Shown here: piece by piece, positions 1 through 64,000 of the stretch
Numbering within the stretch: the first letter of the stretch is position 1
How the letters are laid out: each line of letters starts with the position of its first letter
Notes under the pieces: model-generated
Told to the model about the DNA's origin: nothing
Seen by the model: the letters and a program-made list of their open reading frames with translations, nothing else
Databases searched by the model: none
Program-made: the position numbers and the translations under genes
Source: a virus
Reading direction: 5' to 3' (one strand)
Virus record (IMG/VR): IMGVR_UViG_3300045988_151163
Coordinates: 10,857 to 74,856 of that record
DNA length: 64,000 nucleotides

Positions 1-58
1 TTTCAGCTAATTCTGAAACTGTTGTACTAATTGATGTACTAAATTGAAATAAAGCCAT
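1..58 (-). CDS. tail fibre/receptor-binding protein paralog, N-terminal fragment (gene continues past window start)
   Basis: minus-strand ATG at 56-58, 8 nt after GGAGG SD; N-terminus MALFQFS resembles MALFYF of the 1377..2813 paralog. Confidence 0.45.
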   Translation of the reverse strand, partial: MALFQFSTSISTTVSELAE

Positions 59-70
59 AGTCTAACCTCC

Positions 71-1375
71 TTAATATATTCCAAACTTCTTCATAAGTAA
101 TTGAGAATTTTTAATAATCTCATCAGATGTTTGATCATGTTCTACTATACCTACATATTTAAAATTAGATACCCCTAATGAAGACAAATTTCCACAATGA
201 ACATTATCAAAAGTTCTAATAAATTCTCCGTTAATATATATTGATGCATTAGCAAGATAGAAAACATCTTTACTATATACAAAATCATTAAATTTTACTA
301 CATACATATTATATTTTAAAGGATCTTTATTTATTTCAAAATATTTATTTTTATCGGTACTTTCTCCAGTAGCTTGAATTTTTATTGTATTAGTTCCATA
401 AAAACATATTCCAGTAGATCCATTATCATAGTTACCTAAATCTAAGTAAGGCTGATTAGCACTCGTTTCTCCTCTTGATGCTATTACTATATAATAAATT
501 AAAGAATTAGAAGACTGAAAAATTTCTTCTTTGTTTGTATAAATTGCTCCACCTGTTCTACTAGATGTTATTCTTAATACGCTTTTATAAAAATTCTCTT
601 TATCAGTCTGATAAATACAACCTTGAAATTCAAAATTTCTATTATTATCAGTATCATACCACTTATGGTTATCTGAAACAAAAGTTGTTGCAGGATGCCA
701 TTCATGATCAACAAAACCAGCTGGTAATATCCATTGTTTTTTACTCCAGCTATGATAAATAATTTCTTCACTATAAGGTAAATAAAAAACTCCACCAATA
801 TTTATAAATTGTTTACCATCTTCATCTTTAACAATAGTCTTAAATGAAGTTGATCTCAAATTAGTTGAAACATAAAGATTATCTGCAACAATAGCCTCTC
901 CTGTTTCAGTATTTGGACTATCATTATAAACACATTTGGTTAACATAACTACATCATCTTTACCATCATCTGATTCATACGAATCAAACCTTCCTCTAAG
1001 AACATTAAACTGCGCGGCCAGCGTCTCTGAGATCTTCGGATTTGACACCAGTTGGTTCTTCACATTAAAATATACTCGGTTATATCTGGCTAATCCAAAA
1101 GTGCTTTCTGATTCAGTTCCATAATTATATAAAATAATAATTGTTTCATAACCAACTGTGTCACAAATATACCAATTAAATAAACTATTTGTAGTTGTTC
1201 CAACTAAATCATAATCTATTGTAACATTTTTATCATTTATTGACAAATTCAAATTACCAATATTACTAATATTATGCAGATAAATATTTGCACCATTACT
1301 TCTAGCCTCTTTTATTTTAGACTCAAGGTTGCTAATATCCGCGGCAGCCGCAATACTAAATTTGTATAATCCCAT
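71..1375 (-). CDS. tail fibre/receptor-binding protein paralog A (434 aa)
   Basis: ORF with GGAGGGG SD; shares about 170-aa N-terminal domain and motif NLYVSTNL-x6-FKTIVKD-x2-G-x2-FINIGGVFY with 1377..2813 and 2863..3540; divergent C-terminus. Confidence 0.6.
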   Translation of the reverse strand: MGLYKFSIAAAADISNLESKIKEARSNGANIYLHNISNIGNLNLSINDKNVTIDYDLVGTTTNSLFNWYICDTVGYETIIILYNYGTESESTFGLARYNRVYFNVKNQLVSNPKISETLAAQFNVLRGRFDSYESDDGKDDVVMLTKCVYNDSPNTETGEAIVADNLYVSTNLRSTSFKTIVKDEDGKQFINIGGVFYLPYSEEIIYHSWSKKQWILPAGFVDHEWHPATTFVSDNHKWYDTDNNRNFEFQGCIYQTDKENFYKSVLRITSSRTGGAIYTNKEEIFQSSNSLIYYIVIASRGETSANQPYLDLGNYDNGSTGICFYGTNTIKIQATGESTDKNKYFEINKDPLKYNMYVVKFNDFVYSKDVFYLANASIYINGEFIRTFDNVHCGNLSSLGVSNFKYVGIVEHDQTSDEIIKNSQLLMKKFGIY

Positions 1376-1376
1376 T

Positions 1377-2813
1377 TTACCCCTCCTGATCTAATCTAAA
1401 TTTTTTCATTAAATAATTTATATTATCTAAAATTTCTTCATTAGAAGTATCCCCAGGTTGAATACCTACATATTGTAAAGTTCCCATTTTTAAATTATTT
1501 TTAGAATAATCACTAATATAAAATGAAGATATCGTGACTGGAAATGAGGTATCTCTCGTATCTCTAGTTGCGGCAAGTTGACCTTCCCAACTTAAATTAT
1601 TATTTATAAACAAAGAAAAATCTATATTTTCATCATAATCAATATTTTTATGTTTTTTAAATTTAAAAGTGTATAATAAAACAGGAAAATTTGTAATATC
1701 ATAATTTGGTATCCAATATGTAGTATTTGAAGATGCTATTGGAAACATTTTTGGATTTGCATACGTAGAACTTCTTGGCATTCTGCATTTCAATCCTAAT
1801 AGAGTATCTCCATCAATACTTTTCTCATTTTTAAAAAGACCTGTTGGACTATTGTTTCCAAAAGTTTTATTTATTATTGTATCTCCTCTTTGGTCAAGAA
1901 AATCTATAGCAGGAAAAGAACTACCATAAAACGTATCTCTAGCAGATAAAATGGCATAAAGCGTAAATCCATTATCATCATTTTGAGGAATTGGAAAATT
2001 CCATTTTCCATCAAATAATATTTTATCTTTCTCTTTTTTTAGTTTATTTGGATTATAATAAGCAAAAGTTGCCAATAATCTTTTTCCAGAATCATATAAA
2101 CCACTTGGAACAAATTTAGTATTAGCATTCCATTCATATTTAATTCTGCCATCTGGCACAATAATTAAAATTGGACATGTACTATTAGCAATTACATAAT
2201 CAACATTATTAGTATAGAAAACTCCACCAATATTTATAAATCTATTACCTTCAGAGTCTTTAACAATAGTCTTAAAATTGATATCTTGTAAATTTGTTGA
2301 AACGTATAAATCGTCTGCAACAATAATTTCTCCATTATTTATTTCATTTCCATTATTAAAAGTGCATTTACTTAGCACAATAGAATCGTTACTCTTATTT
2401 TCATCATCAAAAGTATTAAATTTACCTTTTATTAAATTAAATCTATCTGAAAGAGTATCTTCTTTAAAAGGTATCTCAATCATTTTCTCTTTATATCTAA
2501 AGTATGCTCTATTATAAGTAGCGATACCTAAGGTATTATCTTTTCCATTTTCATTTACGTTTGGTGAATCACATAAAATAATTAAACTTTCTTGATTATA
2601 AGCATCACATAAATACCAAAAATATTGTGCTGTTGAAGCTTTAGATAACTCATATTGAATATTTAATTCAATCTCATTTATCTTTAAAATTACATTTGAT
2701 ACAGATACAATAGTATATGAAATATTCGCGCCTTCATTTCTAATTCTATCTAATTTTTCTTTTAGCAAAGACATATCATCTGATATATTTATAGTAAAAT
2801 AAAATAAAGCCAA
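1377..2813 (-). CDS. tail fibre/receptor-binding protein paralog B (478 aa, TTG start)
   Basis: TTG start 8 nt after AAAGGAGG SD; N-terminal domain and central motif shared with 71..1375. Confidence 0.6.
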   Translation of the reverse strand: MALFYFTINISDDMSLLKEKLDRIRNEGANISYTIVSVSNVILKINEIELNIQYELSKASTAQYFWYLCDAYNQESLIILCDSPNVNENGKDNTLGIATYNRAYFRYKEKMIEIPFKEDTLSDRFNLIKGKFNTFDDENKSNDSIVLSKCTFNNGNEINNGEIIVADDLYVSTNLQDINFKTIVKDSEGNRFINIGGVFYTNNVDYVIANSTCPILIIVPDGRIKYEWNANTKFVPSGLYDSGKRLLATFAYYNPNKLKKEKDKILFDGKWNFPIPQNDDNGFTLYAILSARDTFYGSSFPAIDFLDQRGDTIINKTFGNNSPTGLFKNEKSIDGDTLLGLKCRMPRSSTYANPKMFPIASSNTTYWIPNYDITNFPVLLYTFKFKKHKNIDYDENIDFSLFINNNLSWEGQLAATRDTRDTSFPVTISSFYISDYSKNNLKMGTLQYVGIQPGDTSNEEILDNINYLMKKFRLDQEG

Positions 2814-2862
2814 AGTTGTTACCTCCTTTTTCTCAAAATAAAAAGGGGCTTTATTAAAGCCC

Positions 2863-3540
2863 CTATTCAGTTGTTGATGTGCTACTCGGTTCTTTAGAAC
2901 TAATAGTTAAAATACTTGCAGAATAAGGTAAATAAAAAACTCCACCAATATTTATAAATTGTTTGCTAGTATCCTCTTTACTTTTAACTATTGTTTTTAC
3001 ACCAACGTTAATTAAATTTGTAGATAAATATAAATTATCTGAAATATTGATAGCATTAGCTGATGCTAAATTAGAATTAACTAATGCTCTGGTAATATAA
3101 ACATCATTTAAAGAAGTTATATTATATCTACCTTTTGGAATATTAAATAAATCACTTAAACTAAAACCATCAATAGAAACAGAATTTAAACATTTTAAAG
3201 TGTTATTATATTTACAAATAATTAAATTATATCTTTGATCTGCGCTACTTGTATTATTACCATCAATACCACTAAAACTTTCTCTATTTAAAATAGTACA
3301 ACATTCATAGTCTGGAGCATCACAAATAGTAATGCTCCATTGATATGAACCATTATAATTTCCAGTGGTTGGAAAAGAAAAAGTACACACATCTTCATCA
3401 ATAGTTAAAGAACAAGTAGTTCCACTTACCGTACAAGCCATATTACCATTTTTACTTGTTGCCCATTGAGTAACAAGAGTCTCAAACTCTTTTGGTAAAT
3501 TATTTATTGTACAATTTATAGTTTTATTAAAAATAGACAT
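2863..3540 (-). CDS. short tail fibre paralog (225 aa) carrying the shared C-terminal motif
   Basis: C-terminus DNLYLSTNL...KTIVKSKEDTSKQFINIGGVFYLPYS matches paralogs A/B; AAGGAGAAAG SD. Confidence 0.5.
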   Translation of the reverse strand: MSIFNKTINCTINNLPKEFETLVTQWATSKNGNMACTVSGTTCSLTIDEDVCTFSFPTTGNYNGSYQWSITICDAPDYECCTILNRESFSGIDGNNTSSADQRYNLIICKYNNTLKCLNSVSIDGFSLSDLFNIPKGRYNITSLNDVYITRALVNSNLASANAINISDNLYLSTNLINVGVKTIVKSKEDTSKQFINIGGVFYLPYSASILTISSKEPSSTSTTE

Positions 3541-3542
3541 TA

Positions 3543-5189
3543 CTAATTACTTTCTCCTTCCTCGGTCTTTATTGTTGTATTATATAAACTAACCAATGCA
3601 TTATATGCACTATCATCATTATCTGTATTGTAGTAAGATAAATTAGCTTTATAATCAGATTCAGAGACTTCTGTATCATAAAATTGAACATCTAAATCAT
3701 AAGAACTTAATCTATCTTCTACCTTCTTATAAACTCTACCCTTAATTGAAGTACCATAAATTTGTAAATCATATAAATTAAAAGCAGAATCAGAATGTGA
3801 AGTTAATTTAAACTTAGATGTAGGAATGTGGTTTACATATTTAACAATAGTAGTAACTTTAGAGGTATTTACAAAGGCATCTGCGGCATCCACCCAGATC
3901 CCAAGGTCTGGATTCCAAGTTTGTAAGACTGGAATACCATTACCCGTACTAGATACTACAAATTTTACCATATCTATTTGAACTTCCTCATTGAAGTTAA
4001 ATATTAAACTAAAATTAGAATCAGGTAAAGAAATTGAAGTATCTTCTTTTCCATCAAATAATTTATAAATATCTGTTTTAGCTATTCCTACTAAATTGTC
4101 TAAATCAAATCCACCTGCGGTTAAATTCGATAAATCACTATCTGCGGTTAAAGTATCCATAATTGGTTCATGCAATGCATCAAATGTTTCATTATTATGA
4201 TAAGAGATATAAAAATTATTCTGTTTAATATCTTTTAATAAATCTCTTAAATCCATTTGACCAGATTCGCCTTTGCCAACATCTATATAAAGATTACCAT
4301 GAATCTTAACATCGCCATTCTTATAAACTTCAAAGGCATTATTTCTTTGTTCCATAACGCCATTACCAACTTCAAAAACTGTTGTATTTTTATTGTCATT
4401 GTAAAAACCACAAACAGTCTGATAATCATATCCAGCTATAGTTCTGTAACCTTCTGCATGACATCCTAATTGTTGCTTCGCAGCATCGCCCACTTCAACA
4501 ACTCCGCCAGCCTGAGTTTCAACGCCCTCCGCATGGCAGCCTGAACTAAGAACTTTAGTTTGTACACCTTCCGCATGTCCGCCAAGAATTGCAAGATTTA
4601 ATTCATCTTTTTTGATTATTTCTTGGCTACCTGTTGTTTCTCCACTTACTGTACCATTTGCTGCGGTTTCGCCTACTTTAGTATCTATACCCTCAGCATG
4701 TGAGTAGTGACCAGCGGCTACCGCGCCACTGCCCTCTGTATGCGAACTTTGTCCACTTGCTATTGTTGATGAGCCTTCTGCATGTGCATAAAGCCCAGTT
4801 GTATTAGTCAAATATCCTTCACTATGTGAAGCTACTTCTTTAGACTTTGTAATCCATCCTTCTGCATGAGAATAATCTCCGCTAGCTTCACATTTATATC
4901 CCTCTGCATGAGATCCACTACCTGAAGCTATAGTTTGAAAATTCTGAGTAAAAGAATAATCTCCAGATGCGTTAGTCTCAAATCCAGTTGCTGTAGCGCC
5001 TTCACCGGTTGCGCTATTATTAGTATTTAAAGTAACACTATTATTGCCAATCGCGGTTTCTTCTTTTCTATTGACGCTAAGCGAGCCTTCAATAACAGGG
5101 TTTGTTCGACTTATCATTGTTTTTCTAGCTTGCTCGTCTCTAACATTATAAAGAGAGCCTTCTAGTTTTACCTGTGAAACTTCCTCCAT
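3543..5189 (-). CDS. tail fibre protein with about 10 tandem x-S-H-A-E-G repeats (beta-helix-like)
   Basis: repeats GSHAEGY, YSHAEGW, ASHSEGY, YAHAEGS, SSHTEGS, YSHAEGI, GGHAEGV, GCHAEGV, GCHAEGY read directly in the translation; SD AAAGGAG. Confidence 0.55.
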   Translation of the reverse strand: MEEVSQVKLEGSLYNVRDEQARKTMISRTNPVIEGSLSVNRKEETAIGNNSVTLNTNNSATGEGATATGFETNASGDYSFTQNFQTIASGSGSHAEGYKCEASGDYSHAEGWITKSKEVASHSEGYLTNTTGLYAHAEGSSTIASGQSSHTEGSGAVAAGHYSHAEGIDTKVGETAANGTVSGETTGSQEIIKKDELNLAILGGHAEGVQTKVLSSGCHAEGVETQAGGVVEVGDAAKQQLGCHAEGYRTIAGYDYQTVCGFYNDNKNTTVFEVGNGVMEQRNNAFEVYKNGDVKIHGNLYIDVGKGESGQMDLRDLLKDIKQNNFYISYHNNETFDALHEPIMDTLTADSDLSNLTAGGFDLDNLVGIAKTDIYKLFDGKEDTSISLPDSNFSLIFNFNEEVQIDMVKFVVSSTGNGIPVLQTWNPDLGIWVDAADAFVNTSKVTTIVKYVNHIPTSKFKLTSHSDSAFNLYDLQIYGTSIKGRVYKKVEDRLSSYDLDVQFYDTEVSESDYKANLSYYNTDNDDSAYNALVSLYNTTIKTEEGESN

Positions 5190-5257
5190 TATTAAACTCC
5201 TTTTTCTCTTATTTATAATAAATAATAAAACATATTAGCAAATTAAAGTAATATGAC

Positions 5258-7498
5258 CTAAATACGCTCATATGCTCTACTTGCGCTAATACTCATAGTC
5301 TGTTGTCCGTTTAAAGGTAAAGAAATGCTATTAACAATATAATCACCGTTAACGCCACTTATTTTATCATTAACAGTTATTCTTCTATTAACATCTAAAT
5401 AATAAATAGGAATAGAAGAAATAGATATTGCTTCAGCAAAACTTGTATTTTGATATAATAAATCTCTAAAAGTCTCAAGAGCAGTATAACCAGAAGAGTT
5501 CATTTCAATATTGCTATAAATATTTTTATCTACTTGAGATATAGCTTGACCTTCTTTTCCACACTTATTTCTCAAATAATCAGCAAATGTTATAGATACA
5601 CCTTCTTCGTTCTTAAGTTCTTTACCATATTCATCATAGCCAATTTCATCATCATCTTTATTGATAATAACAATATCTGGTATATCAAGATTATATATTT
5701 TATTGATTTTATCTTCTTGATGAGATAATATTCTAGGTCCAATAGAGTCAACTGAATAAGTTCCCATCGCAGTTGAAGGCTCAATAAAATCAATAAAATA
5801 TGGTAAATAATTTGGTTTATTTAATATATCAAATTTATACTTACCATATGATTGTGTCTCTTCATTATAAGCAGTAAAATCATATATTAAATTCAACAAA
5901 TCCATAAGCTCTTGTTCATAAATATCCGGTCTGATTTGACGCATATTTTTATACATTCCTCTAAAACATAATTCAACACGCCAATCTTGTGGTTGATAAA
6001 TATGAATATCACTTTGAGTTATAGACCAAATTGATTTATTCTCAACTTTATCTAAAGATTTTGTATCTATTGTATAAAATTCATTTTCTTCATTTTTAAT
6101 AGCTTCTCTTCTATTCTCTTGAGGAGTATCATCTTTTGCAATAAAACTTAAAATTTCATTATCTATCTTAACATCTTCTAAATTTTTTGCTCCATCAAGA
6201 ACTTGTATTTTACCAGAGTATTTAGTAGAATCTTGATCATCTCGTAAAAACCTAACTGCATAATAATTTAATTCACTTGGCTTTTCTTTAATTACAACAT
6301 GATAATGAATTGCAATATCATTATCAGTCTTTCCCCAAATATGATAATCATTCTTTATATTTTCATAACTTGGAGTATTGCTAATAGAAGTAATTAAACC
6401 ATTATTTGTATTAAATTCATACTCAACTTTACTATTACTACTAAAATCTACTTGATAATTTTTATTATTTATTAAATAAATATTGTTATCTGCACTTGAA
6501 GTGAAACTTCCATCTTCATTTTTTCGTCCATAATTAGCTAACTGGTATGGATTATAAGAAAGCATTCCACTTTCATCAACAGTCAATTCGTCATATGATG
6601 TATTCAAATAATTTTTCTTTTCTTGAAAAATAAAATGTCCATCTACATCATAAAAATATTCATAATTACCCAATGTACTAACAATAGTATCAAGAACAGT
6701 ACAAACATTATCTCCAATATTTGAAACTAATTCACCAGGGTATGTAAATGAAGTATAAGTATATCCTATCTCATCCCCAGCTTCATATGTCTTCCAAACC
6801 GCGGGTGTTTTACTTGAAGTAACTTCATTTGAATCTGTTGTAAAATGACTATCTTCTGTATTAAAATATAATGTTTGAGAACCTTGCCAATGTACAATTT
6901 GTTTTAATTCTCTTGGGATATCTGTAATATAAACATTAGATATTCCTTCTCCACCATAATTTACAACAAGAGTCTGAATAATGTCAAATATTAACTGCGG
7001 CAATGTGGTTACGTTTCCCTCACTATCTAGCTGATCATACTCATGGAACGTGATACTGGTAGGTAATCCGCCGCCCATTGAACCATTAAGCAAACACATT
7101 TTATCTTGTAAACTTAATGAAATAGTTACACTACCTAAATTATGGGAAATACTTGGTTGCTGAATTAAAAATATTCCTTGCTTAAACCAAATAATATCAT
7201 CATATTTTAAATCTATGTTATTTTCAAATCCAACATATAAAGCAATTCTTTTACTTATTGATAACAAATTATCTACATCTGTTAAATCATTATCTACTTC
7301 ATCAGCTACGAAAGTTAAACTAGCAGTTCTTCTTAATGAAGAGGAGCCATTTATATTGATATTGCCAGTAGAAACTCTACCGACAATATCACTAATAGGT
7401 TTTTCTTCTGAATCTAGAACTTCTATTTTAACATAGCATTGCTTTAAATTATCTTCATCTAATTGTTTTAAAAAATCTTTATCTAACATATAATTCAT
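5258..7498 (-). CDS. tail/baseplate structural protein (746 aa)
   Basis: large ORF in tail module, SD GGGGAGG; function inferred from position only. Confidence 0.4.
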   Translation of the reverse strand: MNYMLDKDFLKQLDEDNLKQCYVKIEVLDSEEKPISDIVGRVSTGNININGSSSLRRTASLTFVADEVDNDLTDVDNLLSISKRIALYVGFENNIDLKYDDIIWFKQGIFLIQQPSISHNLGSVTISLSLQDKMCLLNGSMGGGLPTSITFHEYDQLDSEGNVTTLPQLIFDIIQTLVVNYGGEGISNVYITDIPRELKQIVHWQGSQTLYFNTEDSHFTTDSNEVTSSKTPAVWKTYEAGDEIGYTYTSFTYPGELVSNIGDNVCTVLDTIVSTLGNYEYFYDVDGHFIFQEKKNYLNTSYDELTVDESGMLSYNPYQLANYGRKNEDGSFTSSADNNIYLINNKNYQVDFSSNSKVEYEFNTNNGLITSISNTPSYENIKNDYHIWGKTDNDIAIHYHVVIKEKPSELNYYAVRFLRDDQDSTKYSGKIQVLDGAKNLEDVKIDNEILSFIAKDDTPQENRREAIKNEENEFYTIDTKSLDKVENKSIWSITQSDIHIYQPQDWRVELCFRGMYKNMRQIRPDIYEQELMDLLNLIYDFTAYNEETQSYGKYKFDILNKPNYLPYFIDFIEPSTAMGTYSVDSIGPRILSHQEDKINKIYNLDIPDIVIINKDDDEIGYDEYGKELKNEEGVSITFADYLRNKCGKEGQAISQVDKNIYSNIEMNSSGYTALETFRDLLYQNTSFAEAISISSIPIYYLDVNRRITVNDKISGVNGDYIVNSISLPLNGQQTMSISASRAYERI

Positions 7499-7500
7499 GA

Positions 7501-9393
7501 CTATACCTCCCCTGGAGTATCTGCACTTAATATGTGAAGTTGCGGATGCGCGATTGTCACAGTTTTAGTATTACAATATACTAAAGTATCACAAAATCCA
7601 TATTTAGTCAAATTCTCAACAGTATAATCTGCTATTTCTATTATTGTTGCACTGAAATTATAAGTTAATCTACCAAGCTGAGTATTAGGTGATAATGATA
7701 CATTAGTCAATCTAACAATCATATTGCCCTCTTGAGTAGATTTATATACTTTTCTCTTTCCATCCATTAAGAATTCTATAACCAAATTTCTAAATTCTCT
7801 TTCTCTAATATGATCATAATGGTCTATTCTATTTTCAGTATTATAATCATCATATAACCCAGCAATTACAGTAGAACCATACATTTTCTCTCTTGATGTA
7901 AAAGTATTGTTATCATCCATATTAAAACTAATAATACCACCAATAGAGAAAGTCTTGTTTCTAGTTCCACCTGTTCTAGTGATAAAAGGATATTTACCAC
8001 CAATAGTATCGGTAATAGATTCCTGTACATTAACATTAAAATTAGAAACAGTATAATCATAAGGAATTTTTAGTTGTCTGCCATCTGCATCATATAAATA
8101 AGCATATTCATAATTTCTTAAAATAGGCTTTTCTGTTTTGTTTAAACTACTCTTTGTAGAACCATCATCTTCAATTTGTTGAATACCATATTTATACCAA
8201 ACACCACTTTCCGCAGTATTATCAAAGAAATAAAAATCTGTTTTATATTCTTCTTCAATAAAAGGTAAAGTGATAGTTTGAATAGTATCCCACATAGTAA
8301 ACTCATTGCTTTCATCTGTATCTTCATAATGAATACCAGATTTTATTCTACTATCTGCGCGGCGGACGACGTATGTTCCCGCAGTTGCAGCATTAAGGTT
8401 ACCAATATGCAAGCATACTCGCCCCTCATCTTCCTCGAGCCCGCGATCAGTTAAAGTCTTAAATTTAGAATCTGTACTATAATCAATCGTTTCTATTGTT
8501 AAAGGGTTTTCTGCAACGCCAAAAGCGGCTTTAACTTTAAAAGCAATTTCTCCAGATTCATAGTAATTTATAGTTGTATATTGTAATCCAACAGTATAGA
8601 TTGCTCCATTAACTAAAGATGTCTTAAATCTATATTTTATTTGATTTACGTCATAAAATTTACTTGCATAAATAATGTCACTATCTTCAATTTTCATATT
8701 TGAATCAATGACATTTCCTTTATATAAAGAAACCCTATAACTTCTAAGAGTTTCACTTTCGTCTATATTATAATATTTACCTAATACTTCTATTGTTTCA
8801 GAATTTACTGTATAAGTATCAGCAGAATCTCCTGTGTAATATCCAATACTAGGTATTCTAATTGTTGCTTGACCTATTGCTTTAGTAACTACTATTGTAG
8901 ACCATTCAGAAAAATTACTTGCATTTTCTGAAATCCAAGCTTGTTGTCCTTTAGTATAAGTAGTTGGATCATATTCAACCTTACTAAATCTTAATTGAAT
9001 TGAATAAATTCGACCTGGAATAAACCCACTAAAGCCTGGATAAGCAGTATCAGTTCCTTTTATATCTTCATTTAAAATCTTTGTTACGTAAACACCATCT
9101 TGTGATGTTTTCTCCCAACCCATATTAAGAATAATTCCTGTTTTTCTATAATGAATATTAGAATCTTCTTTATTAACTGCGCTTGTCGCATCTGATTGAT
9201 AAGTAACAACAGCATGTAATTTTATTGATGAATCAAATTCTATTACATTAAATTTTGATAACGAAAAATAAATATTACATGCTGGTTTGTTACCCTCAAG
9301 AGGCTGATCTGTTGCAGTATCAATAGTTTGCCAAGTAACAAAAGAAGGAGCATAACTATTGACAATGGGTGGGTATAAATCATAGCTTGCCAA
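7501..9393 (-). CDS. tail/baseplate structural protein (630 aa)
   Basis: large ORF in tail module; position only. Confidence 0.4.
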   Translation of the reverse strand: MASYDLYPPIVNSYAPSFVTWQTIDTATDQPLEGNKPACNIYFSLSKFNVIEFDSSIKLHAVVTYQSDATSAVNKEDSNIHYRKTGIILNMGWEKTSQDGVYVTKILNEDIKGTDTAYPGFSGFIPGRIYSIQLRFSKVEYDPTTYTKGQQAWISENASNFSEWSTIVVTKAIGQATIRIPSIGYYTGDSADTYTVNSETIEVLGKYYNIDESETLRSYRVSLYKGNVIDSNMKIEDSDIIYASKFYDVNQIKYRFKTSLVNGAIYTVGLQYTTINYYESGEIAFKVKAAFGVAENPLTIETIDYSTDSKFKTLTDRGLEEDEGRVCLHIGNLNAATAGTYVVRRADSRIKSGIHYEDTDESNEFTMWDTIQTITLPFIEEEYKTDFYFFDNTAESGVWYKYGIQQIEDDGSTKSSLNKTEKPILRNYEYAYLYDADGRQLKIPYDYTVSNFNVNVQESITDTIGGKYPFITRTGGTRNKTFSIGGIISFNMDDNNTFTSREKMYGSTVIAGLYDDYNTENRIDHYDHIREREFRNLVIEFLMDGKRKVYKSTQEGNMIVRLTNVSLSPNTQLGRLTYNFSATIIEIADYTVENLTKYGFCDTLVYCNTKTVTIAHPQLHILSADTPGEV

Positions 9394-9416
9394 TTTATAA
9401 CCCTCCTTTTTCTCTT

Positions 9417-9905
9417 CTATCGCGGCGGTTGGTTAGGGAGATCTCTAAGCGCACTCACTAGACTCTCTGCATACGAGTTGCCGCCTTCCTCAACATAATC
9501 ACTAAATCTTCTATTAACAGTATCCATTGAAAAGTCATCTACCCAGCCTTGTTTTGTGAAAAAATGATGTTTTTCTACAAGCCAGCTTTTTATATCATTT
9601 CGGTCTGATGTTACTAATCTTTTTATACTATTTTTGTTATCTACTAATTCCTCTTTTATCTCTTGTATGTCACTTTTTATTTCTTGGTGTTCTTTTTTAT
9701 GCTCGTCAAAGTCTTTTTTTAATTCATTTAATTGTTCTAGTATTTTATCCTCGTTCTTTTTTTCTTCCTCTTCTTTTCCAAAATGTTTTTTTAGTATATT
9801 ATAAAAATATTTAAGTAATTCAATTAACTCTTTGAAAGCAATCAACACCATAAAAATAATAATGGCAATAGTTGTAGCTGAATAACTAGATAATAGGTTA
9901 AGCAT
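9417..9905 (-). CDS. membrane-anchored coiled-coil protein (N-terminal TM helix; holin-like or assembly factor)
   Basis: hydrophobic stretch TTIAIIIFMVLIAF followed by K/E-rich coiled coil; SD AAGGAGG. Confidence 0.35.
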   Translation of the reverse strand: MLNLLSSYSATTIAIIIFMVLIAFKELIELLKYFYNILKKHFGKEEEEKKNEDKILEQLNELKKDFDEHKKEHQEIKSDIQEIKEELVDNKNSIKRLVTSDRNDIKSWLVEKHHFFTKQGWVDDFSMDTVNRRFSDYVEEGGNSYAESLVSALRDLPNQPPR

Positions 9906-10027
9906 TTTATCTATTCCTCCTTGGGTTTATTCATTTCTCAAAATATATCAAAGCTGCCCAAAGAGTATAATCTTATAACGACCAAATGCGGTCACAGGCT
10001 ACTATTAACCCATGACCGCACCAATCA

Positions 10028-10204
10028 TTACTCTTCCTCAGTAGCCTCAGCTGTAGGCTCTGATTTAGTAGAAGCATTTTTCAATGCATTCTCATGCATT
10101 TCATAAACATCTCTCCAGATGTCTTTCATTACATAATATATTGCATCTATTGGAAGATTACTATTGTTAACCGCAGTTACTATAGTTTGTCTAAGTTCAT
10201 CCAT
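10028..10204 (-). CDS. small acidic protein (58 aa)
   Basis: not in ORF track; ATG preceded by AAAGGAG SD (rc of 10209-10216); overlaps weaker plus-strand ORF 9921..10106. Confidence 0.4.
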   Translation of the reverse strand: MDELRQTIVTAVNNSNLPIDAIYYVMKDIWRDVYEMHENALKNASTKSEPTAEATEEE

Positions 10205-10263
10205 TAGTTAGTCTCCTTTATCTCTTTATTTAAGTATAACAAAAATTTTTTATTTTGTCAATA

Positions 10264-13200
10264 TTATGATATTGTAGCACTAACAACTTTAGTATATGTA
10301 TGTTTATGTCCTTCTGTTTCTCCTGTATAAACCGTGTTAGTCTTGAAATCAATAGTTTTACTTTTTAGAACAGTATTAACAACACTTTCTATATAGTTTT
10401 TTAAGGACGTACTCGAACCAATCATAATATTTTCTCCAGAAGCATTAAATATAGCCTTAGGAGAAGAAAGATATAATTCTGTTCCACCAGATAATCTTAA
10501 TTTTGAAGAACCACTCAAAGAAGTTTCTGATGCATTTATAGATAAACCAAAACTACCAACTCTTAAAGAACCACTTGTATTAGTTATTTCCATTTTATTA
10601 CTACCACTAGAAGCAGTTACTCTAGTAGTACCTTTCATAGAAATATCTCCACCGGTACCTTTAATACCAGATTCACCATCTGTTAAAATATTAAAATCAC
10701 CACTTGTGTCAAATTTAATATTTCCGCCACCACTTGCAGTATCATAAATACTGCTTGTAGTAATAGTCCATCCGCCTATCTGACCAGATGTCATCTGTCC
10801 ACCTGACCAATTTGCTTCTCCCGAACCAGTTTTAAAATGAACGCCACCGATAATCGCATCATTACAAGTAAGAACTCCGGCTGTACTAAAACTCCATCCA
10901 GAACCAATAATTGATCCATTACTATTAAGTGTAACACTTCCTCCTTTAAGAGTTGAATTACTAATTGTCCATCCACCAATAGTACCTCTTGTAGACCATA
11001 GTTCACCTAAATTATTTACCCTAAAAGGAGATGGATTCGGTCCCAATGAAATACCTGTTGTACCTAAGTAGAAACATCCCGATGTAGAATCTAATAATTT
11101 TGAGCTATTCCAACCAGAAGTATTATATGAGATATATCCTCCACTAGTCATAGGATGAATATCAAAAATTTTAATATCTCCTGATTTAACATAAATTGAA
11201 TCCTTATCAATAGTCCAATTTGCTATATGACCTTTAGTAGCTAAAAGTTCACCAGTTCTATCTACCCAAAAAGAATCTCCAAGAGAAAGTCCTTCATTTC
11301 CTAAATAAAAACCTTTTCCAGTTTTATTAAAATCTTCTTTAATAAAAGCAATATAACCTTTTTTACTATCTAATACTAATCCTGGTTTGGTTACACCATC
11401 TATAACAACTGTATTTGTTGACAATAGTTGATACTCATCAAGAGTCCAATTAGCAATATGTCCTGCAGTAGCCCATAAAATACCATTACTTTCAACTTCA
11501 AAAACTCCACGATTATTCTTTTTAGAACTTTCTTTACCTAATCTAATTCCTTGTGTTCCAACATACAAACTATTGTTTTTAAAATCATGTATACCATCTG
11601 TATTATATCTTAAAGAAGCATTTGAAATATCTTTTTTATCAACCTCTAAAACTAAAAAGTGATCTGAAGTTGTTGCATTCTTTTTAAAACTACCAATCTT
11701 CAAAGAACCTTCTGCGCTAAGCTCCAAATTATGACCAAAAGAAAGACCATCCGTACCAATATAAACACTAGAGCTATTATTTTCAGATTGATCAGTTGAT
11801 TGATTAACAAAAGACTTACTAATTAAATAAGAAGCTCCATGTCCAATAAAACTAGTACCTTTAAGATTTTGCCCTATTATCCAATGCGCACCACTTAAAT
11901 TTCCTACTTCAAGGATACCTGTTCCTTGCGTTCTTAATCCTGTTGAAGGTTGTATGCTTACTTTAAATGTATTACCAATACTAAAACCATCTGAACCAAG
12001 ATAGAATCCAGGTTGCATGCTATCTAAAGTATCATGTGGTTTTCTAGTATTATCACTAGAATAAATTTTGGGACTGCGGTTTTCAGGTCCATTAGCGTCC
12101 GTCAAGCCGACTGAGTTACCGCTATCAAGCACGAGCTGCGCGTTATTTTTTATTACACTAGATAAGGTATTTTCGCCAATTTCCCATCCGCCAATAACTC
12201 CAGATGTAAATGTACTTTTACCTTCAGAGTTAACATTCCAATAACTACTCTTTATAGCACCATCGGTTAAGTTAATAAGCATACCCTGTCCGCTTGAATA
12301 ATTATCTCTTTCTTCTTGAGTTTTTAGATTATTAAAATCTATTTCACTAATAAAGCTACCATCTTTTTTGCTATAATAACCTTTTCTTTTTGAATCATAT
12401 TTATAATAATTTCCAGAATATATTGAAGCAAAAGCCTGATTTGGACTAATTACAATCTGACCTTGTCCTGGCATACCCATAAACGCGGAACCTGTTTTAG
12501 CATCTAAAAAGATAGATTGAATACCTTGTGAATATCCAAATAAACCAATATCTTTATTTCTTAAATTAAGGTCATTTTCAGTTTCAGAAACCATGCTTCT
12601 GTTAACTGAAGTTCTAGCACCCATAAACATTCCTGTAAAAGTATTATTGTTCGTCTTTACACCAGCACCAATCTGAGGACAGAACATATATTCGCCATTA
12701 TTAGATAAATAATATTTTTTACCATCCCAGTTGTTTAGACCAGGAATTTCATATGAATTACATTTCATATTTATTGGTCTAATAATGATAACTGATTCTT
12801 GACTAGATTCAATACCTATATTTAAGTCAGCTATTTCTTTATTTTTATTCTTAATATCTGTATTTAATTCTGATGTTTTTGTACTATATTTTTCTTGTAA
12901 ATATTGTAATGGAACTAAATAACTATTTTCATAAGTTTTTAATAAATCAGTATTATATTTCTCAGTTATACTATTTATACTTTTTATCTTTGTATTTTTA
13001 ACATCATCAGCTAAGGTCTTTAATATATTATCTTTCTCTAAAGTTTTTTCTCTTGTTAATATAGCATAATGTTGTCTTATAACAGCAATTTCTTTACCTT
13101 TTTCTTCATCAGTAAAATCTTTATTTGCTTTAATTTTAGCTATTTCTTTACTACAATTATCATTTTCATTTGCTGTTAACTCCTCATATCTTTTTTGAAC

Positions 13201-16200
13201 AATATCTTTAGCTTCTGAGTATTTTTTACCAGATAAAGTTCTATTCTGATATGATATAATAGGTTCACTAGAAATAATGATATTTTCTTTATTGGCTTCA
13301 ATTTTACCTAAATCTAAAACATATTGTTGATTTAATTGGCCTCTTTGTTCTAGTATTTCATCAGACTCAATTTCTCTGCCGTATGAATAAAGTTTTTGCT
13401 TAAAATTAACAAAGATATTCCAAATATCAACATAATTTTTTTCCACATCATTTCCGCTTACATACTCTGTAATATTCACATAGTATCCACCTAATGTGTC
13501 TAATAACTTTTGATATTCTTCTTCTTGTTTTGCTAATTCAGCCAAATTTTCATTCTCAACTACATTTTTTAATTTAGCAGTAAAATCACTGTAATTAGTT
13601 GTAACTGTTTTATTTTTAATACTTTGATTAAAAGTATTAAAAGCATCAATAGAGCTTTGTAAAACGTTAATGTCTTTTCTAATAATAGTTCTAATGCCAT
13701 TACCATATAAAGTTGAAATTCTAGAGAAAACATCTTCAAATAAAGAAGATATAGATTCAATGTCATTTCCATCATTATATCCAATACCATAAACACTTGT
13801 CTTAGTATTTAAAACAGATATAATAATATTATTTATAATATTTAATTCATTATAAATAAAAGTATCTGCACTCTTAGAGCTGCCTATTTTAATTCCATTA
13901 GAAAGAGTTAACTCACTCATATTAGATTGAGCTGAGACATCTCTATCTAAGTTATTTATTGCGTTAATAATATTTTGTAATGCATCTATACATTCACTTC
14001 TTTTTTGAAGTTCCTCTTTACTCTGTTTAAGTAAGTATTCTATCTGATAAAGGTTACATGCTTTTAAAAATAATTCTAAATTACTATAAATTGAATTGTT
14101 CTTATCTAAAGCTTTTTGTAATTCCTCTTTCTCAGAAGTAATTTTACTTAATTTATCTTTTAATATCTTATTCTCAATATCGACTTTTACTTTAATATAA
14201 TTATAAAAATCTCCAGATTGGAAAAGAGGATTTGGTTTTGCAACAGGACACTCATTATCTTCAGAAACAGATATTTCATGTATAGTCATATTCTTATCTA
14301 AAAAGATATTACTATTTGCACTCCAAGAATAATTACATTCTTTACTATCCACTCCAATCAAATTACTTTCACATCTAAAATTCTCTGTATCATCATATTG
14401 AGGATTATTTCCCGCTGAAGTATATAATACATTATAAAAGCCACCTTCAAGTGATGGAACAAAAGATTTAAAACTTCCATCAGAAGCAAAATCCGTTTGT
14501 GGCTTTTTGATTCTAGTAATTTCAATAGGATAATCATAGTAGATATGTAAATCATTATTATAGATATTATTTAAGTCATCTGTACTTTGATCCGCAGTTG
14601 CTTTTAAATTAGATAATGAAATATTTGCCTGTACGATTATATAAGGGACATTATTTTCATTAGTCCATTGACTTAATTTATTTTTATCACTATTTGTAGG
14701 GATAATATAACAAGAGCTAGCGTCACTATCTGATATAGCGAAAGGACAAAAATATTTGTTTTCTTTCCATCCTAAGCCTTGTTTTTCTCCACTATCAAAG
14801 ATATTCCAAGATACATTAGCTTGACCTGTTTGAGAAGAAGCACTTGTATTTATCTCTTCTCCATCTTTATAGACTTTGACATTTAATCTATATAAATCAC
14901 CTTTAATATGTGAATAGTTATTGTTTGATAAAGAATAACATTTCTTTAAAGTATTACTAACTAAATCATAGATATACCAATCAATAGTACCATCATTATC
15001 TTCTACTGCAACGAAACGCATTTTTACAGGATGCTCATTACCATTATCATCAACATAAATATCTCCATAGCGATATTCCGTATCTCCAATTTTATAGGTA
15101 ACAAAAGCAGTATATTTAGTACCATTAGTTCCATTCTCACCATCTTTTGAGAATCTAATAGGCACATCTTCATATAATACTGTATTACCAAAAATAATGG
15201 TTAAACTTGAAAGACTCTGCGCGGACTTCGCGTTATAGCGGCTAGCAAGCTTGTACTGTAGACTCCTATTAGCGCCATTCCCGCGTATATAATAATAATT
15301 ATCGTCTTTTGTTATAGCAGAAGTATTATCTTGATTTATACTTTCAAAATAAACCAAATTAGGCTTTAATAAACTGTTGATTGGAACTTTCCAAACCCAA
15401 CTAACTCTATCATATTCAGCCTTAGAGATCTCTTCACCGGTGGCCGCGCTTATAATACTAAATTCAACAGGTTTAATCTCCAATTTCTGCAAACTTAAAC
15501 CATCATAATTATCACTATCTGGTGCGTCACCATCTGCATCATAGTTATAATTTACATTAGCATTATCTAAAACGACTAAGAAATCTTGCCCTTCTTTTGT
15601 TCTTATACTGATTTGTTTTGTTTCAATAGGATAAGCAGTAATTGAACCAGACGCTTGCTTCTTATTAGTATAAACGTAGACCTTAAAAATATTCATGTCT
15701 GATGTTAATGAACTTACAGGAAAACTAATTTTAGTAGTATAAATGCCATCAGTAATATTCTTATCGTTTAAAGCTATGATACTATAAAAATCGTCTTGAC
15801 TAATGATTCGACCTTGCTGGTCAATTTGCTCCCATACGTAATTTAACTCTTCATCACGAACTACATTATTATATAAATTAGGATAATTTACTTCACAAGT
15901 TAAAGTTACATTACCTACGTTTTCGAGATAAGTATTATTTTCTTTATCTGCATATAAATTAACTTCTTTAATTAAAGAATATAAATTACTTATGGTTAAC
16001 TCTCCATAGACCCATAATTGACCTTCATTAGTACCAACATAACATCTAATTTTAGATTTGTGTTTAATATCTTGATTTGAGATCGTCACCGAACCCGCTG
16101 TTGTATTAAAAACAAAAGAGCTATCATTCTGTGCTTCACCTAAAACCTCTGTTCTAGAATTTAAACATCTCCAATTCACGCCCGCAGAACGATGATAATA

Positions 16201-17367
16201 CTTACTTGTCTCATTTACTGTTGGATCTTCGATAAACCAATAAACAGGCATTTTAGCATAAGAAGTCTCAAGTCCATTTAGAAATACCTTCAAATTGATT
16301 TTCTTTTCTTCAATAGAGGAAACATCTTGATTAGCAAAAAAAGGTCCATTCTCTGCTGTTAATACAACTTTATATCCGCCTTCAACTGTTTCAATATCTT
16401 CACAAACAGTTAATTGAATATCTTTTAATATAATATCAGCCCAAACATTTTTATCTGTTTTAGCTGGATCTTGCGGGAACCCATCAACAAAAGCAGTAAC
16501 TTTAATGCTTCTCTTTTTATCAAAAACAATTTCGTCTCCAAAATTAAGAACTAAATAATTAGTTTGATTAGACCAATTTGTTAATTCATATGGATTACCA
16601 TTAAAAACCTTAGAATCTAAATAAAATTCTTGAATGTCATCTTTTAAAATTCCATCTGCATTCTTTCTGCGGATTGGGATCTCAACCTTAATTCCATAAG
16701 AACCAGAAATCCTTTGTTCTTTTGCAATAGAGGTTTTAACATTCATATTTAATTTTAAGATATTATATCCACTATCAAAATATCCTTTTAATAAATCAGA
16801 CAAATCATATGGAACAATATCATTTATATCTATAGTTTCATCTTGATAAGATGCAAACTTAATTAAATTATAATTATTAAAAAGATTTTGACTTACTTCA
16901 ATTCTTTTTACTGTTTCTGCTGTTGTTTTATCTTCTCCAACCACTGTAACAGAAGGTGTTACAGAGTTTAAAATAACAAGAGGATTATCAAAATCTCCTC
17001 TTGGAACTAACACTAACACATGGTCACCAACTGAATAACTAGGCGTACTTGCATGCGCTTGCAATTTATCATTTTCTAAATATTTTACTCTATAGGTCGC
17101 GGTTCCTTGGTCCACTATCTCCATGACTTCCATCTCATAAGAAACATCACTTTGAACTGCGGATGCCGCGTTCTCTGACACTGAAGCTACAGCATCATAA
17201 ATTGAATTGGAGATATAGTCTGCTCCCTTATTCAATGAAGTATTGGAAGCTGCTTTAGTAAAATTCTCTTTTACTGTAGAATCAACTTGAAACTTAGTGT
17301 AGTCTGTTGCCAATACTCTTTCCTCCTTTTTCTCTTCTTTATTAGAATATGAAAAATTAAATCTCAT
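10264..17367 (-). CDS. giant tail protein (about 2368 aa): central coiled coil and four C-terminal about 65-aa repeats with G-x-I-(A/G)-(N/G)-W-T-(I/L) motif
   Basis: start placed at ATG 17365-17367 (MRFNFSY), 9 nt downstream of TATAAT of promoter 17377..17405; motifs GHIANWTLD, GHIANWTID, GTIGGWTIS, GQIGGWTIT. Confidence 0.55.
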   Translation of the reverse strand: MRFNFSYSNKEEKKEERVLATDYTKFQVDSTVKENFTKAASNTSLNKGADYISNSIYDAVASVSENAASAVQSDVSYEMEVMEIVDQGTATYRVKYLENDKLQAHASTPSYSVGDHVLVLVPRGDFDNPLVILNSVTPSVTVVGEDKTTAETVKRIEVSQNLFNNYNLIKFASYQDETIDINDIVPYDLSDLLKGYFDSGYNILKLNMNVKTSIAKEQRISGSYGIKVEIPIRRKNADGILKDDIQEFYLDSKVFNGNPYELTNWSNQTNYLVLNFGDEIVFDKKRSIKVTAFVDGFPQDPAKTDKNVWADIILKDIQLTVCEDIETVEGGYKVVLTAENGPFFANQDVSSIEEKKINLKVFLNGLETSYAKMPVYWFIEDPTVNETSKYYHRSAGVNWRCLNSRTEVLGEAQNDSSFVFNTTAGSVTISNQDIKHKSKIRCYVGTNEGQLWVYGELTISNLYSLIKEVNLYADKENNTYLENVGNVTLTCEVNYPNLYNNVVRDEELNYVWEQIDQQGRIISQDDFYSIIALNDKNITDGIYTTKISFPVSSLTSDMNIFKVYVYTNKKQASGSITAYPIETKQISIRTKEGQDFLVVLDNANVNYNYDADGDAPDSDNYDGLSLQKLEIKPVEFSIISAATGEEISKAEYDRVSWVWKVPINSLLKPNLVYFESINQDNTSAITKDDNYYYIRGNGANRSLQYKLASRYNAKSAQSLSSLTIIFGNTVLYEDVPIRFSKDGENGTNGTKYTAFVTYKIGDTEYRYGDIYVDDNGNEHPVKMRFVAVEDNDGTIDWYIYDLVSNTLKKCYSLSNNNYSHIKGDLYRLNVKVYKDGEEINTSASSQTGQANVSWNIFDSGEKQGLGWKENKYFCPFAISDSDASSCYIIPTNSDKNKLSQWTNENNVPYIIVQANISLSNLKATADQSTDDLNNIYNNDLHIYYDYPIEITRIKKPQTDFASDGSFKSFVPSLEGGFYNVLYTSAGNNPQYDDTENFRCESNLIGVDSKECNYSWSANSNIFLDKNMTIHEISVSEDNECPVAKPNPLFQSGDFYNYIKVKVDIENKILKDKLSKITSEKEELQKALDKNNSIYSNLELFLKACNLYQIEYLLKQSKEELQKRSECIDALQNIINAINNLDRDVSAQSNMSELTLSNGIKIGSSKSADTFIYNELNIINNIIISVLNTKTSVYGIGYNDGNDIESISSLFEDVFSRISTLYGNGIRTIIRKDINVLQSSIDAFNTFNQSIKNKTVTTNYSDFTAKLKNVVENENLAELAKQEEEYQKLLDTLGGYYVNITEYVSGNDVEKNYVDIWNIFVNFKQKLYSYGREIESDEILEQRGQLNQQYVLDLGKIEANKENIIISSEPIISYQNRTLSGKKYSEAKDIVQKRYEELTANENDNCSKEIAKIKANKDFTDEEKGKEIAVIRQHYAILTREKTLEKDNILKTLADDVKNTKIKSINSITEKYNTDLLKTYENSYLVPLQYLQEKYSTKTSELNTDIKNKNKEIADLNIGIESSQESVIIIRPINMKCNSYEIPGLNNWDGKKYYLSNNGEYMFCPQIGAGVKTNNNTFTGMFMGARTSVNRSMVSETENDLNLRNKDIGLFGYSQGIQSIFLDAKTGSAFMGMPGQGQIVISPNQAFASIYSGNYYKYDSKRKGYYSKKDGSFISEIDFNNLKTQEERDNYSSGQGMLINLTDGAIKSSYWNVNSEGKSTFTSGVIGGWEIGENTLSSVIKNNAQLVLDSGNSVGLTDANGPENRSPKIYSSDNTRKPHDTLDSMQPGFYLGSDGFSIGNTFKVSIQPSTGLRTQGTGILEVGNLSGAHWIIGQNLKGTSFIGHGASYLISKSFVNQSTDQSENNSSSVYIGTDGLSFGHNLELSAEGSLKIGSFKKNATTSDHFLVLEVDKKDISNASLRYNTDGIHDFKNNSLYVGTQGIRLGKESSKKNNRGVFEVESNGILWATAGHIANWTLDEYQLLSTNTVVIDGVTKPGLVLDSKKGYIAFIKEDFNKTGKGFYLGNEGLSLGDSFWVDRTGELLATKGHIANWTIDKDSIYVKSGDIKIFDIHPMTSGGYISYNTSGWNSSKLLDSTSGCFYLGTTGISLGPNPSPFRVNNLGELWSTRGTIGGWTISNSTLKGGSVTLNSNGSIIGSGWSFSTAGVLTCNDAIIGGVHFKTGSGEANWSGGQMTSGQIGGWTITTSSIYDTASGGGNIKFDTSGDFNILTDGESGIKGTGGDISMKGTTRVTASSGSNKMEITNTSGSLRVGSFGLSINASETSLSGSSKLRLSGGTELYLSSPKAIFNASGENIMIGSSTSLKNYIESVVNTVLKSKTIDFKTNTVYTGETEGHKHTYTKVVSATIS

Positions 17368-17376
17368 TCTTATTCT

Positions 17377-17417
17377 ATTATAACCAAAAATAGCGGAGAG
17401 GTCAAGTCCTCTCCGCA
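17377..17417 (-). promoter_or_regulatory. terminator hairpin after the tape measure protein (GCGGAGAGG/CCTCTCCGC + T-run) whose loop/stem carries the -35 (TTGACC-17-TATAAT) of the giant tail gene promoter
   Basis: read on minus strand. Confidence 0.5.
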
Positions 17418-17426
17418 TAATTTCTG

Positions 17427-20400
17427 TTATTTTCTAATTCCGTTCTTTTGTGCTGCAATATTTTTAAGATTAAGTAAAGCTTGTTCAATTTCTGCCGCAT
17501 TGTTAGCATTAGGGAATTCTGCAACAATGTTATAAACATTATTTTCTTCTTTATTGCTACCTGTTGTTGTTGAAACAGTTTTTCCTTGACCAATTTCATT
17601 AGTCATACTAGAAAGTCTTTCTCCAACTACATCAGAAATAGCATTTTGAATTGAAGAAATAATATTTGGCATACTTCTAACAATTTTTACTGCATCTAAA
17701 ATATTTTCTGTATCAGAAGCATTTAATACAAGTTCTTTTTGATGTAAAATACCAAGTCTACCATTATCACTATCTAAGCCATCTCCTTGAGACATAGGCC
17801 AATTTCCTGTATAACCACCAGTTTTTGCTCTAAAACGATAGCCTTTCTTTTGATCTCTGGTGGAAGCAGCAACTGTATAATTAGTATATTTTCTTTTACC
17901 TTCAAGTGTTTTCGCTCTAGCTATTAGCGTTGCAATTTGCCGACCCGCAGAATCTCTTGATGCATAAGCTGTATCATCTTCAACCATAATATTTCCGTCT
18001 CCACTATTATTAACAATCCAATATTTCATTTTATTATTGGATAAACTAGCAGTGGTTGATGTTGTTCCATCATATCCTCCACCTGAGCTACCGCCGCCTC
18101 CAGAACTACCAGATCCAGAATAACTATAATCTCCATAATTTGTTGCACTACTAAAAGTAGTTTGACTAGCAGTTGCCGCAGCTTGCATCAGAGATAAATA
18201 CTGTTGAATATTGTTAATAGCATCTTTGATAGATTGAACCACACCCTCCCAAGCAGTTTTAACTTGATCAACACTATTTCTTAAATTCTCTAATTGAGAA
18301 CTACTATCTGAAGCAAGTTCAGCAGTCTTATTCTTCAAATTATCTGTCTCATCTTCTGCTCCTCTAATCGCGCCTGATATACCATCTGGTCCAAAATCTT
18401 GTCCAGCTTTATCGGCAGTGTCTGAAACTTGTTCTTCATATTTTTGAGTTGCTTCAATTAACTTATCATTTGCATCTGTAACCATAGCTTTCACGCTAGA
18501 GCCATCATCGCCAGCCCATTTCTCAATCATTTGATCTGCGGCTGCATCCCAGATACCTTTACCTTCAACAAGAGAAGATTCAATACTATCTACAATACCG
18601 TTCATATTATCTCTAACAGCATCATATATGCTATTAAAATCACTGATATTGTTATCTGTAGCTTCTTTAATTAATCTCTGCTGTTCTGATGTCATAGATG
18701 CATAAGCTTCTTCATCTTGCTTGTAGATCTCAAGAGTCAAACCTAATTGAGCTTCTTGCAATCCAGACTTCGCGGTTGCCGCCTCACTGGCATATCCCAT
18801 CGACATTTCTTGGTACCATTTATCCAGATCTGCCATCTCTTGACTGTCCGCGCCGTATTTTTCAAGATACTCTTTTTTCTTAGATAAGTATTCTTGATCT
18901 AATTTTAATAAGTTTTCAATATTAGATTGATATGCTGTTTTAGATAACTCATAAAGTTCTTTATAAGAATCTAATAACGCTTGACGCTTACTAGCAACGT
19001 CGTCTTCATCTGCAACATATTGATAAGTCCAGTTACCTTCTTGATTTCTAGTAACTTTCATTGTATTTTTACTATTTTGAGCATCTTCTAAAGCAATTTC
19101 TTTTTGAAGAATATCAAATCTAGCATTTGCTGCATCAATATCATATTGAGTTAATTGTTTCTTTTCTCTTAAAGCTTTAAGCTCTTTTTCTTGGAACTCT
19201 AACAATTTCTGTTTAGCTTTTACACTCTTGGTGTCTGTAATAGCTTGATCGACATTAGCTTTAAAAATTTCTGTATTATAAGCTTTTTCTGTTGCATCCA
19301 TATACAAGTCTGCGGATTCTTTTAATCTATCCCATTGATCTTGCATATAGTCAAGTGTTGTTCCACCAGTTATTTTTTTCTCAAGAGTATCAATAGTAGA
19401 AGAAATAGTGTTTTGATATTGGTCTTTAATAAGATTTATTCTATCAAGTACTGCGTCATTTAAGTCTTGTTCACAATCACGCATCTTTTCATATGCTTCT
19501 TGATAAGCTTCACTTTCTTCTCCATAAGATTGTTTCGCGGCTTCAGCTTGTTCTGCCCAGAACTCCTTCTGCTGTCTCAAAGATTCGATTTGAGCGCCGC
19601 TATTATTGATTTGAGCAGAATATAATTGGTCCATCATATCATATGCTTCTTCTCCATAGATTAACTCTATAAGTTCAGCTTGATATTCAAGATTGTCATT
19701 TATTCTATCAAATTCATCCATTAAGTCTTCAAACTTATCTGCAGCTTGATCAATACCATCCATATAAGCATCCCAAGCATCTTGGAACAAATCTTTCATA
19801 TCTTTAGCATGATCCATCAAATCGCTTTGAAGTTCTTTAAGTCTGTCTTGAGCCTGAGAAATTGTTTCAAACATACCAGAATAACCCGTAGTATGTAAAT
19901 TCATAATTTCTCTTTCAACTACTCCTATAGCAGCTAGATCCGCGGCAATCGTACCATTATCACCTTGATATGTACTAAATGAAGCTACTATGTTTTTGCT
20001 CTTTTTACCAAGATCTTCATATACCTTAGTGAAATCTTCTTCCATTTCCGCCAAGAAGTCTTGCATATCTCTTTCAGCTTCAGAAAAATCAAGTTTAATT
20101 TTATAATCTTCTTCAAATATAGCTAAAGTATTTTCTCTTTGTTTCTTTTCTTCTTCTGCAATCGCATCAGCGACATCTTTCATTTCATCATATAATAAAG
20201 TATCATATCTTTCAATTTGTTTCTTAAAATCTTCATATTTTTGTTTGGCTATATCCATACCAGCTTCATCTAAAGAGCCTGCATTATATGCACTAACAGC
20301 TGCATTATAAGCATTTATTTGAGCTTGATATGCTGCTTCATAGTTAGTGATCTCACCAGTATCTTTAAATGCAACTCCAAAAGATTTAAGTCTGCCTTGT

Positions 20401-23400
20401 ACTTCTTGTGCTTCTTGAATTTGAAGTTTTTGTTTTTCCTTTTGTTTATCAATCTGTTGGTCTAATAATTTATTCTCTTCTTGTAAACTTTCAATAAGCT
20501 GTTTTCCGGACATTGTGCTTTGCTTATCTTCAAGTTTATCAAGTTCATCATTAATAGCTTCAAGAGCTTTATTAACAGACCAATATCTATCTACTTTGTC
20601 GTCAGTAAATTCTTCTTCTTTTTTAGAAGAAGAGCTTCCTCCGCCTCCACCTTTAGATGCGCCTGCTGACATACTCTTACCAAGATTTGCTCTAACATTG
20701 CCAATAGCAGCAAGTTTAGTAGATAAACTTTGCATAACAACTTTAGCTGCATCTTTATGCTTAAAGATACCATCTAATCCTGGAATTTCAGCTAATTGAT
20801 TAGCTAAATTAGCTGCATCAACTGTAGCACTTTGCATTTGCATAGCTAAATTATATACAGCTGTTTGTGCAGCACTCATTTTTTGCGCGCTGGAAGTAGC
20901 TGCATTTCCAGTTAATTCTTCTGCTAAAGCCAAATCATCATTAGCCAATCTTGCTAATTGAGACATAGCTTCATCAACAGCTTTAACCTCTGCTAAATCT
21001 AATTGCGCATTTGCCAATGTTTCTAATTGGCTTTGATTCATAGACATTTGTCCATTTTGAATCTGTAAAGCAGCTAAATACTGGTCATCCATATTTAGAA
21101 GAGTATTAAGATTATCAATAGTTAAGAATCCATTTTCATTATATGAATCCATTATGCTATTAAGAGAATTATATGCACCTTGAATGCTACTTAATTCTCC
21201 TGTGATATCACTCATTTCTTCTTTAGCTTTTTCATGCACAGCAGTCCAAACTTCTACTTGATCAACATTGTCTTCAGTAGAATTGTTTAAATCATTTTGT
21301 GCTTTATTTAAACCGTTTGAAACATTAGTTAAGTCTTCTCCTTCATCAATAGCATCTTTCCATGCTTTAATTTGATCTTTATTAACACCTATTGTTTCTG
21401 AAACAATATCTATTGCATTTTTTTCTTCATCTGTTAAACTATCAAATCCATCTTCTTTTAATTTTTCTATTGCTGAAGTAGCTTTTTCAATATCATCAAC
21501 ATTTAAAAAAGAATCTAATCCAGGAAAACTTTCTATTTCTTCTTTTATGTTTCCAAGGGCACCTTCTAATGTTTTAAAATTTTCTATTGCAGTTGAATAA
21601 GTTTTGTCAACAGAGCCAGAGTAATCTACAGAAGAACCTTCTCCCCTTTTGATAGTACCTTCTTGGGTTTTTTCATAGCCAGTATAGCTATAACTCGTCA
21701 TTCCTTCAACTTGACTTTGAGTAGTTAATGATTCATTATTAGCTTTAGCTTCTGCATTAACTCTATCTTCAATAGCTTGAGTTAACTCTTTTTCTTTTTC
21801 TATTCTTATATCATAAAAAATTTTTAATTGAGCAATTTGTTCTGATGAATCTAATTTTTCAAAATCTTCTTGAGTGCCAAAATAATCTTGAATACCTTGA
21901 TCGGCGAATAAACTATCAATTTGTTCTTGAGTTAACTCGCCATCTTCTAAATTCTCAAGAACGCCACCCGCAACAGTAGCAGAACTTCTAACCTCGGCTA
22001 GTACAGAAAAATCACCTAAACCATCTATTTGTTTCTGAAGATTTTCTCCTGCATCTTCTGGTAAAACTAAATCAATATTATCAAGAATAGCTTTTGCATC
22101 TGAATCAGATATGCTTGCCATTATATCTTGAACAGTTTTTTCTGCATATCCTTTTTCTATCAATGCTCTAGATGCTTCATATTTAGAAGAATATTGTAAT
22201 AAAGCATCATTTCTAGCTGTCAAATATGTAATGGCATACTGTCTTGCATCTTCTATAGCTTTTTTATTTTCTTCTTTGCTGTAATCTTCTCCTTCGACGC
22301 CTTCTTCTTTTTTCCACCCATAAGTTGATCTTGTTTTTTCTACAATAGCAGAAATACCTTTTTGATAATCTGTATATGAAACATCTTTAGAACCTAAATT
22401 CTTATTATTAAAAACTTCATTTGCAGAATTTTCTCTTTCTGCTGTTTTTCCTTTTGTCTCTGCGTCTTCCCAATTCGTAATAGCAGTTGAAATGGTTTCT
22501 GAATTTAACAATTCTGAAATTTGCTTAGAAGCCATTGAAGGATTTTCATTCAGAATTTTTACTAATTCTGCATTATTTTCTGTTGCAACTTTAGTTAAAC
22601 TTTCTACAGTAATATGATTACTATCAGTAAATCTGATACCTAATTTATCTAATTCTTGAGCCAATTTCTTTTCGCTATCATTTCTACTCATCATACCTTG
22701 TAGATCTAAAGTATCTTGACCTTGACCAACTCTATCAATTCTAGCACCAGCTTCTTTAACTATATTGGCACTAATAGAAGCAGTCTGTTTTTCTTTTTCT
22801 TCAGAAGTAGCTTCTTGTATATCTACATTGCTATCAGTTTGAACTTGCTTTATAATATTATCTAATTCTTCATAATCCGCGGTAAGCGCTTGTACTGCCG
22901 CACTCTGAATACCGTGTTGCTGACAAAGTAAATAAACTTGTTGTCTAAAAGCTTCTAAGTTATTTTTCTTATATTGCTCTTTTAATGATTCGTAACTAGA
23001 AACTAATTCATTAACAGATTCTTTTTGTTCTTCCGTTGCTAATGTAACTTCATGAGCTGCATTTGCTGCATTTTCTGCTGCCTTTGCATCTTCTTCAACT
23101 GCTTTTTTGTGAGCTTTGTAAAGTGCAATACCTCCAATTACTGCTGCGGTTACGAGAGCCATAGCTCCACTAACTATGCCTATAGCAAGTCCTAAAGAAT
23201 GTGTTGCTGCTTGATTTTTAATTTTTTCTATTGTATTTAATTTTGTTACAGCAGTATTAGCTGTTGTAGCTACTGTTGCTTTTGCTTCAATTCTTGCAGA
23301 TAAACTTAAAACCGCATTTTTTACTTTTTCAGCTGCTGTTTCAGCCAAAGTTGCAATTCTATTTGATTCTTTTACAGCAATAAAAGTCTCATAAACGCTA

Positions 23401-26087
23401 ATCAATGAAGGAATTATCATGGCTAATGACATAAAAGATTGTTCCACTTTTTCTGTTAAAGTTAAATCATCATTTGAAAAAATATTTCCTAAATTTCTAA
23501 TTTGATTTATTGCCATTGCTAATTGACCAAGAGAACCTACAACCTGTCCAATTTGTTGCATCGTGGTTTTTTGATTAAAAGCTTTAACCAATTCTTCTCG
23601 AAAAGAAATCAATCCTTTTTCAGTTTTTTGAATTTGCCCTTGCATTTGTTCAAGACCAGCTAAGTTTCCAGCTTGTGTTCTTGCTTCTTTAAAAACATTT
23701 TCTAGTACATCATCAAGAGCTTTTCCTTGTCGTGCTGCTTCTTTAGCTCTTTCTGCTAAATTATTAAAAAAATTATCAACCTCTGCTTGAGGTAAATCTA
23801 ATTCTTGAATATTAGATATAAAATCTTTATCTTGTTTTATTTTAGAAATTTTAGCGTCAATAGCTGATTCTTTAGCTTGAGTATCTAATTCTTTAAAATC
23901 TTCTTTTAAAGCTTTTAAATCAATAGTGGTAATTTTATCATCAACTTCTTTAATTATAGTTGAAATTTGAGACCACTTATCTTTAAAAGCATCTCCTGAT
24001 TTCATAATTTCTTTAATACTTGGTAATACTCGTTCATCAGTTTTTATTAAATTGCTCATTGCATCTTCTATCTGATTATTTCCAAAAGCATCAGTAGTCA
24101 TTGAAGTGCCGAGATTTTCACCCTCTATTGTATTAGCTATTTTTAAAAAGGTGTTTATTTTTTCTAAATCTTTAGATCTTCTTTCAGTAGAAGCTTCTAA
24201 TGATGTATCTATATCTAATAAACCTATTAAATTATTTTTTTGTTTAGTAATAGCTTCAACTTGTTCACTATATTTAACAGTCATTTCAGCTTGAGCAACA
24301 ATTTTTTTATTTAATAAATTTATTTGTTTTTCGTCTTCTGCTGTTAAGTATTTATTATTTTCAATTAAATATTGATTATTAGCTTTTAATTGAGCAGTAG
24401 CATCTGCAACGGCTTTCCCGCCCATGCTTTCTGGATTTTGAATATATGCATTTTGAGCAATTTCATTAAATTGATCTAAAGCAGGCATAGAATTCTTTAA
24501 TGCTTCTAAATTAGTTCTTGTATCTTTAATATTATTTGCAATATTAAGAATACTTTCACTAATTTTCCCACTAAAAGTCTTCAGCATTAAAGGAGCAACA
24601 AAAGACAGTATACCCTTTAAACCACCTGCTGTTTTAACAAAATTATCTACAACTTCTAATAACTTAGTAGCATCTTCAGTTAAGTCTTTAATACCTTCTG
24701 TATCAAATAAATCTTGATAAATTGTTTCAGCAGTTGCTCTTAATATTTCAAGCTTTTTATTTAAAGACTCCAAAGCAATATCTTGCTGTTCTTGCAACGT
24801 ACCAGCAGCATTTTGAGATACAGCTAGAGTATCTTGATACATACTCCAGTTATTAAATAATGCAGTTAAATTATTATACTGTCTTTTACCTGCCATAGCT
24901 ACTGCAATAGCTTGACGCTGAGCTTCCGTCCATCCTTGCCATTTCTCAGCAACCTCTTCCATTACAGTACCCATTTCTCTTAAGTTGCCTGTTTCATCCA
25001 GAACTCTAATACCAACAGACTCAAGAGTACCGGATACTTCACCAAGAGTAGTACCAAATTCATCAACGCCATCAACTTGTAAGTCGCCCATACGAGCATA
25101 AATTGTTTTAAGAGCAGTACCAACAGATTCTGGTGCTTGTCTTGTTACAGAAACAATAGTAGCAACTTGGGCAGATAACTGATCAATATTAACACCCATC
25201 ATAGACGCGGATGACGCTACTTTAGACATAGCTGTAGCCAGCTCTTCCAGATCTGATGCAGTTGCCGCACCTACTGCCGCCAACTTATCTACATATTCTT
25301 CATATATACCGAAGCCCTTTTCTGCGGCTTCGTTTGCTACGTTGTAACCATTCCATACAGCTGTGAGTTGCTCAGACACTTCCGCCATAGATTGACCTGT
25401 TACATTAGCTGTCTTTGCAGTAATATCAGTTAAAGCTTTAACTGTATCATCATCAAGACCCTGTTGGTAATAAATCAAAGCTCCTTCAGTGTAATCTCTT
25501 GTTGAAACAGCAAGCGCTTTTGCGGCTTCATTCGCGTCTTTTGAGAAATCTCTCATTTGATCAGCCGACTGTCCAGTTACAATTCTAATATCATTTAAAG
25601 CAGTATCAAGATTTTTAATATAACCATAAGCTTGTTGAGTGCTACTAAGCATTTGATTCCATAAACCAGAGCTCAATCCCCACTTAACAGTATTTTTCAT
25701 GGTTTGAGCCATTTCGTCAACTAGTTTATTAGTTCTTTTAACTACACTACCCATCTGAGTAAATGTATTGGTTAAATTTAAGAAAGCTTTTTGACCTGAA
25801 GTCCCTGCATTTAATAAATTTTTGCTTATTGTTTGAATATCAGTACCATTTTGTTTTAATACTTTATTAAACTTTTCAAAATTAACTGTATTGATATTTG
25901 GATTATAAGCCTTTTCAAGTGCAAGTTCAATTTGATCTATGGATTTTAATATTTCTGAAGTATCCATATTTAATGGATGTTCAAAAACAGTAAATTCTTT
26001 TCTAACTTCATTTAAACTTTGCTTTAATTCATTAACACCTTTTAAATCTGCTATTGTCCGCAGTTTAAAATCTATTGTGTTAGCCAT
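17427..26087 (-). CDS. tail tape measure protein (2886 aa)
   Basis: very long, mostly helical/coiled-coil ORF with Gly/Ser linkers (GGGGGSSSSKKEEE, GSGSSGGGGSSGGG) directly upstream of tail tip genes; AAGGAGG SD. Confidence 0.8.
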   Translation of the reverse strand: MANTIDFKLRTIADLKGVNELKQSLNEVRKEFTVFEHPLNMDTSEILKSIDQIELALEKAYNPNINTVNFEKFNKVLKQNGTDIQTISKNLLNAGTSGQKAFLNLTNTFTQMGSVVKRTNKLVDEMAQTMKNTVKWGLSSGLWNQMLSSTQQAYGYIKNLDTALNDIRIVTGQSADQMRDFSKDANEAAKALAVSTRDYTEGALIYYQQGLDDDTVKALTDITAKTANVTGQSMAEVSEQLTAVWNGYNVANEAAEKGFGIYEEYVDKLAAVGAATASDLEELATAMSKVASSASMMGVNIDQLSAQVATIVSVTRQAPESVGTALKTIYARMGDLQVDGVDEFGTTLGEVSGTLESVGIRVLDETGNLREMGTVMEEVAEKWQGWTEAQRQAIAVAMAGKRQYNNLTALFNNWSMYQDTLAVSQNAAGTLQEQQDIALESLNKKLEILRATAETIYQDLFDTEGIKDLTEDATKLLEVVDNFVKTAGGLKGILSFVAPLMLKTFSGKISESILNIANNIKDTRTNLEALKNSMPALDQFNEIAQNAYIQNPESMGGKAVADATAQLKANNQYLIENNKYLTAEDEKQINLLNKKIVAQAEMTVKYSEQVEAITKQKNNLIGLLDIDTSLEASTERRSKDLEKINTFLKIANTIEGENLGTSMTTDAFGNNQIEDAMSNLIKTDERVLPSIKEIMKSGDAFKDKWSQISTIIKEVDDKITTIDLKALKEDFKELDTQAKESAIDAKISKIKQDKDFISNIQELDLPQAEVDNFFNNLAERAKEAARQGKALDDVLENVFKEARTQAGNLAGLEQMQGQIQKTEKGLISFREELVKAFNQKTTMQQIGQVVGSLGQLAMAINQIRNLGNIFSNDDLTLTEKVEQSFMSLAMIIPSLISVYETFIAVKESNRIATLAETAAEKVKNAVLSLSARIEAKATVATTANTAVTKLNTIEKIKNQAATHSLGLAIGIVSGAMALVTAAVIGGIALYKAHKKAVEEDAKAAENAANAAHEVTLATEEQKESVNELVSSYESLKEQYKKNNLEAFRQQVYLLCQQHGIQSAAVQALTADYEELDNIIKQVQTDSNVDIQEATSEEKEKQTASISANIVKEAGARIDRVGQGQDTLDLQGMMSRNDSEKKLAQELDKLGIRFTDSNHITVESLTKVATENNAELVKILNENPSMASKQISELLNSETISTAITNWEDAETKGKTAERENSANEVFNNKNLGSKDVSYTDYQKGISAIVEKTRSTYGWKKEEGVEGEDYSKEENKKAIEDARQYAITYLTARNDALLQYSSKYEASRALIEKGYAEKTVQDIMASISDSDAKAILDNIDLVLPEDAGENLQKQIDGLGDFSVLAEVRSSATVAGGVLENLEDGELTQEQIDSLFADQGIQDYFGTQEDFEKLDSSEQIAQLKIFYDIRIEKEKELTQAIEDRVNAEAKANNESLTTQSQVEGMTSYSYTGYEKTQEGTIKRGEGSSVDYSGSVDKTYSTAIENFKTLEGALGNIKEEIESFPGLDSFLNVDDIEKATSAIEKLKEDGFDSLTDEEKNAIDIVSETIGVNKDQIKAWKDAIDEGEDLTNVSNGLNKAQNDLNNSTEDNVDQVEVWTAVHEKAKEEMSDITGELSSIQGAYNSLNSIMDSYNENGFLTIDNLNTLLNMDDQYLAALQIQNGQMSMNQSQLETLANAQLDLAEVKAVDEAMSQLARLANDDLALAEELTGNAATSSAQKMSAAQTAVYNLAMQMQSATVDAANLANQLAEIPGLDGIFKHKDAAKVVMQSLSTKLAAIGNVRANLGKSMSAGASKGGGGGSSSSKKEEEFTDDKVDRYWSVNKALEAINDELDKLEDKQSTMSGKQLIESLQEENKLLDQQIDKQKEKQKLQIQEAQEVQGRLKSFGVAFKDTGEITNYEAAYQAQINAYNAAVSAYNAGSLDEAGMDIAKQKYEDFKKQIERYDTLLYDEMKDVADAIAEEEKKQRENTLAIFEEDYKIKLDFSEAERDMQDFLAEMEEDFTKVYEDLGKKSKNIVASFSTYQGDNGTIAADLAAIGVVEREIMNLHTTGYSGMFETISQAQDRLKELQSDLMDHAKDMKDLFQDAWDAYMDGIDQAADKFEDLMDEFDRINDNLEYQAELIELIYGEEAYDMMDQLYSAQINNSGAQIESLRQQKEFWAEQAEAAKQSYGEESEAYQEAYEKMRDCEQDLNDAVLDRINLIKDQYQNTISSTIDTLEKKITGGTTLDYMQDQWDRLKESADLYMDATEKAYNTEIFKANVDQAITDTKSVKAKQKLLEFQEKELKALREKKQLTQYDIDAANARFDILQKEIALEDAQNSKNTMKVTRNQEGNWTYQYVADEDDVASKRQALLDSYKELYELSKTAYQSNIENLLKLDQEYLSKKKEYLEKYGADSQEMADLDKWYQEMSMGYASEAATAKSGLQEAQLGLTLEIYKQDEEAYASMTSEQQRLIKEATDNNISDFNSIYDAVRDNMNGIVDSIESSLVEGKGIWDAAADQMIEKWAGDDGSSVKAMVTDANDKLIEATQKYEEQVSDTADKAGQDFGPDGISGAIRGAEDETDNLKNKTAELASDSSSQLENLRNSVDQVKTAWEGVVQSIKDAINNIQQYLSLMQAAATASQTTFSSATNYGDYSYSGSGSSGGGGSSGGGYDGTTSTTASLSNNKMKYWIVNNSGDGNIMVEDDTAYASRDSAGRQIATLIARAKTLEGKRKYTNYTVAASTRDQKKGYRFRAKTGGYTGNWPMSQGDGLDSDNGRLGILHQKELVLNASDTENILDAVKIVRSMPNIISSIQNAISDVVGERLSSMTNEIGQGKTVSTTTGSNKEENNVYNIVAEFPNANNAAEIEQALLNLKNIAAQKNGIRK

Positions 26088-26112
26088 TCCGTTTCCTCCT
26101 TTTCTTATTTAA

Positions 26113-26152
26113 TTGCAAAAAATAAGACCTTACTATTAAATTATAATAGTAA
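26113..26152 (-). terminator. hairpin terminator between chaperone-like gene and the tape measure protein
   Basis: AAGACCTTACTAT...ATAGTAAGGTCTT + T-run. Confidence 0.45.
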
Positions 26153-26171
26153 GGTCTTTAAAATTAACTTA

Positions 26172-26708
26172 TTATGACCGTTCAAACTGAATGCCAGTTC
26201 CTTTAGCCATCTCCATTATCTGTGAATACTTATCAACGTCAAAATCTTTTAATTGTTCTACAATATCATTTGCGGACTTTGGCGCGAACTGCAAAATCTG
26301 GTCTGTGAATCCTTTAACCGAATATGTATATTTCTTATATTCTGTTACAACCCACTCATAAGCTTTAAGAATTCGATCCATTTCTTCTGAACCAATAGCA
26401 TCAAGTATTACGTTCATAACGCCATTTGTTTTAAGAATATCAAATAACTTAAGCAAATCTGATTTCTGAGCATCTGTAAAAGAAAGATTTGTGTGCGTCA
26501 TAACAATATAATCTGCTAATATACAATTTCCAAGGAAATCATTATAAATTGTTGATGTGGTAGCTTGTTCCACAACCGCCTGGATCATATCATTTAATTC
26601 TTCTGTAGAAATATAAGTTTTTACTTCTACTTTTTTATCTCCAAAATAAATTTCTTCTATATCTTCTTTAACCTTTAATTTTAAAGAAGAGAAACTAACT
26701 TTTGCCAT
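26172..26708 (-). CDS. tail assembly chaperone or tail tube protein (178 aa)
   Basis: immediately upstream of the tape measure protein; start at MAKVSF with AAAAGGAG SD. Confidence 0.35.
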   Translation of the reverse strand: MAKVSFSSLKLKVKEDIEEIYFGDKKVEVKTYISTEELNDMIQAVVEQATTSTIYNDFLGNCILADYIVMTHTNLSFTDAQKSDLLKLFDILKTNGVMNVILDAIGSEEMDRILKAYEWVVTEYKKYTYSVKGFTDQILQFAPKSANDIVEQLKDFDVDKYSQIMEMAKGTGIQFERS

Positions 26709-26774
26709 TCCTTTTTCTCCTTTTGTTTTTCTTTCTATAATAATTATAGCAAAAAATTTTTGTCTTGTCAAGTT

Positions 26775-28226
26775 TTAGTTCATTAAAAATCGCAGATTTA
26801 CTACTGCTCTTGATGCTAAATAACCTGAAATAACTTTTTTACTTCTTTGATAAGCAAGTTCTATATCGTTACCTTTTCTTCCTATTTTTCTATTTTCTTT
26901 TCCTAAAAATCTCATGCCACTATTGATAAGAATATTTTTACCATTAACGTTGATTATAACTAAATTTTTAAAATTACCATTTTGTTCAACTTTTTGAATC
27001 ACATCTTGCAATAATTCATCAACTAATTTAACTTTTATTTGTCCTGTTGTTTTATCATTAACAATTAAGAAATCTCCTAATTTTTTATTTATATCATAGC
27101 CTTTTATTGCTCTTGCCAACATAATAATTCCAGCATCATTTACTAAAGCTTTTGCATTCTTTGCTTTTGGACCTAATGCAGCGATATTTGTAAAATGCAT
27201 TTGATAATTTTTATCCGTATCCATAAGCAATCTATAAAGAGGTGTTCCCGAAACTAATGTAATCCAAGAACCATATTGTCCAAAGGTTTCAGATTTTTCT
27301 GATAAACCAAGATATTTTGGTTTCCCATTAACCGTAATTGTTAAATAAGAGTCTACTTTTGAACGCATATTATATTCAGTATCAATAGTGATTTTATCAC
27401 TTCCTTGTGCGCTAAAAACCAAATGTTCGTTAATATTTCTTGAAGTACCACCCGCATTTATTGCACCTCTAACTTGAACTCCTGTGCTTTTTAATTCAGT
27501 ATTAAGTTGATCCATAAAATTTTTTACTGTTTCTTCTACAAAGTATTCAAAATGTAAACCTTCAATTAAAGCTTTTGGAACTTGACCATAATATTCTCTA
27601 ATTACATCATTAAATTGGGTTATAAAACCAAAAGTACCATATTTTCTACTAATAGGGACAACGCCACTATTTTTAGTCATATTTGCAATTTTATTATTTA
27701 ATTCTTTTAATTTTACATTTAAAGTATCTATATTTTTATTCTTTTTTTGTAATGAATCAAGAAAATCTTGAGAGTTTTTTGCTAAATCATTCATTTTATT
27801 TAATCTTTCTCTAATCGCGTCTAAGTCTAAATATCCTGGTTTATTTCTATATTGAGAAACGGTTATACTAGAATTACTACCTCCAGAAATCAAGTTACCA
27901 TTATCATCAAATTTTATGTTATTATATTTTTCATTAACTTCTTCACTGATTAAATTATACATTTTTTGTTTTTCATCTTCTGGAAAATTAAAAGTATCAT
28001 TTTTATCCTTTTGACTATCTCTTGCTGCATTTAAAAATTGCTCTAGTGTTTTAGCAAAATCTTTTTCTTGTCCATTAAGTTTTGTTAATTTTAAACTGTT
28101 TAATATTTCAGTGTGGCGACTGTGCCATGCATTATACTCATATGAACTATCTAAAAATACACCATTTTTATTATAACCTTTAATAGAATGGTGTATATAA
28201 TAACCAGATCTTTGAATTTTTGACAT
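26775..28226 (-). CDS. tail structural protein (483 aa)
   Basis: position between major tail gene and tape measure protein; SD AAAAGGAAG. Confidence 0.35.
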   Translation of the reverse strand: MSKIQRSGYYIHHSIKGYNKNGVFLDSSYEYNAWHSRHTEILNSLKLTKLNGQEKDFAKTLEQFLNAARDSQKDKNDTFNFPEDEKQKMYNLISEEVNEKYNNIKFDDNGNLISGGSNSSITVSQYRNKPGYLDLDAIRERLNKMNDLAKNSQDFLDSLQKKNKNIDTLNVKLKELNNKIANMTKNSGVVPISRKYGTFGFITQFNDVIREYYGQVPKALIEGLHFEYFVEETVKNFMDQLNTELKSTGVQVRGAINAGGTSRNINEHLVFSAQGSDKITIDTEYNMRSKVDSYLTITVNGKPKYLGLSEKSETFGQYGSWITLVSGTPLYRLLMDTDKNYQMHFTNIAALGPKAKNAKALVNDAGIIMLARAIKGYDINKKLGDFLIVNDKTTGQIKVKLVDELLQDVIQKVEQNGNFKNLVIINVNGKNILINSGMRFLGKENRKIGRKGNDIELAYQRSKKVISGYLASRAVVNLRFLMN

Positions 28227-28249
28227 ATCTTATTCACTTCCTTTTAGGT

Positions 28250-28280
28250 ATAAAAAAATTGGGAGCGCACCGCGCTCCCG
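28250..28280 (-). terminator. intrinsic terminator after major tail gene (GGGAGCGC..GCGCTCCC + T-run)
   Basis: GC hairpin with flanking A/T runs, works in both directions. Confidence 0.6.
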
Positions 28281-28292
28281 CATCTTTTTATA

Positions 28293-29315
28293 TTATGGTC
28301 CTACCTGTTCTGCTGCTGCTACAGTATAATCAGGAGTGTCCTTTGTTAATGTACCATGCTGTGTAGCATGAACAGACTCAGAATCACTTCCAAGATTATC
28401 TGTACCAATAACCTGCATTACACACATTACTTTCTTTGTAGAATCAAACTGTGTATAACCAGGGAAAGCATCCATAGTAAATGTAAATGTTGAAGGATCA
28501 CCAGATGAAGCCATTGAGAATGTGAATCCAGACTGAACCTTTACACGAGGTAAAATAATTTCAGCTGCCATATCCTGACCATCATCTTCACGTCTAAACA
28601 GAGTCTGAGCTTCAACATAGAAGTAACCACCAAAGTCTTCTGGCTTAATTTCTACTTCTGTTACACCTGTACTCATAATTAAGTAGAAGTCTAACTGTAC
28701 AGTCTTGCTATTAACAGTTTGACCAGTAGCATCTTTAAGAGTAAACGTAGCTACAGTATCTTTGTCTACCTTATAATCTTCATGTCCCTCAGTTGCATCT
28801 TCAACAGCCTTTGTACCAGAAACAGCTACATCGCTAATCCAGTCAATACCTGCACCAGATCCATCAAGAACAGTAGCATAAGCTGGAATAACACCACAAA
28901 CAATAAAAGATGTTGCTGCATTTAATCCAGTCTCTTCTCTTAAATCGTCAAGATCAACTTCTGCTACACCAGCATTACTTGTCATCTTATTTACTGTGAT
29001 GTGAACGTGGCTTACGTTCTTTTTATCTGGGTTAATAAGTCCTGCACCTGAAAGTACTGCTAATCCCATAGGAGAGATAAGTGCATCCTCAACTGTGAAG
29101 GTCATTGTCTTTTCACCTTCCCAAGCGATCAGACGGTTATTACCTTTACCACCTTGAGCATAAACTGTTGTTGTAGCCTGCTCAAGACTAGAAGTCTTAG
29201 CTGTATCAATCATGAAACAAGGCTGACCCTTTTTGAATGTCTTTTGACCAATCTTTTGATTGTTCGCTGTAGCCTTAAATACTACATCGCAAATCTCGCG
29301 GACACCGAACTTCAT
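28293..29315 (-). CDS. major tail protein (or sheath), highly expressed
   Basis: start MKFGVREI with AAGGAGG SD; locally much higher GC and GC-rich hairpin terminator 28250..28280 right after stop, as for abundant structural genes. Confidence 0.45.
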   Translation of the reverse strand: MKFGVREICDVVFKATANNQKIGQKTFKKGQPCFMIDTAKTSSLEQATTTVYAQGGKGNNRLIAWEGEKTMTFTVEDALISPMGLAVLSGAGLINPDKKNVSHVHITVNKMTSNAGVAEVDLDDLREETGLNAATSFIVCGVIPAYATVLDGSGAGIDWISDVAVSGTKAVEDATEGHEDYKVDKDTVATFTLKDATGQTVNSKTVQLDFYLIMSTGVTEVEIKPEDFGGYFYVEAQTLFRREDDGQDMAAEIILPRVKVQSGFTFSMASSGDPSTFTFTMDAFPGYTQFDSTKKVMCVMQVIGTDNLGSDSESVHATQHGTLTKDTPDYTVAAAEQVGP

Positions 29316-29338
29316 GTCTATTTCCTCCTTAATTTTAA

Positions 29339-30088
29339 TTATTTGGAATGGATATCTTCCATCCAATACTCTACTTCATCTAAATCTGTTGCACCAGCCA
29401 TTATAGCTTGCATATGCATATCATAAGCAAGTTTCTTTTGATAACGAGTGAATTCATCAGTAAGCTGATATACAGTATAATTCATTAAACTGTTAATGTC
29501 TTTTTGCTCACCAACAGCAAGAATTGAAATATAAAGATTAAATATCTCTTTTGGAGCATCTTTTTCTTTATGCTGTTTTTTAAGCTTATCATGTCTTGCT
29601 TTTAATTTTTCAGCAATCTTTGCGGCAAAGCCATCAGCTGGATTGTATTCTCCTTCTCCTTTACCGGGCGGTGTTAAACAGAACATATCTATTATAATAC
29701 TTTTAAAAGCATCATAATTGCCTAAATGAATAAAAGATTTTGGATTATTTTCTAAACTTAAATTTGTTAAAATAATCCTATTAGGTTCAAATTTTATTGA
29801 ATGATTTGGAAAAAGCAGAGTTAACAATAGCAAAGTATCTGTTTTAAACTGTGCTTTTTCTTTTGTATTCATCATTGACATAAATATTTCAAAATCACTC
29901 TTATTCTCTAAACCTATTTTGTCCTCTTCAGGTAACAAATCTTTTGAAAAATTTAAGAATGAGCAACCTGAATGAAAACTTTCTTCACTAATAAGTGAAA
30001 TTTCTTTAATAGTGGGTTGATGAATATTGACCTGAGCTTCTAAAAAGGGGATATCTAACCCCGATAAAAGTAATAAATTATTCACCAT
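29339..30088 (-). CDS. head-tail connector/tail completion protein (hypothetical)
   Basis: ORF; start chosen at ATG overlapping stop of upstream gene (ATAATGGTGAATAA). Confidence 0.3.
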   Translation of the reverse strand: MVNNLLLLSGLDIPFLEAQVNIHQPTIKEISLISEESFHSGCSFLNFSKDLLPEEDKIGLENKSDFEIFMSMMNTKEKAQFKTDTLLLLTLLFPNHSIKFEPNRIILTNLSLENNPKSFIHLGNYDAFKSIIIDMFCLTPPGKGEGEYNPADGFAAKIAEKLKARHDKLKKQHKEKDAPKEIFNLYISILAVGEQKDINSLMNYTVYQLTDEFTRYQKKLAYDMHMQAIMAGATDLDEVEYWMEDIHSK

Positions 30089-30686
30089 TATCAGGGTCAC
30101 CCGCCTCTGGAATAAAATCATCAGAACCATGAACTGCGGCATATGTTAAACAATAGCCAGATAATTCTTCTGAAATGACAATTTCATTACATCCCATAAA
30201 GTTTAGTGTTCCCAAACCCGAAAGTCTACATTCATTTAAAATACCATCAATATAACCAGCAATCTTAAGCGGTCGCTGCCTATAGTTTCCCACATCCCAG
30301 TATTGAGTGTGACAGATTATATCTATCATAACAGTACAATCTCTAAAATGAGGATTTCTTTCACAAGGAGCAAAATTATCAAAGGTTATTAAGATATAGC
30401 TTTTTACTTGCTCATTTTCGCCCATAAGGAGATTAGGATTTAATCTAATATACCCTTCATCATACATTTTAGCTACGCTTTTTTCTTTTATTCTCTTATT
30501 ATACTCAGGATTTGTCATATCAAAAAGACAATCTTTAGTATTTATAATAAGCAATCTTTTAAGCATATCACTATAAGGCTTACTATCTACAAATAGCTTT
30601 TTTAATATTGCTTCTGTATCTTTTTCACAAGAGAGAAAAGTGGATTTTATTTCTCCATTGTATCCATTTATTTTTCCAGCTCTCAT
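30078..30686 (-). CDS. head-tail joining protein (hypothetical)
   Basis: ORF with AAAGGAG SD. Confidence 0.35.
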   Translation of the reverse strand: MRAGKINGYNGEIKSTFLSCEKDTEAILKKLFVDSKPYSDMLKRLLIINTKDCLFDMTNPEYNKRIKEKSVAKMYDEGYIRLNPNLLMGENEQVKSYILITFDNFAPCERNPHFRDCTVMIDIICHTQYWDVGNYRQRPLKIAGYIDGILNECRLSGLGTLNFMGCNEIVISEELSGYCLTYAAVHGSDDFIPEAGDPDNGE

Positions 30687-30704
30687 TAAGAATCTCCTTT
30701 AACT

Positions 30705-31607
30705 CTAGAAAGAATCAATATTTACTTTTAGTGTAATATCTTCTTCTCCCTCTCTAATATAAGAAATTATAAAAGAATCAGCTTTTCCTGTTAATATATT
30801 TAACACTAACGTATTTTCGTCTGATTTTACAATTTTAACCTTATTAGAATTAACTACAAATTTACCATTACTAGCATTTTTTATAGAATATTCAATTTCT
30901 TCTCCAAAAACTTCTACAATTTGCGGGCCGTCGATATGAGGATCTCTTCGTTCAAACTCTTGGATCTCAGGAATAATCATATTATTTTCATCAATATTAT
31001 CAAAGTATTCATCTAAATAAACTTCAATAATACCTCTTTGACTGTATCTATCAACCGCTGCAACTCTCCAATTATGATTATCAAATTTTACAATTTGGAA
31101 TCTTTTAAAGAAAGCTTCTGTTTCTTCGTTTTTAGTAATATAAACAATTAAAGTATAATTTAAGTCATTACTTTCGATTGAGTGCTTCTGTCTCCAGATT
31201 AAGGAAGTCTCAACCGGTCCCCGCAAATAAACCCAATACTTGTTTTTATTTATATCTATTGAATAATTACATCTTCTAATTGCTGCTCTAAAATAAGCTT
31301 CTTCTGCATAATCTTGTAAATATGTAATCCAATATGTTTTAGTTCTATCCCAATAAAAAGTATCCCCTTCTTGTAATCCAGCTTCAAACTCAATAGAAAT
31401 TTCTTTTTGATCATAATCTTCTTTCAGCTTATCTGGATTTATTAAACAACGCCATTTTTCATTATTATTTAATGTTATCCATTCAGCTTGATATGAATTT
31501 TGCTGAGAAGAAAGCATAGATTTTAATTTACCTTTGTTTAAGCGACAATCTGCTGATTTGCCACCTAAATAGTTTATTCTTGTGGACATTCTATCGAATC
31601 CAGACAT
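30705..31607 (-). CDS. structural protein (hypothetical, 300 aa)
   Basis: ORF with GAGGTGA SD. Confidence 0.35.
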   Translation of the reverse strand: MSGFDRMSTRINYLGGKSADCRLNKGKLKSMLSSQQNSYQAEWITLNNNEKWRCLINPDKLKEDYDQKEISIEFEAGLQEGDTFYWDRTKTYWITYLQDYAEEAYFRAAIRRCNYSIDINKNKYWVYLRGPVETSLIWRQKHSIESNDLNYTLIVYITKNEETEAFFKRFQIVKFDNHNWRVAAVDRYSQRGIIEVYLDEYFDNIDENNMIIPEIQEFERRDPHIDGPQIVEVFGEEIEYSIKNASNGKFVVNSNKVKIVKSDENTLVLNILTGKADSFIISYIREGEEDITLKVNIDSF

Positions 31608-31915
31608 CGCTTCACCTCATTCATTAAACTCAAGCATTCAAAAATAGTTTTCCTAAAATAAAAAAATTCTTGTTCATCATCCTCATTATCTAAGAACAAT
31701 AGACTCTCTAATTTGCATAAAATTTTAAAAAAACTAAAATAATCAGATAATAAACTATCTAAACCTACTAATTCAAAGATTGTATTATTTAAAGAAGTTT
31801 TCCAATCTTTGTTTTCTTCTTTCAATGGAAGAACTTTATAAATTTGATTTGTTAATCTGGTTATTGTATTTTTAACTGCTTCTTTTGTTACATTGCAATT
31901 ATATTTTATAACCAT
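31574..31915 (-). CDS. hypothetical protein (113 aa)
   Basis: ORF with GGAGG SD, overlaps neighbours. Confidence 0.35.
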   Translation of the reverse strand: MVIKYNCNVTKEAVKNTITRLTNQIYKVLPLKEENKDWKTSLNNTIFELVGLDSLLSDYFSFFKILCKLESLLFLDNEDDEQEFFYFRKTIFECLSLMNEVKRCLDSIECPQE

Positions 31916-32459
31916 AGGATGGTTCCTCCATTATCTGCCCCATAGTAGATAACATAAGACCATTCTTTCCTCTTTTTCTTCTCTTATAAAGTCTTTGTAA
32001 ATGAAAACCTTGTTGTGTATAGCTTTCTTTTAAAACTTTTAATTTAGCCATGTGATTAGCTTGAGAAGTAAATTTAAAATCAGATCCACTATATTTCATT
32101 CGTGTATTATCTACATGAGCTAATTGTTGACCCAACCATTCTACAACCATATACATAGCAATAATCTCCTTTTCTTCTGGAGTTAATTCTGCATTAAAGT
32201 AGCCGCCTATCCATCCGATAGCCGGCACTTTTACATTATCACTTTCAACTCCACAATAGTCGCCCAAGTCATCATAATAACCTTCTACATAGTCATAAAT
32301 ATCAAATCTTGGAAACTCAACAAAAGAAATTGCAGCAATAAGCATTTCTTGAAGCAAAGGTAACGTTTCTACTTCTGAAATTTCCATATACATATCATCA
32401 GTTACCTTTTCAAGAAATCTATCATATATAGCTGAGAATGAGGTTACTTTATTATCCAT
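31899..32459 (-). CDS. hypothetical head-tail connector protein (186 aa)
   Basis: ORF with AAAGGAGG SD. Confidence 0.35.
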   Translation of the reverse strand: MDNKVTSFSAIYDRFLEKVTDDMYMEISEVETLPLLQEMLIAAISFVEFPRFDIYDYVEGYYDDLGDYCGVESDNVKVPAIGWIGGYFNAELTPEEKEIIAMYMVVEWLGQQLAHVDNTRMKYSGSDFKFTSQANHMAKLKVLKESYTQQGFHLQRLYKRRKRGKNGLMLSTMGQIMEEPSYGYKI

Positions 32460-32482
32460 AGAGTATCCTCCTTTTCTCTTTA

Positions 32483-33043
32483 TTATCCCATCTTTGTTAC
32501 ATTATATTTAGGAGTAGTTTTTCTAGCAGGTGCAGCTGCGGTTTCCGCCTTTGGTGCTACCTTTCTAGTTGGCTTAGTTTCCTCTACTGGGGCATCTTCA
32601 TCAGCCATCATTTCGTTAATCTCAATCGCTGTATTTACATTAAAATTAAGCTTTTCGCCCAGCATTTTTCTTTTTCTCATATCTGGAATTTGAAGATCAA
32701 CCGCGAGTTTCTTAGCAGTATCAAGACCGCCTTCTGTTGCAAAATTGATAAAATCTTCAAATTCATCTATTGTGCCATTTAACAGAATATTCTTAATATC
32801 TTCTGTACTATAAAAATATTCTGGTTCTACTTCCATGTTTAAAAATGCAAGTGCATCTTTATCATTTATAGTTAAACAATTCTTTAAAATATAGTCTCCG
32901 CCTGGAACATATTGAACTTTTTGTAATTCATCTAAAGAAATTTGTTTTGTTTCTCCAATATTAAATTGTCTATCAATTCCATCTTCTGGGATCTGATATC
33001 CGACACTATTTGTGCTATTGTTTGTTACAGAAATTCTATCCAT
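32483..33043 (-). CDS. hypothetical capsid-associated protein (186 aa; Ala/Pro/Lys-rich tail)
   Basis: ORF with AAAGGAG SD just downstream of the major capsid gene terminator. Confidence 0.35.
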   Translation of the reverse strand: MDRISVTNNSTNSVGYQIPEDGIDRQFNIGETKQISLDELQKVQYVPGGDYILKNCLTINDKDALAFLNMEVEPEYFYSTEDIKNILLNGTIDEFEDFINFATEGGLDTAKKLAVDLQIPDMRKRKMLGEKLNFNVNTAIEINEMMADEDAPVEETKPTRKVAPKAETAAAPARKTTPKYNVTKMG

Positions 33044-33074
33044 TATTAAATTCTCCTTTATCTCTTAATAGCAG

Positions 33075-33105
33075 AAAATTGGGGAGATAATTCAATCTCC
33101 CCTAT
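33075..33105 (-). terminator. intrinsic terminator after major capsid gene (GGGGAGAT..ATCTCCCC)
   Basis: hairpin + T-rich tail on minus strand. Confidence 0.55.
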
Positions 33106-33122
33106 TCTCTTGTATTATAAAA

Positions 33123-34148
33123 CTACGCTCTTGTTAAAGATGTATTCTGATATACACAGATAGCATTAGAGAAGATTGCTCTTACTCCGACTTTCTTGTA
33201 AACCTGAATTTCTTTTGAATGGTCATAGTTTGTATATTCTTCTGCGATTGCGCCACCCTCAAATGCAATCTTTACAGGCTTTTCTGCACCTGTTGGAATA
33301 ATCCAAGCATATGAAGGATCAATAACCTTAACAGCATTTGTTTCATCCTCGAATGACTGTGGCAGAACTACTACTTGGTGACCCTTGTAATTACCAATAT
33401 AACCATTTGACCACAAAGTGTTCTTCATTGCATCAGACATTCTAGCATCTGAAGGAATCATTGTTGCAGCAAATTCAAATGTACAATAAATCGTTGAACG
33501 ACTACCATAAGAATCTGCAATAGAAAGCAGTTCATCCATTTTCTTCTCTACAAAGCTATTTTGCTGTGTCTTGTTAGCTGCCTGAATTGAAGCTACAGCA
33601 CCAATCAGCTGCTTCTCAATTTCAACATAGATACACTCATCAATGCCTTCCATAAGAATATCAAGCACTTCAGCAAAATCAACTCTACCATCAAGGAACT
33701 CCTCAAATCCGATCTGAGCAGCACCACCAAAAGCATTTGTTGTTACTTCAAAACTTCTACCATCAAGTTTGAATACTTCGTACAGACCAGCCAAACCAAC
33801 TTTACCAATAAATGTCTTAGCTCTTCTTCTAGAAGCAAGAGTCGTTTTCTGTGTAAAGATAGGTTTTTGACCCTGTGCAAACATTCTAACTTCAGCAAAC
33901 TGTGAATATTGTTGCATTACTTTCTCCGGAACAACATCGTTAATTGTCTGCTCCATTAAAGCAAAAATTGTATTTTTATTGATTTGATAATCTCTATATG
34001 TACCTGCAAGACCATTGAACTCTTCTCTAAGAGTGTCATTCAAATCTGCGTAGCTGTATTGCTTTTCGCCAAAGCTATAAGCAACAGGAGCAGAAGGCTT
34101 AGCCTTAGCGACTGTCTTAGCAAGCTGTAAAAGCTGTTCAAATTTCAT
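33123..34148 (-). CDS. major capsid protein (341 aa)
   Basis: size, position after scaffold, high local GC/codon bias, AAGGAGG SD, strong hairpin terminator (33075..33105) after stop. Confidence 0.55.
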   Translation of the reverse strand: MKFEQLLQLAKTVAKAKPSAPVAYSFGEKQYSYADLNDTLREEFNGLAGTYRDYQINKNTIFALMEQTINDVVPEKVMQQYSQFAEVRMFAQGQKPIFTQKTTLASRRRAKTFIGKVGLAGLYEVFKLDGRSFEVTTNAFGGAAQIGFEEFLDGRVDFAEVLDILMEGIDECIYVEIEKQLIGAVASIQAANKTQQNSFVEKKMDELLSIADSYGSRSTIYCTFEFAATMIPSDARMSDAMKNTLWSNGYIGNYKGHQVVVLPQSFEDETNAVKVIDPSYAWIIPTGAEKPVKIAFEGGAIAEEYTNYDHSKEIQVYKKVGVRAIFSNAICVYQNTSLTRA

Positions 34149-34162
34149 CTTCTAAATCCTCC

Positions 34163-34798
34163 TTACGCAATTCTCTGAATCTTAAGTCCAGGCTGTCCAT
34201 CAGGCATCGTATATACCTTAGCTACTACAAACTTAATAGTACCAACTACTGTATCAGCTTCTTTAGTTAATACTAAAGTATTATATGTTGATACACCATC
34301 TGCGCCAGTGTTTTCAACTTTCTTAAGTTGAAGTTCGTCGCCAACTGCATACTCCTTACCTGTTTCAACCATGTTTGTTGTATAAATATCTCCAATATTT
34401 GTCTTAAATAATCTTGGAGCGATTCCATCCATACGATATGGATACTCTGTATGACCCGGAGTAATTGATGCACCTTTTGTAAGTGCGCCGTCGCCATACC
34501 CTGCTGTTGCCAGCTTTGATGTTACATAATTATCGCCTACTCTAATCATAGCGAAATCTTTATATGAAGTTCTCCAGAAATCCTCATATAACTTAATTTC
34601 GTTAAATACGAGCATTGGCTCTCCCTTACCCTCAGCAGTTACTCTTCCTGTAGCGTAATCATAGAACATGAATTCACCATTCTGAAGTACTTCTACTTTA
34701 GGATCAAGAGGTAAACTTGCATAAATTTGACCTGTTTTTTGAGCTGATAACTGATTAGGTTCTACTTGACCATAACCAACTCTAGTAAAATTTGCCAT
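34163..34798 (-). CDS. capsid decoration/accessory protein (hypothetical)
   Basis: start at MANFTRV with AGGAGG SD; high GC like the major capsid gene. Confidence 0.35.
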   Translation of the reverse strand: MANFTRVGYGQVEPNQLSAQKTGQIYASLPLDPKVEVLQNGEFMFYDYATGRVTAEGKGEPMLVFNEIKLYEDFWRTSYKDFAMIRVGDNYVTSKLATAGYGDGALTKGASITPGHTEYPYRMDGIAPRLFKTNIGDIYTTNMVETGKEYAVGDELQLKKVENTGADGVSTYNTLVLTKEADTVVGTIKFVVAKVYTMPDGQPGLKIQRIA

Positions 34799-34820
34799 TA
34801 TTGTATTCCTCCTGTAATAT

Positions 34821-36191
34821 TTATTTACGACTCTTAACTGCATCTACTGCACGTAACCACTCTGGAACATCTGATTCAAGATCAGAATTCAAATTGTATG
34901 TGGTTGGAGCAGGTTGCTGGGAATCTTCTTCTAAATTAAAATTAACTTTCTTTCTTACACAAATAACAGAAAGTTTAGACTCAATATCATCTAATGAATA
35001 CTGAGTTTTGTTAGCAATAACATCTTTCTTATCTTCATCATCAAGCATATAGAAACTAGCAATAAGGTCATCTTTCTCTTTATCTTCAACTTTGTTCTTG
35101 AAATCAGTAAGAGCATCACAAGTTTCTTTTAATGAATTATACTGTGATTGAAGTTCTGTATATTGCTGCTCAAGAAGAGCGTAATCCTTTTCTTTCTTTT
35201 TCTTAGAATCGTCATCATCCTGCTTAGGTTCTTCTTCCTCTTTCTTAGGTTCTTCTGCCTTAGCTGGCTCTTCTTCTTTTTTATCTTTTTCTAAAGCACT
35301 GTCAGTAGCAGGTTTCTTTTTAGGATCCTCAGCTGGCTCTTCTTCTTTCTTTTCGCCCTCTTTCGGCTCATCTTTAGCCGGCTCGCCCTTTTCCTTCTTA
35401 TCTTCTGGCTGCTTAGAAAAATCCTTCATTACATCTTCACTATCAGTGATTAAAGTTTCATCTGTTTTGACCACTGTTTTTTTACCTCCTTCAGATATTT
35501 TTAAAGCACTTTGGACTTCTTCCATCATACTGTATAAGGTAGTCATAAATTCTTCACTATCTTCTTTACTAAAAGAAGCACTAACTTTTGGTGCGGTTAT
35601 GCTAGATCCCTCAAAACAAGGTTCTACATCGTCACCAAGTATGCAAAGCTTATAAAAAATAGCTCCATCAACTAAGAAAAAATCATTACCAGAATTATAA
35701 TCTTTTACCCAATTTCCTGTCATTGTCTTATCATCGACTTCCATTGAATGACCTTTACCTTCATCAATAGCACTTTGACATTCAGGATATTGAGATGTCC
35801 AAAGATAACCTTCTGTCATTAGATATTCTCTAATTATTGAACCATTTATTGCATCATAATCTTCAAACTTTTGAAACCAGACCCTTGCATCCGTAGGAAT
35901 AAAACCATAAGGTCTAGTAGTGCATTCTTTTTTAATACCATCATGGTCAATAATAACTTTTTTGCCATGATCTCCAAAATCTTGCTTTTCTGCTTTATAA
36001 GTTCCAACAATAGGAGTTCCACGAAGTGTGGTAGACATTTCCTGTAAGACTTCTTTTGAAAAATAAGTTTTATTTCTATTTTCTCCTACGTAAAGAACTT
36101 TTATTTCACATTTAGATATTAAAGGGTTAATATCTAATGGTTTCAAATTTATAAATTCTGGAGCATCAATAGTAGCAACAGATTGGTACAT
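34821..36191 (-). CDS. scaffolding protein (possibly fused to prohead-protease-like N-terminus)
   Basis: long K/E/P-rich low-complexity and coiled-coil C-terminal half; between portal and capsid genes. Confidence 0.4.
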   Translation of the reverse strand: MYQSVATIDAPEFINLKPLDINPLISKCEIKVLYVGENRNKTYFSKEVLQEMSTTLRGTPIVGTYKAEKQDFGDHGKKVIIDHDGIKKECTTRPYGFIPTDARVWFQKFEDYDAINGSIIREYLMTEGYLWTSQYPECQSAIDEGKGHSMEVDDKTMTGNWVKDYNSGNDFFLVDGAIFYKLCILGDDVEPCFEGSSITAPKVSASFSKEDSEEFMTTLYSMMEEVQSALKISEGGKKTVVKTDETLITDSEDVMKDFSKQPEDKKEKGEPAKDEPKEGEKKEEEPAEDPKKKPATDSALEKDKKEEEPAKAEEPKKEEEEPKQDDDDSKKKKEKDYALLEQQYTELQSQYNSLKETCDALTDFKNKVEDKEKDDLIASFYMLDDEDKKDVIANKTQYSLDDIESKLSVICVRKKVNFNLEEDSQQPAPTTYNLNSDLESDVPEWLRAVDAVKSRK

Positions 36192-36284
36192 ATTACTATA
36201 TTTCTCCTTTCTATAAATCTTCTATATTATATTAAAAGAACAGTTATGCATTTTGAAAAATCTGACCAAGAGATAGAGAAAGTA

Positions 36285-37886
36285 TTAAGACATACTTTCT
36301 CTATTCTGTAAAGTCTTATCAGATTTTTTATCATCATCTAATTCTTTTCTACCTACTTGCTTTTCTTCTATTTTAGGTGCTGCACTTTTAGAATTATTAA
36401 CCTGACTTAATGCATCTGCATTCATTGTAGAAGACATCATAGGTGGGATAAACAAGTTAACCAAATCTAATACTTCTGTTTCAAAATGCGCGGTTGCGAG
36501 TATGCTACTCTGACTCTGGCCCAATGCAATTTGCGGAAGCATCTTAGAATAACCAAGCTGAGTTTGTTCTTTATAAAGCTTAGACAACTCTTTATAATTA
36601 TAAATTGTTGTAGTTAATAACTGTACTTTATAGACAACTTTTTTAGGCGTTGTATTAAAAGGATCAAGTAAGCTATTTAAGAAATCTTCAAATTGAAGCA
36701 ATAAATTGTACATTGTAGCTTCATCATTCATAATAGATTTTTCCAAAGCTGTATTACCTGTTGTATTAAACAAGTTTAATGACATACCAGCTTCATTATA
36801 TACCTGTCTTTCAATACGCTCTAAGTCATCAGTCTTAGTCGCACTATCCTCAGCCATGTCCGCCACTTCGACATCCGCGAATGTAGTTAATACTTTAATA
36901 CCAACTGCATCAGCTAACATTTTTACTGCATTATTATGAAGCTGTTGTGCTTCATCCATATCAAATATTAAATCTCCATTTTTATCAAATGGCATTTTTT
37001 GAATAACAATTTTTAATAACTTTTGTAAAGTTCTTTGCTTATCAATAGCTTGTGCTTCATCTAAATCTATAAGCAACGGAATTACTGCAATAAAAGGTGG
37101 ATAATCTTCTCCATTTACAGTAAATTTAACTGTCATTTTGGGATCTAACAAATACCAACCACTAGTATCTCCAGAGAACTGCGGAGGAAGCTTTCCTTTT
37201 TTATAAAGAACATATCCTTTTTGAAATTCTTTTGGAAATAATTTTAAAATAGCCATTCTTTGCGCAACAGTTCCAAATTTATCATCAAAATATCTCATAT
37301 TAAACTCAACCGCAGGTTGATCTCCATAGTTGAATCTTGAACGACAATAATCTTGAGGTAACTCTTGTAAAACTATTTTTTTAGCTGTTGGAACTTTATA
37401 CCCATAATAGCAACCATTTAATAAAGTTTTTAATGCAATTTCGCCTAAAGTTTTTTTAACTCCAAAATCGTCTAACATAGATAAAGCATTATCAAAATTA
37501 GTAATTAACTTTTCATTCTTATATTTTTTATCTTTAACATATGGAGTTACATACCAATCATATCTATACAAGAATGCCATATATCTGACTATTCTTGCAT
37601 AGATACCACTTGTACGATAAAAGAAATTAGAAATTTCTCTCATAGTTCTTAGGTCATAATTATCAATAGCTCTAAGTACTGAACACTTATCTGCTAATCT
37701 TGGGTTAGTTTTTCTTAAATCTCCTAATTTAAAAACTGCATCATCCAATGTCTTAACTCCAACTCTAATAGAATTAAAATCTACTACTGGAGTTTCTTTA
37801 ATAACTGGTCTATTAGAATAACTAATTTTTTGGTCGGTATCCATATCAAATCTTTTATTTGAATCATTTGGTATCGCAAAAACCAT
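36285..37886 (-). CDS. portal protein (533 aa)
   Basis: size and position immediately after terminase region; AAAGGAGG SD; own promoter 37911..37939. Confidence 0.55.
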   Translation of the reverse strand: MVFAIPNDSNKRFDMDTDQKISYSNRPVIKETPVVDFNSIRVGVKTLDDAVFKLGDLRKTNPRLADKCSVLRAIDNYDLRTMREISNFFYRTSGIYARIVRYMAFLYRYDWYVTPYVKDKKYKNEKLITNFDNALSMLDDFGVKKTLGEIALKTLLNGCYYGYKVPTAKKIVLQELPQDYCRSRFNYGDQPAVEFNMRYFDDKFGTVAQRMAILKLFPKEFQKGYVLYKKGKLPPQFSGDTSGWYLLDPKMTVKFTVNGEDYPPFIAVIPLLIDLDEAQAIDKQRTLQKLLKIVIQKMPFDKNGDLIFDMDEAQQLHNNAVKMLADAVGIKVLTTFADVEVADMAEDSATKTDDLERIERQVYNEAGMSLNLFNTTGNTALEKSIMNDEATMYNLLLQFEDFLNSLLDPFNTTPKKVVYKVQLLTTTIYNYKELSKLYKEQTQLGYSKMLPQIALGQSQSSILATAHFETEVLDLVNLFIPPMMSSTMNADALSQVNNSKSAAPKIEEKQVGRKELDDDKKSDKTLQNRESMS

Positions 37887-37910
37887 AAGATACCTCCTTT
37901 ATCTAAAATA

Positions 37911-37939
37911 ATTATACTAAAAATTTCGGCTTTTGTCAA
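37911..37939 (-). promoter_or_regulatory. promoter TTGACAAA-15-TATAAT upstream of portal gene, downstream of the endonuclease insert
   Basis: rc reads TTGACAAAAGCCGAAATTTTTAGTATAAT. Confidence 0.5.
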
Positions 37940-37956
37940 ATTTATCTAAAATAAAT

Positions 37957-38325
37957 CTACCATCCATTGGCTGCTTTCATTATATAATCATAATTCATAA
38001 TATATTCATCCCAATATGGTATTGCAATTAAAGTAATATTATGTAATTTACAATATTTCCTTTTTTGTGCATCATTATACTTTTGTTTATTTAAACCTGA
38101 CACTCCACCAAATTTACTTTTTGGTTCATAATGTTGGATTCCTTGAAATTCAATTAAAAAGTCAAGGTCTCCATTGTCATCAAAAACTGCAAAATCAAAA
38201 CGAAGCGGCCTCCCGCTTGAACTTACCAAATCAGGGAAAGTATATTCCTCCTGATAGTCCAATCCCGCAGCATCTAAAATTTCACAAATTTTAATTTCTC
38301 CTCTTGAACTCTTCATAAATTTCAC
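37957..38325 (-). CDS. Vsr/DUF559-like PD-(D/E)xK endonuclease (homing-endonuclease-like insertion between terminase and portal)
   Basis: motifs RFDFAVFD...DFLIEFQGIQHY and DAQKRKYCKLHNITLIAIPYW match the DUF559/Vsr fold signature. Confidence 0.5.
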   Translation of the reverse strand: MKFMKSSRGEIKICEILDAAGLDYQEEYTFPDLVSSSGRPLRFDFAVFDDNGDLDFLIEFQGIQHYEPKSKFGGVSGLNKQKYNDAQKRKYCKLHNITLIAIPYWDEYIMNYDYIMKAANGW

Positions 38326-38378
38326 ATCCTTTACTTATATATTTTAAATCCAATCTTTTCATTTTAATAATTCTTGAC

Positions 38379-40118
38379 CTAACTATAAAACATCATATTA
38401 GCAAAATTTCTAGAACCACGTTTTTTTCTTTTCGCTTCTTCTTTTTTAATATATAGTAAACCATATTCAAAAGCAGAGAATTTATCTTTTTTAATTGTTT
38501 TTGTGCTTTGTTTAAGAATTGTATTAACGCCTTCATTTTCCTCAACCAAATTCATCATTTGGTCTCTTAAAACAGAAGTTAAAACAAAAGGTTTTAGCTT
38601 TTCATTTCTTTGATCTATTGACATATTTTGACCCATTTTAGTTTCCATTAACTTCATTTTAGCTTCACGTTCATCAATTAAAAGTTTTACTCTACCACTA
38701 CTTAATTGAGTTTGAGCATAAGTATGAGCTTCTGTATTAACAGGAGCATTAGCCTTAATAAGATACATGGCATCACGTTCCATATCATCAGTTCTAAACT
38801 TCTTATATTCTTGTCCAGCTTCTTCATATGTTCCACCTTCAACACCAAAAGGAGGTAATGTTTCACCAGTTTCTGGATCTATTTGACTCTTAACCATATA
38901 ATCAATAAGACCAACACCAAGACCATTCGCATCAATAGCACAACATCTAGCTTTATATCTATAAAACAATCGTTTAATATAAATCGCTTGTGTTTCAAAA
39001 TGTTCTGCTTCATAAGTATAAATATTTACCAAACTCTTAATTGCTGAACCTTGAACTTGCGGCGTGACCTTAAATATCATAACCTCAGTTGTACATCCTA
39101 TACGACCAACGTCTATACCTAATACATAATAAGCTGATTTAGAGCTACGTCCGCTCCATTCATATTCTGGTTGATTAAGTTCTCTGTGTTTATCAAATAT
39201 CTGCGCACTAAAGTAAGCATTTTCTGCATCACCGCTCCAAACAGAACAATATTCTCTTTCAAATGACGCTTCGTTAAATGTACCTGACATTTTTAATTCT
39301 TCTACAAAGTCTTCATTTAAGAGTCCTTCTGTAACAGGAGTCTCATAAGTTCCGCCCATAATCATTGTCTTATCAGGTTCAATAATTGATTCTACTAAAA
39401 GCTCACATAATTTATCATAAGCAAATGAGTTTTTATATCCAGCAGTTGTAATATAAATCTGGCTCTTGTTAACAACCTCTCCAGGTACACGAGAACCATC
39501 CGGAAGCCGCCTATCTACATTTGTAGTAGGAATAATAATTTCATTAAGTGCAGTCTGATCAATAAGAACGCACTCCTCCATAAGTCCACCTGTTCGACGC
39601 TGTCCTCTGGAACTTTCTCTTGCTGCAAGTATATCTATCTTAGATCCATTTTTAAAAATATATTTTACGTTATCTTTGGTTTTAGTAGACACACCTCTAT
39701 CCCAGTTAATTTCATTGTTAAGCGCGGGAATTAGCCTACATATTTCTTCTATTTTAGCTACTGTAATACTAGCAGCTTGCTCTTTACCGCCTGTAGTAAC
39801 AAACAGCTCTGAACCAGGATATAATATACATCTAAGCATGAGAACCATCATCGAAAGAAATGATTTCGAGTAAGCTCTGGGGAATGTAGCATACACCTTG
39901 CGATGCCGCATTACAACTCTAATAAAAACTCTCTGATAAAAATAGAAATGGAAAGTACTGTCCGGCCCCTTTATAAAATCTACAAAGAGGTCAGGGTACT
40001 TTCTATAAAAAGATATAGTATATCTAATTTCATCAATGTGTTCATTGATTCGTTCTTCTGACATTCCTATTTTTTTATTTTTTGAACCAGAGAGGTCTAA
40101 TAAGCTTTGTAAACTCAT
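38379..40118 (-). CDS. terL: terminase large subunit (579 aa)
   Basis: N-terminal ATPase-like motifs (ATFPRAYSKS, ECVLIDQ) and C-terminal RNaseH-like nuclease motifs (YYVLGIDVGRIG, CCAIDANGLGVG). Confidence 0.75.
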   Translation of the reverse strand: MSLQSLLDLSGSKNKKIGMSEERINEHIDEIRYTISFYRKYPDLFVDFIKGPDSTFHFYFYQRVFIRVVMRHRKVYATFPRAYSKSFLSMMVLMLRCILYPGSELFVTTGGKEQAASITVAKIEEICRLIPALNNEINWDRGVSTKTKDNVKYIFKNGSKIDILAARESSRGQRRTGGLMEECVLIDQTALNEIIIPTTNVDRRLPDGSRVPGEVVNKSQIYITTAGYKNSFAYDKLCELLVESIIEPDKTMIMGGTYETPVTEGLLNEDFVEELKMSGTFNEASFEREYCSVWSGDAENAYFSAQIFDKHRELNQPEYEWSGRSSKSAYYVLGIDVGRIGCTTEVMIFKVTPQVQGSAIKSLVNIYTYEAEHFETQAIYIKRLFYRYKARCCAIDANGLGVGLIDYMVKSQIDPETGETLPPFGVEGGTYEEAGQEYKKFRTDDMERDAMYLIKANAPVNTEAHTYAQTQLSSGRVKLLIDEREAKMKLMETKMGQNMSIDQRNEKLKPFVLTSVLRDQMMNLVEENEGVNTILKQSTKTIKKDKFSAFEYGLLYIKKEEAKRKKRGSRNFANMMFYS

Positions 40119-41320
40119 TACTCATCCTCCTCTCCTAGGTCAGAATCTAAAAGAACTCTATCTTCTTCAATTTGCTGTGCAATACTTTCTTTATATTCAA
40201 CAGTAGCATCATCATCAAGCTCAATATGATCAAGCCCTTTGGCTTTAGCGGCCTCTTTAGCAGCACGCTGTTCGTCCGCACGCTCTCTTTTCTTAATATA
40301 CTCTTCAATCTGTTGAGCAAGACCAGAGTCTGAAGTGATAAGATTTCTTGTATAAGCCTGTAAATCATCAATTACCTTATCTACAATATCTAGAGGCGTA
40401 TCAATAACATACTCTGGAATTGCGCCTTTTGTTTTTTCACAATAAGCTACTAATTCACCAATAGCATCAAACTGTTTAGTCTTTTCATCTTTATTCTGAG
40501 CAGCAGTAAATTTACTAGACTTCATTTGCGCATCATAAACTTTACTTAATTTCTGATAAGTATCAAAATCTCCAATATCAAGAGCCTGATCCATTTTAAG
40601 CGAAGTCTTACAAATAAACATTAAAGTCTTATCAGTTGCCGCATCTTGAATATCAAATGAATTTTGAAAATCATTATACATCTTTTCAAGTGCGACCCAA
40701 TCCGCAGCAGAGTACATTTTACCCCACTTCATAGCAAGATAAACTTTATCCTCTGCTGTTAAATCAGCACCTACATCTATTAACTCTACATCTTGCGGGA
40801 AGCCGCCTCCGACTTCTTTAATCTGGCCACTGATTTGCTCAAACCTAGGTTCTGGCGCAGTAGTTTGAATATATGTTTTATATTGAGCTTCTGAAATCTC
40901 TCCATTTTCATAAGCTTCTTTGATATGCTCTTGTTCCTCTTCAGTTCCAGCTGAACCGCCCATCATCTGAAGCCGCACGTTAGCTTCTTGATTCAACCTA
41001 TCTGAATCCGCCCAGGTGTAATTCTTAAACTGTTTCAATTTCATTTTAGAAATATATTTACCAATTACACTCAAACCAGTCATCTTATGAGGATCTTTAG
41101 CATAAGCTCTATCTCTTAAAATATTCCATTCAGATTCAATATAAGGAAGATCAAATTTTTCAAGAATCCATAAGAATGTTTCTGGATCCCAGTTATCAAT
41201 GTGCATTGTTAAGCAATTTTTACAAAGTTCGCATTTCGCACCATCTTTATAAGTATAAAATTTTGTATCAGCAAGTGTTCTTTTGCATTTTATACATGTA
41301 CATTTTTCCGATACCGCCAT
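40118..41320 (-). CDS. Zn-ribbon protein upstream of terL (possible small terminase/DNA-binding; uncertain)
   Basis: N-terminal CxxC...CxxC (CTCIKCK...CELCKNC), acidic C-terminus; stop overlaps terL start. Confidence 0.3.
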   Translation of the reverse strand: MAVSEKCTCIKCKRTLADTKFYTYKDGAKCELCKNCLTMHIDNWDPETFLWILEKFDLPYIESEWNILRDRAYAKDPHKMTGLSVIGKYISKMKLKQFKNYTWADSDRLNQEANVRLQMMGGSAGTEEEQEHIKEAYENGEISEAQYKTYIQTTAPEPRFEQISGQIKEVGGGFPQDVELIDVGADLTAEDKVYLAMKWGKMYSAADWVALEKMYNDFQNSFDIQDAATDKTLMFICKTSLKMDQALDIGDFDTYQKLSKVYDAQMKSSKFTAAQNKDEKTKQFDAIGELVAYCEKTKGAIPEYVIDTPLDIVDKVIDDLQAYTRNLITSDSGLAQQIEEYIKKRERADEQRAAKEAAKAKGLDHIELDDDATVEYKESIAQQIEEDRVLLDSDLGEEDE

Positions 41321-41338
41321 TTATATTCACCTTCTTTT

Positions 41339-42424
41339 TTACTTTTTGTTTCTACAAGATTTACAAATAGAATACCATCCATCTCTACTTGTCTTATTCT
41401 TTGCAAAAAAGTAGCTGTGACCTAATTTAATTTGACCGCATCTTGAACATCTTTTCCAATATCCTTTTTCTTCTTCGGTATAGTGCCAAATGAGCCAATC
41501 CATTTTAGCTTGTTCAGATAACATTTTAGGGATTTTATTTCGCCAAAGGGAAGAAATATATTCAACAGAATGTTTAATTTCAAATTCTTCGTATAATAGA
41601 TCTTGAATTTCTGCGTTTTGTTTACCATCTATTTTATATATTACTAATTTATAATATAAAGGGAATTTTTCTTTAAAAGTTCTTTCTACTAAATCATCTA
41701 AATCAACCATCATCCATCTTAAATCACTTCCAAAATTTTCATATGTTTCCTCTTTTATTTTTGAGTAATTGCATAACAAGAGAGAAACATGAAAAGGATT
41801 GATTAAAGTAATTAGACCATCGCTATAAATCTCACCTGTATCTGGGTCAATCTGGATTTTTTCCTGTAAATTTACCCGGGATATTGATTTAACTAAATTT
41901 GTGCTATACATTGGTCTGCGATAGACCTCTTTTAAAACATATTGGTCTTTTCTCATTTCAATGAGTTGTTTTTTTAAGAGATACGCGCGCTTGCCAGTAG
42001 CTGTACTAGCCTGCTTCTCTATTCGCTCTATACTCTCGCGAAGTTCTCTCAAACCGGGCACTTCCGCAATATCTTGCTCAGTAATTTCATATTTAGGTCT
42101 ATAAATAATATTCTTATCATTAGCAATCATATTATAGATGCCATCTTCGCCATTTTCAAGTTTTCCAATAAGTCCTTCAAAAGATGTCTCTCTATCATTA
42201 ACTGTTTTCATTCTGTTATCTGTTAATAATGAACTTTTTTCACCTTGTTTATTTTGCTTTCTATCTTCTTTATTTGCTGCTAATATTATATAATCTGCTA
42301 ATTTTTCTAGATATGTTGAGTTCAATCTTTCAGGAGGAGTATTGGCTATTATTTTTTTGACATGCTCTGTTCGCTCTTGTGATGATTCAAGCGAAAAGTC
42401 CATTTTTATGTAATTTTGTTCCAT
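41339..42424 (-). CDS. hypothetical protein with C-terminal Zn ribbon (first gene of leftward operon)
   Basis: CSRCGQ...CKSCRNKK; AGAAAGGAG SD; driven by promoter 42453..42481. Confidence 0.3.
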   Translation of the reverse strand: MEQNYIKMDFSLESSQERTEHVKKIIANTPPERLNSTYLEKLADYIILAANKEDRKQNKQGEKSSLLTDNRMKTVNDRETSFEGLIGKLENGEDGIYNMIANDKNIIYRPKYEITEQDIAEVPGLRELRESIERIEKQASTATGKRAYLLKKQLIEMRKDQYVLKEVYRRPMYSTNLVKSISRVNLQEKIQIDPDTGEIYSDGLITLINPFHVSLLLCNYSKIKEETYENFGSDLRWMMVDLDDLVERTFKEKFPLYYKLVIYKIDGKQNAEIQDLLYEEFEIKHSVEYISSLWRNKIPKMLSEQAKMDWLIWHYTEEEKGYWKRCSRCGQIKLGHSYFFAKNKTSRDGWYSICKSCRNKK

Positions 42425-42452
42425 GTCACTTCTCCTTTCTGTTCTTAATCAC

Positions 42453-42481
42453 ATTATACCAAAATTTTTCAGCCTTGTCAA
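42453..42481 (-). promoter_or_regulatory. sigma-A-type promoter of the leftward packaging/structural operon (TTGACA-17-TGGTATAAT), back-to-back with the plus-strand early promoter
   Basis: rc reads TTGACAAGGCTGAAAAATTTTGGTATAAT. Confidence 0.55.
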
Positions 42482-42551
42482 TATTTAATTGGAATTATTA
42501 AAAATTTTATGTTATAATAATTATAATAAATAGAATAAGGAGAGTAAAAAT

Positions 42552-42842
42552 ATGATTGATATTGATAAAATAGCGCGTATACAAAAACGCACTAAAAAAA
42601 GATTTCTTAGGCAACAAAAGAAGTATATTAAAATTATAAACAAAGCAATAAAGTACAATACCAAACATGGTAAAAGTTACATAGAAGTATCTTTATCAGA
42701 ACCTTTTATTATTGTTAATCCAAATTTTATAAATAAAATTATAAAATTATATGAAGGGCTAGGTTTTAAGGTTGAAAAATATAATAAGGGTTATTCTGGA
42801 GAATACCTTTTAATAAAATGGAAAAAAATGGAGGACTTTTAA
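42552..42842 (+). CDS. hypothetical basic protein (96 aa)
   Basis: ORF with AAGGAGAG SD. Confidence 0.5.
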   Translation: MIDIDKIARIQKRTKKRFLRQQKKYIKIINKAIKYNTKHGKSYIEVSLSEPFIIVNPNFINKIIKLYEGLGFKVEKYNKGYSGEYLLIKWKKMEDF

Positions 42843-42993
42843 TGAGATTAAGGAAAAATTTCATGCCTAAACCTAGTACAATAATTAAGAAAGGTATCCA
42901 TCAAGCCATATGGGAGGACATGATTTAGATAGATGTGGAGAAAAATATTTTGGTTATAAAAAGGATAAGAAAGGAGTGCGCTAAGCTGTCTTA

Positions 42994-43248
42994 GTGGCAG
43001 CCATCAAGCGCGATTGCCGCATGAAAAAGTTTAAGATTGATGCTCCTGTTGACTATGTAATGGGACATTTAAAATATGGACATTATGAAGGAGAAGTTGA
43101 AATTCCAGAGGAAGATGAAGAAAATTTTTTAAAGTCTCCTTTAGATTATTTAAACAATAATGATTTGGTAGAGTCATTAGATTTTAAAGTTGATGTTGAA
43201 ATCGAAGATTGTGGAGATATATATGAAGTAAATTATGAGGAGGTATAG
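42994..43248 (+). CDS. hypothetical acidic protein (84 aa; alternative start 43021)
   Basis: ORF; AAAGGAG 14 nt upstream. Confidence 0.45.
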   Translation: MAAIKRDCRMKKFKIDAPVDYVMGHLKYGHYEGEVEIPEEDEENFLKSPLDYLNNNDLVESLDFKVDVEIEDCGDIYEVNYEEV

Positions 43249-43250
43249 CA

Positions 43251-44129
43251 ATGCCAGCACATGATGATTTAGGAACTAGAATGAAAACTTTCTATGAAAA
43301 CGCATCTAAAACTTACCTTATGCACAGATGTCCTGTTGCCATTAGGCTAGATGGCCGCGCTTTCCATACTTTTACAAAAGGATTTCAGAAACCTTTTGAT
43401 GAAATATTGATGAAGTCAATGCAAAAAACTATGCAGTATCTTTGTAAGAATATCCAAGGATGCGTTTTTGGATATACTCAGTCAGATGAGATTACTCTTA
43501 TATTAGTAGATTATAAAAATTTAACCAGCACTGCGTGGTTTGATTATGACGTACAGAAAGTATGTAGTATTGCTGCAAGTATGGCTACGATGATATTTAA
43601 CAAGTATTTTTATGATAATGTATTTATGTACAATGCGACTGCTGCTGTTGATTTATCCAATAAAAAATATCCATTTAAAGAAGTATATTCTAAAGCAGTA
43701 AATAAAGGTGCAATGTTTGACGCAAGATGCTTTAATATACCAAAAGAAGAAGTAGCTAATTTAATTTATTGGCGGCAGTTGGATGCTATACGGAATTCAG
43801 TCCAGGCAACCGGACAAGCAAACTTTAGCCATAAAGAGCTACAAGGCAAATCTTGCGCAGACATAAAAGAAATGCTTAAAGAAAAAGGCGTTGATTGGAA
43901 TAGTCTTCCTTTAGAGTTTCAAAGAGGCTCTTGTTGTGTAAGAAATGCTGTTGCCATAAAAAAAGAACAAGTTATTTTCCCTAGTGGGAAAAAGATGATT
44001 AGATCTATTATAGAACTTAGAGATACATCCAAGCCAGAAAAAGCTTGGATTATAGATAAAGAAATCCCTATATTTAAAGGAAAAGATAGAAAGTATATTG
44101 AAGATTTAATTTTTATTGAGGAGGAATAA
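43251..44129 (+). CDS. Thg1-like protein (tRNA-His guanylyltransferase family 3'-5' nucleotidyltransferase)
   Basis: VAIRLDGRAFHTFTKGFQKPFDE and GYTQSDEITLIL match Thg1 catalytic palm motifs (compare human VVVRLDGRNFHRF...AKPND and AYGQSDEYSFVF); WRQLD matches the Thg1 WRQ.D. Confidence 0.8.
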   Translation: MPAHDDLGTRMKTFYENASKTYLMHRCPVAIRLDGRAFHTFTKGFQKPFDEILMKSMQKTMQYLCKNIQGCVFGYTQSDEITLILVDYKNLTSTAWFDYDVQKVCSIAASMATMIFNKYFYDNVFMYNATAAVDLSNKKYPFKEVYSKAVNKGAMFDARCFNIPKEEVANLIYWRQLDAIRNSVQATGQANFSHKELQGKSCADIKEMLKEKGVDWNSLPLEFQRGSCCVRNAVAIKKEQVIFPSGKKMIRSIIELRDTSKPEKAWIIDKEIPIFKGKDRKYIEDLIFIEEE

Positions 44130-44130
44130 T

Positions 44131-44382
44131 ATGAAAATTTACAATATGCCTAGAGGATCTGGAAAGACGAGATATTTAGCAAGCCTAAATATGCCCATTA
44201 TTGTATCTACTAAAGCAATGAAAAATGAAACTGAGTTACAGGGTGCTAAAGAAGTATATACAGTAAAAGAATTTTTAAAATTAAAGAAAAAGCCTAGTAT
44301 TGTATGTGTCGATGAGTTGGAATTAGTATTGGGAAGATTGCTAGATTGTTGTATTGATTCAGCAACTATTACAGAAAGGTAA
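44131..44382 (+). CDS. mini P-loop NTPase-like protein (83 aa)
   Basis: Walker A MPRGSGKTRYL and Walker B-like IVCVDELE; start overlaps Thg1-like stop (GAGGAGGAATAATATG). Confidence 0.45.
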   Translation: MKIYNMPRGSGKTRYLASLNMPIIVSTKAMKNETELQGAKEVYTVKEFLKLKKKPSIVCVDELELVLGRLLDCCIDSATITER

Positions 44383-44671
44383 TAATTTTGGATCAGTTAA
44401 AAACAAATACCGAAAAAGCCTATAAAAACTGACTCATATAGAGGAATAATAAACAAGATTTATGCTTATGCTTGTCCTACATGTGGAAAAATGGATGAAT
44501 GAACGTCAGGAAACAATGTATTGTTGGAATTGCGGTCAAAGATTACAATGGTGAGATTCCGTCTTTTGAAATCAAAATAACTTTTGGAGAGGGAATTGTC
44601 GAGGAAAGTTAGGCTAGACTAACTCGCCAAATTTGACCCCGAAATATGCCCGCCCATGATACCTCAGATTC

Positions 44672-44700
44672 ATTATACCATACTATGTGTAGTTTGTCAA
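44672..44700 (-). promoter_or_regulatory. isolated minus-strand consensus promoter (antisense to upstream region)
   Basis: rc TTGACA-17-TGGTATAAT; no minus ORF downstream. Confidence 0.45.
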
Positions 44701-44825
44701 GCACTAATTTTTACATAATCATTGGTTAGGCGGGGCAAACACTTTAGTGCGTTAAAGCATTGAAGCGCGCAAGAAAATGATAAAAAGAAGTAAAGAAAAT
44801 GATAAAAATTTTTTTACAAAAACAC

Positions 44826-44854
44826 TTGACAAATGAATCAAAAAGGCTTATAAT
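44826..44854 (+). promoter_or_regulatory. early promoter TTGACA-17-TATAAT (gene 44905)
   Basis: exact consensus hexamers, 17-nt spacer. Confidence 0.6.
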
Positions 44855-44904
44855 GTGTACATAAGGTAAAGGAAAGGAAGCCAAAAGGCTAAAGGTAAAA
44901 AGTT

Positions 44905-45141
44905 ATGGAGTTCAGAATGTATCAGAATATTGAGGGCGTTGAATTTGAGGTTATGGGTGACAAGGTTCTCTTTCACACAGAGGACGAGGCACAGGTCACA
45001 GGACTTGAGTATTTCGCAGAAAAGCACAATGTGTCGATCGAAGTCCGTGAGGATGGCTGGACAGAGGTTTTTGGTGATACAACTTCACTTTTCTACTTCG
45101 TTTGCGGTTTGGGTAGAATGACAATCAATAACAACTTGTAG
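44905..45141 (+). CDS. hypothetical protein (78 aa), higher-GC early gene
   Basis: own promoter 44826..44854; conserved leader shared with 45700 gene. Confidence 0.55.
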   Translation: MEFRMYQNIEGVEFEVMGDKVLFHTEDEAQVTGLEYFAEKHNVSIEVREDGWTEVFGDTTSLFYFVCGLGRMTINNNL

Positions 45142-45264
45142 AAGTAAAAACAAGGCAAGGGCGCAAGCTCTTGCCTTTAATAGTGCTTAACGCTTTAGTG
45201 CGTTAAAGTGTTAAAGCACTAAAGTATTGTATTTAAAAGAGTACAATTTATTTATAAAAAAAGC

Positions 45265-45293
45265 TTGACAATCAATAACAAAAGGCTTATAAT
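45265..45293 (+). promoter_or_regulatory. early promoter (gene 45327)
   Basis: TTGACA-17-TATAAT. Confidence 0.6.
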
Positions 45294-45326
45294 AAAGATA
45301 AAGATAAAGGAAAGAGGTAAACAACT

Positions 45327-45611
45327 ATGAATAATAAGAGAAAGTCAGCATTGAGAATAAACGTAGAAACGGCATTGATTACATTGTCTATTTTTGTTGG
45401 TGTGCTGCTTGTTAGCTTTGTAATGTGCATTGTAGGCTTTAAGGTGTTCAGAGCGCATGACGACATTGATTTGGAGTTGACACCAACAGCACAGCTCGAA
45501 AATACTATTGATGTAGAAGCATTAGGCAAAAGACCAACAGAAGCAAGCGAACTTGTAAGACCTGTTGATGATAGCACAATGGAGTACATTAACAAAAGTT
45601 TAGAAAAATAG
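45327..45611 (+). CDS. small membrane protein (94 aa, one TM)
   Basis: promoter 45265..45293, SD GGAAAGAGGT. Confidence 0.55.
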   Translation: MNNKRKSALRINVETALITLSIFVGVLLVSFVMCIVGFKVFRAHDDIDLELTPTAQLENTIDVEALGKRPTEASELVRPVDDSTMEYINKSLEK

Positions 45612-45621
45612 AAAAAAGTGC

Positions 45622-45650
45622 TTGACAAACAAAGCACAATCTGTTATACT
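45622..45650 (+). promoter_or_regulatory. early promoter (gene 45700), -35 inside hairpin GTGCTT/AAGCAC
   Basis: TTGACA-17-TATACT. Confidence 0.55.
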
Positions 45651-45699
45651 TAGTATAAAGATAAGGAAAGGAAAGCCAAAGGCTTAAAGGTAAATAACT

Positions 45700-45891
45700 A
45701 TGAATAAGACAACACTTGCATACTTCACAATCGAGGATAACTATTTTGTATTCACAAGAACAAACTATTTTGATGATAACACAAAGTCGATCGAGAGAGC
45801 AAAGGCTGAAAAGGAACTTGCAAGACTTCAGGCAATCAACAAGGACAGACATCTGAAGATTGTTACACGTTACGATTGCATCACAATGTAG
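45700..45891 (+). CDS. hypothetical protein (63 aa)
   Basis: promoter 45622..45650; terminator 45893..45918. Confidence 0.55.
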   Translation: MNKTTLAYFTIEDNYFVFTRTNYFDDNTKSIERAKAEKELARLQAINKDRHLKIVTRYDCITM

Positions 45892-45956
45892 GAAGAAGGC
45901 AAAAGCCTTCTTTTTTTGTTCGTTCTGAATCGAACAAATGGTCTGGTGTCCGAACT

Positions 45957-45986
45957 ATTATAGCACACTACTAGCCAACTTGTCAA
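45957..45986 (-). promoter_or_regulatory. isolated minus-strand consensus promoter (faces terminator of gene 45700)
   Basis: rc TTGACA-18-TGCTATAAT. Confidence 0.45.
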
Positions 45987-46084
45987 GAGGAAAAATGTAA
46001 AAAAATAAAAAAATATCTTTCCTAAAACAGGTAAAGGATTTAATAAAAAACGCAAGCAAATTGTATCAATCTATTGAATAAAGT

Positions 46085-46098
46085 AGTATTATAATACT
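46085..46098. repeat. perfect palindromic 14-mer AGTATTATAATACT with conserved about 80-bp flanks; copy A (others at 46727..46740 and 50836..50849)
   Basis: three copies sharing AAAAACGCAAG..TTGTATCAATC..AAAGTAGTATTATAATACTTGTAAGGAA. Confidence 0.6.
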
Positions 46099-46131
46099 TG
46101 TAAGGAACACAAGGAAAGGAAACAAGAGAAC

Positions 46132-46233
46132 ATGAGTTTGATTGAAAGAATTGAGGAAGCTATCGAGAACAAAGACACAAACGCACTTGAATTACTGCTT
46201 GTAGATTGGGATAACAATAGATTGACAAATTAG
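46132..46233 (+). CDS. hypothetical 33-aa peptide
   Basis: ATG after AAGGAAAGGAAACAAGAG; downstream of palindromic 14-mer element. Confidence 0.3.
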   Translation: MSLIERIEEAIENKDTNALELLLVDWDNNRLTN

Positions 46234-46246
46234 AAAGAGGTTAAAA

Positions 46247-46486
46247 ATGAAAGAATTTTTCAGTATCACAGAAAAGAAGTATGTTTTTGAGGTTGCGGAC
46301 TTGACTACAATTATAACAATTTTAAATGTCTTGTTTGTGGTGTGCGGTTTCGCGTGGGCACCTTGGCTTGGCATTGTGAATTGCAGTGTTTGGCTTGTGT
46401 TGAATGTAAAAGCAAAAGCGCATGTGAATAGTTATGTGACACAGATTGCACTCATTATATTAAATGCGTATTTCTTGACATTGTAG
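46247..46486 (+). CDS. small membrane protein (79 aa)
   Basis: SD GAAAGAGGT; terminator 46485..46514. Confidence 0.5.
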   Translation: MKEFFSITEKKYVFEVADLTTIITILNVLFVVCGFAWAPWLGIVNCSVWLVLNVKAKAHVNSYVTQIALIILNAYFLTL

Positions 46487-46607
46487 AGAAGATATAAAAA
46501 TCTTCTCTTTTTTAATGGGCATAATACTTTAGCGCGTTAAAGCGTTACAGTTCACTGCACTAAAGCGACTTCCGCAACCATCGAACACCTGGTCTGCTGC
46601 CCGAAAA

Positions 46608-46637
46608 ATTATACCACAGGTGACCGCACTTTGTCAA
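46608..46637 (-). promoter_or_regulatory. isolated minus-strand consensus promoter; followed on plus side by TTGCACAA..TTGTGCAA terminator 46646..46693
   Basis: rc TTGACA-18-TGGTATAAT. Confidence 0.45.
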
Positions 46638-46794
46638 GAGAAAATTTGCACAAATTTACAAGTTTTTTCAATCCCGAAATTGTGCAATTTTTTTATAAAA
46701 AACTATTGACTTTTGTTACCTAAAGTAGTATTATAATACTTGTAAGGAACAGAAACAACACGATAGCTGAAAACAGAAACTTACAAAAAAGGTG

Positions 46795-46823
46795 TTGACA
46801 AACTCAATAAGATGTGCTATAAT
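46795..46823 (+). promoter_or_regulatory. early promoter (gene 46857)
   Basis: TTGACA-17-TATAAT. Confidence 0.6.
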
Positions 46824-46856
46824 AAGTACAGAAATTAAGGAAAGAGGTAGTTGAGT

Positions 46857-46985
46857 ATGAAAGTTGTTAAAATTGAGAAGCATGGTTGCAATTATATTGT
46901 TGGTTTCGAGGGTGGCGCGGTTCGTCACTTCTGCGGCAGTGAGATTGAGTTCCAGGCTTGGCTTGAGAAGAAAACAAAAAAGTAG
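46857..46985 (+). CDS. hypothetical 42-aa protein (paralog of 47062 gene)
   Basis: promoter 46795..46823, SD GGAAAGAGGT; MKVVKIEKHGC... resembles MKMVVVKLGG... Confidence 0.45.
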   Translation: MKVVKIEKHGCNYIVGFEGGAVRHFCGSEIEFQAWLEKKTKK

Positions 46986-46995
46986 TAAAAAGGGG

Positions 46996-47024
46996 TTGAC
47001 AAACCCCACAAGGTATGGTATAAT
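46996..47024 (+). promoter_or_regulatory. early promoter (gene 47062), -35 inside GGGGTT/AACCCC hairpin
   Basis: TTGACA-17-TGGTATAAT. Confidence 0.6.
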
Positions 47025-47061
47025 AAATACATAATAAAGAAAAGGAAAGAGGTAAAAAATT

Positions 47062-47175
47062 ATGAAGATGGTTGTTGTTAAACTTGGCGGAGTTGTTGTT
47101 GACAAGGATTGCTACTCACTTGCGAAGATTCGTGAGATTGAGAAAGCTGGATTCACGGTTGAGAGTGTCAAGTAG
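47062..47175 (+). CDS. hypothetical 37-aa protein
   Basis: promoter 46996..47024, SD GGAAAGAGGT. Confidence 0.45.
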   Translation: MKMVVVKLGGVVVDKDCYSLAKIREIEKAGFTVESVK

Positions 47176-47230
47176 GCACTCTCCATAGGGTTTGAAGATT
47201 TGGTTGTTTGAAAGGAAAGAGGTAAAAATT

Positions 47231-47641
47231 ATGTTTATGGTTTTGGAAAATGGTTGTAAGACGATTGTAGTAACAAGTATTGAGGGCTTTAATATTTATA
47301 GCTATATTGACTTTATCGAGGGACTTTGGGAGAGCGATGAGTCAGACTTCTGGGATAGTAATGGCAATGAGATTGACTTCTGGGGAACAATGGAGATGAT
47401 CGCTGGCTATCTCGATATGGGCGAAACTGTGAAAACTTCAAGCAATCCGCATGAGTTCTCATATGGCGATGATTTCTTCCTTGTTGGAGATAGTGTTCAG
47501 GCTAATATCAAGCATATCGTTGATTTTATTGCTGAAGTTATTGGAACGCATGATGAGTTTACTTGCTGGGGTTTGCTTCGTATGATTGCAATGTCTGATG
47601 TTACAGAATATACAAACAATATTCATATCAAAAGAATTTAG
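47231..47641 (+). CDS. hypothetical acidic protein (136 aa)
   Basis: SD GGAAAGAGGT 8 nt before ATG 47231. Confidence 0.55.
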   Translation: MFMVLENGCKTIVVTSIEGFNIYSYIDFIEGLWESDESDFWDSNGNEIDFWGTMEMIAGYLDMGETVKTSSNPHEFSYGDDFFLVGDSVQANIKHIVDFIAEVIGTHDEFTCWGLLRMIAMSDVTEYTNNIHIKRI

Positions 47642-47648
47642 AAAGGGG

Positions 47649-47677
47649 TTGACAAAAGTAAGAGCATATGATACAAT
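47649..47677 (+). promoter_or_regulatory. promoter driving non-coding segment 47684..47790
   Basis: TTGACA-17-TACAAT; no ORF/RBS downstream. Confidence 0.5.
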
Positions 47678-47795
47678 ATAGGTACAAACAAAAGATAGGA
47701 AGAGATAGAGGCTCACCACTCAGTTGACAGGTTATCTAATAGGTGGTCGGTTGACTGAGGAGCCGAAGCCTTCCATATGGATTTAAAAAATAGTT

Positions 47796-47824
47796 GTTGA
47801 CAAATAATAATAAATATGATATAA
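47796..47824 (+). promoter_or_regulatory. promoter driving non-coding tRNA-like segment, then gene 47980
   Basis: TTGACA-17-TATAAT. Confidence 0.5.
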
Positions 47825-47838
47825 TAAATATAGAAATA

Positions 47839-47907
47839 AGGGATAGTAGGCTAAATGGCAAACCGCTAATGCGCATAGAAACAAGAGTTCGATTCTCTTC
47901 TATCTCA
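47839..47907 (+). ncRNA. tRNA-like fragment (acceptor GGGATAG/CTATCTC + T arm AAGAG-TTCGATT-CTCTT, degenerate D/anticodon arms)
   Basis: canonical T-loop and 7-bp acceptor pairing but no foldable anticodon arm. Confidence 0.3.
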
Positions 47908-47979
47908 AGCAAGGCGAACCTAGGAATGACCTTTTGCAAATAGAATAGCTAGGATAAATAAAGGAAAGAGGTAAAAAAT

Positions 47980-48229
47980 ATGAAGAAAATCTATGTAGTT
48001 AAAGAAAAAGAACTGCTATGGGGTAAAAGAAAAAGCATATTTTACAAGCAAAGATAAATGTATCGGCTTTATTCTTGGAAAAATAGAGGATTGTAAAAAA
48101 GCTTGTGATATAAAATCTGATAAATGGGATTATGAAAACAAACACTTAAATAAAAAAGATTTGTTTAATTGGATGTTTTTTGATACGCACAATAATTATT
48201 TTATAGTATCAACTATTACAGTTTATTAA
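47980..48229 (+). pseudogene. frameshifted small Cys-containing gene (MKKIYVVKEKEL...; reading frame broken in an A-tract, continues +1 to 48229)
   Basis: SD GGAAAGAGGT; 25-aa ORF stops at 48057 while a +1 frame stays open about 75 codons from about 47999 with no start of its own. Confidence 0.35.
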
Positions 48230-48237
48230 AATAAGTA

Positions 48238-48266
48238 TTGACAAACAATAGAAAGTATGTTATAAT
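48238..48266 (+). promoter_or_regulatory. early promoter (gene 48298)
   Basis: TTGACA-17-TATAAT. Confidence 0.6.
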
Positions 48267-48297
48267 AAAAAAAAGTTAAGGAAAAGAGGTAAAGAAT

Positions 48298-48462
48298 ATG
48301 ACAATAGGAATTTTTAAAAATGGGCATGTTGATTGGTTTTATAAGTGTACTGACATTGAGGTAACAGAGGGTTTTATCAGATTTAAGAAGAATAATAACA
48401 AAGATATGCTTTGTTTCTTTTTTCGTAATATTGAAGGATATGCTATTAGGGAAGAGGTGTAG
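48298..48462 (+). CDS. hypothetical 54-aa protein
   Basis: promoter 48238..48266; SD AAAAGAGGT. Confidence 0.5.
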   Translation: MTIGIFKNGHVDWFYKCTDIEVTEGFIRFKKNNNKDMLCFFFRNIEGYAIREEV

Positions 48463-48465
48463 CAG

Positions 48466-48600
48466 ATGGAAATTATAATTGCTTTTGGTTGCGGATGCGT
48501 GTTTATTATACCGCCATTGATCGCGGCAAGTGTCAGCGATGCAGTTCAGCGCAAGAAAAAACGCAACGAAATTTTGAAAAATTTTGGAATTAAGCCTTGA
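48466..48600 (+). CDS. 44-aa membrane peptide
   Basis: SD GGAAGAGGT; hydrophobic core. Confidence 0.4.
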   Translation: MEIIIAFGCGCVFIIPPLIAASVSDAVQRKKKRNEILKNFGIKP

Positions 48601-48625
48601 CAAATTAGTCAAGGCATGGTATAAT
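48597..48625 (+). promoter_or_regulatory. early promoter (gene 48658); -35 embedded in perfect palindrome GCCTTGAC-N6-GTCAAGGC
   Basis: TTGACA-17-TGGTATAAT. Confidence 0.6.
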
Positions 48626-48657
48626 AAATACATAATAAAGGAAAGGGAGTAAAGAGT

Positions 48658-48843
48658 ATGAAAGTTGCAAGAAAGATTACTGTTCCAAAAAAAGAATATG
48701 AGGTTCTCGATAAATTTCTTGATATGTGTAATGAAATAGGATTAGAAACTGATGAGCTTGTTGATTTGCTTAATGCAATTTCTAATAAAGATTCAGAATT
48801 TGACTGGGCAGGGATTACATATGATATTGAGTACTTAGCTTAG
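48658..48843 (+). CDS. hypothetical 61-aa protein
   Basis: promoter 48597..48625; terminator 48842..48867. Confidence 0.55.
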   Translation: MKVARKITVPKKEYEVLDKFLDMCNEIGLETDELVDLLNAISNKDSEFDWAGITYDIEYLA

Positions 48844-48879
48844 GGGCTATATAGCCCCTAATTTTTTTACAACAAAAGC

Positions 48880-48957
48880 TTGACATATCGCGGCAGTTGT
48901 GATATAATGGAATTTTGAGATGAAAATACCCTAGAAAAAATTTTTCATTTTTCTCTT
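48880..48957 (+). ncRNA. promoter (TTGACA-17-TATAAT) followed after about 10 nt by hairpin+T-run terminator: predicted about 45-nt non-coding transcript
   Basis: no ORF; TGAAAAT/ATTTTCA stem + TTTTTCTC. Confidence 0.4.
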
Positions 48958-49048
48958 GACAAATTAAATGAAATATGATATACTGGGCGGCCCGCGCACC
49001 ATCGCAGCGGGCCGAAATATTATACCACACATGACTCAGGTTTGTCAA
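48956..49048. repeat. convergent-promoter unit U2: plus promoter 48956..48984, GC hairpin 48985..49014, minus-strand promoter 49019..49048
   Basis: TTGACA-17-TATACT; GGGCGGCCCGCG..CGCAGCGGGCCG; rc TTGACA-18-TGGTATAAT. Confidence 0.6.
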
Positions 49049-49066
49049 GACTAATTTTCAAAAAAG

Positions 49067-49113
49067 TTATCCACAATTTACTATCCCGAAATTGTGGATA
49101 ACTTTGTGGATAA
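49067..49113. promoter_or_regulatory. three consensus DnaA boxes (TTATCCACA at 49067..49075; TGTGGATAA at 49094..49102 and 49105..49113), two forming a hairpin with TCCCGAA loop
   Basis: exact match to TTATNCACA consensus, 3 copies in 47 bp. Confidence 0.5.
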
Positions 49114-49119
49114 CTCCTA

Positions 49120-49148
49120 TTGACAAATAGGATTCTATGCGGTATAAT
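49120..49148 (+). promoter_or_regulatory. early promoter (gene 49183)
   Basis: TTGACA-17-TATAAT. Confidence 0.55.
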
Positions 49149-49182
49149 ACATACATAAGGTAAAGGAAGGGCGGTTGATAAT

Positions 49183-49326
49183 ATGATGGTATTTGAAGTT
49201 ATGGGGTACACGATAGTTGGATATGGGTATCGCTGGACAGTCACCCGCAATGGTGTACACGTTGGTACATATTCTGATACATGGGTAAATATCAGAAATG
49301 CAATTATTTTGAAAAAAATCAAATAA
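49183..49326 (+). CDS. hypothetical 47-aa protein
   Basis: promoter 49120..49148. Confidence 0.4.
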   Translation: MMVFEVMGYTIVGYGYRWTVTRNGVHVGTYSDTWVNIRNAIILKKIK

Positions 49327-49330
49327 GGGG

Positions 49331-49359
49331 TTGACAAATACCCCTAAACATGGTATAAT
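49331..49359 (+). promoter_or_regulatory. early promoter (gene 49394)
   Basis: TTGACA-17-TGGTATAAT. Confidence 0.6.
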
Positions 49360-49393
49360 CATTATAGAAAATAAAGAAAGGAAGTTGTTAGAT

Positions 49394-49624
49394 ATGACAT
49401 TTTTAGGTTTTTGTGGAATTGGTGGAGCATGTGTTATTGCTTTCTCTTGTGGATGGTTCTTTTTGATGGTAGCATATGCTATTTTTGCTGAGTGTGCAGG
49501 ACTTCCGATGCCTTTTGATGAAGATTATTTGATTTGTAAAATCAATCTGTATTTTTGGCTGGGTACTATGTGTTTAGGTATCATTCTTTGGCTTATTGTT
49601 GCTATTGCTAGTCTTTTTAATTAA
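49394..49624 (+). CDS. small membrane protein (76 aa)
   Basis: promoter 49331..49359; SD AAAGGAAG. Confidence 0.55.
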   Translation: MTFLGFCGIGGACVIAFSCGWFFLMVAYAIFAECAGLPMPFDEDYLICKINLYFWLGTMCLGIILWLIVAIASLFN

Positions 49625-49628
49625 AGTA

Positions 49629-49657
49629 TTGACAAATATCTTTAAATATGATATAAT
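49629..49657 (+). promoter_or_regulatory. early promoter (gene 49690)
   Basis: TTGACA-17-TATAAT. Confidence 0.6.
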
Positions 49658-49689
49658 AAATATAGAAAATGAAAGAGAGGTAAGAGATT

Positions 49690-49854
49690 ATGGAAAAAGG
49701 TGGAATTAGTTTTAGTGGTTTATTGTTTATTACTCTTTTGGTTTTGAAGTTGGTAAAAGTAATTTCAATATCATGGGTTTGGGTTTTTGCTCCTTTGTGG
49801 ATTCCATTGGGCATCACACTCATTTGTATTATTATTGGAATATTTATTCATTAG
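49690..49854 (+). CDS. 54-aa membrane peptide
   Basis: promoter 49629..49657; SD AAGAGAGGT. Confidence 0.5.
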   Translation: MEKGGISFSGLLFITLLVLKLVKVISISWVWVFAPLWIPLGITLICIIIGIFIH

Positions 49855-49871
49855 AAAGAGGGGTAATAGTT

Positions 49872-50105
49872 ATGAGAGAAGTTATTTATAAGGTAACAAA
49901 GCCAGGACGTGTAGGTTTTGCAAAACGCAAAACCCTCGAACATGCACAGAGAACTGCACAGAATATCCACGGAGAATACAAGGCGATTCTTGTAGACCCC
50001 GAAATTGCAACAAAGACTTTGATTGCAAGTTCGCCTATGCGTCAGCGTATGATTGCACAGTTTGGAAGAGTGCACCCTAGTTTGAAAAATAGGGTTGACA
50101 AGTAG
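49872..50105 (+). CDS. hypothetical basic protein (77 aa)
   Basis: SD AGAGGGGT 8 nt upstream. Confidence 0.5.
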   Translation: MREVIYKVTKPGRVGFAKRKTLEHAQRTAQNIHGEYKAILVDPEIATKTLIASSPMRQRMIAQFGRVHPSLKNRVDK

Positions 50106-50123
50106 TCAACCCTATGGTATAAT
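50095..50123 (+). promoter_or_regulatory. early promoter (gene 50149); -35 in palindrome GGGTTGAC-N5-GTCAACCC
   Basis: TTGACA-17-TGGTATAAT. Confidence 0.6.
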
Positions 50124-50148
50124 AGATATAGAAAGTGAGGTAAACAAA

Positions 50149-50457
50149 ATGAAAATTTATATTATTCATGAAGATAATGATGGTGTTATTGGAGTAGCAG
50201 ATAGTTATGAAAGTGCAGTTCAATTTCTTATTGATAAAGAGTGGATAACAGAAGATTTTGAAATTTGGAATAGAGAAAACAATTACAGCCGTCCTCTTTA
50301 TACTTTTGAAATCAAGCCAGAAGACATTAAAGCATGGAATATTAGCAAGTTTAATGATTTCTTTGATGGAGATTTTGAGATTGAAGAGGCTAATCTCATA
50401 ACAGATGCACGTAATAAAATTGAGGAGGTGCTTGCCAACGATGGGTTGGAGTCATGA
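50149..50457 (+). CDS. hypothetical acidic protein (102 aa)
   Basis: promoter 50095..50123. Confidence 0.55.
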   Translation: MKIYIIHEDNDGVIGVADSYESAVQFLIDKEWITEDFEIWNRENNYSRPLYTFEIKPEDIKAWNISKFNDFFDGDFEIEEANLITDARNKIEEVLANDGLES

Positions 50458-50608
50458 TTATACTTTTGATTATCTTAAAGAGCAGGCTAACCAAAAATCA
50501 AAAGATGCAACATGTGACAAGATTCTTAGCCACATCAATAGAAATCCTTGCATAACAGTAGCCGAGTTGAGAAAATTTATCATTGACTTAAAAAATAATG
50601 GTTTTTAA
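50441..50608 (+). CDS. hypothetical 55-aa protein
   Basis: GAGGAGG SD 10 nt upstream; bidirectional terminator 50591..50622. Confidence 0.5.
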   Translation: MGWSHDYTFDYLKEQANQKSKDATCDKILSHINRNPCITVAELRKFIIDLKNNGF

Positions 50609-50622
50609 CCATTATTTTTTTT
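50591..50622. terminator. bidirectional intrinsic terminator (AATAATGGTT/AACCATTATT with A-run and T-run)
   Basis: perfect 10-bp stem flanked by A6 and T8. Confidence 0.6.
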
Positions 50623-50632
50623 GAAATTAAAC

Positions 50633-50724
50633 TTGACAAAGTTCCTTTGATATGATATAATGGCGGCGCGCTTGCGGTTGGGGCGCGCCGCAATATTATA
50701 CCACATGTACCCGCAGTTTGTCAA
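50633..50724. repeat. convergent-promoter unit U3: plus promoter 50633..50661, GC hairpin 50662..50691, minus promoter 50695..50724; terminator 50743..50779
   Basis: TTGACA-17-TATAAT; GGCGGCGCGC..GCGCGCCGC; rc TTGACA-18-TGGTATAAT. Confidence 0.6.
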
Positions 50725-50911
50725 GACTAATTTTTGAAAAAATTGCACAAAAATTTTTCTCCCGAATTGTGCAATTTTTACGAAAAGAATCTGATAAAAA
50801 ACGCAAGAATTTTGTATCAATCCATGCTTAAAAGTAGTATTATAATACTTGTAAGGAAGAGATAACAACATGATAGTTGAAAACAAACTTCCTAAAGAAA
50901 ATAAAAAAATG

Positions 50912-50940
50912 CTTGACAAAGCAAACTAAATGTGCTATAA
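50912..50940 (+). promoter_or_regulatory. promoter followed by about 95 nt non-coding leader, then promoter 51041..51069 for the exonuclease gene
   Basis: TTGACA-17-TATAAT twice in tandem. Confidence 0.5.
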
Positions 50941-51101
50941 TAAATACATACAAGGGAGCTGATAAAGCTTGAAACAAAACCCTGTCGAGTGCGTAAGGAA
51001 GTCAAGGTACAGTAAAGGTTGAAAAAATTTGAAAAAGGTCTTGACAAACTCCCTTGAATATGTTATACTTAGTACATAAGGTAAAGGAAAGAGGTAAAAA
51101 A

Positions 51102-51800
51102 ATGGAAAAAAAGATTGATAGAAGAATTAAGTACAGAGCAGTTGTTGATACAGAAACTTGCCCTGTTGACAAAGACTTGAAAGATGTAATTCCTAGTAAT
51201 ATGTGGACGTATGATTTTGGTTTCGCAATCGTAGATAAGAATGGCAACGTATATGAAGCATATAGCTTTGTCAATGCGGATATCTTTATCGGAGAGCGTG
51301 AGTTGATGAAGTCTGCCTATTATGCCAACAAGATTCCGCAGTATTGGGAAGATATCAAAGCAGGCAAGCGCACACTTGCAACATTTTACAATATTAGAAA
51401 GAAATTCTTTGAAGTGTGCGAAGAATACGGAGTAGAAGAAGTTTACGCCCACAATATGCGATTCGATCATGGAACATTGAATACAACAGAAAGATGGTTG
51501 ACAAAATCAAAATACCGCTATTTTTTCCCATCACAATATATTATTTGTGATACTTTGAAGATGGCAAGGGATGTTATTCTAAAAATGTCAACATACAAAA
51601 GATTTTGTGCTGAAAATGGCTATGTTACAAAGAATGGGCAGCCAAGAGCAACCGCTGAAATTCTTTACAGATTCATCAAAAAAGATAATGATTTTATAGA
51701 AAGCCACACCGCACTTGAAGATGTGCTAATCGAGAAAGAGATTCTTGCCTATTGTTTCAAGCAACATAAAAAAATGCGTCGGCTCTTGTGGGAAAATTAA
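51102..51800 (+). CDS. DEDDh-family 3'-5' exonuclease (DnaQ/RNase T-like)
   Basis: Exo I VVDTETCP, Exo II YAHNMRFDHG, Exo III HTALEDV; promoter 51041..51069. Confidence 0.7.
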   Translation: MEKKIDRRIKYRAVVDTETCPVDKDLKDVIPSNMWTYDFGFAIVDKNGNVYEAYSFVNADIFIGERELMKSAYYANKIPQYWEDIKAGKRTLATFYNIRKKFFEVCEEYGVEEVYAHNMRFDHGTLNTTERWLTKSKYRYFFPSQYIICDTLKMARDVILKMSTYKRFCAENGYVTKNGQPRATAEILYRFIKKDNDFIESHTALEDVLIEKEILAYCFKQHKKMRRLLWEN

Positions 51801-51809
51801 AATTCCCAC

Positions 51810-51838
51810 TTGACAAACCGCCTAAAGTGTGGTAATAT
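51810..51838 (+). promoter_or_regulatory. early promoter (gene 51870)
   Basis: TTGACA-17-TAATAT. Confidence 0.5.
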
Positions 51839-51869
51839 ATAATAGAAGAAAGAAAGGAGAAGAAAAGGT

Positions 51870-52193
51870 ATGAAAACAAGAGCGCAGTTGATAGAAGAAA
51901 TCATGGCTGAGTTTGAAAAAGACGGCGAACCAGTAAGCGAAGAAGAAGCTGGTAAAATTGCTGATTTAGAAATCAAAGCCAAGGAAAACAATGTTAAACA
52001 CTATGAGCGTAGCATAAAGCCACGAGACAAGCCAACAAAAGAGAGAAAAATAGACGTAGAAAAATTAAAAATTTTAGAACAAATCCAAGCTACCCTTGAG
52101 GAATACGGATTTACAGTGAAAAGGGAGCGAGAGGTTGCGCTACATTTTGGAAACTATGAGTTGAAACTCATTAGACATAAAAAAAGTAGTTGA
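51870..52193 (+). CDS. hypothetical K/E-rich protein (107 aa)
   Basis: promoter 51810..51838; SD AAAGGAG. Confidence 0.55.
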   Translation: MKTRAQLIEEIMAEFEKDGEPVSEEEAGKIADLEIKAKENNVKHYERSIKPRDKPTKERKIDVEKLKILEQIQATLEEYGFTVKREREVALHFGNYELKLIRHKKSS

Positions 52194-52218
52194 CAAACAA
52201 TAAAAAATGTGATATAAT
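52190..52218 (+). promoter_or_regulatory. promoter with only an 8-codon ORF downstream; tandem with 52281..52309
   Basis: TTGACA-17-TATAAT. Confidence 0.45.
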
Positions 52219-52280
52219 AATTATAGAAAGTGAGGGAAGGAAAAATGAGAAGTCCGCCGAAAAGAAAATAAAAAAAATAG

Positions 52281-52309
52281 TTGACAAAATAAAAAAAGTA
52301 TGATATAAT
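52281..52309 (+). promoter_or_regulatory. early promoter (gene 52345)
   Basis: TTGACA-17-TATAAT. Confidence 0.6.
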
Positions 52310-52344
52310 AAATATATAATAAAGAAAGAAAGAGGTAGATAGTT

Positions 52345-52716
52345 ATGGAAAAGAAGATTACACAGAAGGAAATGTTCAATGAGGTTATCGCACTTGCTAC
52401 TGCAAACGGTAGAGAGGACATTGTGAAGTTTGCCGAGGAAAGAATCGCGGCACTCGATAAGAAGTCCGCAAACCGTAAGCCATCGAAGAATCAGACTGCA
52501 AACGAGGAAATCAAGGCTAAAATCCTGGAGTTCCTTGAGGGTTCGGACGGAAATACTTGTACCGAAATCAAAGATGGTCTTTCCGGTGACTACTCACTCA
52601 ATAAGATTGTAGCACTGATGACGCAGTTGTCAGGCGGTGCAAAGCCAAAGGATGGTGTTGAGTATCCAGTGGTTAGATTTGCTGAGGGTAAGGTGGTTAA
52701 GTTCCGCCTTGCCTAA
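52345..52716 (+). CDS. hypothetical protein (123 aa), paralog of the 55380 gene; winged-helix-like
   Basis: shares ANRKPSKNQTANEEIKAKIL...CTEI...YSLNKIVALMTQL with 55380..55778; high GC; promoter 52281..52309. Confidence 0.55.
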   Translation: MEKKITQKEMFNEVIALATANGREDIVKFAEERIAALDKKSANRKPSKNQTANEEIKAKILEFLEGSDGNTCTEIKDGLSGDYSLNKIVALMTQLSGGAKPKDGVEYPVVRFAEGKVVKFRLA

Positions 52717-52741
52717 GCAGTAAAAAATTTCATAAAGGGGC

Positions 52742-52770
52742 TTGACAAACAAGCCCCTATATGATAAAAT
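52742..52770 (+). promoter_or_regulatory. promoter of the two-tRNA unit; -35 in hairpin GGGGCTTG/CAAGCCCC
   Basis: TTGACA-17-TAAAAT, tRNA 5' end 13 nt downstream. Confidence 0.55.
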
Positions 52771-52783
52771 ATAATTAAGACAT

Positions 52784-52921
52784 GGGGATGTAGCTCAGTG
52801 GTAGAGCGGTGGCTCGTTAAGCCACGTCACATTGATGATACCCCTCTAAAAGCACTTTTGACTTAATCAACCAAGGGTGGGCGTTAGAGACGGGGCGAGA
52901 GTTCGATTCTCTCCATTCCCA
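52784..52921 (+). tRNA. aberrant tRNA-like gene: canonical acceptor, D, anticodon (loop UCGUUAA, GUU=Asn, C at position 33) and T arms, but a 71-nt insertion at the variable-loop position (52826..52896)
   Basis: GGGGATG/CATTCCC acceptor pairing, D arm GCTCAGTGGTAGAGC, anticodon stem GTGGC/GCCAC, T arm GAGAG-TTCGATT-CTCTC; driven by promoter 52742..52770. Confidence 0.45.
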
Positions 52922-52930
52922 ATTAAAAAT

Positions 52931-53002
52931 AGGCGTGTGGCTCAATGGAAAAGCAACGGTCTCCAAAACCGCGATTTACAGGTTCAAATCCTGTCGCGCC
53001 TG
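52931..53002 (+). tRNA. tRNA-Trp (CCA)
   Basis: acceptor AGGCGTG/CGCGCCT, anticodon arm CGGT-CTCCAAA-ACCG, T arm ACAGG-TTCAAAT-CCTGT; GGTCTCCAAAACC is typical of tRNA-Trp. Confidence 0.75.
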
Positions 53003-53036
53003 CTAATACAGTAAAAGATTGTTACCTCCTTTCCTT

Positions 53037-53066
53037 GGGTGCGAGAAATCGCACCCTATTTTTTTG
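53037..53066 (+). terminator. intrinsic terminator after tRNA-Trp (GGGTGCGA/TCGCACCC + T7)
   Basis: hairpin + T-run. Confidence 0.65.
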
Positions 53067-53075
53067 AAAAAGTGC

Positions 53076-53170
53076 TTGACAAAAATTGATTTTTGTGTTA
53101 TAATGGGCGGCGCGCCATAGGTCGCGGCGCGCCGAACTTCCAGTATACCATAATCCCGGCTTTTTGTCAA
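53076..53170. repeat. convergent-promoter unit U4: plus promoter 53076..53104, GC hairpin 53105..53134, minus promoter 53142..53170
   Basis: TTGACA-17-TATAAT; GGGCGGCGCGCC..GCGGCGCGCCG; rc TTGACA-17-TATACT. Confidence 0.6.
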
Positions 53171-53215
53171 GGGTTTTTTGAAAAATTTTTTTTATTTTTT
53201 TTATCCCAAAATGCT

Positions 53216-53244
53216 TGACAAATTAAAATCTATCCTGTATAATA
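53216..53244 (+). promoter_or_regulatory. early promoter (gene 53277)
   Basis: TTGACA-17-TATAAT. Confidence 0.6.
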
Positions 53245-53276
53245 AGTATGTAAGGTAAAGGAAAGGGGTAATAAGT

Positions 53277-53690
53277 ATGAAGCATGTATTTGATAGAAGA
53301 ACTTATATTAAGTTTAATGGTTGGGAATGTTTTAAAGATACATCTATTTTTAAAGATTTGCAGTTTTTACCAGAAGAAAAAGCAACTGAAAAGTTATTCT
53401 ATATTAGAGATTTTAAAGAGTTGGTAACAAAAGTACAGAATGGGGTAATCTGTAATGCAGAAATGGACGAAACATTTTTTAAACATCGTCCAAAGGTGGT
53501 ACTTCATACTGCGGATTTGTTTAATAATTATTTTTCTATCACAGAAAAAAATTTTGCACCATTAGAAATCAAAATTGAGTATATAGAAGATAAAAACACT
53601 TCATTAAAAACTCTTTCAGGAATGCTTCCTGCTGATGATTTTGTGGAGTATCTAAAAGATAGAGAAATTTCTTTAGAAAAATTTTTATAA
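53277..53690 (+). CDS. hypothetical protein (137 aa)
   Basis: promoter 53216..53244. Confidence 0.55.
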   Translation: MKHVFDRRTYIKFNGWECFKDTSIFKDLQFLPEEKATEKLFYIRDFKELVTKVQNGVICNAEMDETFFKHRPKVVLHTADLFNNYFSITEKNFAPLEIKIEYIEDKNTSLKTLSGMLPADDFVEYLKDREISLEKFL

Positions 53691-53695
53691 AACTA

Positions 53696-53757
53696 TTGAC
53701 AAATAATATTAAACATGATATAATAAAGAAAAGATAAGGAAAGAGGTAAAAAATATG
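53696..53757 (+). repeat. about 60-bp promoter+leader+RBS block, near-identical direct repeat of 53912..53975
   Basis: TTGACAAATAATATTAAACATGATATAATAAAGAAAAGATAAGGAAAGAGGTAAAAAA in both. Confidence 0.6.
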
Positions 53758-53895
53758 ACAGTTAAAGATTTAATTAGAATATTAGAACAGTATCCATCAG
53801 ATACAGAAGTTTCTGTCTATTATGACGGCGGTGTCGCGGATAACGCCCATGAACCTGAGATAGATTATGATAATTCTAATATTATAATATGGTAA
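53755..53895 (+). CDS. hypothetical 46-aa protein
   Basis: promoter 53696..53724 (duplicate of 53912 block). Confidence 0.4.
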   Translation: MTVKDLIRILEQYPSDTEVSVYYDGGVADNAHEPEIDYDNSNIIIW

Positions 53896-53911
53896 TAAAA
53901 TAAAAAAATAC

Positions 53912-53975
53912 TTGACAAATAATATTAAACATGATATAATAAAGAAAAGATAAGGAAAGAGGTAAAAAAGATATG
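53912..53975 (+). repeat. second copy of the promoter+leader block (drives the HAD phosphatase gene)
   Basis: see 53696..53757. Confidence 0.6.
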
Positions 53976-54431
53976 AAAACATTAGTATTTGACATGGATG
54001 GAACAATCGCAAATTTCTACGGAGTAGAGGGCTGGCTTAAGGATTTACACAACGAGAATCCGCGCCCTTACATTATGGCTGAACCACTTTGGGATATGGC
54101 TTTGCTTGGTTCTCTTCTCTGTTGTTTGAAGAGCGTTGGTTACAGAATCGTTGTCACATCTTGGTTGTCTAAGGATTCTACAAAAGACTTTGACGAAGTT
54201 GTGAGAACTGCAAAAAGAGATTGGCTTACTAGATATAACTTCCCTTTTGATGAAATCCACCTTGTGAAGTATGGCACAACAAAAGCAAACTGTACACGCA
54301 AGCATGGTGGCAATCAGATTCTTTTTGATGATAACGCAAAGGTTCGCAAGGGTTGGAGCTTGGGAGAAACAATCGACCCGACCGCAGAAAATATTATTGA
54401 CTTTTTAGCTGATTTACTCTTGACAGAGTAG
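53973..54431 (+). CDS. HAD-superfamily phosphatase, 5'(3')-deoxyribonucleotidase-like (152 aa)
   Basis: motif I FDMDGT, motif II VVTSW, motif III KRDW, motif IV LFDDN. Confidence 0.65.
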   Translation: MKTLVFDMDGTIANFYGVEGWLKDLHNENPRPYIMAEPLWDMALLGSLLCCLKSVGYRIVVTSWLSKDSTKDFDEVVRTAKRDWLTRYNFPFDEIHLVKYGTTKANCTRKHGGNQILFDDNAKVRKGWSLGETIDPTAENIIDFLADLLLTE

Positions 54432-54448
54432 GTCAGCGGTGGTATAAT
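54420..54448 (+). promoter_or_regulatory. early promoter (gene 54475)
   Basis: TTGACA-17-TGGTATAAT. Confidence 0.55.
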
Positions 54449-54474
54449 AGGTATAGAAAGTGAGGTAGATAAGA

Positions 54475-54666
54475 ATGGTAATAGGAATGAAGAAATCTTT
54501 TTTCCCAACCTATAAGCAAGCTATTGAGTATGTATCAGTAATTTGTTCTCAAAGAATGGGTAATATAAAAGTTGGGTGTAAAAGAGATAAAACACTAAAA
54601 AAACCTTGGTTTGTTGAGTATACCGCTTGGTCAGAAGATTTTATTAAAAGAGAGGGATTGAAATAA
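54475..54666 (+). CDS. hypothetical 63-aa protein
   Basis: promoter 54420..54448. Confidence 0.5.
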   Translation: MVIGMKKSFFPTYKQAIEYVSVICSQRMGNIKVGCKRDKTLKKPWFVEYTAWSEDFIKREGLK

Positions 54667-54677
54667 TGAAAAAACAC

Positions 54678-54706
54678 TTGACAAATATTTATGGTTATGC
54701 TATAAT
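54678..54706 (+). promoter_or_regulatory. early promoter (gene 54739)
   Basis: TTGACA-17-TATAAT. Confidence 0.6.
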
Positions 54707-54738
54707 TATTATAGAAAATGAAAGAGAGGTAAAATAAA

Positions 54739-54915
54739 ATGGCAAAAATTAAAGAAGTAATTGAGATAACAAAAGAAGAAAAAGAAATTCTTGAAAAAGC
54801 AGATGATATTTTAACTTCAATAACATTGGCATTAGGAGAAAAGCATCTTAATGATTTTAATTATCCAAGCATACTTGATCGAATGTCAATTACTTTTAAT
54901 GCATTAACAAAATAG
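54739..54915 (+). CDS. hypothetical 58-aa acidic protein
   Basis: promoter 54678..54706; terminator 54913..54935. Confidence 0.45.
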   Translation: MAKIKEVIEITKEEKEILEKADDILTSITLALGEKHLNDFNYPSILDRMSITFNALTK

Positions 54916-54946
54916 GCAAAATGCCTATTTTTTTTACTTAAAACTC

Positions 54947-55038
54947 TTGACAAACAATAGAAAGTATGCTATAATGGCGCGGCGTGCACGCTCCTCGCAC
55001 GCCGAGATATTATACCACATAGCTCTGGCATTTGTCAA
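54947..55038. repeat. convergent-promoter unit U5: plus promoter 54947..54975, GC hairpin 54976..55006, minus promoter 55009..55038; terminator 55047..55093
   Basis: TTGACA-17-TATAAT; GGCGCGGCGTGC..GCACGCCGAG; rc TTGACA-18-TGGTATAAT. Confidence 0.6.
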
Positions 55039-55099
55039 TAGGAAAATTGCACAAATTTTTTAACCTTGTGCATCCCGAATTTTGTGCATTTTTCCGATA

Positions 55100-55330
55100 T
55101 TGATTTTCTATAAATATTTTGTTATAATGTATTTACAAGGTAAGGAAAGAAAACAAAATAGCAACCTCGGTCGTGAGGAAAACAAATTTTGAAACTTTCA
55201 AAAACCTATTGACAAACATTAAAAAATATGTTATAATAAGCATGTAAGGTCAAGGAAGATTAAAGGTTCTAAACCGAAAAGAAAATAATAAAAAAAAATG
55301 CTTGACAAACCTTACAAAATATGTTATAAT
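55100..55330 (+). promoter_or_regulatory. three tandem promoters (55100..55128 TTGATT-17-TATAAT; 55209..55237; 55302..55330) separated by about 70-100 nt non-coding spacers, upstream of gene 55380
   Basis: each with 17-nt spacing and TRTG extended -10. Confidence 0.5.
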
Positions 55331-55379
55331 ATATATGTAACAAAGAGTTAAGAATTTATTAAGAAAAGGGGTATGTTTT

Positions 55380-55778
55380 ATGACAACAACAAACAAGACA
55401 ACAAAGAAGCAGTACTTTGAAATGATTATGGCTATTGAGGGCGTGTCCGAGGATATTAAGGACTTCTGTGCAAGAGAGATTGCAACCCTTGAGAAGAAGA
55501 ACGCCAACCGTAAGCCGTCTAAGAATCAGACCGCAAACGAGGAAATCAAGGCGAAGATTCTTGATGTACTTGAGGACTCTAAGCCTATGACCTGTACAGA
55601 GATTATGACCGCCTTTAATGGCGAGTATTCACTCAATAAGATTGTAGCACTGATGACTCAGCTTGCTGGTCCAGCAAAGGATGAAAACAGAGATGCTACT
55701 AAGGTATATCTTGTTCGCCGTATTCCAGATGGTAAGAAGATGACTTTCGCCCTTAATACCGAGGGTATCGAGGGTTAG
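55380..55778 (+). CDS. hypothetical protein (132 aa), paralog of 52345..52716
   Basis: shared core motif; three tandem promoters upstream (55100, 55209, 55302). Confidence 0.55.
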   Translation: MTTTNKTTKKQYFEMIMAIEGVSEDIKDFCAREIATLEKKNANRKPSKNQTANEEIKAKILDVLEDSKPMTCTEIMTAFNGEYSLNKIVALMTQLAGPAKDENRDATKVYLVRRIPDGKKMTFALNTEGIEG

Positions 55779-55831
55779 TAAAAACAATGTGCGGTCGGTG
55801 GGGTTCTCCCACCGAAAACCGCAATTAAAGG

Positions 55832-55860
55832 TTGACATTCTCAACCTCTTGTGATATAAT
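55832..55860 (+). promoter_or_regulatory. early promoter (gene 55892); -35 in palindrome AGGTTGA-N5-TCAACCT; preceded by nested GC hairpin 55789..55823
   Basis: TTGACA-17-TGATATAAT. Confidence 0.55.
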
Positions 55861-55891
55861 ATAAGTACAGTAAAGGAAAGGGGTTGTGAAT

Positions 55892-56278
55892 ATGAATATC
55901 AAGTTGTGTGAAGATTGCGAAAACCTTATCTGTAAGAATGGCAAAATGCTTTGCCATGAGATGTGGGATAAACCTTGTGAAGAGTTGGAAGAATGTCCCG
56001 AAGGATTCACAATGGAAGAGGTTGTCGAGTTGGAAGAGAAAACCAAAGGACAGAGAGTTGACCACGGGATTGCCCAGGAAAAGCGCAAGGATTCAAAGCC
56101 TAGGACAGTGAAGATTTCTGATGAAAAAAAAGCAGTTTTCCATGATATTTTAACCAATTTGCAAAGTATTTATGGCGAAAAGGTTGAGATTCTTAAGGAA
56201 AACAAGCTGATTTCTTTAGAAATCAATGGTCGCAAGTTCAAAATCGACTTAATTGAGCAGAGAAAACCTAAGAAATAA
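55892..56278 (+). CDS. Cys-rich (zinc-finger-like) acidic protein (128 aa)
   Basis: CEDCENLICKNGKMLCHEMWDKPCEELEEC; promoter 55832..55860; terminator 56287..56340. Confidence 0.5.
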   Translation: MNIKLCEDCENLICKNGKMLCHEMWDKPCEELEECPEGFTMEEVVELEEKTKGQRVDHGIAQEKRKDSKPRTVKISDEKKAVFHDILTNLQSIYGEKVEILKENKLISLEINGRKFKIDLIEQRKPKK

Positions 56279-56341
56279 AGGTTTTTAGAGGAAAATTCCT
56301 TAAAAAATGAGGAATTTTCCTCTATTTTTTTATTTTTTTAC

Positions 56342-56401
56342 TTGACAAAGCACATAAAATGTGGTATAATGTCGCGGCGTTGACCACCGGGCAACGCCGA
56401 G
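56342..56401 (+). repeat. half unit U6: plus promoter 56342..56370 + GC hairpin 56371..56401, no partner minus promoter
   Basis: TTGACA-17-TGGTATAAT; GTCGCGGCGTTG..CAACGCCGAG. Confidence 0.5.
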
Positions 56402-56611
56402 TTCCCACGACCAGACCCTATATGGCTTTTTTTCCTGGTTGTTTGAAATCTGAAAACCGCCATACGGTTCCCGAAATTAGATGTTTGACTTACTTTTGTT
56501 GTGAATTTGCTCGTTTTCTATCTGAAACGTAAAAATATCCGTCAGAATAAAAAATGGCTTACTGTATCGAATTACAGTGATTCTATTGATAAATGCCTCA
56601 GCGCATCTCTC

Positions 56612-56672
56612 TTGACATTTTTTCGTATTTTTGATATAATTATATAGGGGAAGTAAATTAGCTTCGTTTTTT
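56612..56672 (+). ncRNA. promoter (56612..56640) immediately followed by a hairpin+T-run terminator (56650..56672): predicted about 25-nt transcript
   Basis: TTGACA-17-TATAAT then GAAG-TAAATTAG-CTTC-GTTTTTT. Confidence 0.4.
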
Positions 56673-56769
56673 CTTATTCTCATATAAAAACGAACAAATA
56701 CTCGCAACAATAGAAAAAACATAGTTACAGCTAATTACAGTTTTACTACTGGTATATGCTTTCGTGCCT

Positions 56770-56798
56770 TTGACACTTCTGAAAAATTATTATATAAT
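56770..56798 (+). promoter_or_regulatory. early promoter (gene 56839)
   Basis: TTGACA-17-TATAAT. Confidence 0.55.
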
Positions 56799-56838
56799 AT
56801 ATATAGAAAATGAAATAGAAAGAAGAGGTTATAAGACT

Positions 56839-57207
56839 ATGGGTAAAACAATAGCAGAGCTTATTGCAGAAGGCAAGTCAGTTGAAGAGATTAGCAAGAT
56901 GGCGCAGGCGGAAGCCGATGCAGTTGCCGCAGCCAAGGATAAGAGAAAGATTGATACTGAAGAAGTGAATGCCGTAAGAGAATATCTGATTGCTGATGTG
57001 TTGGATTATATGGAAGCTATTACTGGAATTGATATTTCAGATGAAGACGCAGCTGAGATTACGAAGGACCTGACTGATAAGATGAAGGTTATCGAGCTTT
57101 TCATTCAGGCAATGGATTTGACTGAGAGCAAGCCTAAGCCTAAGGTAAAGAAGGAGCCGGAGTCAGATTCTATGGCGGATTTGTTTAATCTTTTCAGACT
57201 CTTTTAG
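56839..57207 (+). CDS. hypothetical acidic protein (122 aa)
   Basis: promoter 56770..56798; strong terminator 57220..57256. Confidence 0.5.
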   Translation: MGKTIAELIAEGKSVEEISKMAQAEADAVAAAKDKRKIDTEEVNAVREYLIADVLDYMEAITGIDISDEDAAEITKDLTDKMKVIELFIQAMDLTESKPKPKVKKEPESDSMADLFNLFRLF

Positions 57208-57219
57208 TCTAAAGTAATT

Positions 57220-57256
57220 AGTCCCTGTACACATTACATGTACAGGGACTTTTTGC
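57220..57256 (+). terminator. strong intrinsic terminator ending the plus-strand early region (12-bp stem AGTCCCTGTACA + T5)
   Basis: perfect stem + T-run. Confidence 0.65.
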
Positions 57257-57349
57257 GCGGGTTCTCGTCTAGGGATCTCTTTAATGAAGAATAAAAAGAC
57301 TAAAACGATAACGGTGACGGGAACATGGTCCAGGGTATGCGCGGCCAGA

Positions 57350-57480
57350 CAAAAACATTATCCAGAGACAAAAACACTATCTAGCACTATCTAGCACTAT
57401 TCAAAAATAAAAACTCTATTTAACACTATTCAAAATATTATCCAGAGACAAAATGCTATCCAACACTATTCAAAGATAAA
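57350..57480. repeat. iteron-like direct-repeat cluster (2x ATTATCCAGAGACAAAA, 2x CACTATCTAG, 3x AACACTATTCAAA)
   Basis: read directly; sits in convergent intergenic gap between plus early region and minus module. Confidence 0.6.
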
Positions 57481-57495
57481 ACACTGTCTAATGCT

Positions 57496-57813
57496 CTATT
57501 TATTACCAGACTTAGCATATTCATTCCAACTCCAATTCCTTACCTGCTCTCTAAACACCCTATCAGCTTCATTACTAACACCTTCATATTTCGCTGTAAC
57601 AATAGCCCTATCAACACTTGCACCATACTTTATACAAAAACTATATAAATCCTCATCCCTAACAATCTCACCATTCCTATCTCTAATCCCTATACCATTA
57701 TTCTTTAACCAATAAAAAACAGCTAAACCCGCCGGCACATCGCCATCATATGCCTTCCTCAACTGCATCTTTATACCATCAATATCCTTAGCAACAATCT
57801 CTGTATTAAACAT
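57496..57813 (-). CDS. hypothetical protein (105 aa)
   Basis: ORF with GAGGAGAAATAG SD; higher GC than surroundings. Confidence 0.45.
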   Translation of the reverse strand: MFNTEIVAKDIDGIKMQLRKAYDGDVPAGLAVFYWLKNNGIGIRDRNGEIVRDEDLYSFCIKYGASVDRAIVTAKYEGVSNEADRVFREQVRNWSWNEYAKSGNK

Positions 57814-57972
57814 AACTATTTCTCCTCTCTAATATAAAACAATAGTAAAAGGGAGCTCGAGGCAGAGCCTCGAATTTTCAGATCATTTTTCAAAACTAAT
57901 GTCTGTATACGCGGCATTGCCCCAGACCCCTTTTAACCCAGCCCTAAAATCTTCCACCGAACCGCCGCGGTC

Positions 57973-58638
57973 TCATAATGCTACCCGCACATCATCAATA
58001 TCTAATATATAAATATTATATGGATTATATATTAACTTAGGTCTCACACAAGCAATTATAAAATCCATATTATTGTACCCCTCTTCAATATATACTTCTC
58101 CAAACCTATACCCTCTAATATTCTCATTACCTAATTGAAAAATTTTTATAAAAGATCCATCTGTTGTTACAATAACATCTTCTGAATAATATTCTACATC
58201 TAAGTTACTAACTAACTCTTCTCTCACTATATCCATATTTTCTTTACTAATACATCCTATACCAATATTCCTGCTTAATAAACTATCTCTAAAATAATAT
58301 TCAGGCATCAATATACTTTTCTTTAACTTATCATCATTACTATAATCTAACTTATAAACAGCTTTTTGTGCAACAGGATATTTTTTATTACTACGCTTAA
58401 TCATTCTAAGCTGTTTTCTATTCTCACACCCAACTTCAACAAAACTAGCATCAAAGAGTCCATCCATACAATTAAACCCAACATCTAAAAAGAACCAACA
58501 ATCATTATTCTTAAATACTATCATAGTATTGCTTTTTGCATCAACGACATCTTTATCTAACAAATCATATACCCTATTACACACATCTTTTACATCATCT
58601 TTGTTACACCAAAAGGCATAATTCTTTCCAATATCCAT
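57973..58638 (-). CDS. hypothetical protein (221 aa), paralog of 58642..58989
   Basis: N-terminal about 100 aa shared (NYAFWC...DVC.RVYD.L...V.A.KSNTMIVF...DCW.FLD...DASFVE.G). Confidence 0.45.
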   Translation of the reverse strand: MDIGKNYAFWCNKDDVKDVCNRVYDLLDKDVVDAKSNTMIVFKNNDCWFFLDVGFNCMDGLFDASFVEVGCENRKQLRMIKRSNKKYPVAQKAVYKLDYSNDDKLKKSILMPEYYFRDSLLSRNIGIGCISKENMDIVREELVSNLDVEYYSEDVIVTTDGSFIKIFQLGNENIRGYRFGEVYIEEGYNNMDFIIACVRPKLIYNPYNIYILDIDDVRVAL

Positions 58639-58641
58639 CTA

Positions 58642-58989
58642 TTATTCATTCTCCTCCATAACATACTTTTGTGGATTATAAATAGTGCTTCTTTCAATAT
58701 TATCCAAATCTAATATATAAATATCTTCAGGGTCTTTATTAGTATTCTTAATCATTTCAATCTTCTCTTTATCTTTATACCCTGCTTCAACAAAACTAGC
58801 ATCAAAAAAGTTTTTTATACGCAGTAGACTATCCATGTTTAAATCTAAAAAAGACCAACAATCACCATAAGTAAAAACTATCATAGTATTAGTTTTTAAA
58901 GCAATAACATTTTTTCTCAGTGCATCATATACTTTATTGCACATATCTTCTGCACTAATTCCATCACACCAAAAACCATAATTATCCAT
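58642..58989 (-). CDS. hypothetical protein (115 aa), short paralog
   Basis: as above; AAAGGAGAGAAAAG SD. Confidence 0.45.
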   Translation of the reverse strand: MDNYGFWCDGISAEDMCNKVYDALRKNVIALKTNTMIVFTYGDCWSFLDLNMDSLLRIKNFFDASFVEAGYKDKEKIEMIKNTNKDPEDIYILDLDNIERSTIYNPQKYVMEENE

Positions 58990-59185
58990 TCTTTTCTCTC
59001 CTTTTAATTATAAATATAGGGACAAGGTTTTAATCTCTTTACACCGGCCCCTCTTTCAACATTACATCACTACGCCGCGCCTAAAGGTATAAATAATCTT
59101 GGAGTAGTGAGCGAAGCGAACTACGTAAAGATTATTTATACCGTCTATTTATTTATTTAGTATTTATTCTCTATTTATATATTAG

Positions 59186-59341
59186 AGTGCCGATTAAGCA
59201 CTTTTCCTTAGAAAAAAGTGCCAATTAAGCACTTTCTGCTCATTAAAAAGTGCTTATTAAGCACTTTTTCTTGTATATAAAAGTGCCGATTAAGCACTTT
59301 TTAATAGACTCCTTGTATCTAAAAAGTGCCATTTTAGCACT
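59186..59341. promoter_or_regulatory. array of five evenly spaced (31-43 bp) palindromes AAAAGTGCC-N7-GCACTTTT (59186, 59217, 59249, 59282, 59325): operator/centromere-like
   Basis: five near-identical inverted repeats between minus-strand operons. Confidence 0.6.
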
Positions 59342-59346
59342 TTTAT

Positions 59347-59634
59347 TTAACCGTCCGCGTAGAACACATCATCCCTAATAAAATTTGCTGCAACTAATTC
59401 TTGGTATCCAATAGTTGAAACCTTCTTAGCTTTATCTAAAGTTATCCCCAGTTCATTACTGATAGCCTGCGGGCTTATCTTCCACTTAGTACCATTCTTA
59501 AATTTACACAAATATAACCACAATAATAATCCATTATTATTAAGACTAGCTGCTGCCTTCAAACCTTTATTTGAAATTTGAAAAAATTCTCCCGGCTCAT
59601 ACTTAACTGGTCTATCTGTGGTTACAGCTTTCAT
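59347..59634 (-). CDS. HTH/winged-helix DNA-binding protein (95 aa)
   Basis: ISPQAISNELGITLDKAKKV helix-turn-helix-like; flanks operator array 59186..59341. Confidence 0.4.
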   Translation of the reverse strand: MKAVTTDRPVKYEPGEFFQISNKGLKAAASLNNNGLLLWLYLCKFKNGTKWKISPQAISNELGITLDKAKKVSTIGYQELVAANFIRDDVFYADG

Positions 59635-59635
59635 T

Positions 59636-59818
59636 TTAATTACCCCCTAATATTTTATCAAGAGCTTTATTAAAATTATCTGTAACTTCATATATCCAGC
59701 ACTTCAATCCAGATCTATATATATTATCTTTCTCTAATAGAGGCTCAAAACCCATATCCCTTAAAAGCATCCTTACTCTTAAAGAATAAATAGTTTTATA
59801 TTTGGTTCTTATTGGCAC
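59636..59818 (-). CDS. hypothetical 60-aa basic protein
   Basis: ORF, overlaps neighbour start/stop. Confidence 0.35.
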   Translation of the reverse strand: MPIRTKYKTIYSLRVRMLLRDMGFEPLLEKDNIYRSGLKCWIYEVTDNFNKALDKILGGN

Positions 59819-59823
59819 TTAAA

Positions 59824-59988
59824 TCACTCCTTGTTTACATATTCAATAGTATAATCTGCATTTTGCCCTCTGCCAACCTTAGTCAATTTAATACCTTGCT
59901 TTTCTAAAGTTCTAACAGTGCGCGGAAACGCCTCTCGTAGAGTCGACTCACTCAGCCTTAATCGCTGACATGTTTCTTGAAGATTCAA
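59824..59988 (-). CDS. small HTH regulator (54 aa, Xre/excisionase-like), TTG start
   Basis: not in ORF track; GAAAGGAGG SD 8 nt before TTG; LRLSESTLREAFPRTVRTLEKQGI is a classic HTH. Confidence 0.4.
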   Translation of the reverse strand: MNLQETCQRLRLSESTLREAFPRTVRTLEKQGIKLTKVGRGQNADYTIEYVNKE

Positions 59989-60105
59989 TTCCGTAATCCT
60001 CCTTTCTCTTTTATTATACTATATTTGTAAACAATTACAAACAAATTATCGGCTTTTGCCCAACACATAGTTTAGAATTTTGTCCAAATTCTATAAATAA
60101 TGAAA

Positions 60106-60309
60106 TCATGTATTCTTATTATCGCGCGAGCCACGCTTTGTGGTATCTTCATGTTCAACTCTCCTTACTACTCTTATTCCCATTGCTGTCAACATTTTAT
60201 TTGGATTCTTGCGGATCGCCGTGACAATCAATTCAACTCCCGCGCGGAATCCAAAATACAAACTAACAATAGCTATCGCTATATAAATCAAAATAATAAC
60301 CCAACTCAT
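60106..60309 (-). CDS. small membrane protein (67 aa)
   Basis: hydrophobic N-terminus VIILIYIAIAIVSLYFGF. Confidence 0.4.
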   Translation of the reverse strand: MSWVIILIYIAIAIVSLYFGFRAGVELIVTAIRKNPNKMLTAMGIRVVRRVEHEDTTKRGSRDNKNT

Positions 60310-60635
60310 CGTGTCTCAAACTCTCTCCCTGTAGCAGCCTCTAAGTCAAACTCCCGCCACTCACTTAATCTACTACTGCTTTTCTCTTGTTTAAATAGGT
60401 TTTTTATTTTTTCTGTTAAAATATAATAATCACCAGATACCTTTTTTAACCGTTCAGACAAGTCACTTATTGCTGTATCATATTTGTCTATTGTTATATT
60501 GCCTCTATCCAGTGCTAAATCGCCAAACTTAATATTCGATATTCGATTAGTAGTAATACCGGTTGAGGTCAAATCACAGCTACAATAGCTGATCCCACCC
60601 ATCTCTTCATCATTACATCTATTAAAATAATCCAT
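60306..60635 (-). CDS. hypothetical protein (109 aa)
   Basis: ORF with GCGGAGGGAG SD; driven by minus promoter 60736..60764. Confidence 0.45.
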   Translation of the reverse strand: MDYFNRCNDEEMGGISYCSCDLTSTGITTNRISNIKFGDLALDRGNITIDKYDTAISDLSERLKKVSGDYYILTEKIKNLFKQEKSSSRLSEWREFDLEAATGREFETR

Positions 60636-60735
60636 TTAATCTCCCTCCGCAATCCGAAAAGATTCGATCCGTCATGTCCTTCTTCAAACCTTTTATTAAC
60701 TGCTTTTGTTTTATTTTTATTTATTTTCTAATAAT

Positions 60736-60764
60736 ATTATAACAAACTTATTTTTGTTTGTCAA
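60736..60764 (-). promoter_or_regulatory. minus-strand promoter for 60635..59347 operon, divergent from plus promoter 60791..60819
   Basis: rc TTGACA-17-TATAAT; plus: TTGAAA-17-TGATATAAT. Confidence 0.5.
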
Positions 60765-60851
60765 GTTACGGCCGCCCAAGCAATATCAATTTGAAAAACT
60801 TTAATATTTTTGATATAATAAATATAGAAAATAAAGAAAGAGGGTATAAAT

Positions 60852-61076
60852 ATGGTAATTGAAAAACTTATTTTTCCAAAATGTGTTAGTTTTTCAGAAC
60901 TTGAAACCGGAAGATGTTTTATGCTAAGTTGCAATGCAGATGCTTCTGTTTTTTTAAAAGTTAATAGTAACAATAGTCGTAAAAATGCTGTAAATTTAAC
61001 TACTAATATGCTAATCGAAATTAGCTCTAATGCGGCAGTATTTCCAATAAAAGCAACATTGTCAATTTCAGTATAA
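60852..61076 (+). CDS. hypothetical 74-aa protein (member of tandem paralog set)
   Basis: promoter 60791..60819; SD AAGAGGGT. Confidence 0.45.
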   Translation: MVIEKLIFPKCVSFSELETGRCFMLSCNADASVFLKVNSNNSRKNAVNLTTNMLIEISSNAAVFPIKATLSISV

Positions 61077-61095
61077 AAATTAGAGGAGAAATAAA

Positions 61096-61389
61096 ATGCA
61101 AATCGTAAATAAAAAAGAAAAGGAAAAAATTCCTTTTTCAAAAATTAAAATAGGAGAATGTTTTGAATATTGTGATCCAATTACTAAATGGAAAGATTTT
61201 TATATGCGTATAAATCCTCATGAAGTTATAGTAGATGACATGATAGCTGACAATGTAAAATATTATATAAACAACAAATCTTGCATAGAGGGTAATGCAG
61301 TATCATTCTATGATAAAAATATTCAACATTTTTCAGATAATACTATGGTAATGCCACTTAAAACACAATTAGTTATAATGGAGGGATAA
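61096..61389 (+). CDS. hypothetical 97-aa protein (paralog set)
   Basis: shared pattern PFSKIKIGECF / PFKSVNIGDIF. Confidence 0.45.
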   Translation: MQIVNKKEKEKIPFSKIKIGECFEYCDPITKWKDFYMRINPHEVIVDDMIADNVKYYINNKSCIEGNAVSFYDKNIQHFSDNTMVMPLKTQLVIMEG

Positions 61390-61391
61390 TA

Positions 61392-61655
61392 ATGTTAAAA
61401 ATAAAAATGCCAACTAATAAAGCATACCCTTTTAAATCTGTTAATATAGGAGATATATTTTCATATAACAATGATTGTTATATGAAAATTGAAACTGCAA
61501 CTGCAGATTACGCGAGAGGTAGTTACTCTATTCAAGTTAATGCAGTTAATCTTAAAAATGGACAATTAGCCCGTTTTTTATCAGATAATCAAATTTACTT
61601 CTTGGATGCAGAAATGACTGTAACCAGAAGAGATATGTCGCCCTATGAAAAATAA
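61392..61655 (+). CDS. hypothetical 87-aa protein (paralog set)
   Basis: as above. Confidence 0.45.
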   Translation: MLKIKMPTNKAYPFKSVNIGDIFSYNNDCYMKIETATADYARGSYSIQVNAVNLKNGQLARFLSDNQIYFLDAEMTVTRRDMSPYEK

Positions 61656-61670
61656 GAAAGGAGATAATCT

Positions 61671-61850
61671 ATGGTTTTTCGTGATTTGCGGCTTGCAGAT
61701 TTTTTTATTTGTGGCGGCGTCCCCTTTATAAAGATACCTATGTACTGGGATGACGCGACACCATATAATTGCATAAATATAGAAACAAGAGAACCAGATT
61801 ATGTACATCCATTGTCACAGATAATTAGAAAGGAAGGGTCTTATGAATAG
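61671..61850 (+). CDS. hypothetical 59-aa protein
   Basis: SD AAGGAG. Confidence 0.4.
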   Translation: MVFRDLRLADFFICGGVPFIKIPMYWDDATPYNCINIETREPDYVHPLSQIIRKEGSYE

Positions 61851-62004
61851 ACAAGCTATTAGAAAAGAAGCTTATGCGAGGGGAGCAAAAGATTTAGTAT
61901 ACATACTTTGGGACGAATATTTAAACTTAAAAGATATGACTATTAACATACCATTAGAAAAATTAGAAAGAATTATTGATGAAAGGTTTGATGTAGATGA
62001 ATGA
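61843..62004 (+). CDS. hypothetical 53-aa protein
   Basis: SD AGGAAGGG; overlaps neighbours. Confidence 0.35.
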   Translation: MNRQAIRKEAYARGAKDLVYILWDEYLNLKDMTINIPLEKLERIIDERFDVDE

Positions 62005-62146
62005 TCTAGCTGTAAAGTTCACAAAGCAAAACCGCGGCAAGGGTAAAGTAGTCAAAATTACTTCCTATTGTTTTTGGTGGGAAACTTTGCCAGATAAGAA
62101 TGGTAATACAAAAACAACTGTATATATGAAAAGTTATTTTATGTAA
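61997..62146 (+). CDS. hypothetical 49-aa protein
   Basis: ATGAATGA overlap coupling. Confidence 0.3.
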   Translation: MNDLAVKFTKQNRGKGKVVKITSYCFWWETLPDKNGNTKTTVYMKSYFM

Positions 62147-62162
62147 GAAAGAGGTGAGTTAT

Positions 62163-62885
62163 ATGACAATATATGCTTTACATGGAATTTATTCTATCAT
62201 TATGTTTTTTGCTTCATCGTTTATAGTAATATCTTTATTAGGAGAAAATAAACTTAGCCTTTTAAAAAAAATATATAAAAAAGATAAATCAGCGGACACT
62301 ATTGAATCAACCCTTTTAATTATTTGTTTTTTGACTCTCTGTGCTTGGCTTCTTTCTGCATTTCCTTATATGAATAGAAGCGATTTTAGTGAAGAATATG
62401 GGTATGGTGGGTACTCCTCTAAAGAAACATATGAAAAAGAAGTTAAAAAATACAATAAAAATTATAATGCTAATATTGAAACACATGATGATTTTGTTAA
62501 TTTTGTTGAATTACAATGGAAATTTGGTAATTACGTGAGAAATATCGGCTATTTAATAATTATTGTATTCTATTTAATTATGGTTTTGATAGAGTTTGAT
62601 ATGAATAAACTAGAGAGAAAATTGGAAAAGATTAGAGAAAGTATCTGGGAATTGTCAGATATACCTAATCCAGATGATCAAACAAAGCAGTTACTCGATT
62701 TACTATCTAAGACCAAGAAGAAACTTGAAAAACAGATTCAATTAAAGTCAGTGTCTAAAAGTATCAAAATGTTAAAACAGATTCAAGCAGATGAATCTAC
62801 AGTCGATATAACAAGAGAGATAGATGAGTTAACTGCTTTATATCAACTTAATGAAACAGATTTATTAAAGGAGAAATATCAATAA
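62163..62885 (+). CDS. multi-pass membrane protein with C-terminal coiled coil (240 aa)
   Basis: SD AAGAAAGAGGTGAG; hydrophobic segments. Confidence 0.5.
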   Translation: MTIYALHGIYSIIMFFASSFIVISLLGENKLSLLKKIYKKDKSADTIESTLLIICFLTLCAWLLSAFPYMNRSDFSEEYGYGGYSSKETYEKEVKKYNKNYNANIETHDDFVNFVELQWKFGNYVRNIGYLIIIVFYLIMVLIEFDMNKLERKLEKIRESIWELSDIPNPDDQTKQLLDLLSKTKKKLEKQIQLKSVSKSIKMLKQIQADESTVDITREIDELTALYQLNETDLLKEKYQ

Positions 62886-63235
62886 TGGAAGTTTTATACA
62901 CTACACAAATAACCTATGTACATGCATCTATGTTTTTATTTATTGTACTTGCCTTTTGTTTTATAGTTACTTTTATTTTTAGTTTAATTGAATATTGTTC
63001 TTTTAGCGCTGTTCAGTTAATTACAGGTATACTCGCGGCAGCCTCAATTGCTGGCATCATTATAATTGGCTGCAATAGTATCAAAGTGACGGCAACCGCG
63101 GTTAATGCAAACACAATAGAAGCAAATTATCTACAAAATAATCATATATTATCACAAGAAGGAAATGTTTTAAAAACAATTTCAGAAGAAGATTATCAAA
63201 AAACAAAGAACTATATAAGCTCAACAGGTGAATAA
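62885..63235 (+). CDS. membrane protein (116 aa)
   Basis: two hydrophobic helices. Confidence 0.45.
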   Translation: MEVLYTTQITYVHASMFLFIVLAFCFIVTFIFSLIEYCSFSAVQLITGILAAASIAGIIIIGCNSIKVTATAVNANTIEANYLQNNHILSQEGNVLKTISEEDYQKTKNYISSTGE

Positions 63236-63307
63236 ATATCACCTGTTGTTTTTTTATAATTTTTTTGATATAATAATTATAGAAAACATGAAAGGAAGTG
63301 CAATATT

Positions 63308-63559
63308 ATGAATATTATGGATAAGAAGTTTAATATTACAGATAAAAAAAATCAAAATGATGAGTTACTGCAACCCGCAATAGATTTTGCTACTATTCTT
63401 CAATCAGAGGCTTTTAGACAGATTCGGAATAAAATTCATCGTTGGGATGCTTCAGAAAATAACGATGAAATCGCTGGTTATGTTAAAGGAATTTGTGATA
63501 TGGAGGCTGAAGCCTATAAGATTTTATTGAAAGGAGAACATCAAAATGGGAATATTTAA
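63308..63559 (+). CDS. hypothetical 83-aa protein
   Basis: SD AAAGGAAG. Confidence 0.45.
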   Translation: MNIMDKKFNITDKKNQNDELLQPAIDFATILQSEAFRQIRNKIHRWDASENNDEIAGYVKGICDMEAEAYKILLKGEHQNGNI

Positions 63560-63707
63560 GTGCAAACATAAAGAATACCGTGTTATTGCATGTGATCCAA
63601 AGGATAAGCACTATACAGTAAAGTGCGTTAAGTGCGGCGCTCAGTGGCAGGAGCCTAAAGCAGTTGGAGAAGAGTATGACATGATGCGAATTTATAAGAG
63701 AGAATAG
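63546..63707 (+). CDS. small Zn-ribbon protein (53 aa)
   Basis: CKHKEYRVIAC...CVKCG. Confidence 0.35.
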   Translation: MGIFKCKHKEYRVIACDPKDKHYTVKCVKCGAQWQEPKAVGEEYDMMRIYKRE

Positions 63708-63710
63708 CCT

Positions 63711-63908
63711 ATGAAGCTTGGAAAATTTATTAAGAATTTTTACTTTGATGAAAAAGTTGTTATAAAAGAAGATGAAGAAATTCTTTTTGAAGGTAGAGTA
63801 TGGGATACTCCATATTGGCTTTCTAATTTTAAACTTGATAATGATGATGATTGTGAAGCCTGTATGCTTGAAAATGGTAAAATCACTATCTATGTAAAGG
63901 AGGAGTAA
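63711..63908 (+). CDS. hypothetical 65-aa protein
   Basis: ORF. Confidence 0.4.
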   Translation: MKLGKFIKNFYFDEKVVIKEDEEILFEGRVWDTPYWLSNFKLDNDDDCEACMLENGKITIYVKEE

Positions 63909-63912
63909 AAAA

Positions 63913-64000
63913 ATGGCAAAGGATAGGGAAAGAGTATGTTCATATTATGTATGCGAAGGACAGTGTCTTAAAGGCAGAGAAGGTACGTTTAATAAAGCCT
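63913..64000 (+). CDS. Cys-rich protein, N-terminal fragment (continues past window end)
   Basis: SD AAGGAGGAG; MAKDRERVCSYYVCEGQCLKG. Confidence 0.35.
   Translation, partial: MAKDRERVCSYYVCEGQCLKGREGTFNKA

Follow-up and report, generated by a model that had tools for sequence, protein, structure and literature searches.

Lambda OOP RNA and P22 sar RNA are short transcripts (~70-100 nt) that arise from a constitutive promoter converging on the 3' end of the upstream gene and end at a terminator; each occurs once and overlaps a specific target gene in its coding or ribosome-binding sequence. Coliphages 186 (pR/pL) and P2 (Pe/Pc) set strong promoters face to face, with competition and occlusion coupling their activities, in switches that occur once per genome, control lytic versus lysogenic operons and contain repressor operators. 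The classes of transcriptional interference were summarised by Brophy and Voigt (2016, PMC4731013), who described a terminator followed by an antisense promoter as a working synthetic regulatory part, the strength of the antisense promoter being its key parameter. In E. coli and B. subtilis, antisense initiation is enriched beside intrinsic terminators (Harden et al. 2020, PMC6978322). T4-type phages carry another composite motif, the promoter-early stem-loop or PeSL, in which a stem-loop, a sense promoter, a Shine-Dalgarno sequence and a gene follow one another in that order (PMC2839356, PMC4122927).

Here we analysed a 64-kb window of a virus record from IMG/VR. The window belongs to a large siphovirus-like phage, for which a low-GC Gram-positive host is the best explanation. 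Its 2-kb windows have 28-37% GC; late genes lie on the minus strand and the early region on the plus strand, where ~35-40 consensus promoters are found within 12 kb. Orphan promoters are common there, and those at 48880, 50913, 55100 and 55209 have no ORF to drive. The preliminary description placed four face-to-face promoter pairs around GC hairpins in this region. An exact search of the window for TTGACA-17-TATAMT-N30-40-AKTATA-17/18-TGTCAA found all four where they had been placed, at 48956-49048 (U2), 50633-50724 (U3), 53076-53170 (U4) and 54947-55038 (U5), with 0 matches in 100 dinucleotide-preserving shuffles. All eight unit promoters carry the TG of an extended -10. The forward promoters of U3 (50633..50661), U4 (53076..53104) and U5 (54947..54975), on the plus strand, match the consensus at 12/12 positions, and that of U2 (48956..48984; TTGACA-17-TG-TATACT) at 11/12, the stem beginning 3 nt past the end of its -10. 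On the minus strand, the antisense promoters of U2 (49019..49048), U3 (50695..50724) and U5 (55009..55038) are TTGACA-18-TATAAT (12/12), and that of U4 (53142..53170) is TTGACA-17-TG-TATACT (11/12) with a 7-nt leader, GGAAGTT. Unit comparison agreed with the description that promoter spacers and hairpin sequences vary from copy to copy. As to the claimed lack of ORFs and ribosome-binding sites, small ORFs do overlap the units, none of them with a ribosome-binding site.

Between the opposing -10 boxes, the four units have 33-37 nt of 76-79% GC, and each contains a perfectly paired stem of 8-9 bp that encloses a loop of 9-11 nt. The hairpins are 25-29 nt long, slightly shorter than the 29-31 nt first given for them: U2, 48988..49014 (CGGCCCGC, an 11-nt loop, GCGGGCCG); U3, 50663..50691 (GCGGCGCGC, an 11-nt loop, GCGCGCCGC); U4, 53108..53134 (CGGCGCGCC / ATAGGTCGC / GGCGCGCCG); and U5, 54980..55004 (CGGCGTGC / ACGCTCCTC / GCACGCCG). 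The U4 loop is a member of a conserved GCGACCCAT (minus-sense) family, and in the relative L001 the U5 stem is CGGCGAGC/GCTCGCCG, a compensatory change. Folding indicates that both predicted RNAs are able to begin with the hairpin, as had been proposed, with little or no 5' overhang; their folds combine this 5' hairpin with a terminator hairpin at the 3' end (z-scores, -2.1 to -5.2).

A bidirectional terminator had been reported upstream of each unit. It is clear for U3 (50590..50623), where it ends the preceding operon and is the predicted 3' end of the antisense RNA, and for U5 (54909..54937); U2 and U4 have plus-sense terminators only, that of U4 (53037..53064, plus strand) lying 3' of tRNA genes. 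No good antisense terminator was found beyond the U2 and U4 antisense promoters, so these antisense RNAs could be long; a long U4 antisense RNA would be antisense to two tRNA genes. On the other side of the units, U3 is followed by an inverted repeat, TTGCACAA-N16-TTGTGCAA (50743..50774), with TCCCGAA adjoining its right arm, and U5 by TTGCACAA-N11-TTGTGCA-TCCCGAA-TTTTGTGCA (55047..55088) and then a weaker rightward promoter at 55100-55128. Such an element had been assigned to every unit except U2; U4 lacks it and has only ATCCCAAAA. Its proposed role as a terminator is probably also too simple. Across relatives, the arms of TTGCACAA..TCCCGAA..TTGTGCAA are separated by 16 or 26 nt, and 9 or 19 nt lie between a repeat arm and the minus promoter's -35. 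These 10-bp steps are more in keeping with a protein-binding site that the next rightward promoter shares, and suggest that the TTGCACAA element is an operator in a divergent promoter region. In this sense, the U3 inverted repeat is probably an operator common to the antisense promoter and the next rightward promoter, and may also be a weak plus-sense terminator. In place of the repeat element U2 has, as noted previously, DnaA boxes: three perfect copies (49067..49113; TTATCCACA at 49067, TGTGGATAA at 49093 and 49105) form an inverted repeat around TCCCGAA, between the antisense promoter and a forward promoter at 49120. The window has no other strict DnaA boxes; these three are kept in the relatives L001 and L002 and are absent at the equivalent site of other relatives, this version being limited to U2 of its clade.

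The count of four full copies holds, and the family is wider. Units with an antisense promoter only lie at 46608..46687 (promoter 46637-46608, with TTGCACAA at 46646-46653 and TTGTGCAA at 46680-46687 upstream), where there is no GC hairpin and the predicted transcript begins TTCGGGCAGCAGACCAGG, and at 45957..45986, directly after a terminator at 45890-45915. The leftmost antisense consensus promoter of the early region, also minus-only, is at 44672..44700. A fifth GC-hairpin unit (56342..56399, plus strand) has a forward consensus promoter, then the hairpin CGGCGTTG/9 nt/CAACGCCG (56375-56399), and no opposing promoter.

The arrangement had been considered unlike any described phage element; its exact form is distinct, and related composite motifs are known. 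Like PeSLs (PMC4122927), the units are repeated, non-coding promoter/stem-loop composites with near-consensus sigma-70 promoters, sited between small ORFs of plastic early regions and present at indel/replacement junctions of close relatives, and degraded copies exist in both systems. However, the hairpin of the phage units lies downstream of the -10, at the start site, their conserved promoter is antisense and drives no gene, and host and phage group are unrelated. As in the terminator/antisense-promoter modules (PMC4731013, PMC6978322), an opposite-strand promoter tens of bases past the sense terminator fires back into that terminator, and bidirectional terminators (U3, U5) would keep the antisense RNA short. 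Natural antisense promoters of that kind tend to be weak and little conserved; here, the promoter is conserved and of full consensus, its predicted start coincides exactly with a dedicated GC hairpin whose pairing is perfect, the units are coupled to a phased repeat and a divergent promoter, and this lineage adds an opposing promoter ~21-25 nt away, start site to start site. The predicted unit RNAs resemble OOP and sar in that they are short, run into the 3' end of the gene upstream and stop at a terminator, but they recur 5-10 times per genome, those of U3 and U5 overlap only the terminator, and the sole trait that the unit RNAs share is the 5' hairpin architecture. With the 186 and P2 switches the units have in common two strong convergent promoters whose start sites are only tens of bases apart; unlike them, they occur in several copies, encode nothing and have a GC hairpin at their centre.

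The best explanation is that the units are composite regulatory cassettes at the boundaries between early operons. We assign a probability of about 40% to their being terminator-plus-antisense-promoter insulator cassettes, related to the T4 PeSLs and to the synthetic parts, and the published precedents (PMC4731013, PMC6978322) count in favour of this reading. The core is a perfectly paired GC hairpin, usually just past the terminator of the preceding operon, overlapped on the opposite strand by a sigma-A promoter of maximal strength (consensus -35, TG-extended consensus -10, GG discriminator) whose predicted start site is the hairpin base. A polymerase bound at this promoter, or firing from it, would occupy the DNA of the hairpin as far as the U-tract of the terminator upstream. 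Any sense polymerase escaping termination there would run head-on into another polymerase and encounter a second strong hairpin that leads into an A/U-rich stretch, and would stop, so that the TTGCACAA/TTGTGCAA operator-like region and the regulated rightward promoter behind it would be shielded. In U3 and U5 the antisense transcript would be a short RNA (~100 nt), complementary to the upstream mRNA's 3' end and stabilised by a hairpin at its 5' end and the terminator hairpin at its 3' end. The lineage of the window also has a second consensus promoter joined to the hairpin's opposite flank, where 1-4 nt separate the -10 box and the stem; the opposing predicted start sites are only ~21-25 nt apart, so the two polymerases would have to compete, and forward transcripts would likewise begin with an overhang-free hairpin and then read towards the next operon. 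The roadblock that we infer is not assured, since a polymerase sitting at a promoter is normally displaced by one that is elongating.

Comparison with >60 IMG/VR phage loci provides further evidence for the insulator cassette. Promoter-hairpin units recur in related phages with their stems and reverse promoters conserved. A covariance model of "-10 box + leader + hairpin" (E<=0.01), applied to the window, 61 related phage loci and Enterococcus phage H1 (62 loci besides the window), gave 118 matches, 114 of them on the minus strand, opposite the early genes. The symmetric promoter pair originally proposed as the conserved unit was not borne out: the core is asymmetric, a minus-strand promoter with a hairpin at its predicted start site and a leader of 7-9 nt (GGAAATTTC), the -10-to-stem distance being tight. 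The forward promoter, whose leader is 2-4 nt across relatives, is missing from most related units and is an add-on of some lineages, with its -10 box abutting the hairpin; the convergent form with the same asymmetry was found in 60 non-redundant IMG/VR units. Selection on the antisense promoters is strong: of 81 non-redundant examples, 71 match at 12/12 and 80 carry TG. The stem is selected as a structure, because 8/8 pairs changed on both sides in the alignment of relatives and 95% of its cells are paired, versus 65% in shuffles and 22-54% with the partner slid. Thus, as the preliminary description held, promoter function and a paired GC hairpin are conserved without a copied block, and promoter spacers vary freely. 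No G.U and no A.C pairs occur in the true stems of 68 non-redundant hairpins, against 2.4% and 0.7%, respectively, in ordinary plus-sense terminators of the same loci (n=804), consistent with a need for pairing in both senses. In 38/54 antisense-only units, an upstream terminator has its T-run <=22 nt from the hairpin, and in 22 non-redundant variants the same type of hairpin is directly followed by TTTTTGTCAA, making a canonical plus-sense terminator. The helical phasing of the flanking repeat, with a rightward promoter at its mirror position, also favours the insulator. Against it, the window's own units have no U-tract after the hairpin in either sense, the antisense RNAs of U2 and U4 could be long, and many same-type GC hairpins have no recognisable antisense promoter, which is therefore not indispensable. 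Neither the DnaA boxes at one unit nor the conservation of loops is explained by an insulator role: the loops fall into families kept across distant relatives (minus sense GCGACCCAT, GAGGAACGT, CGACCAT and CAACCGCA) on differing, covarying stems.

Such loop families would be expected if the hairpin-capped transcript itself were functional, as a trans-acting or protein-binding small RNA whose GC-clamped conserved loop pairs with a target or binds, sponges or decoys a host or phage protein; promoter strength and the overhang-free hairpin would then serve abundance and stability. Consensus-strength promoters, a hairpin that begins at the predicted +1 and the predicted two-hairpin fold agree with this. 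We nevertheless consider it unlikely: the 64-kb window has no loop-complementary target except the hairpins themselves, the remainder of the RNA is merely the reverse complement of whichever terminator is upstream, so it has no conserved single-stranded seed, and the units match no Rfam family. An RNA made from one strand should also tolerate G.U pairs, which are absent, and loop orientation relative to the promoter is apparently flipped in some units. Perfect Watson-Crick stems fit a hairpin at the DNA level, as in replication-origin or primosome-loading sites, where strong transcription into a GC-rich palindrome would either activate an origin close by or form an R-loop that persists while its displaced strand folds into a hairpin, with DnaA and a putative TTGTGCAA-binding initiator bound alongside. 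The DnaA boxes adjoining U2, flanking arms phased in the manner of protein-binding sites, and the minus-strand promoter and GC hairpin within an 800-bp non-coding, iteron-like region of Enterococcus phage H1 speak for origins. This is rather improbable, as 5-10 units per early region are many for origins, DnaA boxes are confined to a single unit of a single clade and the TTGCACAA arms generally misfit even a relaxed DnaA-box consensus; moreover, an R-loop requires GC-richness, not a palindrome, and converging polymerases have positive supercoiling ahead of them, a condition unfavourable to cruciform extrusion.

The promoters themselves could be the functional part, as a sink in which maximal binding and slow escape, due to consensus elements and a GC-rich initial transcribed region, soak up host RNA polymerase with sigma-A, aiding host shut-off and keeping polymerase on phage DNA, with the short transcripts as by-products. 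A GG discriminator, which stabilises open complexes (sigma region 1.2), is added in the unit promoters, and ~40 perfect promoters, several of them the orphans listed above, lie in the 12-kb early region; recapture of polymerase near terminators is also possible (PMC6978322). A sink is quite improbable, needing no fixed strand, no 7-9 nt hairpin distance, no paired stem and no conserved loop, all four strongly selected. We give least credence to the units being mainly recombination scaffolds, PeSL-like repeats that persist by mediating the shuffling of early gene cassettes, the convergent pairs being scars of lost cassettes. Synteny with L001 and L002 is interrupted at promoters and ribosome-binding sites, one junction with L002 falling inside the U5 forward promoter, orphan promoters abound, and degraded forms keep a -35 box as the sole remnant beside the hairpin, similar to degraded PeSLs (PMC4122927). 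Scars, however, would not fix leaders at 2-4 nt versus 7-9 nt in 60 independent units or maintain 12/12 promoters, and compensatory stem evolution is not expected of them.

The earlier interpretation of the units is partly supported. The units are genuine: an uncultivated phage of the gut or rumen carries them in its early-gene region as conserved regulatory cassettes. Judging from their sequences, these cassettes most likely insulate neighbouring early operons and yield short hairpin-capped RNAs.

Profile and ORF searches identify the source of the window as a tailed phage. Its 2886-aa tape-measure protein, portal and large terminase subunit are encoded on the minus strand, from position 1 to ~42 kb, and the genes from ~42.5 to 57 kb lie on the plus strand, a switch also visible in the GC skew. 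With its small ORFs, tRNA genes and ~35 perfect TTGACA-17-TGnTATAAT promoters, the plus-strand stretch looks like an early region dependent on host RNA polymerase. No nucleotide-level match to the window was found among cultured or deposited phages. The nearest named relatives by protein are the gut phage phAss-1 and the ~140-kb Enterococcus phages H1, EF1 and VRE9, and IMG/VR holds a 122 kb contig 99% identical to the window together with dozens of relatives of 60-195 kb. The promoter type, like these relatives, suggests that the host is a low-GC Gram-positive bacterium. Neither an integrase nor a repressor module was observed in the window. Adjoining the early region and its tRNA genes, the ORF at 43251-44129 matches a Thg1-type tRNA-His guanylyltransferase (Pfam PF04446, E=3e-29). 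The tRNA gene at 52784-52921 (Rfam, 55 bits, 71/71 model positions) carries an insertion of ~66 nt in its variable region and an anticodon loop, UCGUUAA, that gives the anticodon GUU with a C at position 33, and in the tRNA-like gene at 47840-47907 (40 bits) the anticodon arm is shortened; ARAGORN called neither of them.

The preliminary description had reported four units in this region, each with two opposing promoters around a GC-rich hairpin. A search for two consensus promoters face-to-face across 30-40 nt recovered all four where they had been placed (U2, 48956-49048; U3, 50633-50724; U4, 53076-53170; U5, 54947-55038) and gave 0 matches in 100 shuffles. All eight promoters match 11-12 of the 12 hexamer positions and have the TG extension. 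The 33-37 nt between the -10 boxes are 76-79% GC, against ~28-37% GC in the window, and in each unit they form a perfect stem of 8-9 bp with a loop of 9-11 nt. The hairpins are therefore GC-rich and base-paired as described, but they measure 25-29 nt instead of 29-31 nt. They lie downstream of both -10 boxes, at the predicted start sites. The absence of coding content also held, as neither a ribosome-binding site nor an ORF follows the unit promoters, and the antisense promoter, oriented opposite to the genes, drives no ORF. Predicted starts fall ~7 nt past each -10 box, so the two transcripts would overlap by only ~21-25 nt, from which we infer that the two polymerase footprints at a convergent pair must exclude each other.

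Upstream of every unit stands an intrinsic terminator of the sense operon, at 48840-48861 (U2), 50590-50623 (U3), 53037-53056 (U4) and 54909-54931 (U5). All of these had been taken as bidirectional, which is clearly so at U3 and U5 but not at U2 and U4. The hairpins of the four units are followed directly by AAAT/ATTATA in the plus sense and by CCATTATA in the minus sense, with no U-tract in either. Further promoters of the same type, with a minus-strand promoter alone, occur at 44700, 45986 and 46637, and a promoter-hairpin unit with a forward promoter lies at 56342-56399 on the plus strand. A motif AGTTC(G/C)(G/C)NCANNNCCAGACC was observed after three promoters (45940-45956 and 46582-46600, minus sense; 56400-56420, plus sense); it replaces the GC hairpin in two cases and comes after it in one, and the orientation of the 56400 copy is opposite to that of the remaining two.

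To follow these elements in other genomes, 61 loci were fetched around homologues of the 232-aa protein encoded at 51102-51800. In the two closest IMG/VR relatives (L001 and L002) each of the four units is present at the orthologous site, with compensatory stem changes such as CGGCGTGC/GCACGCCG to CGGCGAGC/GCTCGCCG. In distant relatives the two-promoter architecture survives only in part: the antisense promoter and hairpin recur, but the forward promoter is usually missing. The recurring set opens with a minus-strand promoter and a leader near GGAAATTTC; the GC hairpin follows, then a short tail, CGCC, and finally an A-run, which is the complement of the T-run in the terminator of the upstream operon; this T-run lies <=22 nt from the hairpin in 38 of 54 related antisense-only units. 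A covariance model trained on 12 units and searched against the window and 62 loci (the 61 above plus Enterococcus phage H1) gave 118 hits at E<=0.01, 114 of them antisense to the early genes. All 8 modelled pairs vary on both sides, and paired cells make up 95% of the alignment versus 65% when shuffled and 22-54% with the partner slid, margins that are large even for an alignment fitted to the covariance model, which favours structure. Among non-redundant antisense promoters (n=81), 71 match 12/12 and 80 have the TG. The -10 box is 7-9 nt from the stem base in 72/90 minus-strand units, and therefore the hairpin begins at their predicted +1; in plus-strand units the distance is 2-4 nt (39/46), which places the predicted start a few bases inside the stem.

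The convergent form found in the window, with at least four copies per genome, belongs to this wider family. A forward promoter is also present in 11/65 non-redundant antisense units of the first locus set, and at least 118 stretches in IMG/VR show the convergent pattern, about half of those listed with the same kind of GC-rich hairpin. Pooled convergent units (non-redundant, n>=60) combine an 8-9 bp stem and a 9- or 11-nt loop with leaders of unequal length, 2-4 nt on one side and 7-9 nt on the opposite side. Since these units all show the identical asymmetry, the convergent arrangement is a recurrent, selected subtype and no accident of this genome. Other variants were also found: in 22 non-redundant cases TTTTTGTCAA directly follows the hairpin, giving a canonical plus-sense terminator in which only the -35 of the antisense promoter is retained, and in other copies a single TTGACA closely precedes the hairpin on its plus side. 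An unrelated family of AT-rich face-to-face consensus promoters separated by TGAAATGAAGTTTATGAAGTTCTG was seen on smaller contigs at >=7 IMG/VR loci (L099, L135, L137, L160, L172, L183 and L200); these pairs may constitute a lysis/lysogeny switch.

Enterococcus phage H1 (L062) has overall the same early-region layout, including two minus-strand promoters each followed by a GC hairpin. These two units were found by eye, and the covariance model did not reach them at E<=0.01. One of them sits in the middle of an 800-bp non-coding, iteron-like stretch (17800-18560 in L062). This stretch contains ~12 AAAATAACA/TGTTATTTT repeats and three Rex-box-like TTGTGAA-N4-TTCACAA palindromes, and is plausibly the replication origin of H1.

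The stems are unusually strict in their pairing. No G.U or A.C pair occurs in the true stems of 68 non-redundant hairpins, the few that were counted being spurious extensions into loops. Ordinary plus-sense terminators of the same loci have 2.4% G.U and 0.7% A.C, and even in terminators with an A-run as well as a T-run at their flanks G.U is 1.6%. Because G.U is absent here and present in terminators, pairing must be required on both strands or at the DNA level, or else the hairpins must be maximally stable; the G.U versus A.C comparison itself picks no RNA strand, as neither occurs, and the absence is informative against the terminators. Loop families persist on quite different stems, GCGACCCAT (minus sense) on at least five of them, a sign of sequence-specific selection on the loops.

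The repeat TTGCACAA..TCCCGAA..TTGTGCAA beside the antisense promoter had been assigned, with its T-run, to a terminator downstream of the units. It is absent at U4, and where it occurs its arms are spaced as for a DNA-bound protein: across relatives the distance between them is 16 nt in 15 cases and 26 nt in 20, and the antisense -35 is separated from the nearest arm by 9 nt in 33 cases and by 19 nt in 20. Such steps of one helical turn are needed by a DNA-bound protein and not by an RNA hairpin. In the next rightward promoter the -35 is often weaker, and the other arm, after ATCCYRAAA, falls ~9-11 nt upstream of this box. Given this phasing and the position of the second arm, the cassette reads as a divergent promoter region too, with a putative shared operator-like element. 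U2 has three perfect DnaA boxes in place of the arms, and the 64 kb contain no other strict ones. The boxes that the preliminary description noted there are thus present, and kept in L001 and L002, but the equivalent site in other relatives has none. The arms themselves were considered as degenerate DnaA boxes and rejected, as relaxed-consensus matches are few and do not track them. Together, the phased TTGCACAA/TTGTGCAA element and its substitution at U2 point to a putative regulator of delayed-early genes. Two early ORFs, of 123 aa (52345-52716) and 132 aa (55380-55778), are paralogous (74% identity over 125 nt, 52444-52568 and 55479-55603), and the 123-aa product has a weak helix-turn-helix match; these paralogues are candidate regulators for the element.

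Several other features were observed around the promoters of this region. Rightward promoters past the units at 46056-46095, 46706-46745 and 50814-50855 share the block AAAGTAGTATTATAATACTTGTAAGGAA; their -10 region is palindromic (AGTATTATAATACT) and their -35 weak, which suggests a separately regulated class. Clusters of CTTTAGTGCGTTAAAG / GCACTAAAG motifs in both orientations (44738-44773, 45188-45228 and 46522-46560) adjoin the leftmost antisense promoters; they are iteron-like and could be sites for a replication or regulatory protein. In many forward early promoters the -35 is embedded in a GC-clamped hairpin after an A-run, e.g. AAAAAGGGGTTGACAAACCCC (window, 46990-47007, 48594-48615, 49325-49345, 50090-50112 and 52735-52757; H1, 11790-11830 and 16255-16290). 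On the minus strand each of them reads as an intrinsic terminator, a hairpin plus T-run, and so the sense promoters appear to double as stops for antisense transcription. Perfect promoters followed by no ORF, or by 8-19 codons only, lie at 48880-48955, 50913-51040, 52190-52280 and 55100-55300 and still have a normal-looking leader and a Shine-Dalgarno-like sequence. They look like orphans left by cassette loss or sources of short non-coding transcripts; the leader GTATTTACAAGGTAAGGAAAG past 55128 is conserved in a further relative (L003).

We found, then, a hairpin that pairs in both senses, with a maximal-strength antisense promoter whose predicted start is at its base, in a unit placed directly after sense terminators and before an operator-like element and the next promoter. 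Our preferred explanation, to which we give a probability of about 0.4, is that the units are terminator-coupled antisense-promoter cassettes with an insulating function. Polymerase at or leaving the antisense promoter would extend to the U-tract of the upstream terminator and, aided by the GC hairpin and the A/U-rich stretch downstream of it, would halt sense read-through, leaving the next promoter under the control of its own regulator only. The antisense product would be a short RNA capped at both ends by hairpins, and the U3 and U5 antisense RNAs have predicted folds with both. The forward promoter, where present, would compete with the antisense one and provide the transcripts downstream with an overhang-free 5' hairpin. 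Promoter-bound polymerases are usually displaced by elongating ones, and this is a weak point of the proposal; another is that it leaves the conserved loops and the DnaA boxes unexplained.

A loop-specific RNA function, which we consider unlikely, is favoured by the loop families kept across differing stems; against it, complementary targets for the loops were not found in the window, and with Rfam 15 only tRNAs reach threshold, no hit overlapping the hairpins even at E<=1. It is rather unlikely that the cassettes form a new class of regulatory element, acting either as a host-state sensor or as recognition sites. As a sensor, two mutually exclusive sigma-A promoters would share one GC palindrome, the forward one with a GC-rich discriminator and a G start inside the stem and the antisense one with an A/T-rich leader and an A start. 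Firmicutes promoters that start with G and have a GC-rich discriminator, such as Bacillus subtilis rRNA promoters, depend on GTP level and supercoiling. Depending on host nucleotide pools, the pair would direct polymerase either forward into the early operon that follows or backward against the one before. In the recognition-site alternative, the perfectly paired hairpins with their conserved loops would be bound, as DNA or RNA, by a phage protein. A role as origin or primosome sites would suit the DnaA boxes, but these are confined to U2 and shared by L001 and L002, not by the other relatives, and we regard this role as improbable. A polymerase sink, quite improbable in our view, would fit promoters that drive no ORF. 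Recombination scaffolds are highly improbable. Synteny with L001 and L002 is interrupted at promoters and ribosome-binding sites, once inside the U5 forward promoter, as scaffolds would predict, but the covariation of the stems across relatives speaks against them.

The insulating cassette that we favour resembles several known systems without coinciding with any. The promoter-early stem-loop (PeSL) motifs of T4-type phages combine a promoter consensus with synteny-break behaviour (PMC4122927). The window units likewise have near-consensus sigma-70-type promoters (11-12/12, TG) and lie at indel/replacement junctions between close relatives, but in PeSLs the stem-loop is upstream of a same-sense promoter followed by a Shine-Dalgarno and a gene, whereas here the hairpin is downstream and the promoter antisense. 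Modules of a terminator plus an antisense promoter are similar in having the intrinsic terminator of the sense operon directly upstream and an opposite-strand promoter firing back towards it. Unlike intrinsic bidirectional terminators, the window hairpins have no U-tract, which only the 22 variant copies in relatives show. The face-to-face lysis/lysogeny switches of the 186/P2 type are single-copy, with coding operons and repressor operators, whereas the window units are multi-copy and their antisense promoter drives no ORF. An RNA anti-CRISPR or solitary mimic of a CRISPR repeat, which would need a constant sequence like the host's repeat, was also considered; the stems vary from unit to unit, with covariation among relatives, and there are several loop families, a diversity that argues, as far as sequence can tell, against imitation of one repeat. 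N4-type hairpin promoters combine a 5-7 bp stem with a 3-nt loop and go with a gene for a giant virion RNA polymerase. We rejected this possibility, as the loops here have 9-11 nt and profile searches of both giant ORFs found no polymerase, the 2886-aa product being the tape-measure protein and the 2384-aa one matching no family. Type I toxin-antitoxin was likewise rejected, the upstream ORFs not being small hydrophobic peptides. The phAss-1 paper does not mention promoters, hairpins or repeats, and our literature search did not find convergent promoters with a hairpin in phage early genes. The components and general logic are known (PeSLs, terminator/antisense-promoter parts, OOP-like antisense RNAs, face-to-face promoters); what is not described is their conserved combination, in which a consensus antisense promoter has its predicted start at a GC hairpin with perfect pairing and is joined by a phased operator and, optionally, by an opposing promoter.

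Antisense promoters that occur naturally close to terminators tend to be written off as noise. Here the 12/12 promoters, their fixed distance to a covarying hairpin and the more than 100 copies imply strong purifying selection on such a promoter, which would make it a useful natural model, with possible uses in the study of transcriptional interference, of RNA polymerase recapture after termination and of RNA stabilisation by 5' hairpins in Gram-positive hosts. As the parts are small (~90 bp), modular and diverse in sequence, they may also be attractive as synthetic-biology insulators. Furthermore, if the cassettes work as proposed, an entire family of abundant uncultivated gut and rumen phages of 100-200 kb would partition its early region by means of a compact, maintained insulator, which would be a host promoter pointed the "wrong" way.

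Follow-up and report, generated by a model that had tools for sequence, protein, structure and literature searches.

Three consensus DnaA boxes occupy the position of a conserved promoter-upstream element in an early cassette of a gut phage and form a candidate DnaA-binding module

DnaA boxes in phages are usually read as replication origins. For a cluster of three perfect boxes at 49067-49113 of the window (the whole 64,000-nucleotide stretch of phage DNA analysed here), the context points to a promoter-coupled role. The window is part of a phage of ~140-145 kb that is present in human-gut assemblies. Among deposited phages the closest relative is phAss-1 (40% identical in the portal protein), for which Clostridia are the predicted hosts (PMC10607447). 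Structural genes (terminase, portal, phage sigma factor) occupy 1-42.4 kb on the minus strand, and this module holds two adjacent giant minus-strand ORFs, at 10264-17418 (2384 aa) and 17427-26087 (2886 aa). The early region, at 42.5-57 kb, carries tiny plus-strand genes, a Thg1-like enzyme and several tRNAs. It also contains most of the 39 perfect TTGACA-N16-18-TATAAT promoters of the window, where 0.13 are expected. Past the left end of the window (L316, 15917-21305) are genes for RuvC, dUTPase, an anaerobic ribonucleotide reductase (NrdD), guanylate kinase and a 1349-aa DNA polymerase III alpha, a set that fits an anaerobic host and phage-encoded DNA replication.

An exact search found exactly three copies of TTATCCACA in the window, all of them within the cluster, which confirms that the three 9-mers noted in the preliminary description are perfect DnaA consensus boxes and the only ones in the window. 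Box 1 (49067-49075) lies on the plus strand and reads TGTGGATAA on the minus strand. Boxes 2 (49093-49101) and 3 (49105-49113) lie on the minus strand and read TGTGGATAA on the plus strand, with 3 bp between them. The starts given previously for the outer boxes, 49067 and 49105, are correct, whereas that of the middle box, given as 49094, is off by one base and lies at 49093. In the shuffled 64-kb window the mean was 0.71 copies of TTATCCACA. No perfect box was found in the 10 kb past either window end, and the cluster is the sole one of its kind in ~84 kb (the window plus 10 kb on each side). One-mismatch boxes were not enriched, either in the window (28 against 20.5 expected) or near the cluster.

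Boxes 2 and 3 belong to the two copies of TTGTGGATAACT, a 12-bp stretch that is perfectly duplicated in tandem (49092-49103 and 49104-49115). Box 3 is thus the product of this duplication, and the three boxes effectively amount to one independent event, in which one box was mirrored and then duplicated. In the window, 52 hairpins have arms of 9 bp or more, which offer 118 nine-base registers, and ~0.0015 hairpins per window are expected to have a perfect box in their arms by chance. A chance origin of the box hairpin is therefore unlikely, and the match also agrees with the flanks and spacing of other DnaA-box arrays. All three boxes have an AG 5' flank, as do 195 of 399 independent boxes of phage contigs, and the 12 bp from start to start of boxes 2 and 3 (3-bp gap) is the commonest short spacing among phage-contig boxes. 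The cluster thus combines a match to the consensus 9-mer with a flank and a spacing that are typical of arrays. From established biochemistry, DnaA is expected to bind a perfect consensus box however that box arose, and the best explanation of the cluster is that it is a candidate high-affinity DnaA-binding module.

Boxes 1 and 2 were previously described as the arms of a hairpin. They do form its left and right arms, as part of a perfect 17-bp inverted repeat (49063-49079 pairing with 49089-49105) around the 9-nt loop ACTATCCCG. The fold z-scores of this hairpin are -6.3 as RNA and -6.5 as DNA, and its DNA fold has an energy of -19.8 kcal/mol. The motif TCCCGAA (49084-49090, plus strand), which is common to the cassettes described below, contributes to the loop and to the first pairs of the stem; the window has 8 copies against 2.5 expected, and four of the eight lie inside cassettes. 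The stem itself is strong, and it is followed by the tail CUUUGUGG, where the terminator scan made no call. In the sister units the stem is followed by T5-T7; at the box site this T-run is gone because the second box took its place. An Rfam search with a permissive threshold returned tRNAs only, together with chance palindrome matches of the hairpin to a microRNA family (E ~0.4).

The cluster is embedded in a block of closely spaced promoters. At its left edge is the intrinsic terminator of an upstream 61-aa gene (48840-48861, plus strand; TTAGGGGCTATATAGCCCCTAA then T7), detected by the terminator scan. Promoter P0 (48880-48908, plus strand) consists of TTGACA, a 17-nt spacer and TATAAT with a TG extension and matches 12 of 12 consensus positions, while the TG-extended P1 (48956-48984, plus strand; TTGACA, 17-nt spacer, TATACT) matches 11 of 12. 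P1 faces P2 (49019-49048, minus strand; TTGACA at 49048-49043, 18-nt spacer, TGTGGTATAAT ending at 49019), and between these convergent promoters folds a GC-rich hairpin (48989-49013) with the stem GGCCCGC / GCGGGCC; in the related contig L001 one pair of this stem is changed from C-G to G-T. From its -10 position, P1 is predicted to start at ~48991, inside the arm of the GC hairpin. P2, a member of a conserved phage promoter class, has its predicted start at ~49012, about 20 bp from that of P1, and no ORF lies downstream of it. Back-to-back with P2 stands P3 (49120-49148, plus strand; TTGACA, 17-nt spacer, TATAAT), followed by a 47-aa ORF (49183-49326, plus strand) with no assigned function. 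The related contig L109 has an insertion between P3 and this ORF, consisting of another small gene together with a promoter of its own. The strong convergent promoters and the downstream promoter that the preliminary description placed around the boxes are thus present.

The -35 of P3 sits in the loop of a small hairpin, CCTATTGACAAATAGG. In many early plus-strand promoters the -35 TTGACAA likewise falls within the loop of a short, GC-containing hairpin (e.g. GGGGTTGACAAACCCC), and sites of this kind were located at 45618-45637, 46992-47007, 48593-48614, 49116-49131, 49326-49345 and 50092-50113. They are overlapping terminator/promoter modules and recall the promoter-early stem-loop cassettes of T4-type phages.

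The unit that bears the boxes belongs to a family of paralogous cassettes, with 4-5 units in the window at ~45.9 (degenerate), 46.6, 49.0, 50.7 and 55.0 kb (45945-46060, 46596-46700, 48956-49113, 50633-50790 and 54947-55100). Their common order is a plus-strand promoter P1, a GC-rich hairpin, a convergent minus-strand promoter P2, an inverted repeat and then a T-run and/or the next plus-strand promoter, P3. P2 has an 18-nt spacer and the extended -10 TGTGGTATAAT, and the inverted repeat consists of TTGCACAAA, ~15-25 nt including TCCCGAA, and TTTGTGCAA. The unit at 48989-49113 conforms to this pattern in its TGTGGTATAAT extended -10, 18-nt spacer, TTGACAA, downstream GC-rich hairpin and TCCCGAA. 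It departs from it in lacking the family arms TTGCACAAA / TTTGTGCAA, in place of which it has TTATCCACAA / TTGTGGATAA. As the preliminary description had proposed, the boxes stand where the sister units have TTGCACAA / TTGTGCAA arms around TCCCGAA (46646-46687, 50743-50774 and 55047-55090).

The same cassette is widespread in large phages. A pattern scan of IMG/VR that demanded TCCCGAA matched 59 stretches, and one that used P2 and the left arm only matched at least 118; the cassette loci recorded are L081-L139 and L317-L404. The carriers are large phage contigs of 15-400 kb, with at least 115 non-redundant copies of P2-class promoters; TCCCGAA or TCCCAAA is found in ~42 of 115 copies when the search does not demand the motif. 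The promoter class may be written TTTGTGCAA-N8-TTGACAA-N12-TGTGGTATAAT-GGAAATTTCG, followed by a GC-rich hairpin that varies between copies, and a convergent promoter is often found opposite, with predicted starts ~20 bp apart. When the 57 nt downstream of 115 P2-class promoters were folded, the median predicted energy was -17.9 kcal/mol, and the copies inspected always had a GC-rich hairpin downstream of P2, with unrelated stem sequences. MAG contigs from gut and rumen, with labels such as Clostridia, Oscillospiraceae, Ruminococcus and Christensenella, contained about 20 genuine copies, about half of the matches in MAG and genome contigs being chance combinations of a promoter and TCCCGAA, including some in Poribacteria chromosomes. 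The cassette had no match in Rfam. Face-to-face promoter pairs with small antisense RNAs are known from P22 (Pant/Psar), coliphage 186 (pR/pL) and lambda (oop). The predicted promoters P1 and P2 converge in the same manner with no ORF after P2, a likeness that concerns the surrounding cassette and not the boxes. The cassette may encode paired small RNAs or work as a promoter-interference switch, and may be worth study in its own right.

The arms of the family were considered as either a hairpin or a pair of sequence motifs. Of 67 cassettes, 49 have a left arm that departs from TTGCACAAA at no more than 2 positions, and in these 49 the distance from the arm start to the P2 -35 is 8 nt (37 cassettes) or 18-19 nt (8 cassettes). 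In the main cassette group the right arm precedes the P3 -35 by 7-10 nt. TTTGTGCAA is thus the usual upstream element of each of the back-to-back promoters, 8 nt from the -35. The left-arm element also precedes P2-class promoters that have no partner arm, where a terminator follows instead. Of 58 cassettes, 34 have arms separated by 24 nt and 12 have arms separated by 14-15 nt, two values that are one helical turn apart. Among deviations from the arm consensus, 103 cells lacked compensation, 5 showed it and 18 were G-U, so the arms act as sequence motifs, and a selected hairpin was rejected for the family. The arms are a pair of promoter-upstream motifs, and the family has an inverted repeat because two promoters of the same class with the same upstream element stand back to back. 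For this reason the TTGCACAA repeat, formerly taken as a terminator stem, is better described by its family-wide behaviour as a pair of promoter-upstream elements.

The family arms were also compared with known sites. They are not weak DnaA boxes: of 115 arms, only 13 conform to TTWTNCACA, and 97 have A at position 1. The sites of CodY, Rex, NrdR and CIRCE, considered for the arms, do not seem to fit, nor does that of Spo0A (TGTCGAA) for TCCCGAA. A literature search with the arm sequences found primers only.

DnaA boxes in the cassette arms are confined to one small clade (the W clade) with four sequence versions, namely the window itself, L001 (= L137), L109 (= L406, ENA ORUB01000053) and L405. 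The last was the one further version found by a metagenome scan anchored on the flanks. Among the cassettes examined outside the clade, no arm is within 1 mismatch of the box. The cluster is absent from 79 of 80 Thg1 loci and from all cassette loci except L109 and L137, which are W-clade contigs, and a nucleotide search of 47-51 kb against deposited phage genomes gave no match. Most of the Thg1 relatives (L003-L080) have no perfect TTGACA/TATAAT promoter within 20 kb, so the dense array of consensus promoters is confined to L001, L002, L024, L039 and L072.

The closest paralogue of the box unit (U3) is unit U4 at 50.7 kb. It has TT[G]CACAA where U3 has TT[ATC]CACAA in both arms, U3 having the duplication in addition, and the TTGTG core is 11 nt from the -35 in both. 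Judged from this comparison, the DnaA version is a derived swap of the family element. The non-coding block from 48840 to ~49170 is ~97% identical in L109, and the gene just upstream ~65%. In the 56 nt between the anchors the four versions show only 3 differences, all at 49079-49082 (loop and closing stem pair). The invariance of the boxes among so few and such close relatives is a weak signal, as three changes would all miss the boxes with a probability of ~0.14. W-clade arms stand out by their length and perfection and have A- and T-runs on either side, so that in this clade they may double as terminators.

Boxes upstream of promoters are not peculiar to this locus. For each orientation of the box, at least 120 IMG/VR stretches have one that precedes a perfect TTGACA-N16-18-TATAAT promoter by 3-20 nt (loci L407-L525 and L545-L625). 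The same scan with a composition-matched scrambled 9-mer gave 19, so that the box is at least 6-fold commoner, an enrichment measured against a single scrambled control and in 'viral' contigs of which some may hold bacterial DNA. Among the matches listed, the gaps between box and -35 are phased. Boxes that read TGTGGATAA towards the -35 cluster at 5-8 and 15-19 nt from it, with 6 nt the commonest gap, and boxes in the opposite orientation cluster at 8-10 and 17-20 nt. The three boxes of the window all read TGTGGATAA towards their own promoter; box 3 is 6 nt and box 2 is 18 nt from the -35 of P3, and box 1 is 18 nt from that of P2. These gaps fall at the distances favoured upstream of consensus promoters across phage contigs. 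No common function was seen among the genes downstream of DnaA-box promoters in other phages.

We tentatively propose, as a reading with a good though less than even chance of being right, that the cluster is a promoter-coupled DnaA operator that modulates transcription of the cassette. In one small clade, the DnaA boxes have replaced the TTTGTGCAA elements of P2 (minus strand) and P3 (plus strand), both sigma-A-type early promoters, and the boxes keep the positions and helical phase of the family element relative to both -35 elements. Host DnaA would bind the duplex boxes early in infection and either activate P2 and P3 or occlude them, which would alter cassette output. Bound DnaA may also, or instead, block read-through from the convergent P1, the box hairpin lacking the T-run of the sister units. 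The output of one early cassette could thereby be coupled to the host's level of active DnaA; the effect may be activation or repression, the sequence being compatible with either. Because the boxes stand at the upstream-element positions of two promoters and downstream of a convergent promoter without a T-run, a DnaA operator would be the most economical reading. Several points speak against it. The boxes do not overlap the core promoters, so that simple repression is not obvious. The 17-bp stem exceeds the need of a duplex operator pair and would fit a function in ssDNA or RNA at least equally, and the genes behind DnaA-box promoters in other phages have no function in common.

Promoters regulated by DnaA include those of E. 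coli dnaA, B. subtilis dnaA and sda, and phage lambda pR, and DnaA/box complexes block transcribing RNA polymerase, as at asnC. As in these systems, the boxes of the window lie near sigma-70/sigma-A promoters, where they are placed to touch or obstruct RNA polymerase. They differ in replacing another upstream element in a modular phage cassette, in serving two back-to-back promoters symmetrically and in forming a perfect 17-bp palindrome, and the regulation here is putative. DnaA boxes in phages, DnaA-box hairpins and DnaA-controlled promoters were all known already. The novelty lies in the place that the consensus boxes have taken over, which is that of the conserved upstream element in a widespread phage cassette shared by more than 100 large phage contigs. 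If DnaA controls these promoters, the phage would read host physiology through the host's replication initiator, and the phased arrangement of box and promoter across phage contigs would be a testable promoter class. A wider proposal, which we regard as doubtful, is that host DnaA has been recruited as an upstream factor by which a phage of gut Clostridia sets its early transcription according to the status of the host initiator, and that phased DnaA boxes upstream of sigma-70-type promoters represent a widespread, unrecognised host-sensing class. In a variant of this proposal, the same module would also load helicase on an R-loop formed from the convergent promoters.

The preliminary description had regarded the cluster as a candidate replication origin, a proposal that the analysis does not support, and a replication-related site seems improbable to us. 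It might be a transcription-activated origin, at which the RNA from P1 or P2 makes a stable hybrid (R-loop) over the GC-rich segment. It might also be a site of primosome assembly of the A-site type, where the inverted boxes fold in ssDNA, the stem rebuilds a duplex DnaA box, DnaA binds and helicase is loaded. The strong promoters and the GC-rich segment 50-100 nt upstream, which resemble the layout of ColE1, would suit the former, the 17-bp stem would give a duplex DnaA box on either single strand, and no other perfect-box cluster is found in ~84 kb. Helicase loading systems of Firmicutes differ from that of E. coli. The A-site or ABC primosome signal (R6K, M13-A-site ssDNA) is a hairpin with a consensus DnaA box in its duplex stem (PMC6127211). 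The window hairpin likewise has a DnaA box in its duplex stem as folded ssDNA. It differs from the A-site in its extra tandem box and its place between promoters, and its single-stranded state is putative. With oriC-type or DnaA-dependent origins (P1 oriR and the clusters of contigs L191, L174 and L151) the window shares perfect boxes in mixed orientation. Those contig clusters, however, are many-boxed or have AT-rich repeats, whereas the window has three boxes, flanked by promoters, and no unwinding element. When both flanks were read, no DnaA-trios (3-nt periodic CTA/TAG arrays) and no repeated AT-rich 13-mers were found beside the boxes, in contrast to L191 and L174, where AT-rich repeats do follow the box clusters. 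GC skew is steady at 49 kb, its sign changing at ~42 and ~57 kb, where gene orientation changes. No replication domain was recognisable in the ORFs at 42-74 kb, which leaves ~25 kb rightwards of the cluster clear, and the phage polymerase lies past the far window end. Boxes are missing from the sister cassettes of this genome and from the related cassettes found in phages outside the W clade. Absence of the boxes from relatives had been named in advance as evidence against an origin, and only the four near-identical versions carry the cluster.

The remaining alternatives concern what DnaA, if anything, would do at this site. The locus may have no DnaA role at all and give the P1 transcript a variant RNA stem or terminator, or it may be an altered upstream element that the recogniser of TTTGTGCAA still reads, with the DnaA match as a by-product. 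We consider this unlikely. The family arm does have a TTGTG/CACAA core in the same register, TTTGTGGAT is 2 mismatches from TTTGTGCAA, and few independent events would be needed, as a change in one palindrome arm can be copied to the other in one step. The W-clade sister arms are terminator-like (A-run, 13-15-bp stem, T-run), and the predicted fold of the P1 transcript has a hairpin at its 5' side and the box stem at its 3' side. At the box unit, however, the T-run is replaced by the second box and the terminator scan is silent. A by-product would also have to account for a 9/9 match occurring three times with the preferred AG flank and a 3-bp spacing, in a kind of hairpin of which ~0.0015 are expected by chance, and outside the W clade no arm comes within 1 mismatch of a box; a perfect box is, moreover, expected to bind DnaA regardless. 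Less probable still is a manipulation of the host initiator, either as a DnaA sink that shuts down host initiation or as a DARS-like change of the nucleotide state of DnaA. The DARS core of E. coli has three boxes, I and II opposed and II and III in tandem, with a 5-bp spacer between the opposed boxes (PMC6868365). The three consensus boxes of the window, oriented +, - and -, have this topology, and their copy number would climb with phage replication. The opposed boxes 1 and 2, however, are separated by 17 bp (49076-49092) rather than 5 bp, and DARS is chromosomal and known only from the E. coli lineage. Three boxes make a small sink, fewer than the four or five or more that, together with an IHF site, mark a datA-type titration locus, and one-mismatch boxes are not enriched nearby. 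This explanation also leaves unaccounted for the register of the boxes with two -35 elements. DARS and datA are not known to have been characterised outside the relatives of E. coli. A search of the literature on phage DnaA-box titration gave nothing relevant. Finally, it is very improbable that the cluster is an entry or anchoring signal, in which early non-coding boxes bind membrane-associated DnaA and so pause or anchor the entering DNA. In T5-like phages, DnaA boxes are paired 3 bp apart in the non-coding pre-early (iss) region, one inside an inverted repeat and one outside (bioRxiv 10.1101/866236). Boxes 2 and 3 show the same arrangement, in an early region rich in strong promoters. T5, however, has eight boxes, in two large repeat sets within the terminal repeat, against three here, and the present phage and its host are unrelated to those of T5. 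The function in T5 is itself a hypothesis only. Among these possibilities the promoter-coupled DnaA operator remains our preferred reading of the cluster.

Several further features of the early region were recorded. A near-palindromic 16-mer, CTTTAGTGCGTTAAAG, occurs in 3-4 copies against 0.77 expected (44742-44757, 45193-45224 and 46527-46542). The copies at 44742 and 45193 lie upstream of plus-strand promoters of a distinct subtype (GGCTTATAAT, without TG extension), and the 16-mer is a candidate operator for a phage regulator. A 125-nt direct repeat of 74% identity (52444-52568 and 55479-55603) lies inside two paralogous early genes, 52345-52716 and 55380-55778, which both match phrog_19455, a family with no assigned function. 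Two more tRNAs that ARAGORN had missed, at 47840-47907 and 52784-52921, were found with Rfam, near the gene for the Thg1-like tRNA-His guanylyltransferase (43251-44129). The second of them spans 138 nt against the 71-nt model and may contain an insertion or intron.

What the first reader, a model, noticed from the sequence alone, without database searches (positions are those of the whole stretch)
52784..52921. tRNA-like gene with every canonical arm intact but a 71-nt insertion at the variable-loop position, and C33 in the anticodon loop
The acceptor stem (GGGGATG/CATTCCC), D arm (GCTC-AGTGGTA-GAGC), anticodon arm (GTGGC-UCGUUAA-GCCAC) and T arm (GAGAG-TTCGATT-CTCTC) are all canonical. Between anticodon stem and T stem, however, sit 71 nt instead of 4-5 nt. 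The insert has terminal inverted repeats (CCCCTCT ... AGAGACGGGG) and could fold as a huge extra arm. Bacterial tRNA introns are group I introns in the anticodon loop, so this position and size are atypical. The anticodon loop reads UCGUUAA, which gives anticodon GUU (Asn) with C at the normally invariant U33. Altered anticodon loops are a known way for phage tRNAs to evade host anticodon nucleases, so this could be a nuclease-resistant decoy or substitute, or a disrupted pseudogene. A Thg1-like enzyme and a DEDDh exonuclease are encoded nearby.
Basis: partly seen in the sequence, partly recalled or inferred. Interest (0 to 1): 0.7.

Follow-up and report, generated by a model that had tools for sequence, protein, structure and literature searches.

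The report
Phage tRNA mimic with giant extra arm
A gut phage carries a gene that folds like a perfect tRNA but has a 70-base extra arm and an anticodon loop that cannot decode in its relatives, so it is most likely a new kind of tRNA look-alike RNA, not a working or broken tRNA.

Summary
Window 52784-52921 (+) matches the Rfam tRNA model over its full length (55 bits), with a 71-nt stretch between the anticodon stem and the T stem and C at position 33.

The tRNA-Asn reading does not hold.
- Ten haplotypes of the same gene from human and pig gut metagenomes carry only two anticodon loops: UCGUUAA, as here, and the 6-nt AAGGUC.
- The loop swaps as a cassette, while the other 131 nt are 97-100% identical.
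- Two relatives lack the element altogether.

A distant phage lineage (L265, L268) has the same architecture.
- It has a canonical cloverleaf, a 6-nt loop (AAUGGA or GAUGGA) and a 65-nt hairpin arm at the same site.
- The base of its arm matches the window (UCUAA/UUAGA).
- On the trimmed alignment all 27 modelled pairs are kept, 15 of them through changes on both sides.

In every lineage the element sits near a tRNA-Trp(CCA) and a second, miniature tRNA-like gene, in strongly promoted early regions.

It is not a pseudogene, an intron, a mobile insert or a known Rfam family. My best reading is an expressed, non-decoding tRNA mimic. Its likeliest role is as a decoy or ligand for a tRNA-binding factor such as a host tRNA-cleaving defence nuclease. 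That function is inferred, not shown.

The parts
52742..52770 (+). Sigma-70-type promoter (TTGACA, 17 nt, TG-n-TAAAAT) driving the element and tRNA-Trp. The -35 box sits inside a GGGGCTTG/CAAGCCCC hairpin.
   Evidence: 11 of 12 matches, extended -10. Conserved in all relatives.
52784..52921 (+). The long-arm tRNA-like gene, 138 nt: acceptor 5' strand 52784-52790, D arm 52793-52807, anticodon arm 52809-52825, extra region 52826-52896, T arm 52897-52913, acceptor 3' strand 52914-52920, discriminator A at 52921. No CCA is encoded.
   Evidence: Rfam tRNA 55.3 bits. Family model R1 scores 75.1 bits. Fold.
52814..52820 (+). 'Anticodon' loop UCGUUAA (C33). This is the exchangeable cassette, replaced by the 6-nt AAGGUC in most relatives.
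   Evidence: The loop is 5 of 7 positions changed, against 2-3% in the rest of the element (Fisher p = 5e-5 to 2e-4). L281 carries this loop on the other allele's body.
52826..52840 (+). 5' flank of the extra arm (GUCACAUUGAUGAUA). A weak 4-bp mini-hairpin GUCA/UGAU is predicted. It contains the UGAUGA motif, which is not conserved in lineage B.
   Evidence: No variation within lineage A, so its structure is untested.
52841..52894 (+). Long extra arm: CCC + CUCUAA (52841-52849), internal loop AAG, inner stem CACUUUUG (52853-52860), 11-nt apical loop ACUUAAUCAAC (52861-52871), CAAGGGUG (52872-52879), GGCG, UUAGAG (52884-52889), AC bulge, GGG (52892-52894).
   Evidence: Fold. The 52875 G>A change turns U.G into U-A. 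The outer stem CUCUAA/UUAGAG becomes AUCUAA/UUAGAU in lineage B, changed on both sides.
52931..53003 (+). Canonical tRNA-Trp(CCA), 9 nt downstream and co-transcribed. A tRNA-Trp(CCA) accompanies the element in all three lineages.
   Evidence: ARAGORN, Rfam 57.9 bits. L265 3828-3899 and L268 1821-1907.
53037..53066 (+). Intrinsic terminator (GGGTGCGA-GAAA-TCGCACCC followed by a T run) ending the two-gene operon.
47840..47907 (+). Second, miniature tRNA-like gene, 68 nt, with an anticodon arm of only 3 bp. It has its own perfect promoter at 47797-47825 and shares the T arm AGAGTTCGATTCTCT with the long-arm element. I count it as a probable partner, not a proven part.
   Evidence: Rfam tRNA 40.2 bits. 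Its D and anticodon arms are replaced by a 14-nt segment in the close relative L012. Counterparts sit next to the element in L265 (3754-3817) and L268.

Best explanation
The gene makes a stable, L-shaped, non-decoding tRNA mimic.

Proposed mechanism:
1. It is transcribed from a strong early promoter, together with tRNA-Trp.
2. Because the acceptor, D and T arms and the core tertiary positions are intact (U8, A14, G15:C48, G18G19, T-loop UUCGAUU), host RNase P and RNase Z should cut it out and the host CCA-adding enzyme should add CCA, as for a tRNA. The product would be a species of about 140 nt.
3. It cannot read codons normally. Its loop is 6 nt in most family members and lacks U33 here.
4. 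It carries a 17-21-bp arm at the variable position, where class II tRNAs tolerate an arm.

I propose it works by occupying a protein that recognises tRNA shape. The most likely target is a host tRNA-cleaving defence nuclease, which it would soak up or block as a decoy. The fast-changing loop would set which factor it fits, and the long arm would add a second contact.

Shown: the structure, its conservation, the loop cassette, the presence/absence polymorphism and the expression signals. Inferred: processing, stability and the decoy role.
For: 1. Real tRNA shape: Rfam 55.3 bits.

2. Structure kept across three lineages. On the trimmed alignment 189 of 189 cells are paired, and 15 of 27 pairs change on both sides. 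No shuffle in 500 reached this, and shifting the pairing register drops pairing to 40-52%.

3. The arm is conserved as a structure. In lineage B the insert alone folds as one hairpin (z = -3.0 and -4.5). All six stem substitutions between L265 and L268 keep their pairs. The base of the arm is shared between lineages A and B.

4. A family-specific model scores members at 68-75 bits, and every other tRNA in about 2.2 Mb at 49 bits or less.

5. Non-decoding loops: AAGGUC, AAUGGA and GAUGGA. ARAGORN calls 'tRNA-???' once the insert is removed.

6. Arms-race signature. The loop is replaced while the body is 97-100% identical. One recombinant, L281, carries the window's loop on the other allele's body. 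The element is absent in L274 and L280.

7. Strong early promoter and a terminator.

8. The same phages carry other non-decoding tRNA-likes with variable interiors.

9. Precedent. Host nucleases cut tRNA anticodon loops or the variable arm of tRNA-Tyr, and phage tRNAs counter them (PMC10264068, PMC13096335, PMC11555353, PMC13056530).
Against: - There are no expression, processing or binding data.
- No defence nuclease or other partner is identified, and the host is unknown.
- Only three lineages are known, so covariation inside the arm rests on a few events.
- Overall sequence similarity between the inserts of lineages A and B is not significant (z = 1.1). Only the base of the arm matches, so independent origin of the two arms cannot be excluded.
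- Within lineage A the body is no more conserved than the neighbouring intergenic DNA (94-99%).
- A decoy does not obviously need a 70-nt arm.
- The constant company of tRNA-Trp is unexplained by this model.
- Some natural relatives do without the element.
Confidence: 0.35

Rival explanations
1. tRNA scaffold for a cargo hairpin. The tRNA body only provides processing and stability. The active part is the inserted arm, acting as a protein-binding aptamer or a small regulatory RNA. The arm would differ between phage lineages because the cargo differs.
For: The distal part of the arm is unrelated between lineages A and B, while the cloverleaf and the base of the arm are kept. The arm is under structural constraint.
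Against: This does not explain why the anticodon stem is kept while its loop is the fastest-changing part. Sequences complementary to the apical loop are no more frequent in the phage than expected by chance (34 matches against 41 expected). The single exact match lies on the non-transcribed strand of a minus-strand gene, so that gene's mRNA carries the loop's own sequence, not its complement. No known protein-binding motif is present: the UGAUGA motif is not conserved and Rfam finds nothing.
Confidence: 0.2
2. Processing or stability element. tRNA-like structures at the 5' ends of early transcripts act as RNase P/RNase Z punctuation marks or as 5' protective structures for the RNA downstream (tRNA-Trp here, small ORFs elsewhere).
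For: The element and the mini tRNA-likes are the first feature after strong promoters. They lie just upstream of tRNA-Trp or of ribosome-binding sites: window 47840-47907 precedes the ATG at 47981, and L265 4077 precedes the ATG at 4098.
Against: RNase P and RNase Z need only the acceptor/T minihelix. This role does not explain conservation of the D arm, the anticodon stem and a 17-21-bp extra arm, nor the loop cassette. tRNA-Trp needs no such helper: L274 and L280 lack the element.
Confidence: 0.12
3. Aminoacylated non-ribosomal or unconventional adaptor. Some synthetases ignore the anticodon (SerRS, LeuRS and AlaRS types). If one of them charges this RNA, it could donate an amino acid outside normal decoding, or decode abnormally, for example by doublet or frameshift reading. 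In the window allele it might act as a weak tRNA-Asn.
For: The acceptor stem, T arm and tRNA core are intact. A73 or G73 is present. LeuRS and SerRS do not read the anticodon and tolerate changes in the arm (PMC9976931). ARAGORN calls tRNA-Asn(gtt) for the window allele once the insert is removed.
Against: The loops are 6 nt, or have C33. No consistent identity set exists: the discriminator varies between A and G within lineage A. The Levitt pair is G15:C48 rather than the A15:U48 of tRNA-Leu. The arm has 5' flanks of 7-18 nt, unlike class II tRNAs. The window allele combines GUU with A73, whereas Asn identity needs G73 (PMC9976931).
Confidence: 0.1
4. Decaying pseudogene. A former tRNA-Asn was hit by a 66-nt insertion and is carried along only because it lies between a needed promoter and tRNA-Trp.
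For: It is dispensable in L274 and L280. The loop is non-canonical. Within lineage A its conservation is similar to that of the adjacent intergenic DNA. One haplotype has a U.U mismatch in the T stem (L096 and L097). A relative has a normal tRNA-Asn at a syntenic distance from the Thg1-like gene (L063).
Against: All five modelled helices pair in every sequence of the trimmed alignment (7 of the 12 distinct haplotypes, spanning three lineages whose flanking genes are unrelated), with 15 pairs changed on both sides. The one known exception is the T-stem U.U of L096/L097, which was left out of that alignment. The same architecture, with a 6-nt loop and a long arm at the same site, recurs in a distant phage. 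The differences are concentrated in the loop rather than spread across the gene.
Confidence: 0.08
5. Intron-containing tRNA gene. The 66-71 nt are spliced out to give a tRNA of normal size.
For: In silico removal gives a clean 72-nt cloverleaf. Archaeal tRNAs can carry introns in the variable region (from my own knowledge).
Against: No group I or other ribozyme match appears, even at E = 10, and 66-71 nt is far too short for a group I intron. By inspection there is no bulge-helix-bulge motif at the boundaries. The promoters are bacterial sigma-70 type, and bacteria are not known to have a tRNA-splicing endonuclease (my own knowledge). The spliced product would still carry a 6-nt loop in most members.
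Confidence: 0.05

Closest known systems
Class II (long-variable-arm) tRNAs: bacterial tRNA-Ser, -Leu, -Tyr, -Sec
   Same: An extra helix emerges between the anticodon stem and the T stem of an otherwise normal cloverleaf. C48 is kept for the Levitt pair.
   Different: Their arms are about 10-24 nt and start right after positions 44-45. Here the extra region is 65-71 nt, with 17-21 bp and 5' flanks of 7-18 nt. Class II tRNAs have 7-nt loops with U33 and defined anticodons, and this family does not.
Phage T4 species 1 and 2 stable RNAs (rnaC 139 nt, rnaD 119 nt)
   Same: These are phage-encoded RNAs of similar size, sitting next to tRNA genes. rnaC has a tRNA-type T arm (CCGGGTTCGAATCCCGG) and paired ends with a non-tRNA interior. 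Their function is still unknown (PMC9697503).
   Different: rnaC lacks the D and anticodon arms and is not hit by the family model R1. There is no sequence similarity. T4 RNAC and RNAD are late RNAs, whereas this element lies behind an early-type promoter.
Phage tRNAs that evade or absorb tRNA-targeting defences (T5 and T6 tRNAs against PrrC, PARIS, retron-Eco7 and Septu)
   Same: They are phage-borne, expressed early, and altered in the anticodon loop or variable arm. They are accessory and fast-evolving (PMC10264068, PMC11555353, PMC13096335).
   Different: Those are working decoders that replace the cleaved host tRNA. Members of this family cannot decode normally, so it could only act as a decoy or inhibitor, which nobody has shown.
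YrlA / bacterial Y RNA-like tRNA mimics (Rfam RF02553)
   Same: This is a non-coding RNA with a tRNA-like module plus a long protein-binding helix. From my own knowledge, it is also found in some phages.
   Different: The Rfam YrlA match here is 14 bits against a gathering score of 69, and it spans the next gene. In YrlA the long helix replaces the anticodon arm. Here the anticodon arm is kept and the helix is added at the variable position. No Ro/Rsr gene was seen.
Archaeal tRNA genes with non-canonical introns
   Same: They carry an insert of tens of nucleotides at a position other than 37/38. I saw many tRNAs with inserts of about 50 nt in the metagenome scan.
   Different: From my own knowledge, those inserts are bounded by bulge-helix-bulge motifs and removed by a splicing endonuclease that bacteria lack. 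Here there is no such motif, the promoters are bacterial, and the loop would remain non-canonical after removal.

Membership tests
Canonical decoding tRNA (Rfam RF00005) | Cloverleaf with 7-bp acceptor stem, D arm, 5-bp anticodon stem and T arm with a TTCRA loop | tested here: met
   55.3 bits over model positions 1-71. 100% pairing in the family alignment.
Canonical decoding tRNA (Rfam RF00005) | 7-nt anticodon loop with U33 and a purine at position 37 | tested here: not met
   The window has C33. The relatives have 6-nt loops AAGGUC, AAUGGA or GAUGGA.
Canonical decoding tRNA (Rfam RF00005) | Variable region of 4-5 nt (class I) or about 10-24 nt (class II) | tested here: not met
   71 nt here and 65 nt in lineage B. 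ARAGORN does not call the gene.
Canonical decoding tRNA (Rfam RF00005) | Aminoacylation and use on the ribosome | not testable with these tools
   Needs charging assays or polysome tRNA sequencing.
tRNA-Asn | Anticodon GUU conserved among orthologues | tested here: not met
   Only 3 of the 10 lineage A haplotypes have GUU, and lineage B has none.
tRNA-Asn | Discriminator G73 (bacterial Asn identity, PMC9976931) | tested here: not met
   The window allele has A73. G73 occurs in the AAGGUC-loop haplotypes L001 and L002, and in one GUU-loop recombinant, L281.
Group I intron in a tRNA gene | Group I catalytic core, more than 200 nt, inserted in the anticodon loop | tested here: not met
   No Rfam intron or ribozyme match at E up to 10. 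The insert is 66-71 nt and lies at positions 44/45.
Archaeal-type (bulge-helix-bulge) tRNA intron | Two 3-nt bulges separated by a 4-bp helix at the exon-intron boundaries, plus a splicing endonuclease in the host | tested here: not met
   By inspection of the predicted folds, the boundaries are a plain stem with single-stranded flanks. The promoters are bacterial. Presence of the enzyme could not be tested.
Mobile palindromic insert (MITE/RPE-like) | Several copies in the genome, terminal inverted repeats and a target-site duplication | tested here: not met
   The insert is single-copy in the window and in about 1.9 Mb of related loci.
tRNA pseudogene | Unconstrained decay, with substitutions that break helices and are spread evenly | tested here: not met
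   189 of 189 cells paired and 15 pairs changed on both sides. Changes are concentrated in the loop. The one exception is the T-stem U.U in L096 and L097.
Y RNA-like YrlA (RF02553), tmRNA, small self-cleaving ribozymes, C/D-box or K-turn RNAs | Score at or above the Rfam gathering threshold; for K-turn RNAs, conserved tandem G.A motifs | tested here: not met
   YrlA scores 14.1 against 69, permuted tmRNA 14.2 against 47, and SNORD104 13.9 against 40. The GAUGA motif changes to GAUAA in L268, where it is simply one strand of a hairpin.
T4 rnaC-type stable tRNA-like RNAs | Homology to T4 species 1 RNA | tested here: not met
   R1 does not hit rnaC in L144 and there is no BLAST similarity. The resemblance is in concept only.

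The most novel reading that the evidence does not exclude
Gut phages of Bacillota may carry a previously undescribed module of three co-occurring RNAs: a long-arm tRNA mimic, a miniature tRNA mimic and a tRNA-Trp(CCA). In this reading the mimics are programmable anti-defence RNAs. The L-shaped body recruits a host tRNA-targeting immune nuclease or sensor. The exchangeable 6-7-nt loop sets which one. The long arm jams or sequesters it. This would be the first non-decoding tRNA decoy class, and a possible explanation for the 50-year-old puzzle of stable tRNA-like RNAs such as T4 rnaC and rnaD.
Probability: 0.2. Interest if true: 0.8.

Novelty: new variant of a known kind. Interest (0 to 1): 0.62.

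Why it matters
Phage tRNA genes are now understood largely as weapons against host tRNA-cleaving immunity, but all the known cases are working tRNAs. A conserved RNA that keeps the tRNA shape, cannot decode, has a swappable loop and carries a large added arm would extend that arms race to pure mimics. It would also give a testable function to the class of orphan tRNA-like stable RNAs in phage tRNA clusters, such as T4 rnaC and rnaD.

There are two practical consequences:
- Standard tRNA finders miss these genes. ARAGORN finds none of them.
- Rfam labels them simply 'tRNA', so annotation pipelines would either drop them or miscall them as tRNA-Asn.

The tolerance of a 70-nt arm at the variable position may also interest people who design tRNA scaffolds.

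Tried and rejected
1. **K-turn or C-box reading of UGAUGA in the insert.** Rejected. In L265 the motif is one strand of a plain hairpin, and it becomes GAUAA in L268. No partner GA is correctly placed.

2. **Kissing pair between the anticodon loop and the apical loop of the arm.** The candidates were GUUAA with UUAAU in the window, and AAGGUC with GACUU or GACCU in L001 and L002. About 20% of random loops would do as well, the register shifts between alleles, and lineage B has no such pairing. Not supported.

3. **Loops displaying the Trp codon UGG to pair with the neighbouring tRNA-Trp anticodon.** True for AAUGGA and GAUGGA, but not for either lineage A loop. Left as an idea only.

4. **Antisense target of the apical loop within the phage.** Not enriched, and the one exact match is on the wrong strand.

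5. **Mobile-element origin of the insert.** The insert is single-copy.

6. **Known RNA families.** Nothing beyond tRNA, even at E = 10.

7. **Y RNA resemblance** (GCACUUUUGACUUAAUC against human Y1 GCACUUGACUAGUC, recalled from memory). The stretch lies in a loop here, has no complementary strand, and is absent in lineage B.

8. **Cultured-phage relatives.** None. Only the generic 5' half matches other tRNAs.

9. **Further family members.**
   - Exact and degenerate pattern scans of viral contigs found only the two lineages.
   - The genome scan gave two unrelated hits.

10. **Functional link to the Thg1-like gene.** Of the 80 Thg1-like loci fetched (±10 kb flanks), 60 were scanned with ARAGORN and 12 had a tRNA gene near the Thg1-like gene. 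The model R1 found no further long-arm element in 79 of these loci; L012, already known to carry the element, was not rescanned. No link could be shown.

11. **Global sequence homology of the lineage A and B inserts.** Not significant. The case for common origin rests on the site of insertion, the base of the arm, the loop type and the neighbouring genes.
Full report
**1. The observation**

Window 52784-52921 (+) reads GGGGATG TA GCTC AGTGGTA GAGC G GTGGC TCGTTAA GCCAC [71 nt] GAGAG TTCGATT CTCTC CATTCCC A.
- The Rfam tRNA model matches it end to end at 55.3 bits (gathering score 29, E = 3.5e-9). It places the whole insert between model positions 44 and 45, and the loop has C at position 33.
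- ARAGORN misses the intact gene. With the insert removed in silico it calls tRNA-Asn(gtt).
- The RNA folds as a cloverleaf plus an extra arm at -50 kcal/mol, z = -3.1.
- The 'terminal inverted repeats' are the base of the arm. The insert is single-copy.

**2. Context**

The window is a low-GC (about 32%) tailed phage.
- Terminase, portal, a sigma-factor-like protein and a tail protein lie on the minus strand, by PHROG matches. The same strand carries two giant ORFs, which were not scanned.
- The portal protein is 40% identical to gut phage Phass-1 and 32% to Enterococcus phages of about 140 kb.
- Identical or near-identical contigs come from human and pig gut metagenomes.
- Positions 46.5-54.5 kb form an early-type region packed with 22 perfect TTGACA-N17/18-TATAAT promoters.
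- The element has its own promoter (52742-52770). It is followed after 9 nt by a canonical tRNA-Trp(CCA) at 52931-53003, then by a terminator at 53037-53056.
- A Thg1-like gene lies 8.7 kb upstream. No DEDDh exonuclease turned up among the 30 ORFs scanned, 20 of them against Pfam and the rest against PHROGs only.

**3. Close relatives (lineage A)**

Neighbour-gene look-ups and pattern scans recovered the locus in 23 further loci, from about 19 independent contigs. These give 10 haplotypes of the element.
- Only two 'anticodon' loops occur: UCGUUAA, as here, and the 6-nt AAGGUC, which is the commoner. The loop differs at 5 of 7 positions, while the other 131 nt differ at 0-4 positions.
- The loop is far more divergent than its surroundings (Fisher p = 5e-5 to 2e-4). 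The body has 2.3-3.1% differences, against 8-10% over the surrounding 2-4 kb.
- The immediately adjacent intergenic DNA is also 94-99% identical. Selection within lineage A is therefore suggestive, not proven.
- L281 carries the UCGUUAA loop on the body otherwise linked to AAGGUC, so the loop behaves as an exchangeable cassette.
- The other substitutions mostly keep the pairs: G4.U to A-U in the acceptor stem, U.G to U-A in the inner arm stem, and G-C to G.U in the T stem of L279. The exception is a U.U mismatch in the T stem of L096 and L097.
- The discriminator varies between A and G.
- Two independent contigs, L274 and L280, lack the element. In them the -10 box abuts tRNA-Trp, and the 160-nt difference is flanked by AAAAT repeats. 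The gene is therefore accessory.

**4. A distant lineage with the same architecture**

I scanned metagenomes with a generic pattern: a D arm, then 65-95 nt, then a T loop. Of the 120 hits returned, 41 had a closing acceptor stem and T stem. The other 79 were not classified individually; those read by eye included tRNAs followed by partial tRNA copies.
- Of the 41, 29 lacked an anticodon hairpin next to the D arm. Those I read had inserts in or beside the anticodon arm.
- The other 12 had that hairpin. Most of these were complete tRNAs followed by a partial tRNA copy.
- One of the 12, L232, was a true counterpart. It is the same phage as the 100-kb viral contig in L265. A relative whose adjacent downstream protein is 83% identical was then found in L268 and L269.
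- These elements are 131 nt: TTCTCTA TA GCTC AGTGGTA GAGC G GCCCT AATGGA AGGGT [65 nt] ATAGG TTCGATT CCTAT TAGAGGG A. The loop is 6 nt (AAUGGA, or GAUGGA in L268).

The insert is at the same site, and alone it folds into one long hairpin (z = -3.0 and -4.5).
- The base of the arm and its 3' flank match the window: AUCUAA-AGC...UUAGAU-ACCGGC against CUCUAA-AAGC...UUAGAG-ACGGGGC. The first pair changes on both sides.
- The distal arm is unrelated, and overall similarity between the inserts is not significant.
- Between L265 and L268 all six substitutions in stems keep their pairs.

On a trimmed alignment of seven distinct sequences:
- All 27 pairs (acceptor, D, anticodon and T stems, plus the outer arm stem) are formed in 189 of 189 cells.
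- 15 pairs change on both sides, and no shuffle in 500 reached this.
- Shifted pairing registers give 40-52% pairing.
- Compensatory differences in the four cloverleaf stems would be seen between any two tRNAs. They show that both sequences are intact, not that they are orthologous.

A covariance model built from this alignment scores family members at 68-75 bits, and every other tRNA in about 2.2 Mb at 49 bits or less.

**5. Companions**

In all three lineages the element is accompanied by a tRNA-Trp(CCA) and by a miniature tRNA-like gene with a stunted anticodon arm.
- The tRNA-Trp is canonical here, aberrant in L265, and has a variable arm of about 20 nt in L268.
- The miniature gene is at window 47840-47907, at L265 3754-3817, and just upstream of the tRNA-Trp in L268.
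- The window's miniature gene shares its T arm with the long-arm element. In the close relative L012 its whole D and anticodon region is replaced by 14 nt.
- Other non-decoding tRNA-likes with 6-nt loops occur in related phages (L065, L069 and L265 5819-5917).

**6. What it is not**

- **Not a decoder or tRNA-Asn.** Most members have 6-nt loops, and this one has C33. The window pairs GUU with A73, although Asn identity needs G73 (PMC9976931).
- **Not a pseudogene.** The helices are intact across lineages.
- **Not an intron.** There is no ribozyme match and no bulge-helix-bulge motif. The setting is bacterial, and the product would still be non-canonical.
- **Not mobile.**
- **Not a member of any non-tRNA Rfam family.** YrlA, tmRNA and snoRNA-like matches are far below threshold.
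- **Not a K-turn RNA.** The motif is not conserved.
- **Not in any cultured phage in the collection**.

**7. Most likely mechanism**

- Shown: a conserved L-shape-compatible core, a structured extra arm, a non-decoding and exchangeable loop, accessory status, and strong early expression signals.
- Inferred: excision by RNase P and RNase Z with CCA addition, giving a stable RNA of about 140 nt. I further infer that it acts as a tRNA mimic on a tRNA-recognising protein.
- The pattern of a fast-swapping loop, presence/absence and early expression resembles counter-defence genes.
- Host nucleases that cut anticodon loops or the variable arm of tRNA-Tyr, and phage tRNAs that counter them, are established (PMC10264068, PMC11555353, PMC13096335, PMC13056530).
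- I therefore favour a decoy or inhibitor of a tRNA-targeting defence factor, at confidence about 0.35.
- I put about 0.8 on the weaker statement that this is a functional, non-decoding, tRNA-shaped RNA.
- The rivals are a tRNA scaffold carrying a cargo hairpin, a processing or stability element, an anticodon-independent aminoacylated adaptor, a pseudogene and an intron.

**8. Comparison and novelty**

- In concept the closest things are class II tRNAs (an arm at the same site, but a third of the size and decoding) and the orphan stable RNAs of phage T4.
- T4 rnaC is 139 nt, has a T arm and paired ends, and is still of unknown function (PMC9697503). It is not detectably homologous.
- I found no description of a tRNA with a 65-71-nt variable-position arm and a 6-nt loop in four relevant full-text searches.
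- I rate it a new variant of a known kind (phage tRNA-like RNAs), with interest 0.62.

Noticed in passing
window 47840-47907 (+), promoter 47797-47825; L012 about 14600-14655: A miniature tRNA-like gene (Rfam 40 bits, missed by ARAGORN) with a 3-bp anticodon stem lies in the 5' leader of a small ORF whose ATG is at 47981. In a close relative the acceptor stem and T arm are kept, but the D and anticodon arms are replaced by the 14-nt TACTGGTGCATATG.
   Followed up: partly
window 46500-54500: The density of perfect consensus promoters is extraordinary: 22 sites with 12 of 12 matches to TTGACA-N17/18-TATAAT, most with an extended -10 TG. There is one in front of almost every small early ORF. In all, 58 promoter-like sites were found against 30.5 expected.
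   Followed up: no
window 47700-47770 (+), after promoter 47649-47677: A long imperfect hairpin (GGCTCACCACTCAGTTGAC...GTTGACTGAGGAGCC) is transcribed from its own promoter with no ORF. It may be another small RNA.
   Followed up: no
L274 (whole) and L280 about 660-760: In haplotypes that lack the element, the -10 box TAAAAT directly abuts the first base of tRNA-Trp. A start from this promoter would then fall inside the acceptor stem and give a 5'-truncated tRNA. Every phage of this group that I retrieved encodes a Thg1-like 3'-5' polymerase, but that gene was itself my search query. Thg1-like enzymes repair exactly such 5' truncations (PMC4820378). This is speculative and was not tested.
   Followed up: no
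L150, L163, L165, L168, L186, L198, L201, L214, L215, L242, L244, L264 and others (metagenome loci): Many tRNA genes of 110-140 nt carry an insert of about 50 nt inside or just before the 5' strand of the anticodon stem. The insert often ends in GGTTAYNTCG-like sequence, and several such genes can sit on one contig (for example L145, L157, L168). They are probably archaeal-type non-canonical introns. The source organisms were not identified.
   Followed up: no
L077 13432-13800 and L039 13442-13810: In phages whose Thg1-like protein is 59-62% identical to the window's, a tRNA 3' half (T arm + CATTCACA) is followed after 4 nt by a matching tRNA 5' half (GTGGATG + D arm) with no T arm downstream. 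Next come four spaced repeats of GGCTATNT...TTCCTTCT. This is either a permuted or rearranged tRNA-like region, or a set of small-RNA repeats.
   Followed up: no
L268 1821-1907; L265 3828-3899; L265 5819-5917; L065 5164-5234; L069 3809-3879; L265 336-412: Further odd tRNA genes occur in these phages: a tRNA-Trp(CCA) with a variable arm of about 20 nt, a tRNA-Trp-like gene with an aberrant T loop, a 99-nt tRNA-like with a 6-nt loop, tRNA-likes with the 6-nt loop GUUGGU, and a tRNA with an 8-nt loop (4-base anticodon tcaa).
   Followed up: partly
window 52345-52716 and 55380-55778: Two paralogous small proteins (phrog_19455, 55% identical) flank the tRNA operon region. Metagenomic variants (P0003, P0004) are mosaics of the two paralogues, which points to recombination between them.
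   Followed up: partly
window 10264-17418 and 17427-26087 (-): Two adjacent giant ORFs of 2384 and 2886 aa lie in the structural module. They were not analysed.
   Followed up: no
L071-L073 4697-4810: A 114-nt tRNA-shaped sequence has a good acceptor stem and T arm and a non-tRNA interior of about 46 nt. It lies in prophage-like contigs from isolate genomes that also encode the Thg1-like protein.
   Followed up: no
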